DNA of 61,211 bases, the filler included, from Streblomastix strix (lineage: Eukaryota): assembly GCA_008636045.1 (NCBI GenBank). It is 3 parts of 3 records of this genome, joined end to end, with 100 filler letters (N's around TTAATTAATTAA, not from the genome) between each part and the next. Parts side by side here need not be neighbours in the genome. Positions count along the whole stretch, not along the records: positions 40,888 to 61,211 come from SNRW01000440.1; 2 more parts are not named here. One strand, given 5' to 3'. Below the pieces are notes generated by a model. The model was not told the origin of the DNA. It did not search any database and saw only the letters and a list, made by a program, of their open reading frames with translations. Shown here piece after piece: positions 1 through 61,211 of this stretch (its first letter is position 1; each line of letters begins with the position of its first letter). The translations under genes and the position numbers were made by a program.

Positions 1-803
1 GTTTAATAGGCTGAATTATTAGTCATTACAATAACTTACAAAGGATTCAAGGACCCGAACTCTGGTGGAACATTTACTGCATTATATATAATCTATGAGA
101 TAAGTGTATGACCAATTGAATTCACACATAAAGTTATTGTTGTATTTCGTTTCCGCTCAGGCTCTAACTTTGTTGCTCGTTTGCAATTATCTGGACATAC
201 GACCTTTAAATTTCTGTCAATCACTTCACTTCCAGTCTCATCTATATTACAGATGTTCTCGATATCATATTTACTCAGAATACTCTCAAAATACTCATAA
301 AAGGGCCTTAAATTCGATTAAGTACATGCTTAAAGACGCTTTATATCCAGAAGATGACCTCGTAATACTTTATATAATTTACTTCTGTCAATATAATGAT
401 CAGCCCAACCTTTTGATAATGTAGCTTTTTGGTTTTCTGTTCATTTTTGATTCTGATCAATTAAACTTTATGCTTTATCTTGTATCTCAGGACGAGTTGA
501 ATACTATTTAAATTTAATTTTTCTCTAGATCCATTCGTGTAGAGATATCTCTTCCTCTTCCCATAATTCTGATGGTCTCCCAACATGACCTAAAGTGCGA
601 TGGTGATTATGAACATCTGCAGCATGATCTAATTGCCATCGAGAAACAAGGCCAGTGGAAAGAATGTTTGCGCGCTCATAGCCACGCGTAACAAGTAATT
701 CCCATGCAAGTTGTAATGTGAAAGGTGAGTATGTTAATTTTCCTTAAAGATGCAATAATTTGATTTCTGTAATGATCAGCTAATTTTGAATTCGACGAGG
801 CAT
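1..803 (-). pseudogene. pogo-family (DDE_1) transposase relic, N-terminal half; runs off the contig start
   Basis: ATG at 803. Table-6 translation gives an HTH-like GRPSELWEEEEISLHEWI, then LSKGWADHYI, the first catalytic-Asp motif NICNIDETG, and TITLCVNSIG. Contains frameshifts and internal TGA; GTAAG donor near 39. Confidence 0.8.
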
Positions 804-1099
804 TTCGATATTATTATGGGGTATTTTCAAAAAAAGAAATTAAAAATTACATTAAATTTACTAATTTAGTTAAATTTTTTAGCATCATAAAAATTATAAA
901 TTAATTTTGTAATAATTTATTAAAAATAAGTTTAATTTTTATTCGAAATTAAAAAATTTTTGAAGCGAATTTTTATGTCCTAAACAAATATTTTAGAAAA
1001 AATTTCATTAAACCATTTTTTATAATGACGTGCGTAAATAAATTATATAGTTAAATTGTCTTAAATCAGAAATTATACATTCAGTATATTGTTTTACTT

Positions 1100-2350
1100 T
1101 CAGGAAGTTTTACAATTACCCTATGAGATGGAAATGATGCTGATTTTGATGTTATTGAAGATGGGGATGACATTTATTTACATTTGCGAAGGTATTTATT
1201 CATTTTTTATTGGTTCATTTAATTCAAATTATTATTTTTTATATTCATAATTAATATTCATATTTCCAATAATTTTCAATTTTTCATTATTTTCTTATTC
1301 TTTTTTATTAAATTTTCTTTATTCATTTTCTTCTTTAACAAATCCAATTTTACTTTCTTTAAGTATTTTAATTAAAGAAGAAAGAATAGAAAATATTTAT
1401 TGTGTTGGTTGTGATATATTTGTGTTTGTATTTGATTTTGAAGATACTTTCAATAATTAAGCAGTTTAATTTAATAACTATTATATGTCAAATGCAAATT
1501 AAGACTATTAAAAAGAAAAATTAGAAGAATAATATTATTGAAAGAATGGAATAGTTGTTCGAAGTGGTACAGAACGAGGAGAATAAATTTCATTAAATGA
1601 GTTTGGTACTGGAATGGCTATCGTTGTTTATTCTTCAAATTTTTCTTCAAATATTTATTTACTCTAATTATAATATTTTATTTTCTTATTTATTTTTATT
1701 ATTTTTAATTTTGAATTATTCTTCATTTTTATTATTAATCATTTCTTATCTTTCAAATATAAGACTTAATTCAATTCATAATCTTTCACACAATTAAAAA
1801 TAATTCAAAATTTCTTCTATCTAATTGATTATCATATTTATAATAAGATTAATTTTGTTAATATGAAGATATGTTATTTGAACAAATTAATTATAAGTAG
1901 AATATATAGGATTAAATAAATTATGATCTATATTTTCTGATTAATAAGTAATTTAATTAGATTTTTTGAAGTATTTTAAATTAATTTTCTTTTTGTCATT
2001 GTAAAATATTATCAGTGTTTGTTTGAATACAACTGGTTTCGTTAATATCTGTGTTTAAGTTTGAGTAATAGTTCGACTGATTTGAAAATTTAATTTAATA
2101 TTTGATATTGTTGATGATTATAATAAAATATTTGCTAGTGAAGAAGAATATGTTTGTGATGATGATGTTTGTGATGATGAAATTGATGTAGAATAAGAAA
2201 ATTGGAAATTAGATTAAAATTTATAAAATGTCACTTAATTGAACTGTTTCAGGTATTTTCATATTTCAAGAGTCTTATCCGATTGATTCAAGTTGAAAAA
2301 AGTATGCATTGAATATCAAAATGAGTGCGTAAGAATAAAGATGATTAGTG
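1100..2350 (-). pseudogene. degenerate low-complexity Ser/Thr/Gln/Asn-rich coding relic
   Basis: Minus-strand stretch reads SYSTSISSSQTSSSQTYSSSLANIL... with disruptions; no recognisable domain. Confidence 0.3.
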
Positions 2351-4407
2351 ACAAAAAAAATAAATAAATAAATAATAAAATGACAAAAATTTATATTTGT
2401 AGAGTGAAATTATACGTAATATTAAAATTTTAAATTTAATTAATTAAATTTTGGAAAAATAAATCATTATATTCTCATTATACAGAATATTCAACAATCA
2501 AATGTACTTTCATTGTTATAAATATTTAATATTTAGCAGTATAAAATTTGATTTATAATAATATTTTCATTTTTGATTGTTATTTTTAAAATTTTAAAAA
2601 ATTGTAATTATTTGCAGTAAATATCATATTATTTATAAAATTATAGTTTTTAAAAGTATTAAATCATGATATAAATAATCTTTAATAGTTTACTGAGAAA
2701 AAATGTAGAATCAATGATGTAAAATAGCAGATATATTTCACAAAATAAATTTTCACAAGAAATCTTCATTCCTTTCAACAATACAAATTTTATTATAAAT
2801 AAATTTTATAGCTGTAATATTATATTTGAAATTATTCAATAATCACCACATATGTTCAATTTATATTTTTTAAAAATTTTCCTATTTTTTCCGCAACTCA
2901 ACTACCAAACTCTGATTCATTAATTTCAAATATTCTTCAAAATTAATACTTTAATATTTAGACCTATTTCAACAAAAACTAAATTCTAACTTTTCCAAAA
3001 TATTAAATCAAAATATTTTTGCACATTTTTCACATTTATGCGCTATTGAACAATTTATACAATGTGTAATCTATTTATATTTTTTTTATTTTTACAACTA
3101 GACATAATTTCACAAAAAATTCAATAAAACTACTGACAATGAACACTTGCGCAGAACCAACAATTTTTTTCACGAAATTCCCCGTCCAGCCCCACAGTTT
3201 CATTTGCTCAACTAACGTTCAAATTAAAGTTGATATTCATGTCAATACGAATACTTTGATATGCGATTCAACTTTGACAAATGAAAAGTACCAATCTTTT
3301 ATCCCTACCCAATAATTAAATTAAGTTTTATTTAAATTAATATTTTTCATAATGAATCAAATAGATTTATACAAATAGTTCATCATTTGACTAGGTTATT
3401 GGTTAGAATCGTAAAAGAAATAAATAATTAATTTTATAATTGATTAATATAAAATAAATGAAAAAAATTTAAAAATTTTTAATAATTTAACATTTATTAA
3501 ATACATTTCAATATATTTTAATATTTTTTGTATAAAATCACACAGATCCACTTTGACCACGAAATGATTCTCCTAAAAATGAATTATTGCTCTAATATAA
3601 AGTATATCCAAAAATAAATAATTAATTAAAAGGGATTAACTATAATTTGTATTTTGATTTAATATTTCTTACACATATTTTTATATATACCAATATATAT
3701 AAGAAAAAATCATACTGATTCAATTTAATAGTTATTCGTTGAACCAAAAAATGATTTATTATCATTTGATATAGTCGAAATATTAATTAATTATAATTTT
3801 ATACAATTTATTAATAGAATTTTATAAATAATACAATATTTTAAATAAATTTTAACAATAAATTAATTAATTAATATATCTATATATGTTATTAAGTATG
3901 TATTCAATATTTACATTCACATAAGATTCATATTTGAGCTTCTATATCAATTAAGTAGGGAGAATTAGCTCCACATTATAAATAAACAGAAAAAAATAAG
4001 ATTTATATTCATAAATAAATTCTTGAATAAAAATATAATAAAAGATAAGCACATTTACAATATTCAAAGAAATAATTAATATTATTGAGACTAAAATTTA
4101 TATTTATTGATGAAATATATATATTCTAAAATATATGATAGATATTTTGGAAGAAAAAAATAATAAAATAAATGCAGAAACAAACTTCTTTATTTTTGCA
4201 AAAAATCGTATTTTTTACAATTCATTAATTAATTCAATAAATAAAATAAAATAATACATATATAAATCATAAAATTGATAATGATTCATAATTTTTTTGG
4301 AAAATGTTAATTATTCGTGATTTAATTTTGAAAACTTGCTCCAATCTAAAAATTTCAAAAATCTTCTTTTTATCTCTTTTTTGACTTTGGACCCCCCAAC
4401 AAAGGTC

Positions 4408-6270
4408 ATGCCAAAAATGAAACAAAAATCTCCCCTGCAAAATAAAAATTTTTCACCGGCAAATTTTGGTGAAATAGGTCTTAAAAAAATCGCTGGCTGC
4501 AGCTAACGTCGATGTTTGGAAAATGAAAAAAGTTATACACATACATGCAGAAGGACAATAACTTAGCTAGAAAGGAAGCCCCGGTTTGCTATTTAAAGAA
4601 GAAAAACAAGAACTATTGATCTGGTTAACGCAGCGTGTAAAATCGAAGCAGTACCCTCATGTTTGTGAGATTTTTCAAATAGTTAGAGAATTTTTATAAA
4701 TAAATTACTAATTTTTTTGTTTTGGCTTGATCGATCACCTATTTCAACCCCAAACGACAAGGAATAACTCCGAGATTACATAGAACATGGCCATATAATC
4801 TTCAAAATTTTTAGCCGCAATTCAAGTTAGTTAATGGACATAGACTAGACGAACCCAGATTGAGAGCATGTACAACATCTGCAATTTAACCATTTTATAT
4901 CAAATTTGCTTTATATAAATCAAAAAGACAATATCAAAAGCATAATTAATGGAATTTTGATGAAGCTGGTAACTAGATTTGAATTAGTTTAATAATAAAT
5001 ATTAATTATTTATATTTTAATATTAATTGAATAAATTAATCTTGCATTATTAGGAGGGATCGAGGTTGGAATAGAAGAATCATCACCGATAAATTTTGAA
5101 GAAGATAAACTCACACCTTTGACTGTTACACCTTGTATTTGTTCAGGAGGAAACTTTTTTATCAGCCTAGCTAATATGCAAATCTAAAAGAAAAGTATTT
5201 GATGAGTATCATAATCTTCCAAAGAAGTACTTTTTTGTCTAATTCAGTGACAGTGCTTGGTAAACAAAGGCTACTTTAGAAGTTTATTTATGGCAAGTCG
5301 TTTTTCCTGGTTTTATCAAAGCGCTGTTAGAAGGTCTTAAAGGATAACCAGATGATAATGAATGGCTTATTTTATTCGATGATGGGCACAATTCGAGGAT
5401 CAATTCTTCTCTCTGGTTATATGCGTTGTAATTAAGAATAGATGTATTTTGTATTCCTGCACCCTTCCACAGTGACTCAACCCTGTGACAGAGGCGTCAA
5501 TGTAGAATTGAAGGTAAAATTCGAATTTATATTATATATTTTAATAGATTATTTAAAAAATTTGCAAATATTTCTGAATAATTAAGTAACATTTATTTAA
5601 ATTATTTTAATATTTAATTTTTTATTCATTTTTGGACTCTCTTGTTCATCATCTTAAAGCACATACTGTTTATGATGAAGACTATCATGATAATTAGACT
5701 TAAGCATCAAGAAATAGAATCTCAGTCTGTAGAGCACTTGTACCTGCGTATCAGGATGTCATGCATTTTGATGCAGTAACAAATTCCTGGATGTAAACTG
5801 CCATATTTCCGTTAGAACTTGATATTATTCGTAAGTTGGGTGAGTGCCAACTTGCACCAAAACCGTACCATTTGTCATCTAGATTTTCCTACTCTGGATG
5901 CTTATTTACTGATCCATCTTTCCTAAAGCGTTGGAAATAAGATATTGCAATGAAAGCAGAAGCTCGCAAGTAGATTGAAACTTAGCAAGATTAAACAAAT
6001 TCAAATGAATTAAATATTGAGAAAGAAACTGAAAAAGAAATTGAAAATTAAAAAGACATTGAAATTAAATAAAGAACTGTTGATGAAGATCTAATTGAAG
6101 TTGAAGAAGATAGTGAAGAAGATGAGGACTATAGCAAGATGATGGAAATTGAAGAAGATAATCAACTAAGTTATATTACATTTAATGCGTTAAAAGGAAA
6201 AGATGATAATTCTCTCCAAAGCGAAGAAAAATAAAACTATGAAATTGAAAACAAATTGGATCAGTTCCGA
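4408..6270 (+). mobile_element. pogo/Fot1-like DD35D transposase pseudogene with spliceosomal-type introns
   Basis: HTH-like GSPGLLFKEEKQELLIWL (~4573-4625), WNFDEAG (~4950), TVTPCICSGG (~5122), and LILFDDGHNSR...FCIPA/PSTVTQPCDRGVN (~5365-5500). Spacing is 35 aa between the 2nd and 3rd Asp if a 2-nt deletion near 5462 is restored. Acidic C-terminal tail; AT-rich GT...AG gaps such as 5513-5547. Confidence 0.85.
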
Positions 6271-6599
6271 TGGTAGCATGCTTTTTAGCTTTAATGATTG
6301 TACGAGTTCCGTAACTGAGTTTTTTTAACCAAAAATTTTTAAAGATTTATATTATTTATTAATTAATATCACAAAAATAAATAATGTAATAATTTAAAAA
6401 ATTTTCAAAAAATATTTTTAATTATAAAAATTTAAATAAAAAATTTTATAAATTAAATTTATTAAAAATTTTTAATTGGTAAAAAAATTAAATTTTTTAT
6501 TTTATTTCATACATGTATATATACATTAAGAATTTGTATATACATTTTATTAAATTACTATAATTAATTATTAATATAATAGCTATTATGATTTATATC

Positions 6600-7400
6600 C
6601 TTCGGCCAATATGAATACAACCATAGACTGAAACTATCGGAACTGTCCCATTGTAAGAATAATAACTAGAAAAGAAATAAAAAAATATTGAAGAATCAGA
6701 AAATTTGATTGAAGAAAGAATATTACAGTTAGGAGTATAATAAAACGAACTGAATAGAAAGAAAGAAGAACAGAAAATAATAAGAAAATCTGAAGAAATT
6801 TTATTTGATAATGAAAACGAGTAAATACAGAAAGAGTTGAATGAACTAAATCGACTTTCCAAAGAAAGAGGAAAAGAGATGAAGATATTAGTGAATAAAA
6901 TGATGGAATTCAAAATTTAGAAATAGAATACGATGATTAAATGATCAAGAAATAAAAGAAAATCGTGAAGAAAAAGTCGATTAATTAGAAGAATAAGTCA
7001 GTAAATAAAATGTTAAAAGATGAAGAAATAGATTTATAAATTAGAAAAAAAAGTAAAAAAAATTTAATCTGATATAAATAAAATGAAAAAAAGAGGAAGA
7101 AATTAATAGGAGAAGAAAAATCGAAAAAGAAGAAGAATCAAATATGAATGTATTGATGTGAGTGAAAAAATAACAGAAACAAGTGAATAATAATCAGATT
7201 GGGACTCTGATTATGACAAAAAGGATAAAAAAATTAAAAAGATGCAGTATTTGAAGCATCAAATAGTGATTCAGAAAGTAGTTCAATTGATTATGATATA
7301 AAAATAAGTTAGAAGAAGAAGTCTCAAATGAGACTGAAAAGAAAAAAAAGAAATCAATCAGCTAATGCATAAGAAGCAGAATAAACAAACAAATTGATCA
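6600..7400 (+). pseudogene. Glu/Lys/Gln-rich coiled-coil coding relic, possibly part of the pogo element
   Basis: Reads ETIGTVPLQEQQLEKKQKNIEESENLIEERILQ... in table 6, with later frameshifts and TGA. Confidence 0.35.
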
Positions 7401-7894
7401 AATAACGATTAAGTGACTGATTTCCAATTTATATATATTATCTTATTCCTTATTACAATTGTTAAGATATTTTGAAAATTATTATAATAACATTAACATT
7501 ATTCATTTCGTTATTTCATTTATGTACTATTTCTACTTCTTTTAACTTTAAATTCATTCATAAAATTTTCTTGTATCTATTTTACTATTTGTATTGTATT
7601 AAAATGTTTTGTTATTTAGTTATTTTATTAAAAGCTATATGATAAATTTAAAAATAAATAATAAATCAGAATTAAATATTAAAAAAAAAATTTAAAAAAA
7701 ATAATTAATTTTATAAAAAATAGCTATATCCATAGCAAGAAATAATAAACCGTCAATTCAGAAATCATTTTTTGTCAATGCACAAGGGATGAACTCATAT
7801 CTACGCCATTTAACTGGAGAGTGTTAGTTAATTTTGTTTTTCTCTTATTATCTGATTGTTAAGGCTTTTAATCTACTTCATGTAAGAGAATATC

Positions 7895-10240
7895 TCATTC
7901 AGTCAAGAAACTTATTTCAATATCCATTTCTGTACATTCATTCTCTTTATGATGCAAATCAGAATGTTTCTTGTCCTTTGACTTAATGCATGCAATAACG
8001 ATGATAAAAATGATTACAACAGCAATAATAAACACAATAATTAGAATAACAATACTGTGAATAAGCTTAATATCAAATTTTGATGATATTCTTCCAGATT
8101 TATCATCACCAGGCTATTCTGGAATTATGTCAATTACTGTTGGTAATGCAGGTACTCAATTAATTTGATCTTTTTTTCCAGACATATAGAAACTATTTTC
8201 CTATTCAACGGATTAATCTAGATCTTTCAATAGAGAATATGGAAATTGGAAGATATTCTCAGGATTTAAATATTCAATTGTAGGAAAAAAACTGTAAATA
8301 TCAAACTCAAAGGTTAATCTTTTATCAACTTTATATTTTTCAAGCAGTTCAAGTACAAGAGTTCGTAAGCATTGTCCAAAGCAACATTAATAGTAGTAGC
8401 ACCAATTCCCCCTTCGCAAACTACTTTAGTTTACATTGAACTGAGTGTGTTTCTATTTCTCAATCCATTATTATCAAGTATTATATCTATGGTTATTTAT
8501 TCGTTTGCACCATTTAATGCTCTTACTGCAGGTCCTTCAAATGTTATTAAAGTTGAACCTGATATTTAAACGGCAATTTAACCATCAGCAATAATTGCTG
8601 CACTATATCCAACACTGCATGAATCAGCTAATCCTAAATTGTACTAAACATTTGAACTTACAGAATTTCTACCTTCTAAGATGCAATTTTCAATAATTAA
8701 CTATCCAATTGCGTTCTTTCTAATTCTATTACTTAATAATCCAATTCTATTAACAATAAAAGCTATTGGTGCATTCTCAGATCCAATTTTATTTGATCCT
8801 TATATATATAATTAAGTGAGTGAAACAAATTCATCATCATGAATACAAAATAGTGTACTACCAATAGGATAATATGATATATGTAGATTATGTTTAAAAG
8901 AAATTATGTCTGATGATGTTCAGAAATTTGATCCTTTAAAGGATATTGTAATGTCTTAAAATTGATATTGAAACAGAAACAATAATAAATAAATAGAGTA
9001 TTTAAAAATATTTAAAAATTCAAAATTATATTAAAATATTATTAATAAAAATAGAAATAAAATACCATCAGTTCGAAAATCGTTCTTAGTGAATAAATCT
9101 AATACAGAAATTGATCTCGGAATTCCTTTTAGTAATCCTAAAACATCCTATTCTCTTATAATAATCATAGCACAACCAATAGATTGAACATCATCACGGA
9201 AGTTAGCTGCATAACTTTTACACGACTCTTATCCATTAGTACTAACTTGAATATTTGTATATTCATCACCGAGCGGAAGAATTAAATAATCAAATTGTTC
9301 ACTTTGATGTGTTTTCACAGCTCCTAGAACTAAAAATTATACCAAAATCAACTATTTAGAACTAATCAATTAGATTCTATGAAACACCACTAGATGGAAG
9401 TATGATTATAAATTCAATATGGTTTTTATTGTTTTTTGGTAATCTGTCAATGTTAGTGCTATTCATGATGAGAATTTGTTGTGGGTTTAATTCTTCAATT
9501 AAGATGGAACTTGCTTTTTAGATTGGAGCGAGTGAGTTTTGAATAATTTCAAAATTTTTACTCAATAGAATTGAGTATGGTGAAGGATATTAATTCTAAA
9601 TCAGGTTTTAATCTTTTGTATGAATAAATATAATACTTGCTTCAGCTTATGCAAATGCAGTATTCTACTTCATATGCTAATCTGAAATTTTAATGTTTGA
9701 TTCTTGAGTAAGTTCAATCAAATTCAATAGAAGTGGAGATGTGTTTCCTAATGTTAAAGTAAGATTTGTAACAGTTAATGATGTGAATTGAATCAGGTTT
9801 GGAGAAGCAGCTTAAATCGGCGATTGATTTCCTTCAAGATTATTTCAATTGAAATTCATATTCTCCAGAATAAGACTTTCACGAGATACAATCGCTAATG
9901 AATGTCTGTTAAATAGCTATATTAAGAGAATTTCAGAATAGGATACAATTTATGAATTTCAATATTTTTCCATCATCGCAAATTTAGAAGAATAGATCAG
10001 CAAAATCAATGCAAAAGTTTGTGAAACTATTGAATATTTTTCCATTTGGATATTATAGCCCTGCAATGTCGATTTAAGCTTCTAATTAAGGAACAATTTC
10101 AATAATAGGATATTCTTAAAATTAATTAATAATTAAATCATGTGAAAATGTATAATTTAAAAATATAACACACTGGTTATAATACATTGCAAGAAAGTTG
10201 AAAATTATATCACCTATAATTCTTCATCATCATGGATGAT
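7895..10240 (-). pseudogene. decayed single-pass surface protein (beta-rich ectodomain, C-terminal TM helix)
   Basis: Ectodomain HSLAIVSRESLILENMNFN*NNLEGNQSPIQAASPNLIQF... has internal TGA and frameshifts. C-terminal TM IHSIVILIIVFIIAVVIIFIIVIACI followed by KSKDKK (~7975-8065). Intron-like gap ~8955-9065. Confidence 0.6.
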
Positions 10241-10633
10241 TAAACTATTCTATATATTTATAATCGCAAAAATATTCCGAAAAGTTAAATATATGTAAAT
10301 AAAGATAATATTTAAATAATTGGCTTGAATAAAGCAATAAACATGAACGAAACAAAATAAAATAGAAATTATACTATTTATATCATAAGTATAAAATAAA
10401 GATGATATTTTTCAATTTTGAAAATATTACTCAAAATTTTTTTAAAATAAAATTAATTATAGAATAGAAAATATATAAACAATTAAGGTAGTAAACGAAA
10501 AAATACATAATAAATTCACAAATAATACGTAATAAATTCAATTAAATTATATATATCGTTTAATAAGATGAATTAGTGGCAAATTAATCCAAAATGAAAT
10601 AAAATTACATTCAAAATTACAATAAAAAAAATA

Positions 10634-11189
10634 TCTATGCTACATATATAAAAAAATTACACTCCCATAGCAAAAAAAACATGAAAAACGCATGATTTTT
10701 CTCGGACTCCAGACACATATATATAAGTAGCATAAATTCAGTCTATGTAAAATATATTTAGAAAAATTCGGTTACTTCCCCGTTGTCGAGAAAAATTGCA
10801 TTTTTTTTGATTGGCTGTTGAAATTTTGACCTTAGAATTTTTTGGTAAAAATATATTCAATATATTTATTTAAAGCAGAAAATCCGTAGCGGAGCGCGGG
10901 TAGACCCCTAGTCTATGCTACTTATATAAAAAAATTACACTCCCATAGCAAAAAAGACATGAAAAACACATGATTTTTCTCGGACTCCAGACACATATAT
11001 ATAAGTAGCATAAATTCAGTCTATGTAAAATATATTTAGAAAAATTCGGTTACTTCCCCGTTGTCGAGAAAAATTGCATTTTTTTTGATTGGCTGTTGAA
11101 ATTTTGACCTTAGAATTTTTTGGTAAAAATATATTCTATATATTTATTTAAAGCAGAAAATCCGCAGCCGAGCGCGGGTAGACCCCTAG
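10634..11189 (+). mobile_element. two head-to-tail 278-bp non-autonomous Helitrons (10634-10911, 10912-11189)
   Basis: Each near-identical copy starts 5'-TC and ends CTAG-3', with a GC-rich hairpin (CCGCAGCCGAGCGCGG in copy 2) about 11 nt upstream of the end. The array sits between host A and T with no TSD. Confidence 0.88.
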
Positions 11190-11608
11190 TTTTGTTTTCA
11201 TTCTTTAGCAGGAGTATTACATAAAAAATATCATTTATTTTTTATTTGTGTATTAATTAATTGTTATTATTTTACTAAAATAAATGATTTTAATAAATTT
11301 TACCAAAAAAAGTGCGGTTTTGATTTTACCACACGGTTTTGGTTTCACCAACAACCCTATAAAAAAAATTTCAAAATTATTTTTTTTTCATTAAATTCAA
11401 AATTTTAAATTAATAATAAAAATAATGTTATAAAATAATATTAGAAAATCTTTTTTCAATGGAACTTTTTAAAAAAATTTCATTTTCAAAAAATAGAAAT
11501 AATTTTTTTCTCAACATCTGTAGTATTATATTAAATATAAATGTTGTAATTTAGTTTATATATAATTGTAATAAAGAAATATATATTAATGTATTATGAT
11601 CATAACAC

Positions 11609-11671
11609 TTTTCTTCAGGGTGACAGGTGACATGGGTGCCATGTCACCCACCACCATGTAACCCAAGAAAA
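11609..11671. repeat. GC-rich hairpin/iteron-like element near the left end of the viral segment
   Basis: Perfect stem GGTGACATGG (11626-11635), 3-nt loop, CCATGTCACC (11639-11648). Preceded by a direct GGTGACA copy and enclosed by imperfect arms TTTTCTTCAGGGTGACA...TGTAACCCAAGAAAA. Confidence 0.8.
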
Positions 11672-12523
11672 TCGTATCACCGATATAACCCTAGGCCTTG
11701 CTCCACATTCAGTTTGTATTTATTATTCCAGACAAATAATTTATGTGGTTGCTACATTTTTTCATTTGTAATTTAATCAACTATTTTTCTAAACTAGAGG
11801 CTATCGAATGCTCCAATTCCCAAAATTTGTTTTTGTTATTTAGCACTCACTCTAACCAATTAACTGGGATCTATATAAGTAGTATATAAGGAATATCTTT
11901 GTACCAACTCCAAAAATGCATGACCACCACCATTTGTTTTATCTTTTTTTGTTATATTTTTTATTATTGTTTCCTCTCTCCAGGCTATCGCCTTACGTTC
12001 AAAAACAATCTCTAAAGTCTATAACAAAAACATTAGAAGCATTTTGACAGTTATCGCTTTTAAAGTTATTACTAAAATATTCCTTATATATTACTTATTG
12101 ATTTATTATTTACTTAACAAAATTCTTTGTACCAACTTCATTCTTCAAATTGTCATAAAAAACTATTTTGCATGGTGTTTTTTATAACGAAAACGTCTAT
12201 GACACTTCGGTCTTTCAACATCAGCGCCACAATGCTCTTCACGCACTTATAAAAACATTGTGTTTTTCATAACAAACACGTCTATGCGATGACGGTTTAC
12301 ACATAAGTGCTACAATGCTCTACACGCACCCGTAAAATCAAGCATTGTGGAATCAACAATGGAAAAATAAATGGATATCACTAATGGTTCCTATTAATGG
12401 TATGGATCATTAGAAGAGTTCAAACACATGTAAATACTCCTCATGTTATATAGGCTACTCCTCATTCATCTACAGCGTAGTCAGTTCTTGAATGGCTTTC
12501 CTTTGGGAAGTGTTTTCTCTCAA

Positions 12524-13490
12524 TGTTATGGCTTCTGTTCAATTGGTTTAACCTCTTTTTGTTTCATTTACTTAAATCTATCTTTATATTTTTATATTTG
12601 TTTCTATGTTTATATATGTTATTCTTTTATAAATTTATTCTTTGTTCTTAGCTATATCAGTTCTTCAAAATCTAGTTAAGGATTAGTGTAGTTAATAGTA
12701 GATGCTTTTTATTAGTGTTTTTACTTCGAACCTTATGACTTCTTCTTCACATCCATGATAATTTCTCTTTTACTAATACAGTATAATCCGGTTAATTCGC
12801 ACACCGGTTAATTCGCACCATATGTATAATTCGCACTATTATATTATTTGAGGAAATGTCACTGTTTCTCTATTAATTTCTTATAGATAATTCGCAAAAA
12901 AATTTTAAAATTCGCACTTAAAACATAACAAATTTAGAAAAATAATTTTTGTTTGTTAAATTAATTATGAAAAATTTTAATTTTTAATGTAAATATTTAA
13001 AGTTTATTATTATAAATTACTGTTTATACAATATCATACATAAAATTTTCAAAAATACAAAGATTTTTTTTGGTTTTAAAAAAAATTGAAAAAATAATAA
13101 TTTTTTTGAAATTTAAAAAAAAAATTCTTTGATTTTTTTACTTATAAAAGTGCGAATTAACTTAATTCGCACTCGCATTTTTTTCGCCGATGGTAGTGCG
13201 AATTAGCCGGATTTTACTGTAGTTCTTTCATCATCATCAGCATCATCTTATTCATCAGAACTGTTGTTATTATCATCATCCACATTCATTATACTGGTGA
13301 AAACAAGCTTAGGAGTTGGACATATAGCTAATAGCTTATTCTATTGTGCTTGAGTAATTACTTTAGGTCCTTTATAACTATCTTCATATACTTTAATCTA
13401 TTTGCATACTTACATAATATAACAATTGTTGAAGCTCTCGAACGAAGTTCCATTTTCTTTTAATTTTCTTAGTGCTTGTGATTTGTCAAT
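12524..13490 (-). pseudogene. viral ORF of unknown function, interrupted by the MITE
   Basis: DKSQALRKLKENGTSF...DDDERT|ISKREIIMDVKKK; the frame is restored exactly when 12779-13219 plus one TA is removed. Confidence 0.6.
12779..13219. mobile_element. 441-bp Tc1/mariner-pogo-type MITE with TA target-site duplication
   Basis: TIRs CAGTATAATCCGGTTAATTCGCAC / GTGCGAATTAGCCGGATTTTACTG; TA at 12777-78 and 13220-21; several internal AATTCGCAC copies; non-coding AT-rich interior. Confidence 0.92.
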
Positions 13491-13522
13491 TTATCAATAA
13501 ATAAATTTTTTAATCAATAAAA

Positions 13523-14380
13523 ATGATTGCAGGTATCGAGAGGAATTAGCTTTGTATGAGTAAATCAAAGAAGCAGATATAAGACATGAAAAAAGAGTTA
13601 TCTGAAGAAGATAATATTAATTTATAATCGATTGATTAAGCTTTGAAAAATTTTTCAATTCCACAATAAGAAATTAAAGAGGATAACAGTAATGATGAAG
13701 TTAGACCTAAGAAACATTACAATAAAAATAAGTATCGAGATGTAGAACGAGAGACTGCGTCAGTAGAACCTGAGGAAGTAGTTAAAAATACATTCTTTGC
13801 ACATCCAAATTTAATGGTTCTTAAATTCGTAATTAGCAAAGTGTGGAGTAATGTTACGTAAAGAAAAAGAGGAGAAGATTTTATTTTCAGTTCTGATAAC
13901 TACATTAAATTTTGGTCAATAATAACATAAGAAAATGAATATGATATTGAAGTATTATTTGAAGAACCTATCATCTAAACTCATTCATGTATGCCTAAGA
14001 AATATAAGAAAAAAGACTTATTTAGAGTATAAAATATTTTAATAAAAATCGTTTCATTCAAAGTTATGAACAATGCTTTATACAACACATTTGAGAAACT
14101 TTATCGTGTGAATGTTGATCTTGTACGTAAATCAGATATTATAGAGAATGATATAGATAAAAAAGAATTTTGATTCTCTTAGATAAACAATCGTATCGTT
14201 TATTTTTAAAACAAATAGAATCATTAATCGAACCAACTGAAGAGGAGTTAATTAATATACAAAAATAACTGTAAGAGATATAATAAAAATAAGAGGAAAT
14301 AAAGTAATTAGAGAAATTGTAAAAATAACTAACCCCTTTCATTGATATGGAGATTATAAAACTATTTACTTACTTGAGTT
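13523..14380 (+). pseudogene. viral ORF of unknown function with coiled-coil C-terminus
   Basis: ATG ATT GCA GGT... open in table 6 for about 215 codons, then TGA/frameshift and an EEELINIQKQLQEIQQKQEEIK coiled coil; intronless. Confidence 0.5.
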
Positions 14381-14389
14381 AATATATTA

Positions 14390-15250
14390 AAACTAAAGAT
14401 GTTAATATATCACCTTTGGTAACGTTAAATTCAACTTAAGCTATTATTGGAGACAAAACGTTTACATAACCTATTGTAGCAAACAAGCTTATAAAGACAG
14501 GTATAACAAATAAACATTAATCTACTGGCTAATGGTGGCACATCAGATATAGATGATTTTTTGCTAAAGGAAAGACCTTACGCTTTAACAGATTTTACGT
14601 TATAGCCAACATCATTATTAATTGATACAAAAGAAGCAGGGATAAAAATAAATAGGGGAATGGGAGGTTAGCCAAGTAATATATATTTAGGTACTAATGT
14701 TTATAATCCAATTGGTGGAGTATCAATAATAGAATATAGTTGGGTAATTATTTCTTAATTTGATGGTACTGGAAGATGGCTTCGTGATGCACCTTTCCAG
14801 ATATAAAAAGATGATGATTATAAAATTATATATAGATAGAGGGATATATAGATAGAGATTATATAACATTAAAATTTTATGGCAAAGTCGTTGTTACTAC
14901 AACAGCTAAATCAAGTGTGTTTCACTTGGGTGATTATGTTGTTGGATTAAGCTAAGGGTCCTTAGTTTGGTACAGCAGCGGTATCGTTTATATTAATTAA
15001 TATCTTCGTTGGACCTCATAAGGTGGTTCGACTAGTATCCCAGTCATTGTGGGATATGTTGATGATGATTTTTATTCCTAAATTTGTAGGGGTAATAACA
15101 ATGTAGCATTTAACAGCTTCATCAGCCAATATAAATTAATATCTTGATTGTGTAATCAATTTGCAAGGGTAAGTTATTATCAATTCAAATAGTCTTATTA
15201 ATTTGCCTGTTACATTAAATGTAGAAATTTATGGTACTTATTTTATTAAT
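14390..15250 (+). pseudogene. viral fibre-like protein 1 (phage tail-fibre-type motifs)
   Basis: LVTLNSTQAIIGDKTFTQPIVANKLIKTG...LANGGT motif, a GIKINRG...SNIYLGT...W module shared with fibre 2, and a C-terminal beta-rich head ending VEIYGTYFIN; frameshifted. Confidence 0.6.
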
Positions 15251-15417
15251 TTTACTTCATGGATATAAAGAATTTCTTACTTTATCACTTACATCTTCAT
15301 CATCTATTTTTTTTGTTATATTGTTAATACAGAACTTAATAGATTGTTAAGTACTATAACTTTTTATGATATACTACTTAATATCTCCCAACAAGTCATT
15401 TAAATTAAAAAATAAAA

Positions 15418-16450
15418 TCATTATCTAATAATTTCGAACCTTTTCTAGTACTTATTAATGATAATAAACTTATATTTATTTAAGGTGCTGTATATTATCA
15501 TTATCTCTTACTTTATCAGTGAGTTGATGTGGTTTTCTTCATATACTTGCTTTATATCATTGTCTGATATTCCTTACCCTACGACTATTATATAGCATAA
15601 TATTCTAGAAGTTTTATAAAGAAAGCTAGGTCTTTAAGCAGCAAAGAATAATGTATTTTTTGCATGTCTGCTTTCACTAACCAAATGGGTTATTGTACGT
15701 AATAACTCTGAGGTATAACGTTACGTATCTGTATTAGAACCTATATCATCAAATATCATTAGTGCAGATAACAATTTATCATTCAATAGTATAAGAAATT
15801 TTAGTGTCTTGACTATCTCAACACCATTGTCATCTATCTCATGTGTATCAACAATTTTTAGTCTTTTTTTATATGTCATGTTTTATATCAACGGAGGAAT
15901 AGAAAACTGTGATACTTTTTATGGTTAACTTTATGTGTTATTAGTCCCAATACAATAGACCTTGAACTACTCTTTCATTCTTGCAGAAAACCATTAATAG
16001 GACTCATCTTTTTTTTAACTCATTAGAATCATACATTTCTTGTTTGAGTTTGTTTATATAATCACTATTATAATGAATATTCATTTGTTTTAACTTATAA
16101 TACGTGTATATCTCTTTAACTTTATATTAAAGTTCATCAAATTAAGATAGGAAAATCATAGCTTCGTTGTATGTCATATTTGTTAGTAGAACACTTTTAT
16201 CATTCATATTGATTGCCATAGTTTCGTCTGGACCTAGATTGGAGAAATATAAGATGTTAAGATTAATGATGTGTTTGTATAATATTATTAACTTAGACAA
16301 TAACGTTGTTTTACCACTTCCAACAGCTCCAACAATATAGTGGTTTCCATTAATAACAAAGATTGATTTTGAAGTCAAAGGTTTTGTTTTGTATTCTTCT
16401 AACATACTGTAATTATCGAATTATATATGGTTAATATCTTAGGAACTCAT
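15418..16450 (-). pseudogene. A32-like (FtsK/HerA superfamily) genome-packaging ATPase
   Basis: Walker A YIVGAVGSGKTT (~16307-16340), Walker B ALMIFDDIG (~15740-15768) and the A32-type ESRHAKNTLFFAAQRPSFLYKTSR. ATG 16450, TGA 15418, one frameshift near 16055. Confidence 0.88.
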
Positions 16451-16506
16451 TTGATTAAAATTAAATCATCAAACTATTTGTTACTAATTTATTAATTTCA
16501 AAGTAA

Positions 16507-16863
16507 TCAGATATCGATAATGTTTTGGTAACTTTAAATCTTTGTCATCTACTGCTAACTACACTAACTAATACAACTCGTCAATTGAAAGCTAATTCCA
16601 TTATTATTTGATAACATCATTTTACTCTCTGAAATATTTGTCTTCGAGCTAATGCTCCATTTTCTATGATAAAAGAATTTGATTATATACAATATAATAC
16701 TTATCGGTATCACTCTAACATCAATATAACACCATGACCTCATAAATACATTAATCAATTACTATGCTTCTGGGGGATGTGATAAACTTATAACAGATAA
16801 TAAGAAGTCAACATCTTAAAAAATAGAATTTATAATAATGGAAATTAACAATATAATGTTCAT
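16507..16863 (-). CDS. possible small viral protein with hydrophobic N-terminus (118 aa)
   Basis: Open ATG-TGA frame in table 6; weak evidence because only TGA stops exist, and the plus strand could be the real (decayed) frame. Confidence 0.25.
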
Positions 16864-16999
16864 TTATTTTTATTTAAAATATAATCCTTAATATAATAAC
16901 AATTGTAAGTAATAAAACGACTTATACATTCTGATATAAGTTATTATATGTAATACTCAAAGAAAAATATTTCGAGTAGTGTAGCATAGAACAATGAAT

Positions 17000-19082
17000 A
17001 TAATTTAATAATAGATGATTAAAATAACTTGTTGTATTGTTAAAAAAAATAATCACTCAATATAAGCTATGAAACTAACTCCATAGGGTTTGTTAATAGT
17101 AAATAATCTATAACTATTGAACAATGATTTTCATTAAAAATTACCCAGTTAGAATAACAAGTACATCAGATATAGTAATAGATAAATATAAGCATATAAG
17201 ACATAGGACAGTTATAAGCAGATGCATAAGTAATAAACTAAGGGCTAACGAGGTAGACACATTTCAGAGGATACTTTGCAACTAACGATGAGATACTACC
17301 TTTGTAATCTAGTGCTGTGGGTAATTATGTGTATAGTATAGAGGATTTACTAGTATGGGTCTATGAAGATAATTGGGCTGAAACAGATCAAATTGTACCA
17401 GACTAAGTAACCTCAGCAAGCGATAATACACCTCTAGAGGATAGTGCAGAAGGTGATGCAGGAATTTCAAATGATTAAGCTAGACGAGATCATAAGCATC
17501 CAATATAAGTTTCTTCCGTCTTGCAAGCAAAAGATACCGCAACTGGTGAAAAAAGAGTTGCAACTACTTATGCTAGATCTGATCATACTCATCATGTAAA
17601 TTTAAGTAATGGAGTTCCCCTAAAAGATACTGGTACTGGAACAGCTGATACATCTAATTTATATGCTAGTGCCACACATTAACATCCTCTTAATGTTGAT
17701 CCAACTGTCGCAAATGTTCTCCTTGTAAATGCTACTGCTGCAGATAATGGATCGAGTGATTATTATTGTTGAAATGATCATGTACATCCATAGTAATTAA
17801 CATATGATGGAAATATTACAGAAACTAAGTATATTAAGACTGGAGGTACAGATAATGAAATATTATTAGGAGTTTGGACAATTAAAAAAGGAGTTTTAGC
17901 AAGTAAATTATATTAAGTTATTGAATAACCCCTATATATTAAATTATGTACGTTTATTGCTTTAAATTCTTCTACTGATAATTTAATAGAATTCAAAATA
18001 GATACTAGAAGCGTGTTTGGAAAAATACAATTTAATTATCATTGGACCTAAGAAATAGGAATTGATAATTATTAATACTAGTTTATCCCATCGTTATCAT
18101 CTGGTTTGAATAGCGCATGGATATTAAATTTTGTTACATGTATAAATAGATATGGAGAATTATTGTGTCGAATTGATGATTTAACTTATAGTACGACAAT
18201 AAAATAGACAGATATAAGTGCTTTTTAGGGTAAAATAACCGATATATTAATTACTGTTTCATAATCGACATTACCTACAGGATTTAGTAGTATGTAACAA
18301 TTATTTCCAAACTCACGAAATGGATCTATTAAAATTAATCCAATTGGAGATAGTTAAGGTGTATCATATAATTAAGGCATAAGAATATCAGATTCAATTT
18401 ATAATACTGCTAGTTGAATATGCTTCAGACGTAATATAATAATATTAGTAATATAAATGAAAAATAATGGAGCGTTATAGCAAATGATAATGGAATTGTA
18501 ATCAGCTTAAATAATTAACCATAATATTTAAATTAAGGATTACATATATCAGTTGAAGGATAAACATTAACATTTAATGGAAATGAATTCGTTGATGTAG
18601 CAATTAATTAAACAATTACTGTAATAAAAACATTCGGAAAATTATTATAAGTAAATCCAACAGTTGATTGATCATTCAACGAAGGAATAAGAATTAGTAG
18701 GCACCCAAACAACTAATGGAGTAATATATAGTTTGATAGTGATCCAAATTCAAATACTAGTTTTATTAATAATTAATGGCTGATAAGAGTAAAAGGAAAT
18801 AATGCTTAAAGTCCATTTAGTTTTACCATAGTAAAAGCATGATAAGAAGGTTATGTTGATAGAGGATTACAAATATCCGCTGATGGAAACACATTAACAT
18901 TTAACGGGTTTGTTATTGCTGGCGCAGGAGCAACTAACGGTTCAGTTAATTATTCATAAGGTAATGCAATCTTATGGGATGTAAGTAGTGTTGGAGCGGA
19001 GGGTGGATTCTATAGCAATGGAACTAATGTATTCTGGAGAGCCCAAACATTACAATTTGATCAGTTCTACTAAGAACAATGA
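17000..19082 (+). pseudogene. viral fibre-like protein 2 with four HxH repeats and repeated beta-modules
   Basis: THFRGYFATNDEI...WVYEDNW; four ~29-aa repeats ending RRDHKHP, RSDHTHH, SATHQHP and *NDHVHP; KYIKTGGTDNEILLG; two GIRIS...W..GL.IS.(D/E)G.TLTFNG modules. Ends FWRAQTLQFDQFYQEQ-TGA at 19082; internal TGAs; start approximate. Confidence 0.75.
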
Positions 19083-19899
19083 TGTTTTTCTCTTCGTTCA
19101 AAAAATTTTTTTCAGGAATTTTATTTTTACATAAATAATTTAGTTATTAATAGTAGCTTAATAAATAGGTAAAAAGATTAACGTATCGGATAATGAAATA
19201 TACCATATCTTTAAAGCATTAATCAAGCCAATTAATGACATAGATGAAGAAATACTTTAAGAAATTAAAAATCAATATTGCGATAATGATAAACTAATAC
19301 TACCAGACAAATGTAATGAAATAATAAACTACATTTACTATCTTTCAATTCTTTCAGTATTGTAATTGGATACAATTAATAATATTCATAAAACAACTTG
19401 TATTATGTTTCTTATGCAAACTAATTATATACTTACATATCTTTGTCTGTTGCACCCATTAGTAGGAACTATTTAATTTTTGTTATTTTTGGATTGATAT
19501 TTACTTCTTCTTTTGTGCTGTTATACATTTTAGTATAATTATAGTTATTTTCATTATAAAGTTTATTGTTATATTATTCTCTTTCACTAATTCGTTTATG
19601 AGTCTATAATCTAAAGTTTTATAGATGAAATTATAGTCTGAGTTCTGACAACTCATAATAAAAAGGGTGACATATATCTCTATTATATCTTATATTAGAT
19701 AACTTATATTCTAATTGTTCTAATAAATTTCTATCTTTAAACTTATCTTTTAGATTCTTTGTCGTTAATATTTTAAAAAGTTATTCCTTCGAATTTTCTT
19801 TTCGTTGGGCCATCTATTAATAGAAAGAAAAATAAAACTTTGGAACAAACAAATCTTTGATATGGTTTCGGTACCCTCAAAAGGCTTTAGCCTATTTTT

Positions 19900-20352
19900 T
19901 TAATCGCTTCTTATAGCACTACCTCCAATCTCTCCGATAATTTCTAACGTTAATACTTATGAACCTGGGTTATCGTCGAACATTATGCGTACAATTTCAT
20001 CACATAGATAGTGCGTAAGTAGTGTCAGCTTTACATTTTCAATATTCGGATAACATATAGTAGAAGTAACGTACTTAAAGTCATTTCAATCTACATCTGC
20101 AGGTCTTATAATATCATCGGCGCAAATATTATTTACAGGAGTAATTCCTATTTATACTTCTATATCTTTTATTCTACATGATTCACGTCTATAGGATCTA
20201 TTACTTAATAGAACCCTTCAGTCTTTAACTATTTATAGTATTTTACTTTACCATTTTTTGATTCGGTTAATTAATAGAATTGTTTGCTACATAGTCTTAA
20301 ACTATTCAACGTATACTATTCACTCTTATTAATAACCATACCATGAATCTTG
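19900..20352 (-). pseudogene. C-terminus of a large beta-rich viral protein, candidate major capsid protein
   Basis: Reads VKLTLLTHYLCDEIVRIMFDDNPGSQVLTLEIIGEIGGSAIRS with frameshifts upstream. The capsid call rests on context (beside ATPase and fibres), not a diagnostic motif. Confidence 0.4.
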
Positions 20353-20452
20353 NNNNNNNNNNNNNNNNNNNNNNNNNNNNNNNNNNNNNNNNNNNNTTAA
20401 TTAATTAANNNNNNNNNNNNNNNNNNNNNNNNNNNNNNNNNNNNNNNNNNNN
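20353..20452. other. artificial contig spacer
   Basis: N-run + TTAATTAATTAA + N-run. Confidence 0.97.
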
Positions 20453-20485
20453 TTTATTAATATTTTTTATTTTATCATTTATTAG

Positions 20486-23400
20486 GAATTGCACTCATAA
20501 GCAGAAACAAATTTGAAGCATTAAGAGGAAAGAAGGAAAAATAGAGATAAGAGAATTATGGAGATTAATGAAGTTCTTTTAAGAGTGTAGGCGAAATCTA
20601 ACGAATAAGAAGAAGTTTTGATTTTTATTTATTTTATATACAATTAATTAATAATTTATTTTAGATTATTGCAGCTATAATCCGTGATATATAAGCAGAA
20701 GAGGAAGAAAAAGAAAAATTAAAGAAAAAAATTGAGAAAATAATGAAAGAATTAAATAAAAAGGTATAAAAAAAACTTATTAATTTACAATATATCAATA
20801 TTAATTCATCATTTATGTTAAATTTTATAATTTTTCATTCATTCAAACTTATTAGGATGAATAATTGGCTGAATTTTGCCTTAGAAAATAATAATGCGAA
20901 ATTTCATTAGCTGAAGCAGAATATGCTGCTGGTTTGAATAAATTAATATTAATATACCATTATATTAGTTGTTAATAATAGGCGAATAGAGAGAGTTTTA
21001 TTTTGAAGCATCTAATGAGTTGAAAGAGATGTAGAGTTTAATATAGAAAGAAAAGGAGAAGGAAAATTAGAAGAAGAAAGAAAATGCTGATAAGAAAAAA
21101 GAAGTTAAATAGATTTAGAAAGATGCCAAAGAAGGAGAATTAATGAAGATGAGATTTGAAGCAAAGATGGAAGAGTGATACAAAGAGACCTAATAGATGC
21201 TATAACTAGATAAAGAAAGACTGAAGTAATTAGAAGTCTGAAGAAATATATATATGAAATTCTAATTATTTATTAAAAAGATAAATTTTATTCTTCATTA
21301 TTATGAATTAATATTTTCTTATCAAATCACAGGAATAAATTCTGAGATTAAATGATTCTAAAAATGCATCTTTGATGCAAAATGAAAAAGAGAAAGAAAA
21401 TTTGATTGAAAAATAGAGAGAATTAAATATAATTATGGAATAAATCAGAATTGAGAGAGAAAACTCTAAGAAAATTAATGAAGATATAAACAGAGATAAT
21501 ATTTCAGTATTGAATAAAGAAAAAATGAGAATGAAAAAGAAAAAAGAATAAAGAATAATGAAATAAGACCAAGATGATTCAACATGTGATTCAAACGAAC
21601 TTTCCTAATCTGATTCTACTTCAAATTCATAATATTTTTCTTAAAATGAATATATTAATGGATTGAATAGTAATACAACAAACAAACAAAAATAATAAAA
21701 AAACTTGGAATTTGGAAAATCAAATCTATTTACAAATGCTGAATAATCATTAAAAACTCTTATATCGTTTTGGAAAAGATTATTTAATGGGAAATAAAGC
21801 AAAAATGATTATGATTAAGATAATTAAGATTTTCAATTTTAATCTCCATTCACGAACATTTTATAGTATGTATAGAAAATTCAGAAATAGGAGTAATAAT
21901 TGGATTAAGTTGAAGAGAAAGGAGGAATATCAAGTTTCATTTCAGAAGCAGCAATATAATTGAGAGGGGAATATGATAAAATTAGTGATGAATATTATAA
22001 AAATGATGATAAAAACAAAGCTAGATGTGATAATAAGTAAATTTTATAAATTGAAAATATTTTTTAATGGTTGGATGATACCAAAACAAAACTTGAAGAA
22101 TATCTTATGTTAAATTCTATTATTAAACGAGAGTCTGGAAAAAATTAATAATAATTTAACATAAATTAATAAAAATTTAGCATAATTAATCACTAATCTA
22201 ATTTCAATTAAGTAATTTAATAATATCCTTCACCATATTCAATTTCCTTCCACATTTCCTCAACTCATAAACATCTCCCATACATTTATCCTCCTTAATC
22301 TGGAATCATTGGTAGAGTTATTGAACTTTTTTCATTTACTCATCATTCAGAAACGCTTAAATTTCTTCCTGCTTTAGCTGTATTGTTAGGAGGAAATGGT
22401 GAAGTTTGTAATTTATTGAAATTTATTTTAGAACAATATTCACCAATTCATATTATTACTTTTATTACTTTATTCAGGTTGTCGTTACTGAAACTGTTGA
22501 ATAAGCTAATGCATTGATGAAGGCAGCAAAATAAAGAATGATTGATGGAAATAGCAAAGATAAGGAAAGGGGGAAAAATTATTAATAGACATATTCTTAT
22601 TCACAATCAAGTATTTTGAGTAATATAAATACTTCATTATTGGGAAGAAAAGGAAAGTTACGAATATGGCCCTTAGAAGATATAGAAAAATCACTTTCAT
22701 ATGCAATAAGATCAATGAAAGAAAAAGGTGAAATTAACACCAATCAAAAAACAAATTAATTGTCATTTATTAATACTGATGTAATTTCTCCTGCAATTTT
22801 TTTGAGCCACACTTTAATTAAGCACAATGGCGAAGAAAAAGAAAAATTAACTCGAAATAATGATCTTGATTACTAAAATTCAACAATTGCAGTCTTTGCT
22901 AAATGTTTTCGTGGTACTGCAGTGACTGAGAGTGAAGAATCAGCTGGAGGTGCTGTGAATGGAAAGATAAATGCAATAAATTATAAAAGTGGATAGAGAA
23001 ATAAAATTAATTAAGAATTTTCATTTTTTGATAATATGAAAAGAGAAGATAATGAAGAAGATAAATGGATTGATAATGAAGTAGATGAGAATGGATAGGA
23101 GCTTTAATTTTAATAGAATGGAAAAGGAAATGGTATCTGGACAGTCGGGACAATAAATGGTGTAATTCATAAAAGAGGTTTGATGATTGGAGGGTATAGA
23201 AAAGAGATTGGTGAAGATAAATTGGAAACATAAACAAAAACGAAAAATAATTAAAATAATTGGAAAATAGATGAAAATTAATATAATTTATCTGATAATG
23301 AGAATTAATAACTTGGTATTAAGCCCTTCATTATGAGTGATATAAAAATTGATGATAATTAATAATTTATTTATTCAGATAATAAAAGGAAATTTTCTCA

Positions 23401-26400
23401 ATATTCTTCATCTTCTTATTAGTTATACCCTCAATCACTATTAAATATTCCTAAATTTACCTCATCAAACACATCTTCGTATTACAATAATTAATAATAT
23501 CCAAATTCATCATTAGCAGCTGTTTCTTCCTTTCTTTACACAAAATTCTGGTTTGATGAAATCACTATTGCACTTTAAATAATCAAAACAAAAATAATTC
23601 CAGTTCTTTAATTAATTAGTAGCAAAGCTCAATTACTTTCAAAATAAGTATCAAATTGGGAATAAGCTTATATAGAAGTTGAAAATTAAAAATAATTAAT
23701 CATATAGAAAGAGGGTGCAGTCAAAGAGATAGAAAAAGCAATGATAGAATAAGTGACCGAATGTGAAAGGGTGAGAAAGAGAGTAAATTAAAGTGAGTTA
23801 AATATTCGTGCTTCAGAATAAGAATTGTTACAAATGCGAGAAGAACGAGAAAATATGAAAGAGAAGCATAAAGAGAATATTTCAAATTAATAAATAATGT
23901 TAAATGAATAACAATCATCATCTTAATAATCTCATTCATCGCTTGATAGTACAATAAAACTTCTTCTATAAAGAAAATAGCGTACAAAACTTTCATATGA
24001 ATAAGCGATAAAAGAAGTAGAAATCCAAAAAGAAGAATTAGAAACATTAAAAGAAGACGAAGAAGAAGTTAATGAATAGAAACAGAATCTTTTTGATGAA
24101 ATTGAAAGATTTAAGACCAAATTAAATGTGATAGAAGGAAAAGTATTTAATGTATCGGATAGTGAATTAGACGAATAAAAGAATTCAGATAATAATAAAT
24201 AGATTTAATCAAAATTAGAACTATTATCAAATGAAATAGATTAAGCAAAGATAAAACTTACAGAAATTTAAAAAGAAGTAAAAAGTTTAGAAAATGAACT
24301 TACTACTGAAAAATGAAATGCTTTAAGAGAAGAAGAGATGGAAGGTGAAGAAGAGAAAATTTCTTTGATTCAATTTGAACAATCAAGGAAAAAAATATCT
24401 ATACTGAAAAGAGAAGAGGATAAAGCTGGAGATTTTCTTAATAGAAAGAAGATTCAAGCAGAAGAAGCAGAAAATCTGCTTAAATTAAATTGGAAGAAAA
24501 TGAGATTAGCTGCGATAAAATCTATTTCTTCATCTTCTTCATAATCGGAATAAACAACTCACTCATTTTAATCATACTCTGATGCACTTCTAACAAACCA
24601 ATCAACATATTATTTACAAGGCAAAGAAGAAATATCGTAAGCATTATTAATGTCTGAAAGAAAGAAAAGAGAATTAATCAGAGAAAGACAGTCACTTTTT
24701 GAAGAGATGAAGAGAGAAATAAAAGAAGATGAGATTAAGAGAGAAAAATTAGAAAAGAAAATGAATCAGTAAAAGAAAAAAGATGATAAAAAGCAGAAAG
24801 AATCAATGGAGCTGTTGATGGGAAATGATAAAAAGAAAGGAAATAAAAGGAGAAAAAAAGGAGTAAAGTAGAATAAAACAAAGTAATAAGGGAAAAAAGG
24901 AAAGAATAAAAAATAATATGATTTTGAAGAAAGTGATAATAGTACAGATGATTTTGTTGATTTCAGTGATTAAAGAAGCTCTGAAGATGAAAGAAGGAAG
25001 AAAAAATCAAAGAAGAAATAGGATAAAGAAAAGAAATAAATAGAATAGAATTTAGAAGATAATAGTTTTGATGAATTGCTTAATGAGAAAAAGAACAATA
25101 ATAATGAAAATAATAAATTGAAAAAGAGTAAGAGAAAAAGGGAAGCAAGCGGAAACAAGCAAAATGATAGTAGAGCAAAATCAAAAGAGAATTCAAAAGG
25201 ATAAAAACGAAGAAGAATAAATGAGACAGATATTGGAGAAATCTCTGAAGATGAAATAGAAGAAGAAAAAAATATTTAAGTAAATAATTTAGAATCAAAT
25301 GATAATTCTGATGCAGAATATGAAAGTGAGAAAGAAGAAGAGAATAATAGAGAATAATAATCCATAGAATAGGATGACTGTGAGGAAGATGATATCAATT
25401 CAAATGAAATCATACAGGAAGATGACCCAGAGATGAGAGCTGTTATTAAATTTTTACGAAAACATTATGGAATTTCATAAATAAATTCATCATATCTTGC
25501 ATAAACATCTTTTTCTTCTTTAAATCAACCTCATTCAGCAGCTTCCAAAGAAATTGCCGAACTTTAAGAAAGATTAAATGATGTAGAAAGGGGAATAGAT
25601 AGATTAGAAGAAGTTTTTATATTGAAATAATATTTTTATATCCAATTTACAATATTTTATTAACATTAATTTTTATATAAACTTAGACAGCAAGGGAAGG
25701 TCGTTTACTTGTACTGGGCGCTAACAGATAATCATTCATTCGAGTTAGTAGAGAAATGAGAAGGTGTGTGACATGAATAATCTAACTATAAATTTTAGTT
25801 TATAATATTTTTTAAAGGTTATTTGCAGCAATTTTCGCCAATAAAGATGTTAGGCTTGTTCCTACATCATGGCTTGAAGGTTTATTTTAAATATTATTAA
25901 TATTTTCATTCATATATATTGATATTATTATTTCTTTCTTTTAGAAGAATCACAACAAGAAGGAAGAAAGGAGGCCAATGATTAAGAAGGAAAATAAGAT
26001 AATAAAGAATAAATTTAAAAGTAAAATAATGATGATGAAAGTATTTAAGAATCATTGGAAGAAATCGATGATGAAAATGAGGAATAATTATTGTAGGGTG
26101 ATGGTATAAACGAGGATTAAGAGAATATTAACAAATTTAAATCCTTCTTTTCTTCTTCTGAGAAACATTTTGGTGAAAAAATGAAAGATAAGCACATGTT
26201 TAGCTTTGATGGAGGACTTATAGTATAAATAAGAGACCGACATCCTAAAGAGGGAATTGATAATGAAAATGATTTGAATAAAGGAGGAGGAATCAACTTA
26301 TAATGGAGAGATGGACTAACTGAGCTATCTGGTGGTTAGAAAACACTTCTTTCTATCTGCTTTCTTGTTGCTGTTAGTAAACTCGGAATGGGAAAGAAAA

Positions 26401-26909
26401 ATATTGATGGAAAAGATCATACAGATAAAGAAGGGAAGAATGAAAAAGCAAAAGAAATAGATGGAAATAATCAAAATAAAGACTTTGATGAAACTTTATG
26501 TGCAAAGCGTCAAGCTCTCATACTATTTGATGAAGTAACAACAAATTAATTTTCAAAATCACTCAATCTCATTTTATTATTTTTTCTCTCTTTTTTACTT
26601 AAAGATTGATTCTGCGCTCGATGAAAGAAATCAAGCACTCCTTGCCAGACTAATTTCATGCTCGTTTAGTTGGGCATAAATGGTGATGGTTTCACATCTG
26701 CCAGGAGCTCTGAATGTATATATTTAATACTTATAATTCATATTATTATTATTTTTCTATAAAATAAACAGATTGCTGACTGTGTTATTACACTTGATAG
26801 GGTGAAAGGAGGTTCTGAGAAGGAAGAAGAAAAAGGATCTCGTAAACATGAAATATAATATGATAGCACTTATGTTGCAAAGATAGTGAAGAAGGGTGTT
26901 GGGGTTTGA
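20486..26909 (+). CDS. SMC-family ATPase (SMC2/SMC3-like), 5'-truncated, multi-exon
   Basis: Long coiled coils, hinge-like ALAVLLGGNGE-VVVTETVEQANALM, ABC signature LTELSGGQKTLL (~26318-26350), Walker B/D-loop ILFDE|IDSALD split by an intron, and H-loop MVMVSH; TGA at 26909. Confidence 0.85.
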
Positions 26910-27145
26910 TAAGAAAAACGAAGCAGTGGCAATAGAGAAAAAAGAGTAAAACTGTAGAATGAATTTCTACATGTTCAAACGTTGAAAACAAAATGTTTAA
27001 TGAAATACAAGTTAATAGAATCAATGCATATTTCCTTCATTTATATTGATAGACAAAAATGATATAATAATTTGGTAAGGTTCTAAAAAATAAGAATGTG
27101 GATTATTGAAATTAATTATTTTTTATTAAAATGAATGTTTAAATT

Positions 27146-30100
27146 TCAAAACTCGTTCTTCATGTCAAGCTCTTGTAATTTTTGTTGTAGTTTCGACAAT
27201 CCACTACCAATATCCTCGCTTCCCCTTACATCTGGGTTTAGAAACATCCCGTCTAGTAGCAATGATCTCAGATTTGAATCTTCACTTGCCTTTGTCTAAG
27301 CCTGTTTGTCTTCCATTGCCTTTGCCTCCTATCTATCCCTTTCAACTTGTCTCTCCTTCTCTCTGACTCTCTCCTACTCATTCATTCTTTCTCTTTCTAT
27401 CTGCATCTCTGCATTTTTCTCAGCTTCAGCATTCAATAGCATCAACATCCTTGCATTCTACTCAGCAAGCATTTAATTTGCTGCTGCTGTTGCTGCTATT
27501 GCATCATCTTGATCTTAAGAATCTGGATGAAGAAGAGATTATTATCCAAGCGCACCCGCGGCATTACGTATTCTAACACCAAGCCTTGTACCATGATCTT
27601 TTGCACCAGCTAACTGAGATCCTGTTTCTGTGTTTTCAATCGTAGAAGCAATTAGAACACCATTTATATCTCTATTTGTACTGGTTAAACCTAATCCATG
27701 AAGAAATGAAGGATTTGAAGCTCCGGATAAAATGCTCTATTAATGCTAAGATGTAAATGGTATGGGTATTGTTCCTGCAGAAGATGTTTTAGTAGCAATT
27801 GGACGAAGCAGTTCTTGTAATCTTTATTAAACAGGAAGCGGTCCAAGAGTTGATGATGCTGATGTAGATGAATATTGAGATTATCCATATCCCATTGAAG
27901 AATTGAACTATTATCCAACAAAATCTGAATTTCTTTGAAGTGATTATGGTTCAAGAACTGAAAGAGAACTAATTGCTGTAATAAATAAATAAATAAAATA
28001 ACACTATTACTAATATTAATAAATATTGCATACTTCCTCCTCCTCCATTCATATTAGCAGCTGTTTCTTATCCAATTCCATATTTTTGATTTATTCCAAC
28101 TCCAAATCTATTATTTCCTGTATTTATTCCTTTCTCACTTAAATTATTATTTCTAAATCCAGTTCCACCTTATCCAAATTAAGAATAATATAATGATTAT
28201 TATGTCAAATTTACAGTATCTATATTTGCATTCATTCTTTATGTAGTATTATCTGCTAGTGCAGCTCTTGATCTTATATGTGCTTCATCAAATAGAGTCT
28301 AAATATAAAGATTGAAATATTCAAACAATAAATGATTGATATTTTCTAATTTAATTATTACCTCAAGTTCACGCATTCTTCTTTCTCGTGATGTAGCCAC
28401 TGATGTAGCATCACCAAGCTATGTTGTTAGTTCTCTTATTTTTCTATGAAGTTCATCAATCTAAAATTCAGACCTTTCTCTTACTTCTTTCACTTCATTA
28501 GCTGTATGTAATATGAAATATATTTAATAAAAAATAATATATTCAATAATAATTAATACTCAATTAAATACACACATAGTTGTTGTCTTTGATTTTCAGT
28601 CATCTCTTTCTACATTCTAAGATGATCAGCTTCTTAAGCTGCGCTTCCAAATTCAGATTCATACTAGAAAATTTATATTATTATATGTTATTTATAAGAG
28701 AGACAGATATTTATTAATGAAATTATTATTATCAAGTTCTATTAAATAATAAACCTTTCTATGTTACTCGCACATCGCAACATAATCTTCTCTCATTCTT
28801 CTCATCTGAGTTTTTAAATCTGACAATTCATCTTCAGCTTATTTTAAATCATTTGTCTTCTCACTCAATTATTTCTCAACTTATTCATTTTCATATCTTA
28901 GAGCAACTAATTTGCCTTCTTTCTCTGCAAGTGCTTGTGCATTCTTTTCTGATGCTAATTATGCTTCAGATCTATGAATACATTCATAAATATTAAAGTA
29001 AATTAAATTCATATTTAGTGGACATAATATTTTAATAAACCTAATTTTTTAAAGTTATTCTTCCATCTATGAATGTTATGTCTTTAATGAATCAGCAACA
29101 GCTTATGTTTATTATCTTTCACCATGAAGCGCATCATACAATTTTGTAAGCTCTGATTTTAATCTCCCAACCTATAAATACAATAAATTAACAATTATTT
29201 TATAATCCAGTAAATAAATAAATGAAAACCTCGGCAGCATCAGAAGCAACTTATTATCTTTCAATTTCAGTTGTTCTTAACTATTCCTCAGCTTCTTATA
29301 TCTTTTATTATAAGTCATTTTTTTCGATTTATAATTAAGAAAGTTTATCATGTGCATCTCTAACTCTTTTAGAGGCTGTAGCTGCTCTTTCTCGATGCTG
29401 GGTTAACTATGAGGAATATTAATTGAAAGATATAAAATTAAGAAACATAAAAATATAATTAAATTAATAATCAAATTCTTTTCATAAATAATATTTTGGT
29501 ATTATTGTTATTTATTATTTTATCACCTCCTATTACATCAACTTCCTTTCGATCTCTGCTTCTCTCCTTGCTTTTGCTAATTATATTTGCATCTCTTCTG
29601 TTAACTCACTTTCATCTACATTTTATCCTATTCCTCTATTTACTACACTGATACTATAATTTGATTTATTCTTATTTGATAGTTGAGATTATGATAATGA
29701 AGTATTATAAGCTGAGGGGGATAAAGTTTAAGGACGAGGTTTTATTGCAAATTAATTTGATTCATTTACTTAATCTAATTATTATTAGTTTTGTTAGACT
29801 AATTATATTTTATCATTAAATGAAACTTTAGATTAACTAAATACTGATTATGAAGGAGATACAGATCTTGTAAATCTCTTTTATGAGTTAGAATATATTG
29901 ATTAAGTAGGTCCATTATTTATACTGTCTTTTTCTCTTTCTTATTCATCATTAAATAAAGATCCAAGTGGTTGAGGTGTTAATCTTCCTCCATCTTCTTA
30001 TCTTTTTACAATAGCTTTATCTCCTTATACAAATCTTCTTTATTATAATTAGCTTCCCAATAGTAATTCATTCTCTTCTTATCTATTAATTTTATCATTA

Positions 30101-32834
30101 AAATAGCTATTATTATTTATATTTTAATTCTTATTTGATAATATATTAGAATGTCCAAATGGTGTACTTACAGAAGAAAGAAATTGATTTTCTTAATTAA
30201 ATCTTTCTTTTGATTATTCTTCTTCTCTTAATAATTAAGTTTTCATTCTATCTGATTCTTTCTTCAATTATACAATATCTATTGTTAGTACTATTAACAT
30301 TGAGAGAAATATAGGGATTTATAAAGAATAAAAATAGAAATATAATGAAACAATAAATTTTTATTTTATAAATAATTTATTCAATTTTATTATAAATATA
30401 CATTATAAATTTTTTTCTTTCTCGTCTATTTAGGAAATAAGTCTTTTTGTTTCATCATCTATTGATTTCTAATGAATAATATTTTAATTAAAGATATAAT
30501 AATTAATAAATTTGAAAAATCTTTAAGTATTAAATTTATTATTATTGAAATAGTATTGCTTATATTTAATATATAATACTTTTCTTTCTTACTCTGATCT
30601 TGCTTTCTCAGCATTCGAACTTTCAACTACACGAAGACGTTCTATTAATACTCGAGTCTATCGAAAATAAATAATAATATTGAAAGGAATATTTTAATCA
30701 ATAAATAAATCAAACTTCCATTTTCCCTCCATTTGCTGCAGCTTATGCTTATTATTCTGCCTCTATTGCCTTCTATTCAGCTTATTCTAATTCACTTTAT
30801 TTATCCTTATTAATTATATATATAATTAGAAAATGAAATAAATATGGATAAATAAAAGAAGTGATATTGAATATACCTAATACTCATAATCAAGCTATTG
30901 AGATTTCTCTCTTAATTATGCACATTCTGATTCTAACTCTTATAATATATTTAACGCAGCATTAACAGAAGAAGAAGCTGATTGATGAAAAGATTTTGTA
31001 TTCCTTGAAGGAGACAATTATAATGAGGATTAAGATGCAGATAATGATATTGGAACTCTTGAGTATTAGGTCCCTTTCCATCCTTATGAATTAGCAAATG
31101 ATGTGGCCTTAATTAATAAGAAAGAAAGAAAGAAAGAATATTATGAATCTGTATTATTTACTTTCATCTTATTAATTATTATTATAGACAATTGGACAAT
31201 TAATACTACCTCATTCAATTTCTCCTCTAAAAGAGTTATCTTTCTCTTTGTAATCTAGTTCTGTTATCTTGTTTATTCTATTTCCCTTTTTAATTCATCT
31301 ACCCTCTGATTTGTGTATTATCTAGTTTACTATTGAAAGTTTAATATATAATATATAATATATAATATATAATATATAATATATAATATATAATATATAA
31401 TATATAATATATAATATATAATATATAATATATAATATATAATATATAATATATTATATATTATATATAATATATAATATATAATATATAATATATAATA
31501 TATAATATATAATATATAATAGATAATATATAATATATAATATATAATATATAATATATAATATATAATATATAATATATAATATATAATATATAATATA
31601 TAATATATAATAGATAATAGATAATATATAATATATAATAGATAATAGATAATATATAATATATAATAGATAATAGATAATAGATAATAGATAATAGATA
31701 ATAGATAATATATAATATATAATATATAATAAATATAATAGATAATAGATAATAGATAATATATAATAGATAGTCAAACCTCCAAATCTCCTCTCATTCT
31801 TTTCTCTGATATTTCATCCTGTTCATTCCATGTCTGTTCAAATTAATCATTTCTTTCTTCCCAATCATCTTAACCTCTATTTGCTTATTTCATAAGTTCA
31901 GAAATCTAGATTATGAATTTAAATTAATAAGAAATATATTAGAAAACAATAGCATTTATTATTTATTCATTTAACAATTATTATTTAATATATACCTGTG
32001 CTTAGAGCATCTTTGTTTCAATTGCATTCTCTTCCTCTTATTCCTTAAGTCTGATTTAGAGTTTCAATTAAAACAATAAGTATTAATATAAATATTATTC
32101 AAACTGTTTACTCAATTCCTCAAATTCAGATTAAAGAGACGTGTGTTGAGCTTGAGCTGTTTCTAGTAGATTAGTACTTTCAGCACTAAAATCTGGAATA
32201 AACAAATATAAGTATCAAGAAAATGATATTATAAACAAGTTATATTATATTATTTTATATTAATCAAACCAATGTTTCCAAGTTCACCTGAACTGGCAAT
32301 TTTATTGGAATTTGCAATTTCTTTCAATCTTATTTCAGCTCTTTCTATTCTTTCCTACGCATCAACATATTCATTCTCAGCTTATTCAGTCGCTTATAAA
32401 GCTTATTTACGTTCATTATCTATTGCTTATATTTCCACTCTCATCTTAGCCTTCAAATCCAACAGCTCTGATTCAGCTGCTGTCATCCGTTTGTGCATAT
32501 CTTATGCTGTAGATTCAGCTGTTTTCTTTTTCTGTTCAACCTCTGAAATTTGGGATGTTAGATGGGCGGTTTCTGTTGCTTTTGTTTTTTAAATTTCATC
32601 CCGTAGTGTATTTACCATCCTCTATGAATCAGCTGCCATACGCTGAACTTTATTAAATTCTTCTCTGGCAATTTTTGTTTCCTAGCTCTAAGCTTGCAAT
32701 CGTTCGCTAAGTTCTTCCTTTTCTTTTAGTAACTAAAGTTGCATCTCATTCATTGCCGTAACTTCTTCTTACTTAAGTCGAACAGCTTCACGTGTTTGCT
32801 GGATTTCTCTTCGCAAAGCTTCAACTTCAGACAT
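27146..32834 (-). CDS. large multi-exon coiled-coil protein (cytoskeletal/basal-body-like), unknown family
   Basis: MSEVEALRREIQQTREAVRLKQEEV...; E/Q/R/K-rich heptads over many GT-AG-separated exons; ends QELDMKNEF-TGA. Confidence 0.75.
31341..31770. repeat. intronic 7-bp satellite (AATATAT)n with AATAGAT variants and a short inversion
   Basis: About 430 bp of heptamer repeats, orientation flip near 31454-31465, inside a minus-strand intron (~31330-31779). Confidence 0.95.
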
Positions 32835-33227
32835 TTTATTGATTACTGGATAAATTCAAACATAGGTATGAATATAAAAATAAAATCATTACATAAATGA
32901 TTATAATAGTTCAATATATATGAAATTGTTGCTTTAAAAGCGAAAAAATCATTCATAACAATCTTTTAAATTGATTATTACCGTAGGAGACAAAAGGGGC
33001 AATGGTGATACAAAAGGGGTAATATTGGTTATATTAATAAAACGTTGAAGTAAACATTGTTAGTTAAGGTGTAATAAATTAAAATATATTGTCAAATATA
33101 TTAAATTAAGTATAACGTTCAAAAAATGAATTTTTATATTTTCTTGTTTATTTACTGGTCTTATTGATTTATTTAATGGTTAAACTATATTTTTTTAGAA
33201 ATATCTTTTTTATAATATCGCTAATTT

Positions 33228-33615
33228 ATGGAAGAGAAGGCGGCAGCCATTGATGAAGAAGAAGAATTTTAAAAAATGTTCCGTCTCTTCGATGTGCGAA
33301 GTATATTCAAATTTTGATTAAAAAATATATTAAAATAATACGATTACTAAATATTCATTAATATTAATATAATAGGAGTAGGATATGCAACGTATTCTGA
33401 TGTAGAAACTGTATTTAAAGAACATGCTCCAACTGTGAAAGCAGATGTTATTGAACGAATGTTTACAGAGGTATAAACTACTTTAATTTCTATTTATTTT
33501 CAATTTTTATATTTTATTAATTCAGGTTGATCGAGACGGCGACGGGAATATAAGTTTTTTGGACTTTTACCGAATAATGAAACTTGCTCACCCATCAGCA
33601 CTTCAAAAGTCATGA
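33228..33615 (+). CDS. small two-EF-hand calmodulin/centrin-like protein (3 exons)
   Basis: EFQKMFRLFDVRRVGYATYSDV...IERMFTEVDRDGDGNISFLDFYRIM; introns 33301-33375 and ~33471-33525. Confidence 0.88.
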
Positions 33616-34412
33616 AAATAGCTGTATTCATTATAAATAAAATCATTTATTATTAATTAGAAATAAAACTAATGACATATCCAAGAAATTTTACTAAATT
33701 TATCAAATTTTCCTCTGAATTTTGGGCCATTTTTCCTGGTTTATTTTTCTAAAAATTTTACATTGACAATTTATTTATAAATAGAATTTTATTATTTTAT
33801 ATTAATTTGCATTTAATTTCTTGCAATTCTTATTCAGACCGCAGAAATTTTACATGCTCTTTTTCTCCATCCTTTGGTTGTATTATTTTTTTATTATAGT
33901 TCATATTTGTTTATTTTATTATTCTACATTATTTAAAATTGCTTAATTTATTTTATTTGTTTACTGTTGCTGTCAGCGGCAATTTTGCTAGAACATTACA
34001 TTGCTATGTGTTTCTAGCGCTTAATAAGCATTTTATATATTTATTAAATGTATAATTTATATTTTTATATTATATATTTGTCTTTTTATTATTCATATTA
34101 TTAATTACATTAATCATTAAGAATTCATATTACCTCAAATTATAATTTTGATTTTCCAATTCATTATTCAAAACAATTTCATTACTAATCAATATTCAAT
34201 TGATGTATTAATTCATTCTAAATAATTTTTTGATTAATATTAAATAACTATTACATCAATTTTTTGTCAATCACATTTTAAAATCTATCTTATGAATTAT
34301 AAGAATCAAATTAATTTATTTATAGATCTTTAATGAATTCCAATTTTAAAATTATATTTTTGTTTTTATTTTTTATAATATAATAGATCTAGTGTTGAAT
34401 TGAGATTATCCG

Positions 34413-35396
34413 ATGCTTGATAGAGAAAGTATTGTACATTTTTATAACACATTCTATCTTATACATACATTTATTATTAGATTGGGGTGGAAAGACAGGA
34501 TCAGGTGGACCAGCGAGTGAAGAGTGGCAAAATATTGATAGGAAAGAAAGACTACGTAAGCTTGCTATAGAAACAGCTGACTTATCAAAGGTAGACTATA
34601 AACATTATATTTCATATTACTCACTATTAAATATACCCATCAGGATCCATATTTTATGAAGAACTATCTTGGTCAATTTGAATGCAAACTCTGCTTCACT
34701 GTTCACCTCACAGAAGCCAACTACTTAGCTCACACATAAGCTAAAAGACATCAGGAGAATTTAGCAAAGATTGCCTTCTAGAAATCAAAAGAATAAACAT
34801 CTGCGGCACAGATGTATAATCAGAAGAAGAAGATTTAGAGTATCAGAAAAACAGCAAAAATTGGGATGTTAGTATAACTAATATTTATAATATTTTCAAT
34901 TTTATTTATTATTAAACTTTATATTTTAGTCCAGGGTACACAATAACTAAACAACAAGATCCAGCTTCTAAATAATTTGGGTTATTAGTTTAAGTTTGCA
35001 TACAATCTATATATATTATTAATTATTTCCATATTTTTTAATTAGATTGATTATTCATAAATCAACGAAGGCATACAACCTAGGTATAGAATAATGAGTG
35101 CTTATGAATAACATAAAGAAACACCAGACAAGAACTTCTAGTTTGTTACACCATTTTTCATTCATATTAATTACTTATATATTTTTATAAACTTATTCAG
35201 ATATCTTCTATTTGCAGCAGAGCCTTATGACACAATTGCCATAAAAATTCCAAATTGGCAAATTGAGCGAGGAGGTGAGGGTGAAGGAAAACCCTACACG
35301 CACTTTGATGATGAAAGTAAAATATTCACTCTTTCATTGACATTCAAACCTCGCTCTGATGATAGTAAGGATGCGAATTAGAGTAAATAGAAATGA
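34413..35396 (+). CDS. SF3A2: splicing factor 3A subunit 2 (Prp11/SAP62)
   Basis: GGKTGSGG, DRKERLRKLAIET, DPYFMKNYLGQFECKLCFTVH...YLAHTQAKRHQENL, PRYRIMSAYEQ and YLLFAAEPYDTIAIKIP; five short GT-AG introns. Confidence 0.96.
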
Positions 35397-35699
35397 TCAG
35401 ATGCGATAGAGGGATGAAATTAATGAATTATTCATTTCATATTTTATGAATACATGTTTTGTTCTTTTTAATAAATTTTATTAATAAATATAGATTATGA
35501 AATGAGTATTCCGTATCAAATTAAAAAAATTTAAAAATTTATCAAATTAATAAATTGATAAAGGTTTTGATGTGATTAAAATTGATGTTGCAATATACTT
35601 GTGAAATGGATGGATAATATGATTATAAAACATGTGTAAATGTTTTAATGTTTCTTATTCACTCCTGCCATTTGAAAGTTATTATCAAATATTAAATCA

Positions 35700-37603
35700 T
35701 CATACATCAAATCCATATTATGCGGCCATTGCTAAATCACCTGCAATGAAAGAACAATAAAACAATTAAATAAATAATATTTAATATTTAATATTAAAAG
35801 ATCTAAATAAATTAACCTTCAATTCCCTCAGCACCTGTATCTTCCACTTATGGTCTGACTTAATTAGATCCTTGATTTGATGCACTGCTCTATCCACGAA
35901 TCCTTCCTTATTATCCAAATCCATCAGATTAAGAAGAAGAAACACCTGAATTGCCTTCATTTATATTCCCTTATTCTTCTTCATTATCTCTGTTAATATT
36001 CTAAGTCCCTAATCCATCATTACTTTATTATAATCCACTCGTACTTTTGTTATGAAATTATTATTAACTACCAAATGGTAAAGGTCTTGTCTTAACTCCA
36101 ATTCCTTACTAATTAGACCCTCCTTAATCGCTCTACATGCTTCTTAATCTGGATGAATCAGGTCTCTAAAGATTATTTCCTTATGTCCCCCTCCTTTCTG
36201 AACTCTTACTGTCTTTTCTCTCACGATCTCCTTCTGTTATATTCTCCTACAAATTCTGGGCTGTTCTTCTTCTATGCATCTCATATAGAGCATTGGGTTG
36301 TGTATTTACTCTCATACTATTCTCTCTCTAACGCTCTACATACGCATTCTGTTCAACTTCTGTTTTATACAGTTGTTCATTCTTTAATAGTAATAATAGC
36401 ATATAATAATAATTTATGTACTAATATATTAATCAATCAAACAAACCATCTCCTTCTCTTTATCCACTGCACCACTCTTCTTATTCTCCCGTGATATGAT
36501 GAAGAATGTCATCAACAAAATACATGGAGGCACAACATCAACAAAGAAGTAGAAGAGCAAGTATTAGATGTAATAGCCATGACTATGAAAATGAACAAAA
36601 GAAATTATTTATATCATAATAAATGAATAATTCTACTAAACAAACCAGGATTTTTCGTTATTCAAGTAACAATCATTATTGAACATTCTATACCACCATT
36701 TCTTTATCTAATTAAATGATAAATTATTTTGTAAAAAGTAAAATAAATTTCTTAATTATTTCCTGTAAATTATGTCAATACCTCATTTATCCCAATCATA
36801 TCGAATAGATTCCAAAATGTTCTCACAAACAGAAATAATGCAATGAAAACAGATGAAACGAAAAGTCTTTTAGCTCTCCATTGAATATCTTTTGTGAATC
36901 TATCCTATTAAGATTGTTACTCACCAGTTCCAGTATTGCTCACAGATATCTTATTCAATTTTCGCATTGTTCTAAAAAGGAAGATGGCATAAGATGTTAC
37001 TAAAATAAGGCAGGCAAAGTAATTAATGAAGTTACTAATACTCGTGAAGATGTTTGTAGATTTGTCTGCAAGCTCTTCAAATGCCTGAATTATAATGAAA
37101 ATAAAAAGATATATATAATTATTAGTATATTCAAAATAATATCTTTCTTTTCAAACCGAAGAAAGAATAGCGAGTATCAAGAGAATTAAAGCAAATATAA
37201 TATTCAGGATTAAAAATGCTATATTCAGATTCCTTCTCTTCTTCTGAGGGTTACTATATGATATAAGTAATACTGGTGCCATCCATAATGTCATTAACTC
37301 CCACGATGTAAAGAAGAAGTATCTTGGAAGCTGGTAACACGTAAGTACATATGTAAACATTGTGTGAGGAAAAGGTACAACTAAAACTATGCATTTGATG
37401 AAAAAGAAGACTGCAACTGCAAGCAAGAAAAACTTTTTTAATTTGTTCTTTTTAAGTTTTGTCCCAAGAATCTCAATAAATGCTTATTATCCCGCTAAAA
37501 ACAGTGACAATAATTGAGTGAGAAACAAAATAATCAGAGGAAAAATTCCGCTTCCATAGATTGTTGGGCAAAAGTACGAAATTGTTGTCTGAGAGAAGGG
37601 CAT
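35700..37603 (-). CDS. multi-pass (about 7 TM) membrane protein with long cytoplasmic tail, possibly GPR137/TOM1-like
   Basis: Successive hydrophobic helices (GIFPLIILFLTQLLSLFLAG; FFLLAVAVFFFIKCIVLVVP; ...RTFWNLF; LLFFFVDVVPPCILLMTFFII) then an R/E/Q-rich tail ending GDLAMAAQYGFDV-TGA; family call is tentative. Confidence 0.7.
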
Positions 37604-38087
37604 AAATGTTGAAATGTAAGTAGATATCTCCTCTGCGCTGAATGAAAGAATAAGATAAAAATAAATCTTCGTATAACAATAAATAATATTGTATGTGTAT
37701 ATGGGAAAATATTAAAAATTATTTGGAAGTTAAAATGTAACCTGTGGAAAGTATTGTGGTTATTTTTATCAAAAACTTTGGAAAAGTCAAATATTGTCTG
37801 ATTTTGATTAAATATATTGATTATTACCTAATATTTAATCATAGATTAATTATATTGATAATTTTTAAGTATTATTTTATGGTTAAAATAGGTTCTTTAC
37901 AGCAAAATAATAAAAAGTAATTTTCTAATTCGCTGTTCGGATTATGAGTGGGAACTCTAAAATTATTACTACAAGGGTAGTTTGTTTTGATGTTTTGATA
38001 AGAATTATCATCCAAATTTGGTTATTTACTAACGATTTTCCTGTTTTTAGATATATTTTCATTTTTTAATCTATAAATTTGGTTATC

Positions 38088-39545
38088 ATGAATTCAATTA
38101 CAAATATTGAGGTTAATAATTAAATTGAACAGGTGGAAATGTTAAATCATTTCAAATTTTCTAAGGATGAAGATATAATTTAAATTGTTAATATTCCTCT
38201 ATGCACTTAATTAAAGGAAAAAATTGGATAAACAAAAACGGATAATGAAATAATAACCCTAAATATCATTGAAGTAATTTCCGATAGGGGTGAATTAATG
38301 ACCGAAAAATGGAGATTGAATTAATTTAGTGATTAATTCTCAGATTCTGGATTAGTTTGGAAGATAAAGAAAATAGTCCTTCAAGAAATAAATGAATTAA
38401 AAAAAATTGATGAAGATAATTGGATTAAATCAGAATAAATCTTCCGGCTGGTTTCAATATTTTGTATGATGAGAAAATGAACAGAAATAGAGAAATAAAT
38501 GTTGGATATTTGTGGAGAAGTCTTATATTATTAGATAAATTACTTATTTGAAAGTCTTAAAAGAATCAGTGAAAAATAGAAAACAATAAATACCAATGAA
38601 AACAAAATAATAGAGGCAAGAATTGAAGATTAATTGATGAAAGGATAGTAAATTTTAAGATTATTATTATGTATAACAGAATATAATGATAATAGAGATT
38701 ATTTAGTAGATGTTTATAAAATAGATTAGATTCTTATTCATCTTATTCATTTAAACTGTCTTGTAAAAGAAAATTGTCCAAAATGCATCATCCTTCCAAA
38801 TAGTACCGAACTATATTTATTTTAAGCTTCAGTGATAAGATCATTTTCATCTTTAACATTTGACCATTAATAAATTTCTAACAACCTTAAAGAATTTATT
38901 CTTCCTCATCTTTCTCCAATTATTATTTCATTTGCTCAATTTATGGAAGATAAGTAAATTCCTCCATATTCACAATATTTAGTTGAAGCCTGTTTAGAAA
39001 TCCTTTGGATTTTGCTCATGGAAGATTAATTATTTATTAGTTAAATAATCTCAACAGATAATTTGGTTACATCATTTATCTAACTTATGAACTATAATAG
39101 AAAGAATATTCATGATTTGATTTATCGTAAAATTTCTTCTGAAATTAGACAGCAAAGCACTTGGTGCATATTTTGGGTTGTATAATACGGAAATAATGAA
39201 GAAGAAAAATGTCATACGATTAAATCACAAAGATACATTAACAGTCTCTTAGATGCATTAGGAATAGGTGGTGGTTGTTTAGAAGAGAATTGTAATGTTA
39301 TCTATGAATCTTTAGATAGCTTGAATGAAATTTTTATATTTCTTCGCAATGGTCCTCCTAATTAAGATCATAAAGTTATTTAGAAAGAAATTGAAGGAGT
39401 TTAAGAAGAATCTGGAAATGTAGAAGAGTGTGAAGCCCATTTATACCACATGATAAGTATGAGGGGAGATGATGTTTTTAATCGAGCCAGCGACTTTCAG
39501 GAAACACGAATCAATAGTTTATAAGTCAATAAAGTTTATATTTGA
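38088..39545 (+). pseudogene. intronless ARM/HEAT-like hypothetical protein with one in-frame TGA (38478-80)
   Basis: Frame continues on both sides of the TGA; helical composition with C-terminal LDALGIGGGCLEEN...EESGNVEECEAHL. Confidence 0.6.
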
Positions 39546-39696
39546 TTAGCATTATATTGCATATTATATTTTAATTTTTTTAATTTTTTTTTGTTGTTCA
39601 ATAAATTTAAAAAAGAATTTATATAAAGGATAAGGAATTTTTATTGAAATAGTTAGAAATACTATAAATTTGTTGTGTTTTTTGAAATATTAATAC

Positions 39697-40787
39697 TCAA
39701 ATGTTATCTGTTTGCAATTCATCAGGGGGTTTTGAATTTGAATGAAGTGATTATTGATCTGCGTTTTCAACATTGGTTTGACAAGTTTCAACTTTGTCTG
39801 ATACTTATTATTTCTCATTTGAAAAAGAATCTTATGTAATTGATTGTTGCTCTGGTTCTTGTTGAGTAACAGCGGAAGTTGAATCTTTCTTTGAATTTGC
39901 CATTGAATTAATAACTTCATCTGAGAAGTATAATGATCTACCTGACTAAAATGGATTCTTTTAATTTGGTTGTAAATGTCTGTAAGTACAGTTTGTTTTA
40001 GTACACCGTGTTCTAAATGGACAAAGTGGACGTGAATTTAAGTTAGTGTAATGGGCGAATGTGCATTAAGGATTTGTGCATGCTTTATCATTCTTACATG
40101 GAGGTGCATGAATAAATGGACATGCTAGATTCTTGCAATTAGGATGATAATGACATGGAGCAGGCCAATTAATAACTCCAGATTCATTCAAAGAACTAGT
40201 CTATTCCTTCTCTTACTGAAAATAACCATTTGATTCTTCATTTTCATCATAATTATTCACATAACCTGCATTTGCAAATATTTATTCAAATAATCCTTAA
40301 CCATCAATGTTATTATCTAATCTTAATCTCTTATTACTTGAAGCAAATGAAGAATCCAAATTTGCATTTTCGTCAATAAATTCTTTTTCAAATTCTTTTC
40401 TTGTTAACTTTTTCTGATTTTCATCTTTTTAAATTTAAGAAGAATCATGATCAGGTGTCTGTTGTGAATTATATTGATTATAATTAGGGTCATATGGATT
40501 AGTAAGAGATTATGCGGGAACAGGAAGAGGGTTTTAGATTCCTTATTAATATTAGTTTATTCCTTAAATAGGAGGAGGATATCCAATTGGAGGAATTTAT
40601 TGAAGAGGATGAATATAAGGAGAAGGAATTGGAGCAATTGGAGATATGGGAATCTAATTAGATCCTGTACTATATTACTATCCAGTCTATTATCCTTATT
40701 ATTAAGGTTAAGAAGAAGGATATTATAATTATCTGGGATCTATTGGAATCATAGGTGGGTACATTTGTGGGTATGGATTCTAATATG
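39697..40787 (-). CDS. Pro/Gln-rich protein with three CCCH zinc fingers of Nab2/ZC3H14-type spacing, 5'-truncated
   Basis: CHYHPNCKNLACPFIH, CKNDKACTNPQCTFAH and CPFRTRCTKTNCTYRH (C-x5-C-x4-C-x3-H); TGA at 39697. Confidence 0.8.
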
Positions 40788-40887
40788 NNNNNNNNNNNNN
40801 NNNNNNNNNNNNNNNNNNNNNNNNNNNNNNNTTAATTAATTAANNNNNNNNNNNNNNNNNNNNNNNNNNNNNNNNNNNNNNNNNNNN
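40788..40887. other. artificial contig spacer
   Basis: N-run + TTAATTAATTAA + N-run. Confidence 0.97.
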
Positions 40888-42857
40888 CTTTCTTCTTTTA
40901 TTTCTCTTTTTCTTCTTCTTCTTTCTTTCTTTCTTTCTCTTTTTCTTTTTCTTTTTCTTTATCTTTATCCTTATCTTTATCTTTCTCTTTATCCTTATCT
41001 TTATCTTTATCTTTATCTTTATCTTTATCTTTATCTTTATCTTTATCTTTATCTTTATCTTTATCTTTATCTTTATCTTTATCTTTATCTTTAGTTTTTA
41101 ATTTCTCTTTTTCTGTTTCTTTATTTTTATTGTCTTTGCTTTTATCTCTTTTTTCATCTTTTTCTTATTCTTTCTCCAAAGATCTTTTCTTCTCAACTTC
41201 CTGATTGTCTAATTTGTCTAATTTCTCTTCAGCTCTTCCTTCAGTGGCTTTAAATGTAGGTGGTTCAAGAAGAAGAGGTATTTCAACACAAATTCCTCCA
41301 ATAACAGCTAAAAGAATCTAAGTTATCCTGAGACCCAACGCAACAATCACTCCATTATATTATGTAAGATCCTCTGAATATGAATCTTCTCCCTTTTCAC
41401 TGAAATCTCCATAGTTCAATTATACAGATAAAGGAACTTTGGAAAATGCTTTATTTGCTATTTCTTCATTAATTAATGATACTATTGGTCTTCGATGTGA
41501 TTTGTTCTTCTATGTTATAAAATGATACAATAAACGTACTATTCTAAGTTAAGTTGAAACAGGGAGGGCTTTATGTGGATTCTTCTTAATCAAAGGTCCA
41601 TGTTCTCTTCTTTTATTTGTTTAATCAGTTTAATCTTATTATATTTAATTATATTATTGAGTATTTTCACTTCCTGTCTCTCCTTAACTCTTTGAACTAT
41701 CATCTAATAATATTTATTATGCATCACGATCTTAATACTCTTCAATAGAATATGATAAGTCAAGTGTTGACTATGAAGCATCTGGAATACGAACATATTT
41801 TGCTCTTTACCTCAACTTAGCTTCTGCAGGTTGCAGTGAAAATGGAGTATTAATCAACAATGAGATTATTGAGCTGAGGCCTCCAGTATCAACAAATCTT
41901 TATTTCCACTCTTGTGCTTCACGTTTTATCTTTGAAGATGCTCTTCTAAGAAGTGGACTTATGAGTTATTCAACAACTAATAGACCATGATCTACTTATT
42001 CTTTCCAACATGGCATACAACTACAACATTCACATCTGGTTTCATTTCCTTCTGGAAGTACTGCACTGCACAATGACCGTCTCTCTGGTATTATACCACT
42101 TGGAAATACAATAGACCAATCTGTTCCTGTTGCTGATAATTGTATTATCTTACTTGCATTTTAAAACAATTTAGATACTTATGTTTTCCCATCTTATCTA
42201 TTACTAATATTTTTAGTTATTTCTTTAATATTATGTCCAATAACTGCACCATCCTATTTAAATGCAGTTATTAATAATCCTTTTTTAACATCATCAACTG
42301 TTACCTTCCTTCCTCTTAAAAAAATACCTGTAGCTGTTTCAGTCTTTTTTTGATGATCCAATGGTTTCTCAATATGAAGCTTCTCAAAATGAATATTTGA
42401 GCGATTATCTTTTATTTAGTATCCACTGCTTCTATTGCTACTTCTGCTGTTATCTATCGATAGTGGCTATGAATGAGTAGTCGATCTGCTTCGTTAATAT
42501 TGTTTTTGATCGAGATTTTGTGATATACTGTCGCTTTTCTCACCTTCCAGACTCCCTCTTGAATCTGTCAACTTAGAACTTGTTCTGCTTTATGAATATG
42601 TATCAAAGCTCCTTGCACCAGATTAATTTTCATCCTCTGAAGCATTGAAGTAGAAATTAATAAAAATTAAGTGAATAAGAATAAAAAAATAATTCAAACA
42701 CTCATCTATATCTAATTCCCTGCCAAAAACAAAAATTGGAAATAATATGTGTGTTAAATAGAATCTAATGAATAGAAAATATTGGGACAAACTCACTAGG
42801 AACCTATGTTAGCGGGATTTCTATAATATTTTATTAATCGAACGGATAATTGTTCAT
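40888..42857 (-). CDS. hypothetical protein with (KD)n tract, 3'-truncated
   Basis: ATG 42857, two short exons, then a long open frame including RCECCSCMPCW; the (ATCTTT)n repeat at ~40960-41092 encodes DKDKDK. Confidence 0.7.
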
Positions 42858-43423
42858 TTTCGTCGTATATATTAACTAATATACCAAATAAATAAAATTA
42901 AAAATACAAATGTTACATTTTAAATATAAATACATTTATTCTAATATATAACAAAGATTAATTTATATGAAATTGAAGTTTTTTTGGTTTTGTATTTTAG
43001 TTTATTTTGTTTCTTATATACGCTAAGTTTATCAAAATAAAACACCAATAATTGTATAGGATTTGTAAACTACAATAAAATAATCAATGATATGTTAAGA
43101 CATACTGATCCATAAGATCAGTTTAGTGAGAATTAATATAACAAGAGCAGCAGTAAGAGCAGAAATAAAAAGCATAATAAATTTTGAAAGGCTAATTAAT
43201 ATACCTAAATCAAAATACAAATTAGATCAGTAGGATCAATAGATCAATAAATGTTGATAGTGGAAAAATACCATAAAGATTTTTTAATTTTCATAGATCA
43301 TTAATTAAAATGCATTAAACAAAGTGCATAATTAGAAAATATATAAATTACTGTTGCTTATATTGTAAAAACACTCAAAAAGACTAGTAAAAACTATTAG
43401 GATTGAATGTAAAACGAAAAGCC

Positions 43424-44499
43424 TCATTTTGCCTTTGCTGCTTCATCTCTAATCCATTCTAAATGCTAAAGTGGTGTATCGATAGGAAGTGAGCAATCAG
43501 CACCAACAATAATCCCTCTTTTTCCTGTTTAGTTCAAGATTGAAACAGTCTCAGATCTTATTTCCTAAACAATTTTTTAAACGTTAATTTATTCAAATAA
43601 ATCATTAAACATACCTATTCACTCCCTATTTTTATAAGACAGTTCTATCCATTTGCAAAACCACCTATTATGCATCGATTCTTGAAGATATCTCTGCCTT
43701 ATGGAATTTTTATGTCTTCAACATGTGATGCCCAATTCACAATTTTAGATTCATAGTCTTTAAACTCTGAAATCGAATTCCTAACGCTGTCATAGCCGCA
43801 GATATGAAGAATATTATAGCCATTTGCCTTATTTGCTGCATCTAAGGCAATCAAGTCACTTGGTTTTATGATTTTTCTATAAGTTTCATCACTAACGCGA
43901 TTTATATCTGGGTTCTGAACCGAATAATACATTCCATCAACTTTTCCTTCATTTATTGCACATTTTGCCAACACAGCTAATCCTTCTCCAATGCGCATCA
44001 ATGCTTGTGAGAGTAATTCTGGATCTGTTGTGATAAATTCAATGATTTTCTCTAATCCAACAAGCCAACGAAGAGTGTTAATAGGACTAAAAAGATTGTA
44101 GAAATACATGGTATCCGGCTATATTGACACTACTTATCGTACGTACTCGACTTATTTCCTGATCCATGGATGATTTGGTTCAATTGGTTACAGACGTTAA
44201 AGATCTTCAATCTTCAGTATTTCACTTTAATCACCTTGAAGTGGATAAAAGAAGAATCCATCACTCATTATCTTCACAAGATCTGGCTTAAACCGTTCAA
44301 TAAAATTCTTCTATCCTATAAACAGCTTTTCAGTTAGAGTCGGATCCTTGAGCGCATTTATCTTTGTTTCATCATGTAGAAAGTGAAACCAAAAAGCCAC
44401 TGGTATTCGATCCACAGGTTTGTTCTCTATTACATCCAGAATTAATTACCTCCTAGAAATTTTATCGTATTTCTAGCCGATTTGAAGATCAGAACTCAT
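43424..44499 (-). CDS. uroporphyrinogen decarboxylase (URO-D/MtbA-like) family protein of bacterial type
   Basis: DRIPVAFWFHF, FKPDLVKIMSDGFFYP, FYNLFSP, ILHICG, VNWA, CIIGGF and IIVGADCSLP; one 50-nt intron 43565-43614. Confidence 0.9.
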
Positions 44500-44972
44500 T
44501 TCTAATAAAAATAAATAGACATAAAATCAAAAAATCAAGTCATATTTAATATATGTATGGTTAATAAGTTTAAATATATGGTTGGCATAAACGGCAAATA
44601 GACAGCTGATTTCAAAGGCGTGCCCTAAATTAAAATAATCGTATTGTTGAGTAGATTCTGAATTTGTAGTCATAAAGTTGGAGAAACGTAATTTCAGGGC
44701 AAGACGGACATTTTTGTGAATTTTAAGTTTTCTTTGAAATTGCTGGATCATTGAGTAAATTAGTTAAATTCTTGTATATATTTGTTTGTTAATGCATATA
44801 TTTGTATATGGATCAATTTATATAACATTTGATGAGTTATAGAGTGCGTATGCAGCGTTTATTAACAAAAAATTTAAAAAACTGAAATACAGCCTTATTT
44901 TAGATTAATTGTATGGTTTTCGTCAAATGACTAATCAAAATAGAATTATATTGACAGTTTCTTGTATTAATA

Positions 44973-45080
44973 TTTGGGTTAGGCGTAAGGTACCCACTTG
45001 GCCTATTCTTAGTGTTGTCTTGATAGAAGTTTGGGTTAGGCGTTAGGTCCCCACGTAGTCTATTATTAATATTATCCAAA
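44973..45080. repeat. two ~57-bp tandem units with GC-rich, self-complementary cores
   Basis: TTTGGGTTAGGCGTAAGGTACCCACTTGGCCTATT and TTTGGGTTAGGCGTTAGGTCCCCACGTAGTCTATT. Confidence 0.8.
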
Positions 45081-45374
45081 TTAAAAATTATCTATTTTAT
45101 TATTATAATTTTCAATAGTATTCATCTCAATTTGTAATTGCATTTTTTAATAATTTACTTCAAGTTGATTTATACGAGCATATGCCTGCACATTTACAAA
45201 TTTGGTCTTTATTTTATCTGGATACTTATCATAGTATACAATAATTTAGCTAATTTACATAATGAACCAATCATTCAAAATATAGCTCAAAATTTATGAA
45301 AATGCCAGTCAAGCTCAATCAATGAATAGAGAAGTCAAAATATATAATTTTTCTTTTCCGTTTTTTCAGCACCG

Positions 45375-46735
45375 ATGGCGGGATTGCTTGGACTTTGTTA
45401 TCTTTGTAAAGAGAAGCCTGCTGTTGCCTACATCCGAGAATAGGACTATGCTTGCTTGTTTGCTCACCTATTTTTGTGGATTATATTGATTTTTTAATTT
45501 TTTAGAGATTGTTTCTTCGAGCGCTTTAGGCATACTTTCAGATATAGTACAGCATTAGCAGGTAGACTTGCCCAGAATGCTCAAACAATTGTAATTTATG
45601 ATGGTTCTATTTCATCAAGGTCTGATTTTACTATTTATTTTCAGTTTATTATTCTTGACAATATCATAAACTTAGATCGGTTATTCATTTATGTCTTGAA
45701 ATAAAATCCAAGATTTTTCGTAGGAGATTTGCTTTTAATCCATCAATCTTAGATATTTCAGCGCTACCAAGAGATCATACTAATAGAATAATTGATCATG
45801 CCTCTGCTGATTAATTTATTAGTTTGATATTGCAAACAAATAAAATAGCTGTAATCAAAATAGGAATCGAGGAATGTTAAGAAGTATTGACAAAGATTTC
45901 AGGCTGTGTTGAATAGCGCCATGAAATTGATCAAATAATACATAGAATTGCTGAAAATTATGCAAAAACAAACTAATTTTAGTTTATAATCCATCCTTAG
46001 AGTTCAACTGATCATGCTCATGAAATTGTGGAATCTGCATGTCTTGGTGTTCATATTGGCCTTGCTCTACAAACACCTCCTCAGCATGAAGACATGAAAA
46101 CTGATTTTGCTGATGAAAATAAATAAGATGAACATTTTGATAAAAAAGAAAGAAAATCGACAGACAAAGACAAAGAAGGAAGTTTTGACGATATCAAAAA
46201 TTTAGAAGTTGTAGAACCAACAATTATATTTCCTATGTGGAATGTTCAAGAGCATGAAATCATTTTTTATTTGCAACATCGAATTGAAGTTGATATTCAA
46301 AGATTGGGGAGAAAAGAGAAAAAAAAGAAGAAACTGATTAAAAAACTTGAAAAGAAGAAAGAAATCATAAAATAACCAGATGATTAGAATTTATTAGAAG
46401 ATGAATAAGTAGATGAGAAAGCAGAAGAATAACACATAGAATAAAATATATCTAAGGACTCGGATGAACAGAGAATTAGTAATGAATTAGCACAACTGGA
46501 TATACGAGAGATATAAGCATAATAATCTACTTCAAATTCTTCGCAAACTCCTTCTAAAAGTGATGCCTTTTAAACTGCCATAAATAGTATGAAATAAATT
46601 ATGATACTTCTTTCTAATTTTATTCTTCATAATTTTTTTTATATCTCAGATTTATTTGTAAGATTGAAAGAAGAAGGATTTATTCAGGCTGTTGATACAC
46701 TTCTTGCCACTGAACGAAAACTTTAATCAAAATGA
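45375..46735 (+). CDS. CTU2: cytoplasmic tRNA 2-thiolation protein 2 (CTU2/Ncs2)-like
   Basis: N-terminal CYLCKEKPAVAYIREQDYACLDCF...HTFR, degenerate PP-loop IVIYDGSISS, SSTDHAHEIVESACLG, IIFPMWNVQEHEIIFY and AVDTLLATERKL; three introns. Confidence 0.75.
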
Positions 46736-46893
46736 TAAAATTTGCAATAAAACTTGGATCCTTACATAATAATATTTATATTTTATTCCTCTAATAAAAA
46801 AATAAAAAATTTGAATGAAATTATTAGTTTTATGGAGAAAAGTAATAATTATTATACGTGTATGATAAATGCAGAATTTAGAGGTCTACTTCA

Positions 46894-48903
46894 TCACAGG
46901 TAAGCAACAATTACTGAAATGTTGTCAGTGCTTCCTGTCAAGAAAGCCTGGTCTATTAATTTCAATGAAGCCTAAACAGGATCTGAATCTGTAGCTACAA
47001 TCTAACAAGCAAGATCATCACTAAGCACATCCCATACTCCATCACAAGCAAGAATAATAAATTCATCTCCTGGTGATACATTAGTAACAGTTAGATAAGG
47101 GTCTGCAGTGACATATGGATGAAGGAAGAAATCTCCTAATGAACGTGCAACAGCCAAGATACCAAGGACACGGCGATCTGTAACATGACCACCTAATGCT
47201 CTGATTCTCTCAACTTCTTCAGGAATATCAGCTTTATGATCAAAAGTCAATCTAACTGCTCTTCCTTTACGACTCAATACTATTCGTGTATCTCCTGCAT
47301 TTGCACAGTATATTTTATCACCTGTAAGAAGACACACTGCTCCAGTTGTACCATCATTAATGTCATATCTGTTCATTTATTGATTTGTTTCTAGAAAGGC
47401 TTCTCTTAATGCAACATTTGGAGGCTGACCTGCATCAAGACGTGCAGCAATGATTGGAGGCATATTCTCTGCACAAAATTCAGATGCATCTCTTCCACCA
47501 TGACCATCAAATACAGCAAGAAGATCTTCATCTGGTCGACCTCTGAAGTTACGTTTAATTACAATCATATCCTCCATTGTTAATCTACGTCCAATTGTAT
47601 CTGCATATCCAACTCTAAGCTTCCTCTGTCTTCTTAAATTAGCGTGTCTCTATTAACCTGGAAGAAGGAATGGTAGTTCAAATGGTCCAAACATTGCAGC
47701 CAACCAACGAGCAGCCTGTTACAATATAACTCTAGATGGCATTCTCACTCCAGTTAGATTTGTATTAGCAAGAAGATCTTCAGAAGAAGGACTGCTTGTG
47801 AATTAGCCATGATTAGTAGCATCTGTTCCAGGAGGTGCATTCTCTCCACTTCCTTTCTATCCAGGTGTTATCCAATAGAGACGAGTTCCTCCTTCTGTTG
47901 TCTCTTCTTCTGCTATTAAGTTCTTTGACATTGCTTGCTACCAGAATTCTTCCATAATCTTATTCAATGCATATGAGACTGCATTATTACGTTCAAGGAT
48001 TCGTTCTATGGCAACTAAATGATTGTTTGGTATGGGATTCTGGGATACATCAACTTATCGAAGTGAAGTGTTTTATTGCAATGCTAATACTAACTATTAT
48101 GATCCTTCCATTCCAATGTGATTAGCTGAGAGATCAACATATCCCAATCTATGATTCTCAGGGATGTTAGAAGCTATATGACATGCACCTTCATCTCCCA
48201 TTTCAAGGTGAGATAGTCCAAGTTTGAAGAGAGTTCGGTTCAAGCGAAATGCTATAGAAAGATGCATGACACCCTCCATTTTCCCAGGGTTGAAACTCAA
48301 GTTTAGAGTTGTAAGTGTTTTGTTTGCGCGAAGAGATTATCCCAGTAAAATAAAGCCTGCTTACCCAATTTTGTTGTGCGATAAATCAAGCTGTATAAAA
48401 GTAGAATTAGTAATAATTAAATAGAAAATTTTAAAAACGAACTTTTCGAAGAAAGTGCTTCTCTTTCAGCATATCAGAAACAACATTCACTGCATCATCG
48501 GCCAACCCGCAGTTTTGTAGAGTAAGTTCACAAATACTTTTAGTATTTTCCATCCCATTCAATATGCACGCAAGACATAGTGAGTTTAAGCGTATTTTTG
48601 CGAATAGAACAGGAAGAACAGAGGATTTAACACTTACAGCTGTCAATTGCTCGCCCAATTATGGAAGAAATTCAGAAACTTTCTCCGTTGGCTCCTCCTA
48701 AATTAATGAGCGATATTTTCGAGCTATATTCGCATAGAATGTCTCAGCACTAGAGTTCTAAAACACCAGCGAACTACTCCCGCATCCCCTTATGATAGAA
48801 AAGAAAGAAATTATAAAATTATTGTTATTCTAGTTTGCCCCTTATTATTTATGGATTAATATATTTAAAAAAATATTATATGTGAAAAGAAATAATAATA
48901 CAT
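46894..48903 (-). CDS. N-acylated LRR (RNI-like) plus PP2C/PPM Ser/Thr phosphatase
   Basis: MGCGSSS start, LRRs, then RLTMED, AVFDGHGG, ANAGDTR, LAVARSLGD, LACDGVWD and STDNISV; introns 48789-48901 and ~48392-48440. Confidence 0.92.
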
Positions 48904-49165
48904 ATATAGGGCGAGGGTAGGGCTGAGGAGTTTAAGAAAAAACTCAACAAAAACTTAATAAATTTTTGTTTGATAATCAAATTTATTCATATTTAAATTA
49001 ATTTTAAAATAACTGTTTAATTTTAACATATTTTTGTTGCAAAAATTATTGTATAATGGGAGATATTTATTTGGAAATAAATGTAGAGACTTTTCAAATT
49101 CACTATTCATCAGCTATGACAAACTCAATCTAACCCTGCTTATTAATTATTCTGATGGTCGAAGT

Positions 49166-50240
49166 TCATATATTAATATTGAAATCTGGTTGACTTTCTT
49201 CTTAATGATTCAAGTTCTCTTTAATCTCTTCATCTGACTATATATTTCTATTATTTCCCTGTTTGCTGAATTTAACTTTTATTGTTTTCTTCACTGAATT
49301 ATTTTGATTGACTTATGCATCTTTTTGTACTTCAACTTGTCCAAAAAACTGTCCAAGTGAAATATTTTGTACTATTACTTCTCCTTGTGCATCCTCCTTC
49401 ATAGAGATCGATTTATCGTCTCTTGGAAGTTTTTCTTTTGGTGGTTCAGGAGTTTTTGGCTTTGTAGATTCAGATATTTTTGGCTTTGGAGGAGGAGATT
49501 GTGGTTTTATGAGTGGTACTGCAGGTTTCAAACCTGGAGGGAGTACAATAATTCTTGACTATTTTGTGGTATTTGGCAGATAAATGGAATATTATTATAA
49601 CTGATAGTTCTAAACTGGCTAAATTTGAGGTGGTTGATTACAGATTAGTGGATATGTAGGTATTGTTGTTTGAAGATAGTTTTATAGTGCACCATATATA
49701 TTTTAATTGAAGTTCATATTATAATTTCCTTGTGGAGTTGTCTAATTGTTTGTCAATGGAATTATTGGATAATTTGATTGACATCCAGATTATTATAAAT
49801 AAATGAGAGGATATATTGTCTGTAGAGGCGGATTCTACTGATTAACTGTTGGTGTATTTTGCTGATAATATTGACCCTGCGTCTGTGGTTGAATTGTCTG
49901 ACTTTGTTATGATGGATAAATTGGAGTTTGAACTTGTGAAACTATGGAAATTATCTTTTGTTATGTGATTGAATATTTTTCAAATAATTCTCCTACAATC
50001 ATTTAAATAATAATAAATAATAAAAATAATAAATAAATAATTATAAATAAATGTTTTACATAATAAACACACTGGATAAAGTAAATACAACATTTGCTGG
50101 TAGCAATGGTCTTCCAGTAATTGTATGGAGCAATCAGAACAGATATTTGGATAGGTTGCTTTGTGCCGGATTAATTAATAGGAATTATTGTTATGAATAA
50201 TTGTAATGATTTTAAAATTCTCAGGCAGGCTTCTTTTTAC
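49166..50240 (-). pseudogene. Pro/Gln-rich gene relic adjoining the viral insertion
   Basis: Long P/Q/Y-rich open stretch (49166-49975) preceded by a TGA-containing Cys-rich exon. Confidence 0.4.
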
Positions 50241-50739
50241 ATCACTACAGATAGCATAAATCTGATGATTTAAGCGATAAGTGTTTACTTATTTTAACTA
50301 ACTTATTTTAACTGACTTATTTTGACTAAACGACTTGGTCGAATCAAGTTTTTACTAGTGAAAATGAAATAATTGTATCGACTAGTTATACGATTCATGA
50401 AATGGATTATTAATTAAAATTTGTGGTGATGAACAGTTACAGAATCGATTATAAACATCATTTTTGGAATCTACGAGTGTGATATGACCTTAGAGTAGTA
50501 TATCAGAGAGATATGAAATTTTAAGTTTTTAATGGGAATTCTGACCCACTATAAAATATTTTTAATTTAATTATATAATCTAATAAAAAGTGAAAAATAT
50601 AAGGAAAAATAAATGTTTTCTAATTGACTTGAGAATAAGTCCTAAGGGTAATGTTGATATGCTGATCATGAATTTGATGTTAAAGTGAGTATTGTAACTG
50701 TTGCTTAAGGTGAATTATGTGAAACAATATGATTGATTA

Positions 50740-51460
50740 ATGGCGTGGATAAATTGAATGAAATGACTATGTCTATTGAACACTCTGATGATTATGCTTG
50801 GAATTGTGGATAAATTGAATGAAATGATCAGGTGTGCAGGTGTGCAGGATAAGACCCCCTAAATTTGACCCCTTGAGCAGAAGTCGGTCGGTCGGTCGGT
50901 AAATGAAATATGTCAGCAAAATGAAATTTAGGACAGAAATTTTGTCCCATTAATGTATGAATGTGATAGTGAAGTGGGTAAATGAAGTGAATTATCCATT
51001 AGGACAAAAGGACGGGACGGGACAAAAATTTTTGAGTCCGACGAAAACTGGTGACATATCGACATATTGACATATTTGATGTAACGTGACACTAATATTT
51101 ACTAGTAAATGAAGTGGATAAATGAGATAAACAATCCATTCCATAAACTGTTACGCTGTCACGCTTACACCCAAACTCCTATAAAAAGGGGTAGGTGGCA
51201 AGTGGCAGTGGCAATTTAATTGATTCTTATAATTAGTGAATTTGTAGATAATATTAGAATTATGGAGAAATTGAATGCAATGACCATACCAATAAATATG
51301 GCAGACAAATTGGCAATAAGACAAAAATTCTGTCTCATGTTAGTGCGTATGTGCTAGCGCTGTGGGTGAATTGAATAATTATCCTTATAAGTCAAAAGAC
51401 AAGACAAGACAAAAATTTTAACTCCTGAGAATTTAATCTGCCATTGCCATATGACATAAA
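50740..51460. repeat. array of homologous iteron-like modules (putative replication-origin region)
   Basis: Recurring GTGG(A/G)TAAAT(T)GAA core alternating with short repeated motifs GGTGTGCA, GTCG, GGGAC, GACATAT, GT(T/C)ACGC, GTGGCA and AAGAC. Confidence 0.7.
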
Positions 51461-51515
51461 TTAAATAAAAAATAATGTTTAATCAATCTATTTGAACTTT
51501 TTATCCGTAAGCAAA

Positions 51516-54167
51516 ATGACAACAGTAGAATCCTCAAGCATCAAATCAAACTCAAATGAATCCATAAACGTTAAATATGAGACACTCGAAAAAGGTCCAA
51601 CGCGTAAGTATAATCGTAAATCGAAAGCCAATAACAAGGCAAAAGCATTGATTGATTAAATGATTAAGGAACAAACCATTGAATAACCTAATGATTAACC
51701 TAGTGAATAACCTATATCTTATTTATTAAATTCTGAAGGATGTATTGAAGTAAGACTTGAAAAGTAATAAGAAGTATATAGATTAGAGAAGTTATAGAAA
51801 CAAGCAGAATAAGTATAAAATGATAAAGCATAAATAGATTAACTTCTAGATGTATTGTATCCGATATTTGAATAACATTACTAAGAATTCTAGAATAAAA
51901 CTATTAGCGAAAGAGTTAAAAAAGCTATGATTATCACAGTAAATTATACTAAGATAGGCTAGTAAGAAGATTAGAAAAAATAAGTAACAGGCAAATTAAT
52001 TGATTTAACTCTCGTCGAAGATGGTGATTTTTGTGTAATTGATTTTGATATTAATCATGAACTACCAAAAGAGAAGATTGATGAGATACGCTAGAATATA
52101 ATCGATAACATGCTCCCTATTAATGTTGGATTAGTTAAACAGCACATGGTGGATTACATGCATATTGTAATAGAAGTGGATATATTTTACCTGCAAATCG
52201 ATATGTAAAATGTATTATATTAGATAATATTGAGATTGATATATTTGGATAAATGTTTAAGAATAAAGATTATGCTGATGATCCTGAATAGAAAGAACTT
52301 GTATAGAATCGAGTGGTTGGACCTAATTCATCATTCCGAGAAACGAAAAATAATAAACGAGAGACACTTAAATATGAGACAGTTAATGATTGGGCTAACA
52401 TGACACATATAGCTAATCTAAGAGATATATTGGATAAATGGAATGTCGATATTGAGATATCATATACTGAATACATCGTAAAGAAATAAAAACGAGAATT
52501 TGGATAGCAGATTACAAATGATGGAACTATTGATTAAATGAATGATGAACTTGCATAAGCATGTATTGATGGATTGAAGAATTTAACCATTCATAACTAT
52601 CCATAAGCTATTAATATGGAAGTATCTCTTGTAAGTATATTCTCAGGATTATTTGGAATAATTAATGAATCGATTCGACTATAAGGAATAATGATGCAAA
52701 GAAAAAGGAAAAATAAATCATAATTAATAAGACATTAATACCGAATAAGATTGATTGATCAGATGAATTCATATTACTTGATAAACAAGAGAAAGCTGCT
52801 AATGGAGAATATGAGAATGAAGAATAAATCTTAAAGGATTTAACAAGACTATTAGTATACTACGAAGGTGAAACTGAAGATATATATGCGATTAAAGGAT
52901 ATGATGCTATTTGTGACACATAAGTTTTATATCATAAATTAGAAGGAACAGTCTATAAATAGTTAGATGAAGTGATTATAAATTATAAGAACTAGAAGAA
53001 AGATCCTGAAAATGATAATAAAAATTACTAACAACAAAGCATATCTTCAAGAAATATGCTTCAAAATTTATAAAGAAAGGATGCAAATTCGTTAGTGAAG
53101 ATCTGAAAATCTTCACAGTATTCCAAGGGTATAAATATAAGAAATTAGATACAATCGACTATGAATGTTTATAAATGTACTTCGATTTAATTAAAGATTC
53201 TATTGCTACAGTCGATGAAAGAGTCTATGAATATATTCTTAATTGGATAGCATGGATGATACAAAATCCCGGAAAAAAGTCTAAAGCAGCAATTATATTA
53301 TAAGGTAAACAAAAGATAAGCAAAAATAGATTCACTGATGTTATCGCTGAACTAACAAGTCGATACAGCTGTCCAAATATAACTAACATAGATGAGTTCA
53401 CAGGAAGGTTCAATTCAGTAGTTGAGAATAAGATGTTCGCAGTATTGAATGAGATAATGAATTACAACGATTCTAAGAAAGGTGTTTCAACAGTAATGAA
53501 ATCGATAATTTCAGATTTAACAATAAGAATTAATGAGAAGAATCAACCTAGAAGAACAGCCGAGAATGTTATAAACGTGATATATGTAACAAACGCTGAT
53601 ATGTCAGTTCAATTAGACACAGATGATAGACGTCATTTAGTATGTGCATGTAAAACAGTTCATTAAGTAATTGAAAACATAAAGAAGATGCTGAATATTT
53701 TAAAGAGTTAAATTAAAACTATACATAAGAATTCTATGAGAATTTGATGACTTTCATACTTGAAAGAGATTTTTAATAGTTCAATCCTGCAATAATTCCA
53801 ATGACTGAAGCTAAAAAAATAATCGATGAATGTTAGTCGATCACTAGTAGATGATATAATTATGGAACATTATGAACAGTTCAAATAAAGAATTCCAGTA
53901 GCTCTTGCAAATTAATGTAAACCTTAAAATTGGCAATTAAAGACATATAAGAATGCTTTGGAACATAAATGCTCAACTTCAAGACCATATATTAACGGAG
54001 TGTAAGCAAGAGTATTTGTATTGAACAAAGATTAATAAACATATTACGATAATATGATGACTGAAGAAGATATTGAAGCATTTAATAAAAACTATCAGAA
54101 ATACAATAATTCAATTGAAGATGATAGATTCGTTGATTAAGTGGTATTGAGTATAAAAAAAAGAATG
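51516..54167 (+). pseudogene. PrimPol (AEP)-D5-like SF3 helicase fusion
   Basis: FCVIDFD (~52030-52050) and (T)AHGGLHAYC (~52142); YEYILNWIAWMIQNPG, degenerate Walker A ILQGKQKISKN, GRFNS, Walker B AVLNE, IYVTN and DDRRH; several frameshifts. Confidence 0.88.
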
Positions 54168-54196
54168 AAAATTGAATTTATTTTTGTTCAAAGATT

Positions 54197-54860
54197 TATG
54201 GCAGATATATTGGCGATAAGACAAAAATTCTGTCTCATGTTGGTGCATGCGTGCAAGCGCTGTGGAAGAATTGAATGAATTGATATATAAGACAAAATAT
54301 AAGACTAGACAAATCCTATGAACGCCAGCAATTTTATCTGCCATTGTCATATGCCATAAATGTCATATACTTCAATTTGAATCTAAATTTGAAGGTCTAG
54401 TGAATAATTAATGAATGAATCAATATATAGTTTGCCATAAGAATTATAGATATGGCATGACTCTTAAAGTATGTGAGACAAATTTGTCTTTTAGTTATTA
54501 GACATAGAAACTATTTTTGAAAATGAACGATTCTGTGATTATCGAAAATCCTTCAATATATTTGTGAAAATGAGGATAAGACAATTCTGAAAGTCGATCT
54601 TTGATAAGTCTGCCATAAATAGATTCAATGGTAATTTATGGCAGTGCAATTAAGGTAGAATTTAGGTTGAATGTTCACTAGATGTGGAGAATTAGATTCA
54701 AATCGAAGGATATGGCATTATGGCAGATGGCAGATGATTTGCACAAACTTCCGATGGATTTGTCTTGTTTTGTCTTTTGTCTTATATAGAGATTTATATA
54801 ATATTACCTATGATTCTAGTACATTAACACTAACATGCATAACCTTATAAGTCAAAAAAG
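54197..54860. repeat. second copy of the 164-bp module plus an inverted copy, forming a long imperfect inverted repeat
   Basis: 54197-54360 aligns with 51297-51460; 54197-54440 is complementary to ~54630-54860 (e.g. CTTCAATTTGAATCTAA vs TTAGATTCAAATCGAAG). Confidence 0.8.
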
Positions 54861-55316
54861 ATAAAATGGAAATAGATACCTGCTATTAAATTTTATATTA
54901 TTATCTCTAATCATTAAAAGGAAGGACTAATCGGGAGAATTAATAGGCAAAAATAAACCATTCTCATTGATTGTTTGGACTAATTCATCTTAATTTACCT
55001 TATTTATCTAATTATCTCTATTAATTAATGTAGTATTTTTATTGTTTCTTAGCTTATTATTATGTTATCTTACCGTCAAATAAATCCATTACAGTTTACA
55101 TAAATGCACTGTTTTTGTATCCTTTCTGTCTTTATTCTTTAGACAAATTAGATCCATTATGTGATATTGATTATATATAATCGTGATATCTTTAATCACT
55201 TTATTCTTTTTACTCTTTTTACTCTTTTTACTCTTTTTACTCTTTTGTCAAAGTCTTTTCGTCGTGTTTCATTTATTATAACATAAAAATAATTAATCAC
55301 AAAAATAAATTCTTTC

Positions 55317-55853
55317 TCATTGATTGTTTGATTAGTTGTTTGATTAGTTGTTTGACTAGTTGTTTGATTAGTTGTTTGATTGGTTGTTTGGTGAACTATT
55401 CTATTGATTGTACCGATCAATTATCTGGCTAATATGAAGTAAATCCTATACGTCATATATGATAGTTTTCTATAAACGTCGAATCAATAGAAGTTATAAA
55501 TCGTTAGCAGATGTTCGAAATTCCTATCGCTGAATTCTATATTTTTACTGTGTGCGTTGACGTTACTAGGTGGCTATCCGTTCAGCTTCTTCTAGTGAAC
55601 TATATTTTTTAGGTCTTCCTCTTAGTTCTATTTTCTCTTGATCTAATTATGTCAATGAAATAGGTTTAAGTGATGTATCATTTATAGGAGCATCAATTAT
55701 AGAAACATTTATTAAAGAAGCTTCAATTAAAGGAGCATCAATCGTAGGAACATGAAGCACTTCATCAATTGGACTGGATTATGTTTCAATCAATTATGGA
55801 ATTGGTTTCTTTGATTACCTTTTACGGATTTGTTTTGTTTCACTTGCTTGCAT
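55317..55853 (-). CDS. viral AT-hook DNA-binding protein (178 aa)
   Basis: Intact ATG-TGA frame; RGRPKKYSSLEEAERIA; C-terminal (NNQS)n. Confidence 0.75.
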
Positions 55854-55873
55854 TTGATTTAAAAATAAAAATC

Positions 55874-57744
55874 TCAATTACTTATATTAAATTAACTTTT
55901 ATAGTTTGCTGGCAATGAATTGATATAGTTACTTACGAATTTACAGTAATAAATAGAAAATTCAATTACATCAATTCCTTAGAACGGGTTCAACAATTTA
56001 CATACAACATTACCGTTTTTATAAGTAACGAATGTAGCTAACTCATTGAACTATCTTCTTTACTTCTAGAATCTTATATTTGTCCTAGCATAATCTGCAT
56101 GAATCATCAATATATTTCCACTCTTGAAATTGAATAGATTTTTCTGTTATTGATTCAAAATTATCTGTTCCGTTTGTGCTTATTTTTATCTTATGAATTT
56201 ACCTTCTAAATCCCTATTCAACTACACTTATTGAGGTGTGAATTTATTATGATATGATAGATGCGGTGTTTTGCTATATATATTAACCATCAATTACATC
56301 TTACTAGGAGTAGCAAATGCTAATAAATCTTAACCGAACCCATTTCTTATTTTACATATAGCACTATCAACTACTCTGTTATGTTAAGTGAAACAAAATG
56401 ATGTGAAGAATAATGATATATTGGTTTCATTGCAAAATTCTTTAATAATGTTAGCATTAAAAATCAGTCTCACCATCGCCTCTTATATTGTTAACATATA
56501 CCTATTTTATGAGTTTTTATAATGCAAGTTTAATCTATGCAGCACTCTTATCAATCATTGGTATCACAACTAGATATTTTGTATTAATATTGTTCGCAAA
56601 TAAGTATTGCTAATTTCTTCGTGTTATCGGATTTGTACCGAATACAAGATCAATTTCCCAAGACCCTAATTTTGGTGAGAAATATGGACGTTATAATTTA
56701 TTTAATGGTTTCACTTTAATATCTTTGATTTATGTTTATTTCGTTATTCTTTCATTATTGATTTTTTCGTATTATTTCATTTTTGATTTGAATGGAAATA
56801 TTGTTATTTATTATTGTTTAGTTTATGACTATAAATTAACATAAGGTAATCTTCTAATTGTTTTTGCAAGCTTTAATGGAGCATTATATTATTTTGCTTT
56901 ATTTATATATATTTAATACCATTCACTCATATTTTTTCAACCTAATTATATATCATCAGCTTTAATAATTAATATATCATATTCAGCTCTGCTCGGAGTA
57001 ATTTTCATATTTGAAATAAACTATGGAAATTTCATTATTTCTCCATTATTTGATCTTGCTAAATCTGTGAGTTAGTTCTACATATTAATTGCTGCTTCAC
57101 TAATCTACTGATCAGTTTGATCATATTTTTATAACAATAGTTCATATACTCTATCTTATTGAGCTTATGTAAGGTGATCTCTATACATTTTATCTTCAAA
57201 AATAATCATAAAATCAATGGCATAATTTACTTTCACAAGCATATTTTATACCTGCTTCATAGATAATTTTCCAGATACTTTTCCAATTTATTCCCAATGA
57301 ATCTAATGTTTCGAATGCAAGAGTAGTATTTGCAGCTAAATTTTCAGTTAATGGTATGAATAGCGTTTCGATTGGCATTTCATTAGCCAAAAATAAATCA
57401 ATCACTCATCAATATTCTCAACTATCTATTCTAATTCGTCATTATAATTATTTCGTACTTCATCGTAATTAATTGATACATTATGTAATCTGTTCTATTA
57501 ACTGTTTTCAACATTTAAGTTCAGTATCTCCTTCACTAGTTTTTATTTTAATAACTTATTCATTGATTTTTCTTGTTTTAATACACTCTTTTTTTGTGTC
57601 TAATTGATCTGCACATCAATTTAACTAATCAATAATTTGTTATAATTACATAGATAATTTGAATAATTCCTTAGTCTATCGCATTTATGAAGTGCATTAA
57701 TTAAGCTTATCAGCAACATCTTTGTACTTGTCTTATTTGTCCAT
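55874..57744 (-). pseudogene. Polinton-type retroviral-like integrase with long N-terminal extension
   Basis: RPYFSPKLGSWEIDLVF, YLFANNINTKYLVVIP, IRGDGE, HNRVVDSAI..IRN and YSKTPH; frameshifts and TGA upstream. The 5' part could be a separate gene. Confidence 0.82.
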
Positions 57745-57768
57745 TTTGATCAAACAAAAATAAATTAA

Positions 57769-60700
57769 TCACTATATAATATAATATCTGTCTGCTTTAA
57801 TCCCATGTATGAATGGAACGCACGATTGATTTTATAATACTATCATTTTTGTATGAGATCCAGTTATTGCATTTTTCTCCATTTTCAACCTGTTCATAGA
57901 CTCCTTGTGTTATGCTGACGTCGTATTAATAGCCGTTGTAACAGAACCCTTGTTTATACAATCCACGAATGTTTATTGATTGATCTACGGATTTTGATCC
58001 AAAATTACTCCCTTCAAAACAATCTCATCATTAATTATGTAATTTTTAGGTGATAAAGCAATACAGTTTAATCCATACTTTTTCACACCTAAATGCAATA
58101 TCTATTTCCTCTCATTATCCGTATACACACTATTTTTGTACCTATCATAGAACTATGAGTCTTTGATGACTGCTTCGAATAGTTACTCAGAACCACGATT
58201 TGAATCACCGCTAATCGCATAAGTGAGTGAATCAGTGTCCCCTTAAACGAAATGCATCTTTTACATATCATACGCCTTGTGCATGAAATTATATATAAAA
58301 TTAACGTACCAAAATTTTGCTGAACCTAATATGAAATATGCTTCTTATAAACAAGTATTACAGTGACAATTCTCTTTATCGACTTATACAGCGTACAAAT
58401 CATCGTTCAATTCTGTAGAATTAATGAAGCCAGACATCATATGCTATTGAAACGTTCGTTCAGACGATAGCAATTTTGTATTCGAGTACTTCTCTGAATT
58501 CAAACAATCACCACCAAAAGTTGAATTCAATATTATTTTTGCAAATTATGATAGTCCATCATTATGATCATCTTTCGCTTGCTATCTTATACTCATAAAT
58601 TCTTTAACAAACGAATTGAAATTAGTATGTTTCGTAAATGTTGTAACACTAACTATCTCGTTTATAATAAAGTTACAAATAAAAATAAGTAGCTATACAT
58701 AATAATTGTTAAAACTCATTACTTAATTCATTATATCCACAAGATTAGTCAATTTACGTTCAACTGAATCATGTGGAAGCTTATGCTCGACTAGATGATT
58801 ATATATAAATTCACCTATAGTTTCTTTATTAGTTTTATGTCAATGTTCCTTAATATTGGAGCCCAATTAATCACATCATTTAAATAATTTTCATCAATAT
58901 GACCCTTAACTTCTGCAACAAATAGATACATCTAATCAACAACTAACTTATCACTACTAAATTTATTAGCATCATAAATCAACTACATACATTTATTTTT
59001 TTCAGTAATCTTTTCAATTAATTGTGCTGGCATATATATTGTATTACAAGTGTATGGATTCAACGCGTTTGGTTCGCCACTCATAACTGATGGATATTAG
59101 CTATTGAAATCTAACTAAACTACATGCGTTTAAGCATAATCTGAATCGATAGAGTATACGCACTTATTCTCCTTATCGTACTCGAAATGATTGATTCTAG
59201 TTTCACCCGCAATATTATATCGATACATCAAATTTGATAAACCACCCGTTATTCCTTTACGTAATAACTAATATCCTTCATCACTTGTTAGTGTCATGGG
59301 TAATTATTTAAATAACGCATACTTCCTTAGTTATATCAGTAATTTCATCTAGTTTTCATCACGATTTGCTTTATAGGTATTACAGTACAAGCAGCATGGA
59401 ATAACATTGGATTTTGAATGACCTAACTTATTTTTATCCTATCAAGTGTAGGACGATTCTTCCAAGTAAATCTTGCATTACAAATATGACAACGTTAATT
59501 CTTGAATACATCTTTAAAATAATAATAATCGTCAATTGAGACATTATCACTTGAATCTCTATCCTTTTTACTATCTTATTCGATATAGCTTTCAACTTTC
59601 GATTTCCAGTAACACTACGTTATATCAATTGTTTTGTCAGTTGATTCATAATTGTAGTTATCATTAATATCGAAACTATTATAACACATAGTATATTTAA
59701 TAGCGTTTACGCATTAAGCCATAGAGATATTAGTCAACATATCAATCTTATATTTGAACATCGGATTAATGAAGAAATCAATTGGTTCGATTAATATTCT
59801 AGTATCTAATATATTATAATGCTTCAAATAATCCCATCGTGTTTTGAACTTTGCTGCTTCGACCAGATACTCCTTGTACTTAATTTCATTTAGCTTCTTA
59901 TTTCTTAATTAATTATCAAACGCATCAATCGGAAATGGTTCGCTTTTATTTAATTCTTCCATGAAATTATTAGTATTTATGAACTCGTGTGGAAACTTAC
60001 TTTTCTTATACTATCCATTTCCAAAATCTCGAACACAATCCTTCAATCTAGTATGTGTAGTGTAAATATTAAAATCAACAAACCTTAACTAAATTCCAAA
60101 TAGCTTATGTTTCACAAATATCTGTTTTGCTATTGATGTTGAGCCTAAATACTTCGAGATAGTCCAATCTTTTAACTTTAGATTCATAAATACATGTGAC
60201 GTATCAAATTTTGCTGAATTGAACCCAATAATTGGCACTTCAAAATATTACGGTATTGTCTCATCTTAGTAATTATTATCTTTCTTAACTTATTTACCTT
60301 CATCGAACAGTTACTCTAACCACTTATCTAAGAAATCATCAGTACGAATATCGTAATAGAATGAATGTATACCGCTAGCAGATTTGACAGTTGATGCGAT
60401 AGCATATGGAACTAACGTTGCAATAACTTATGAGCAATCACCGAATTTTTCATTAACTTTCCTCTCTAATGTTTCAATATCATATGTAATGTAGTATTAT
60501 GTAGGCTTGAACAAATGAGTTAGATTGTTCGCTAATAGATACTTGTATATCTTGTTAGATAATATATGAGGAACAAACGGTTTCGCAAATATCTCAAGAA
60601 TGACCTTTTTAACTATTTTTTCACCATTCTTTTGGCATTTTTTCATATGATTTCTCATTGATTATTATAGATTCTTATCACCTATTCGGAATGCTTATTT

Positions 60701-61211
60701 GTGACAGATATTACAATAACGGAATCCAGTTAATGCTTCAACATCAGATATATACATAATGTGAGCATTGATTCCATCGTTAATGAATAGGATATTGAAC
60801 TATTTTTCTTTATTTTCAATTGAATAGTTTTATAATAACTCATAACGTGGCGGACTATCTGAGTATGTATACATGTGCACATTAACTTATTCTTTATTTA
60901 TGAAATTATCAATATCATTAACAAAATCAAATCCTTAATAATTATCTCGAAATTCCACTCTATTATCCCTGAAGAATATACGCTTTGCTTCAGCGATTCG
61001 TGAACTATCCTTCCATTGTTTATCTTTCGAATTTGGCATTGTAATGAATGAATAGGCTGTCCAGAAGCATAGATTTACTTTACAGTCTACATAATAAATT
61101 TCTCTTCGTTTGATATGCTGTTTTAATGATGGAATTGCTGCACCTCCTAATGGATATTGAAATATGAAGAACATTACTGAGAATATTGCTATTATTTTTT
61201 CATGAGTATCA
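57769..61211 (-). pseudogene. protein-primed family B DNA polymerase (pPolB), 5'-truncated
   Basis: Exo I YDIETL, Exo II IGFNSAKFD, KFPHEF, Exo III-like YLKHYNILDT, Pol A LDFNSQYPS, Pol B KIILNSTFG, Pol C VQGDTDS and ALSPKNY...LKGV. Cys-rich insert; frameshifts near 59520 and 58840; TGA at 57769. Confidence 0.93.

Follow-up and report, generated by a model that had tools for sequence, protein, structure and literature searches.

The window analysed here is a stretch of 61,211 nucleotides, filler included, joined from three records of the genome of the oxymonad Streblomastix strix. An endogenous virus present in many copies has left a decayed copy between 13.4 and 20.35 kb, comprising pseudogenes for a likely packaging ATPase and a large fibre, the end of a predicted capsid gene, a 216-aa ORF that probably belongs to the element, and a second putative fibre-like gene (Table 1). 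The fibre gene model of this copy sits on a contig of 20352 bp, and the right edge of the element is the end of that contig, which cuts the element and is not its terminus. TGA stops occur in three genes of the window copy and frameshifts in the ATPase and both fibre genes; the copy is unable to form particles alone.

Table 1. Features of the S. strix element and adjoining sequence (positions in the window).
Feature	Position	Strand	Evidence
Degenerate, unassigned coding-like sequence	11500..12776	-	Three minus frames searched, no Pfam match
MITE-like insertion	12777..13221		Terminal inverted repeats 24/26 identical, TA then CAGT; some contigs skip the region
Open ORF, 216 aa	13523..14173	+	Many related contigs in run X1; no family matched
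Second putative fibre-like gene, three frames, identity uncertain	14383..15250	+	Motif matches, E 0.4 and 2.7
Likely A32-type packaging ATPase, pseudogene (1 TGA, one frameshift)	15421..16450	-	Motifs; intact relative P0146; atlas; L033 homologue
Fibre gene, pseudogene (5 TGA, one frameshift near 18430-18490)	16984..19082	+	DHxHP repeats, relatives
Fibre coil	N-terminal of head, within 16984..19082	+	Gene layout
Phage-shared block (coil end, FRGY...W head, first DHxHP repeat)	17197..17511	+	38% identity to L022 ORF
Fibre head	17251-17418	+	FRGY...W
Fibre HxH repeats	17419-17796	+	Gene layout
Fibre neck	17788-17868	+	Gene layout
Fibre variable middle	17896-18306	+	Gene layout
Fibre distal part	18429-18890	+	Gene layout
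Fibre tip	18858-19073	+	Gene layout
Predicted double-jelly-roll major capsid, C-terminal fragment, TGA-broken, cut by contig end	19906..20352	-	79% identity to P0135
Artificial linker between contigs (N-TTAATTAATTAA-N)	20353..20452		Sequence past linker unlinked

Extent, gene content and copy number of the element

The initial annotation had the element run from 11500 to 20352 and carry two fibre-like genes, a packaging ATPase and a possible capsid gene. This extent held for 13.4-20.35 kb; at 11500-13400 Pfam searches found no viral hallmark, and the MITE-like insertion lies there. The ATPase, the large fibre-like gene and the capsid fragment were likewise upheld, whereas the fibre-like gene at 14383-15250 yielded non-significant motif matches only. 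Its sequence at 14383-15144 is spread over three reading frames, the segment 14928-15138 has a 57-67% counterpart in a gene model that includes a capsid fragment, and its identification as a fibre from such weak motifs is uncertain. We found neither pPolB nor integrase in the linked stretch or among the 13 ORFs of L033, a related metagenome contig of 13,454 bp, and no protease in the linked stretch of the window copy. No penton or terminal repeat was linked to this copy, whose contig stops at 20352; a penton may lie further on. A broken PolB is present on a contig unlinked to the element.

The element belongs to a large family. Fibre relatives numbered 261 among 7090 candidates, with all 120 of those listed coming from S. 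strix, and 3383 contigs of run X1 were placed on the element, 1459 of them less than 90% alike. The ATPase-fibre-capsid order of the window copy was seen again on an 8922-bp contig with consecutive locus tags (_014148, _014149 and _014150, respectively), and on four further contigs a fibre gene adjoins a capsid or ATPase gene. Among the relatives, intact genes survive for the ATPase (345 aa, with 12 member sequences) and for the capsid (650 aa), and many database gene models of the family are partial or chimeric. Scans of IMG/VR for episomal copies gave no match for capsid (0/29), ATPase (0/11), whole fibre (0/58) or P0259 (0/3), and a JGI scan using the S. strix capsid alignment gave 0/69; the episomal-copy scans are weak because their search patterns were back-translated in the standard code.

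The element is written in the host genetic code

Read with table 11, the whole window yields 14 ORFs of at least 80 aa, one of them inside the element interval. At TAA or TAG codons with at least three aligned relatives, relatives which had themselves been annotated with the TAA/TAG=Gln code, Gln was the majority residue in 35 of 56 cases, and the same test on CAA/CAG codons gave 8 of 15. Several TAA/TAG codons fall in near-invariant Gln columns (116/117, 117/118, 11/11 and 8/8). The element is thus written in the TAA/TAG=Gln code of its host. The earlier proposal that its genes are readable in this code was correct as regards these conserved columns, but the genes are still broken in table 6 by TGA codons and frameshifts.

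Predicted capsid and likely packaging ATPase

Fold and family calls were made on intact relatives rather than on the broken genes of the window. The capsid fragment at 19906-20211 is 79% identical to residues 563-649 of the 650-aa P0135, for which a 56-row alignment gave a model with pLDDT 78.3 and pTM 0.85 (11 close sequences gave a pLDDT of only 29.2). Foldseek matched this model to the capsids of PBCV-1 (E 1.2e-12), Sputnik (4.1e-11) and Mavirus (4.9e-11), each with probability 1.00; TM-scores were 0.31-0.41 by query, and virophage and giant-virus capsids scored alike at 7-10% identity, with no single family favoured. The capsid of the element family is therefore a predicted double jelly roll. 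Relatives of the capsid family in metagenome records are 21-29% identical.

The window ATPase retains Walker A (GAVGSGKTT), Walker B (LMIFDD) and SRH/AAQ motifs and has a homologue next to the L033 capsid gene. An intact relative, P0146, is 345 aa long. The atlas score to Pox_A32 clusters was 0.97; in the first of these clusters 63% of 51 members carry Pox_A32; the Pfam Pox_A32 HMM itself matched none of eight ATPase relatives. Judged by motifs and atlas score, intact relatives likely encode an A32-type packaging ATPase, a feature of the Polinton-like viruses (PLVs). In tblastn searches against cultured phages, neither the ATPase nor the capsid found a match, nor did the second putative fibre, the PolB piece or the fibre relative P0017.

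A modular fibre gene predicted to encode a homotrimer

The gene at 16984-19082 carries DHxHP repeats and the motifs KYIKTGGT and NQTITVIKTF; among its relatives the N-terminal half is conserved and the distal half variable. A trimer model of residues 63-280 of P0017, built with zinc included but unscored, scored 0.51 against 0.00 for the best of three controls, with contacts agreeing in at least 91% and pLDDT of at least 76. The mark used for trimers picked up 21 of 30 solved pairs and not one of 23 single chains; for eukaryotes the figure was 17 of 29, and just one of seven where there was no older solved relative. The model supports a predicted homotrimer.

Profile searches placed the fibre in none of the described phage fibre families. 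Across 66 fibre members there was no match to PF12789, the S74 chaperone, collagen or gp36/gp37 (E 0.01), and three PHROG families matched one member each (best E 0.003). Pfam and PHROG searches with the window's own 10 pieces gave nothing significant, PDB sequence searches gave coiled-coil or chance matches only, and atlas scores to phage fibre clusters (0.78-0.80) serve as leads only.

The N-terminal part of the fibre shares a block with phage genes

Direct comparison with phage loci revealed a shared block of ~85 aa in the conserved N-terminal part of the fibre. A 703-aa ORF in L022 matched the fibre at 38% identity over 142 aa (E 1e-20), a profile of the block scored up to 99 bits against phage loci, and phage blocks have mean identities of 37-53% (maximum 57%) to S. 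strix copies. The L022 ORF lies directly 3' of a tail collar fibre gene (PHROG E 5.7e-23; Pfam Collar), and relatives of the gene three ORFs upstream of it occur in 10 of 101 genomes from the order to which the Bacteroides-labelled genome belongs. That genome contributes L031, a prophage region in which an XkdF-type protease gene and a structural gene precede four copies of the block. A terminase was seen in one of four IMG/VR records (L022 not among them), under the cut-off, and 15 cultured-phage records that matched the shared block at E 0.03-0.08 were not counted. These matches support homology, at the level of sequence, between the N-terminal fibre block and genes of phages likely infecting gut Bacteroidales; we did not find such a match in print.

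The initial annotation had tied the fibre to phages of gut bacteria and spoken of phage-derived receptor-binding fibres. The kinship applies to the N-terminal block but not to the distal variable domains, since profiles of the neck, middle, distal part and tip matched none of 122 loci. The derivation was not supported as worded: the distal half, likely the receptor-binding part, lacks a cultured-phage or strong PHROG/Pfam match, and the direction of transfer is unrooted.

Relation to known elements

The existence of an endogenous double-jelly-roll virus, as first proposed, was borne out by capsid fold, A32-type ATPase and host code, and viral elements of S. strix in the host code are already in print as a 'Metamonada group' with hundreds of copies and 820 listed capsid genes (PMC10120064). 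Those elements share with ours the host, the TAA/TAG=Gln code and the double-jelly-roll capsid. In the table rows examined, S. strix capsids are ~32% identical to those of T. vaginalis, the example being 562 aa against 650 aa here, and none of six locus-tag strings searched for appears; the capsid family may be a lineage outside the published cluster and may widen the catalogue of protist endogenous viruses. 'Fiber' and 'tail' do not occur in the main text of that paper.

The double-jelly-roll capsid and A32-like ATPase are features of Polinton-like viruses (Preplasmiviricota in the broad sense), and the double jelly roll and TAR=Gln code set the element apart from tailed phages and prophages, with their HK97 capsid, terminase, portal and bacterial code. 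Phage-like fibres are also already known to be common in PLVs (PMC12220804), and the combination of capsid, A32 ATPase and modular trimeric phage-like fibre recurs there, in Gezel-14T/PgVV Ltf (10.1101/2022.07.28.501842) and in MELD viruses (PMC8502044). Whereas T. vaginalis elements encode phage-tail-repeat (PF12789) proteins, the present fibre lacks PF12789, S74, collagen and gp36, and what ties it to phages is homology visible directly in the sequence of a single block, the head-HxH block of phage tail loci. Virophage DSLV2, likewise a eukaryotic double-jelly-roll virus, is reported to have tail proteins related to fibres from phages of a neighbouring bacterium, forming a gp37-like heterotrimer tested for LPS binding (PMC12724248); in S. 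strix a homotrimer is predicted and the shared part is proximal. L033 has a homologous capsid (segments of 31% and 26%) and ATPase (26%, E 9e-29), and its fibre carries repeats of the QTIxGxKTF type, but it differs in its standard code, intact genes, other gene order and lack of the head-HxH block.

What is added here is an N-terminal fibre block 37-57% identical to phage genes and a model-supported homotrimer. Phage-like fibres of eukaryotic viruses have mostly been recognised through remote profile or fold likeness, whereas here one block reaches ~50% identity; because of this identity, and because Bacteroidales cover the protist, gene flow between phages and a eukaryotic virus within one symbiosis becomes open to testing on termite-gut data. 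The fixed shaft and shuffled tips of many fibre variants form a natural series for receptor switching.

Interpretation and alternative explanations

We favour, with a probability of roughly 0.72, the reading that the window holds a broken, contig-truncated copy of a high-copy endogenous S. strix virus in the host code. Its intact relatives would combine a double-jelly-roll capsid, as predicted from the fold, with a likely A32-type ATPase and a fibre that is predicted to be trimeric and contains the phage-shared block. Intact elements would package their DNA into the capsid by means of the ATPase pump and display the fibre on the particle, probably at the vertices. The conserved coil, head and HxH part would serve as shaft or anchor, and the shuffled distal modules would determine receptor choice on the protist. 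In T4 fibres, HxH pairs hold metal on the three-fold axis, and by analogy the HxH pairs here probably do likewise. Most likely the block was acquired once from a phage, because L033, a relative in the standard code, carries another kind of fibre from which the block is absent.

That the block is instead an old, widely exchanged fibre module, or passed from virus to phage, with the Bacteroidales link a matter of sampling, is possible but doubtful. The short HxH repeat is indeed widespread (83 of 125 pattern-matched IMG/VR stretches, and a Clostridia-labelled genome), the block tree is unrooted, and none of the phage records with the block was traced to a termite or ectosymbiont. However, the full head domain was seen in no more than three independent records (two IMG/VR contigs and one genome), matches came from 9 of 401 genomes of the bacterial order concerned, eight of them weak, and a 99/99 branch in that unrooted, 87-column tree keeps 47 S. 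strix blocks together on one side, with L033 lacking the block. It is unlikely that the family spreads as a transposon only, or that its fibre genes are domesticated host surface proteins, and forms no particles: the window copy is dead, many gene models are partial or chimeric and the polymerase is not linked, but intact ATPase and capsid genes persist and fibre genes adjoin them. Also unlikely is hitchhiking, in which the fibre would attach to the Bacteroidales ectosymbionts covering Streblomastix (PMC2717939) and the virus would be carried to its host on them. The block common to likely Bacteroidales phages and the precedent proposed for DSLV2 with Synechococcus (PMC12724248) would fit, yet what is shared lies in the conserved proximal part, and no phage matched the variable distal part. 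We regard as similarly improbable the wider proposal of an uncatalogued oxymonad PLV lineage whose Bacteroidales-phage fibre module was recoded, diversified into hundreds and used to ride ectosymbionts.

Contaminating phage or bacterial DNA in the single-cell assembly, which the phage-like motifs and the label of the source run as termite gut metagenome might suggest, is extremely improbable and was ruled out by the genetic code (both TAA and TAG as Gln) and the capsid fold; the MITE-like insertion and a GC content like that of the flanks (0.27 versus 0.24-0.30) argue against it too. A TAA in L030 stands at the Gln of a QTIxG motif, which raised the idea of mis-binned virus DNA in code 6 for the Bacteroides-labelled contigs. 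This was rejected, since long standard-code ORFs fill both contigs and L031 has phage head genes and a TAG at a conserved Trp.

A decayed Polinton-like virus in the host code

The window consists of three contigs, separated at 20353-20452 and 40788-40887 by N-TTAATTAATTAA-N linkers. The element that the initial annotation placed at 11500..20352, in the first contig, is a real endogenous Polinton-like virus. Its viral genes are present, but position 20352 marks the end of the contig rather than of the element, as the contig of P0016 (the Streblomastix strix gene model of this very fibre) stops there.

Features of the element, read with genetic code table 6
Feature	Position	Strand	Remark
ATPase	15421-16450	minus	
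Large fibre-like gene	16984-19082		
Capsid fragment	19906-20352	minus	
Smaller fibre-like gene	14383-15250		spread over three frames
Open ORF, 216 aa	within 11500..20352		

The proposed reading of TAA and TAG as glutamine is borne out: table 11 leaves a single ORF of at least 80 aa in this interval, and, where three or more relatives could be aligned, glutamine is the majority residue at 35 of 56 TAA/TAG codons and at 8 of 15 CAA/CAG codons. Several of these TAA/TAG columns are near-invariant, including both glutamines of HPQQLTY. Six TGA codons aligned likewise face D, R, N, G, G and Q; because relatives have other residues there, these codons are breaks, and the window copy is a set of pseudogenes.

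Related copies are numerous. Fibre relatives made up 261 of 7090 candidates, with all 120 among the matches listed from S. strix and 116 of those carrying the motif [AS]RxDHxH; relatives of the capsid fragment (11 of 452 candidates) and of the ATPase (8 of 142) were likewise all from S. strix. Consecutive locus tags on an 8922-bp contig specify ATPase, fibre and capsid, and four further contigs pair two of the three. A sequencing run labelled termite gut metagenome, which may be the source sample, contained 3383 related contigs, 1459 of them less than 90% alike. Database gene models of the element (P0148-P0152, P0016 and P0222) are often falsely spliced or extend into the antisense strand of the adjoining gene.

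Just left of the element, at 10634-11190, lie two tandem copies (97-98% alike) of a 278-bp unit with many related contigs in the same run. A minus-strand ORF is interrupted at 12777-13221 by a MITE-like insertion whose terminal inverted repeats span 26 bp (24/26 identical); contigs without it exist. TA/CAGT is a signature of Tc1/pogo-type elements.

Capsid and ATPase

A capsid profile search gave 192 matches, and among the 150 listed were full-length relatives at 21-29% identity in metagenome records. The predicted fold of a 650-aa relative (56-row alignment; pLDDT 78.3, pTM 0.85) shows a double jelly roll, upholding what had been annotated as a possible capsid gene. This model matches the PBCV-1, Sputnik, Mavirus and iridovirus capsids (probability 1.00, E 1e-12 to 1e-10, identity 7-10%), singling out no family. 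The assignment of an A32-type packaging ATPase agrees with the atlas score of 0.97 between an intact 345-aa relative and Pox_A32 clusters; the Pfam Pox_A32 model had no match to the ATPase relatives.

L033, a standard-code metagenome contig, encodes homologues of both proteins and a different fibre. Intact over 1-13454, it also carries what looks by eye like a candidate minor capsid gene (701 aa) and three ORFs of 200 aa that are paralogues of one another; its 13 ORFs had no Pfam match. It is the seed of a virus family without a name, with records up to ~21 kb. On the third contig, read with table 6, a broken gene for a DNA polymerase B of protein-primed type is spread over three frames at 57772-61210 (minus). 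Its Pfam match is DNA_pol_B_2 (E 3.8e-7, above the cut-off), and it has what we take to be exonuclease motifs; it probably represents the end of a different Polinton with no link to the element.

A fibre block shared with phages

An alignment of 66 relatives shows conservation of the large fibre from its coil through head and HxH repeats to the neck, with variable middle and distal parts. The fibre had no strong match to described families in PHROG, Pfam, PDB or cultured phages. Its N-terminal block of ~85 aa (coil end, head and repeat) is homologous to a phage tail-locus gene. A pattern scan picked out 20 IMG/VR loci; the best block among them (L022, 99 bits) lies in a 703-aa ORF directly after a tail collar fibre gene, and the window's own fibre protein matches this ORF across 142 aa with 38% identity (E 1e-20). 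A Bacteroidales host for L022 is likely, as 10 of the 101 genomes from the order of the Bacteroides-labelled genome carry relatives (best 50%) of a gene upstream in L022.

A prokaryote-genome scan confirmed 2 of 43 stretches. The Bacteroides-labelled genome has six block copies over two contigs, four sharing one reading frame after an XkdF-type protease and a structural gene; a Clostridia-labelled genome has the short repeat only. On one of the former's contigs, a prophage-like stretch (L031:392-20000) bears many related ORFs in a row, which all begin with MAQ[NH]TL..N[IV]ETA and differ from one another in their C-terminal parts; they may form a cassette of alternative fibre tips.

The short repeat is common, occurring in 83 of 125 pattern-matched IMG/VR stretches; the head is rare, with three independent records and 9 of 401 genomes, 8 of them weak. 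Mean identity is 37-53% between phage and S. strix blocks versus 72% among the latter, and an unrooted tree (87 columns, leaving out 19 of 66 alignment rows outside 75-100 aa) sets 47 S. strix rows apart from 6 phage rows at 99/99. The phage-type character originally claimed for two fibre genes thus narrows to the proximal block of the large one: its neck, middle, distal and tip profiles matched 0 of 122 loci, and the smaller gene gave weak motif matches only.

A three-copy model of residues 63-280 of P0017, a fibre relative, scored 0.51 versus 0.00 for the best of three controls, with contact agreement of 91% or more and pLDDT of 76 or more. This supports a homotrimer, short of proof. Of the solved pairs 21 of 30 attained the score mark, as did 0 of 23 single chains, but the figure was only 1 of 7 for eukaryotic pairs that lack an older solved relative; zinc was left unscored. 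HxH pairs bind metal in T4 fibres.

Proposed mechanism and published context

Beyond the observed code, decay, copy number, gene order and homology, we propose that the ATPase would fill the capsid, and that the fibre would be trimeric, with a structural proximal block and distal modules that pick the receptor. The block was probably acquired once, most likely from a phage.

S. strix is reported to have 820 capsid genes and elements that use the host code (PMC10120064); phage-like fibres occur in Polinton-like viruses (PMC12220804, in a section that includes T. vaginalis; 10.1101/2022.07.28.501842; PMC8502044); bacterial hitchhiking was proposed for a virophage (PMC12724248); and Streblomastix ectosymbionts include Bacteroidales (PMC2717939). 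Nothing further on the fibre link in S. strix was found in the literature covered, mostly outside subscription journals. Endogenous viruses of this kind in S. strix, their code and phage-like fibres in Polinton-like viruses are therefore known; the close phage-shared block is added, as is a capsid lineage that is possibly uncatalogued, judged against part of the S. strix rows of PMC10120064, whose remaining rows could change this claim.

Elsewhere in the window, 46894-48465 (minus) is a host gene that encodes leucine-rich repeats together with a PP2C phosphatase domain, and 31342-31772 holds 61 copies of the 7-mer TAATATA. Frames at ~5050-5750 and 1-720 (minus) resemble, by eye, decayed pieces of DDE transposases.

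Follow-up and report, generated by a model that had tools for sequence, protein, structure and literature searches.

The window analysed here is a 61,211-nucleotide stretch of DNA from Streblomastix strix, an oxymonad protist of the termite gut, and consists of three contigs with N spacers between them; the contig of interest occupies positions 40888-61211. Under the standard code, just one frame of at least 80 amino acids appears within 50280-61211, and that reading was dropped in favour of code 6 (TAA/TAG = Gln), which reveals the genes in the same interval. Across 12 relatives, the residues facing TAA/TAG are K in 84, Q in 51 and E in 43 of 416 columns, which are non-independent; the tally is consistent with read-through and alone cannot fix Gln. 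Read in code 6, two gene blocks converge, with a primase-helicase on the plus strand facing pPolB, integrase and AT-hook genes on the minus strand (Table 1). This confirms the convergence reported in a preliminary description of the locus.

Table 1. Features of the element on the contig of interest (positions along the window)
Feature	Position	Strand	Basis
Left, apparently non-coding portion of repeated DNA; approximate left element boundary	50171..50908	.	Depth rise; alignment of a 2411-nt contig
Repeat copy A (~160 bp)	50909..51066	+	Scores 100 in local alignment; best of 30 shuffles, 49
Repeat copy B, 55 bp upstream of the primase-helicase start codon	51297..51461	+	Reference for repeat scoring
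Broken Prim-Pol + PriCT-2 + SF3 helicase gene (code 6; primase domains predicted)	51516..54164	+	Pfam, relatives, folds, motifs
Repeat copy C, 33 bp past the helicase stop, 2900 bp from copy B	54197..54361	+	Self-comparison, alignment
Repeat copy D, inverted	54711..54837	-	Local alignment score 94
Short conserved frame (sister copies, 67 aa), with a stop close to its end in this copy	54964..55167	-	65-68% identity to P0221, P0223, P0226, P0227
AT-hook small basic protein; RGRP at 55622	55317..55856	-	Open frame in code 6; sister copies 59-69% identical
Broken rve-type integrase	~55877..57380	-	Sister copies, PF00665, motifs
Broken pPolB, 5' end lost at the contig end	57772..61210	-	Pfam, relatives, motifs, sister-copy model

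The left limit of the element is marked by a steep rise in the summed depth of look-alike contigs, from 42 at 49900-50060 to 3709 at 50222-50382, and by a 2411-nt contig of another copy that can be aligned only from 50171 onward. Summed depth is not copy number, and the genes were therefore left unranked by it. Repeated DNA begins near 50170-50220 rather than at 50280, where the preliminary description had placed the start, while the gene set and arrangement given there are real. The left portion carries short tandem repeats, including a 14-mer present three times at 50287-50329. Among the look-alike contigs aligned, none covers the whole stretch. Self-comparison found no partner for 50171-50900. 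One element end lies on the contig, which stops within the predicted terminal-protein domain of pPolB, so that the opposite end is absent; neither a terminal inverted repeat nor a target-site duplication is seen on the contig. Judged from its sequence, the copy at 50171-61211 is dead, with primase-helicase, integrase and pPolB each broken several times; it belongs to a virus-like mobile element present in many copies, of which this one is broken. The preliminary description was silent on this decay.

The primase-helicase matches PF19263 (E 1e-15) and aligns with P0002 in four pieces at 78-91% identity. Its frame changes near 52140, 52690 (with ~50 residues gone), 53020 and 53680-53820; it also carries in-frame stops, and its helicase Walker A motif is damaged at 53301-53327. 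The AEP motifs are present in the window (DxD at 52035-52052, H at 52145-52159, D at 52232-52246), spread over several frames. Among 58 host-species copies, where covered, the AEP residues are D in 25/26, D in 26/28, H in 29/31 and D in 29/30, and the Walker A lysine is found in 38/38. Pfam and PHROGs detect no primase domain in the gene, and they gave no match to any contig 1 frame scanned. The Prim-Pol and PriCT-2 domains of the family are predicted from relatives. The fold of a Trichomonas vaginalis relative of the Prim-pol family (P0048; 198 cluster members) resembles pRN1 and pIT3 Prim-Pol in its N-terminal domain (Z 10.1 and 9.9), the NrS-1 N-domain (Z 8.3) and, in its helicase, that of the phage NrS-1 primase-polymerase-helicase (Z 26.8), and Atlas calls Prim-Pol plus PriCT_2 for a sister copy (P0005) at 0.95-0.96. 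Together, these two relatives display a Prim-Pol fold with DxD, H and D, a helical primase accessory domain and an SF3 helicase. In a FastTree phylogeny of 87 of the 139 helicase sequences, with root support 0, the 22 host copies form one clade (support 1.0) and T. vaginalis is nested among unnamed metagenome proteins; this tree identifies no donor.

The pPolB gene matches PF03175 above the cut-off (E 4e-7) and has polymerase motifs A, B and C in place (59114, 58539 and 58242), as well as the exonuclease motifs. It breaks near 59432 and 58836, and an endonuclease VII/HNH insert lies at ~59491-59379. Cys/His motifs of vOTU type occur at 61075 and 60766, and of a predicted terminal protein the window retains the last strand, the rest being cut off. 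In the model of a sister copy (P0100), residues 70-194 align with the Y-family polymerase little-finger domain (Z 7.2, rmsd 2.7 over 88 residues), a match returned in 50/50 rows at a Z below the tool's caution line of 8, and the model itself is weak (mean pLDDT 49, built on 8 alignment rows). A little-finger-like fold is the reported signature of polinton terminal proteins. The same model gives seven viral matches at E <= 0.001, labelled adintovirus, MELD and densovirus/parvovirus, of which 5/7 are named DNA polymerases. A PDB sequence search from the pPolB alignment returned just two coiled-coil-like matches (E 0.18-0.41), and for the pPolB N-terminus Atlas returned only unnamed, arthropod-rich clusters (0.91). 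We lean towards the family's pPolB having the predicted terminal-protein and vOTU domains, and the polymerase is likely protein-primed. At the level of the family, both priming systems look genuine.

A stop codon interrupts the integrase at 56937, and the gene changes frame near 56457; its acidic triad reads D (56660), D (56480) and D (motif at 56380) in place of D,D,E. Its sister proteins are labelled integrase catalytic domain proteins in their sources; PF00665 is matched by 18/29 of those scanned, with a best E of 3e-4 and all under the Pfam curated cut-off. Of the 46 matches in the integrase search, 45 are confined to the host species.

Sister copies place these genes side by side repeatedly. 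The host species supplied 63 helicase and 78 integrase/AT-hook records, among which five pairs have contigs of equal size; in four, on contigs of 4034, 9206, 11683 and 19075 bp, the gene tags are 1-2 apart, and the fifth (1397 bp) was excluded as its contig is too short for both genes. This adjacency is taken from gene tags and contig sizes, not from DNA, and orientation was not read there. A uniform null predicts 0.20 pairs and reached at least four in 9 of 100,000 draws; as repeats cluster, the true P is above 9e-5. An integrase neighbour is listed for 4/32 helicase records on contigs of at least 4 kb, both lists being partial samples. The 19075-bp contig additionally holds pPolB (model P0184), and pPolB is joined to the integrase of this family in five gene models. 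The 4034-bp contig carries the C-terminal part of the helicase, the integrase and the 67-aa frame, a content that agrees with the spacing in the window. By the preliminary description's own standard, a helicase never occurring with the module in other copies would have counted against its reading; four other contigs link them. That unrelated repeats came together by chance in a genome rich in them could draw on the many copies of both gene families and on the frequency of nesting among Mavericks, but the adjacency recurring on four independent contigs, the agreement of the 4034-bp contig with the spacing in the window and the presence of the 160-bp repeat on either side of the junction make it highly improbable.

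No capsid, A32 ATPase or maturation protease gene lies within 50171-61211, the element's other half being off the contig, and no capsid motif was detected in the window; the label 'virus' is thus unsupported by the sequence present. A P-loop ATPase is located on contig 1, unlinked to the element contig, and the preliminary description's suggestion of a tie to that ATPase/fibre contig goes unsupported. tblastn of 211 proteins, then of 37 more, against contigs 1 and 2 gave no match. The absence of morphogenetic genes from 11 kb, these tblastn results and the near-restriction of the integrase matches to the host would suit a capsid-less, transpoviron-like or transposon-like replicon of pPolB, integrase and primase-helicase that has no kinship with the host's capsid-bearing elements, the contig 1 ATPase among them. 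We consider such a replicon improbable. The contig stops inside pPolB with the other half unseen, and the tblastn miss on contig 1 is expected because the proteins came from searches with replication genes. Moreover, 820 capsid genes of one cluster are present in S. strix (PMC10120064 Table S4), and TvMav3, a Maverick of T. vaginalis, combines capsid and ATPase with primase and pPolB. Pattern searches for related loci gave 127 matches in viral contigs and 120 in metagenome contigs, with 0 confirmed in either set.

The repeat is present four times and, at copies B and C, brackets the primase gene, a feature missed in the preliminary description. Copies B and C are 82% identical, and copies C and D together make up a long, imperfect palindrome where the two gene blocks converge. 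The C-D pair (54190-54860) folds with a z of -5.8, with 0/20 shuffles as good, and is the sole folding part; taken one at a time, the repeats are no more stably folded than their shuffles (z -1.6 to +1.7 in 6/6 windows; copy C, -0.7 and +1.7) and therefore lend no structural support to an origin. In other copies, the unit at 54172-54573 loops back in tandem. Copies A/B and D were ruled out as terminal repeats, their outer flanks being unlike. The repeat core was found at 7 loci in metagenome contigs, none beside related genes, and these were put down to chance. The ~160-bp repeat bracketing the primase gene is a candidate internal origin, or alternatively the border of a mobile cassette.

As direct repeats 2900 bp apart flank it, the primase-helicase might be a separate one-gene replicon (~2.9 kb, akin to the minimal replicon of the archaeal plasmid pRN1), docked in or beside the pPolB-integrase element, co-amplified with it and able to loop out between B and C. 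In one contig, 54323 runs back into 51445 (depth 8.4), resembling the joint of a circle, and in one, 51242 runs on into 54195 (depth 13.7), resembling an empty site; but either joint could just as well come from a sister copy with a repeat nearer C than B, and neither has been demonstrated to have gene sequence on both sides. Of 60 unnamed matches, 50 are full-length, and 34/50 of these lie on contigs that exceed the gene by less than 1 kb (median 565 bp), whereas the contigs of 4/4 full-length pPolB relatives leave 2.7-11.4 kb over; short contigs are, however, usual in metagenomes. No Maverick gene name occurs among the 15 listed for the T. vaginalis cluster, a 2026 preprint reports second replicases bracketed by repeats, and pRN1 is reported to require 166 bp downstream of its primase-helicase gene. 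Against this, the primase-helicase adjoins the integrase in four other contigs, the repeat is also present inverted on the integrase side and in tandem upstream, and the repeat unit is without the stable stem-loop that pRN1 requires. A docked replicon is in our view unlikely. Slightly less likely again is that a self-replicating cassette of one gene and 2.9 kb, made up of Prim-Pol/SF3 with its flanking 165-bp repeats, resides inside a Polinton, forms circles and has spread independently among oxymonads and trichomonads. If true, the cassette would parallel the pRN1 minimal replicon in eukaryotes and would be an active route to replicase swapping in polintoviruses.

The interpretation that we favour, and regard as fairly probable, makes the locus the leftmost 11 kb of one decayed copy of a Maverick/Polinton-type element that is present many times in an oxymonad. 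On this view, the primase-helicase, the integrase and the polymerase, which is likely protein-primed, are likely regular neighbours in the family, and the primase-helicase likely gave it a second, internal start of DNA synthesis. The earlier proposal of a Polinton-like element with both pPolB and a primase-helicase is supported. In an intact copy, the integrase would insert the linear genome, pPolB would prime at free ends through its terminal-protein domain and the vOTU would cleave off the terminal protein. The primase-helicase, as a hexamer, may assemble on the repeat array that adjoins its gene, open the duplex and make primers for pPolB. This route could let an integrated copy, which is without free ends, start copying, or could provide restart or opposite-strand primers. 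The decayed copy in the window is capable of none of these steps.

The pairing of pPolB and integrase with a primase is already known, and multi-replicase polintoviruses are published, so that the surprise expressed in the preliminary description was overstated. The pairing was discussed in 2015 (PMC4405056) and is the norm among class-3 Mavericks of T. vaginalis; in TvMav3 (n=1705), primase is present in 91.8%, pPolB in 74.3% and integrase in 82.5% (PMC12289875 Suppl. Tables 3-5), and a primase ORF is reported in the Tv1.6 Maverick of T. vaginalis (PMC7845603). TvMav3 resembles the present element in its metamonad host and in being many-copy with pPolB, c-integrase and a DNA primase gene, but its 100-130-bp terminal repeats and its capsid and ATPase genes are unseen in the Streblomastix contig. 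Its 'DNA primase domain protein' may or may not belong to the same family as the Prim-Pol/NrS-1-type protein. With narrow word filters, no T. vaginalis pPolB or integrase appeared among the relatives found, and six T. vaginalis gene tags are absent from the genome paper's supplements.

TP-vOTU-Exo-Pol Polintons (bioRxiv 10.1101/2024.03.18.585575) share the predicted terminal-protein and vOTU domains, a homing-type nuclease insert in pPolB and an rve integrase; in contrast, the Streblomastix element adds a primase-helicase, code 6 and an integrase triad ending in D, and its morphogenetic module is unseen. Multi-replicase polisuviruses (bioRxiv 10.64898/2026.10.13.758929) likewise combine pPolB, a DDE integrase and an AEP-SF3 gene marked off by internal repeats, but are individual genomes, snapshots of replicase turnover, whereas the Streblomastix pairing recurs across a single family, in five copies or more. 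pRN1, pIT3 and NrS-1 also have a conserved stretch of ~165 bp directly after the gene; they are, however, prokaryotic replicons without pPolB or integrase, and pRN1 has a stem-loop origin of a kind that single Streblomastix repeats do not form. Assignment to the PLV type, with AEP-SF3 in place of pPolB and a tyrosine recombinase, was rejected, as pPolB and an rve integrase stand beside AEP-SF3 here. In published polintovirus sets, AEP replicases are mostly paired with tyrosine recombinases, not DDE integrases.

The accessible Streblomastix-Polinton literature deals with capsid genes and the genetic code only, and within it the replication module of the oxymonad element seems undescribed; preprint supplements may list the family. 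With a known pairing and a dead copy, the advance is a modest one, unless the cassette with the primase turns out to be mobile. In one scenario for the origin of giant viruses, polintoviruses gain a primase-helicase, so that DNA synthesis starts inside the genome (PMC4405056). Families with both a protein-primed polymerase and a primase are a natural test of that scenario, to which the Streblomastix element adds a second metamonad lineage and a concrete candidate origin.

The primase-helicase is probably a regular gene of this Polinton-like element family. The converging layout of the preliminary description is borne out, with the primase-helicase facing a block of protein-primed family B polymerase (pPolB), integrase and AT-hook genes on the opposite strand. 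The association of helicase and module recurs in other copies, as read from source gene tags and shared contig size, a route by which orientation is not visible. Within partial samples of 63 helicase and 78 integrase/AT-hook records, four helicase-integrase/AT-hook pairs share an equal-sized contig with gene tags 1-2 apart (a fifth, at 1397 bp, was excluded), and one of these contigs also carries pPolB (sister protein P0184). pPolB is joined to the element's integrase in five gene models. That neighbouring genes are a chance pile-up is highly improbable: a uniform null, which ignores repeat clustering, expects 0.20 pairs and reached four in 9 of 100,000 draws. By the same partial lists, an integrase partner is listed for 4 of the 32 helicase records on contigs of at least 4 kb.

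Features of the element and of the contigs around it
Feature	Position	Strand	Remark
Primase-helicase	51516-54164	+	faces - strand block
pPolB	61210-57772	-	code 6 frame
Integrase	~57380-55877	-	code 6 frame
Integrase, third acidic residue	56380-56363	-	D
AT-hook gene	55856-55317	-	code 6 frame
67-aa frame	55167-54964	-	code 6 frame
~160-bp repeat	50909, 51297, 54197		before (two) and directly after primase gene
~160-bp repeat, inverted	54837-54711		
18-bp motif	50745, 50806, 50974, 51114, 51262, 51362, 54262		six upstream of primase gene, last after it
Possible high-copy repeat	50383-50704		no clear reading frame
PP2C gene	46894-48465		host
Uroporphyrinogen decarboxylase-like gene	43534-44526	-	host; PF01208, E 3e-9
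MITE-like structure	44703-45310		inverted arms
P-loop ATPase, contig 1	15421-16330	-	Walker A 16330-16307, Walker B 15756-15742
Fibre-like frames, contig 1	17128-18417		adjoin ATPase
Tandem duplication, contig 1	10634-11190		278 bp, identity 98%

Pfam and PHROGs scans of the primase-helicase gene detected the helicase and not the primase domain. A structure model of the Trichomonas vaginalis relative P0048 (pLDDT 82), which shares 34% identity with host copy P0005 over 803 columns, matches the NrS-1 helicase in a fold search (Z 26.8, rmsd 4.9, 364 aligned); its residues 33-197 match a pRN1-type Prim-Pol (Z 10.1, rmsd 3.3, 146 aligned). In the Atlas, residues 140-460 of P0005 group with Prim-Pol and PriCT_2 clusters (0.95-0.96), and T. 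vaginalis annotators named some members 'Prim-pol domain family'. Most of 58 host copies retain the AEP catalytic residues (D 25/26, D 26/28, H 29/31 and D 29/30), whereas the modal residue averages a frequency of 0.81 over the surrounding region; the primase was likely functional during the spread of the family. In T. vaginalis, the P0048 cluster is a Prim-Pol/SF3 family of 198 members, with no Maverick gene name among the 15 listed, and may mark an unannotated element.

Cys and His motifs of the vOTU type, exonuclease motifs and polymerase motifs A-C all occur in the pPolB of the window, which also has an endonuclease VII insert. Its N-terminal part, cut off in the window, was modelled weakly (mean pLDDT 49) from sister copy P0100. 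Residues 70-194 of this weak model align with the Y-family polymerase little-finger domain (Z 7.2, 50 of 50 rows), a little-finger-like fold being a reported signature of polinton terminal proteins (bioRxiv 2024.03.18.585575). An OTU domain stands at rank 40 among its fold matches, and polymerases from adintoviruses and their relatives make up most of its best viral matches. The predicted linking loop has a Thr in all seven rows covering it, offset by one column in one row. Together, the Prim-Pol evidence and the predicted terminal-protein domain point to two priming systems at family level, likely a primase and a protein-primed pPolB.

In such a system, the integrase would insert the element and pPolB would prime at free ends, while the primase-helicase may load on neighbouring repeats and start synthesis internally, as an integrated copy, having no free ends, would need. 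The earlier interpretation is partly supported: its Polinton-like element with an added primase-helicase stands; its internal origin is something we infer. The ~160-bp repeat, absent from the preliminary description, is present in four copies that align with scores of 94-198, where shuffled sequence reached at most 49, and the unit loops back by 379-402 bp in other copies, so tandem arrays exist. A strong fold was obtained for the inverted pair (z -5.8) and not for single units. Several of the seven 18-bp motif copies, which are possible binding sites, are followed by short GC-rich tandem runs with a period of 4-8 bp.

The main rival, that the primase-helicase is a docked, pRN1-like one-gene replicon, is unlikely. 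The pRN1 minimal replicon measures 3.1 kb (PMC4234260), and two low-depth joints read as for a 2.9-kb circle and as for an empty site; sister repeats fit them equally. In 34 of 50 full-length metagenome relatives, the contig extends less than 1 kb beyond the gene, which hints faintly at a free-standing unit.

The copy in the window is a fossil. Frame changes break all three large genes (primase-helicase, integrase and pPolB), stops also fall in the helicase and integrase, and two glycines are missing from the Walker A motif of the helicase. The integrase triad is D,D,D here and in the three sister sequences read (P0168, P0170, P0176). Gene content differs between copies: in the P0176 gene model an HNH endonuclease (PF13392, E 9e-8) precedes the integrase, and in that of sister P0206 a Fic domain is fused to the AT-hook gene tail.

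The standard code leaves almost no reading frames in the element region; code 6, in use by the oxymonad S. strix (PMC10120064), brings out the element genes and the host PP2C gene. A helicase-piece search gave 98 relatives, including 35 from S. strix, two from Monocercomonoides and one from T. vaginalis, which makes S. strix the most likely host. Look-alike contigs accumulate from ~50170-50220 on, with none piled over the host gene, which places the left end approximately there. The element occupies the right end of the third of three N-spaced contigs (40888-61211), its own right end lying past the contig end. At 50383-50704 the summed depth of look-alike contigs is very high, and this stretch may be a separate repeat.

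The element behaves like a Polinton plus primase-helicase and, termini and capsid genes being unseen on the contig, is a putative full member of the Polintons. That it is a capsid-less replicon is quite improbable; 820 capsid genes are credited to S. strix (PMC10120064 Table S4). Annotated primase genes in T. vaginalis Mavericks number 2,716 (PMC7845603). The class-3 Mavericks (TvMav3, n=1705) are reported with primase in 91.8%, pPolB in 74.3%, integrase in 82.5% and A32 ATPase in 90.8% (PMC12289875), the primase beside pPolB and integrase, as here; theirs is known by annotation and may be another family. Genomes that carry several replicases, with repeats bracketing replicases, have already been described (bioRxiv 2026.10.13.758929), the primase/pPolB pairing has been termed not common (PMC3671162), and one account leaves metamonad elements still unplaced (bioRxiv 2026.06.19.733378); further context is found in PMC6431247, PMC4642659, PMC12220804 and PMC11296320. 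The matches listed in literature searches on Streblomastix with Polinton and on oxymonad elements did not describe the module.

For the possible tie to contig 1 raised earlier, no link to contig 3 was found. The contig 1 ATPase, broken and lacking Pfam or PHROGs matches, is presumably A32-like, judged on its motifs. A tandem duplication also lies on contig 1. The host part of contig 3 holds a uroporphyrinogen decarboxylase-like gene and a MITE-like structure, whose inverted 76-bp arms, 456 bp apart, enclose two direct 47-bp repeats.
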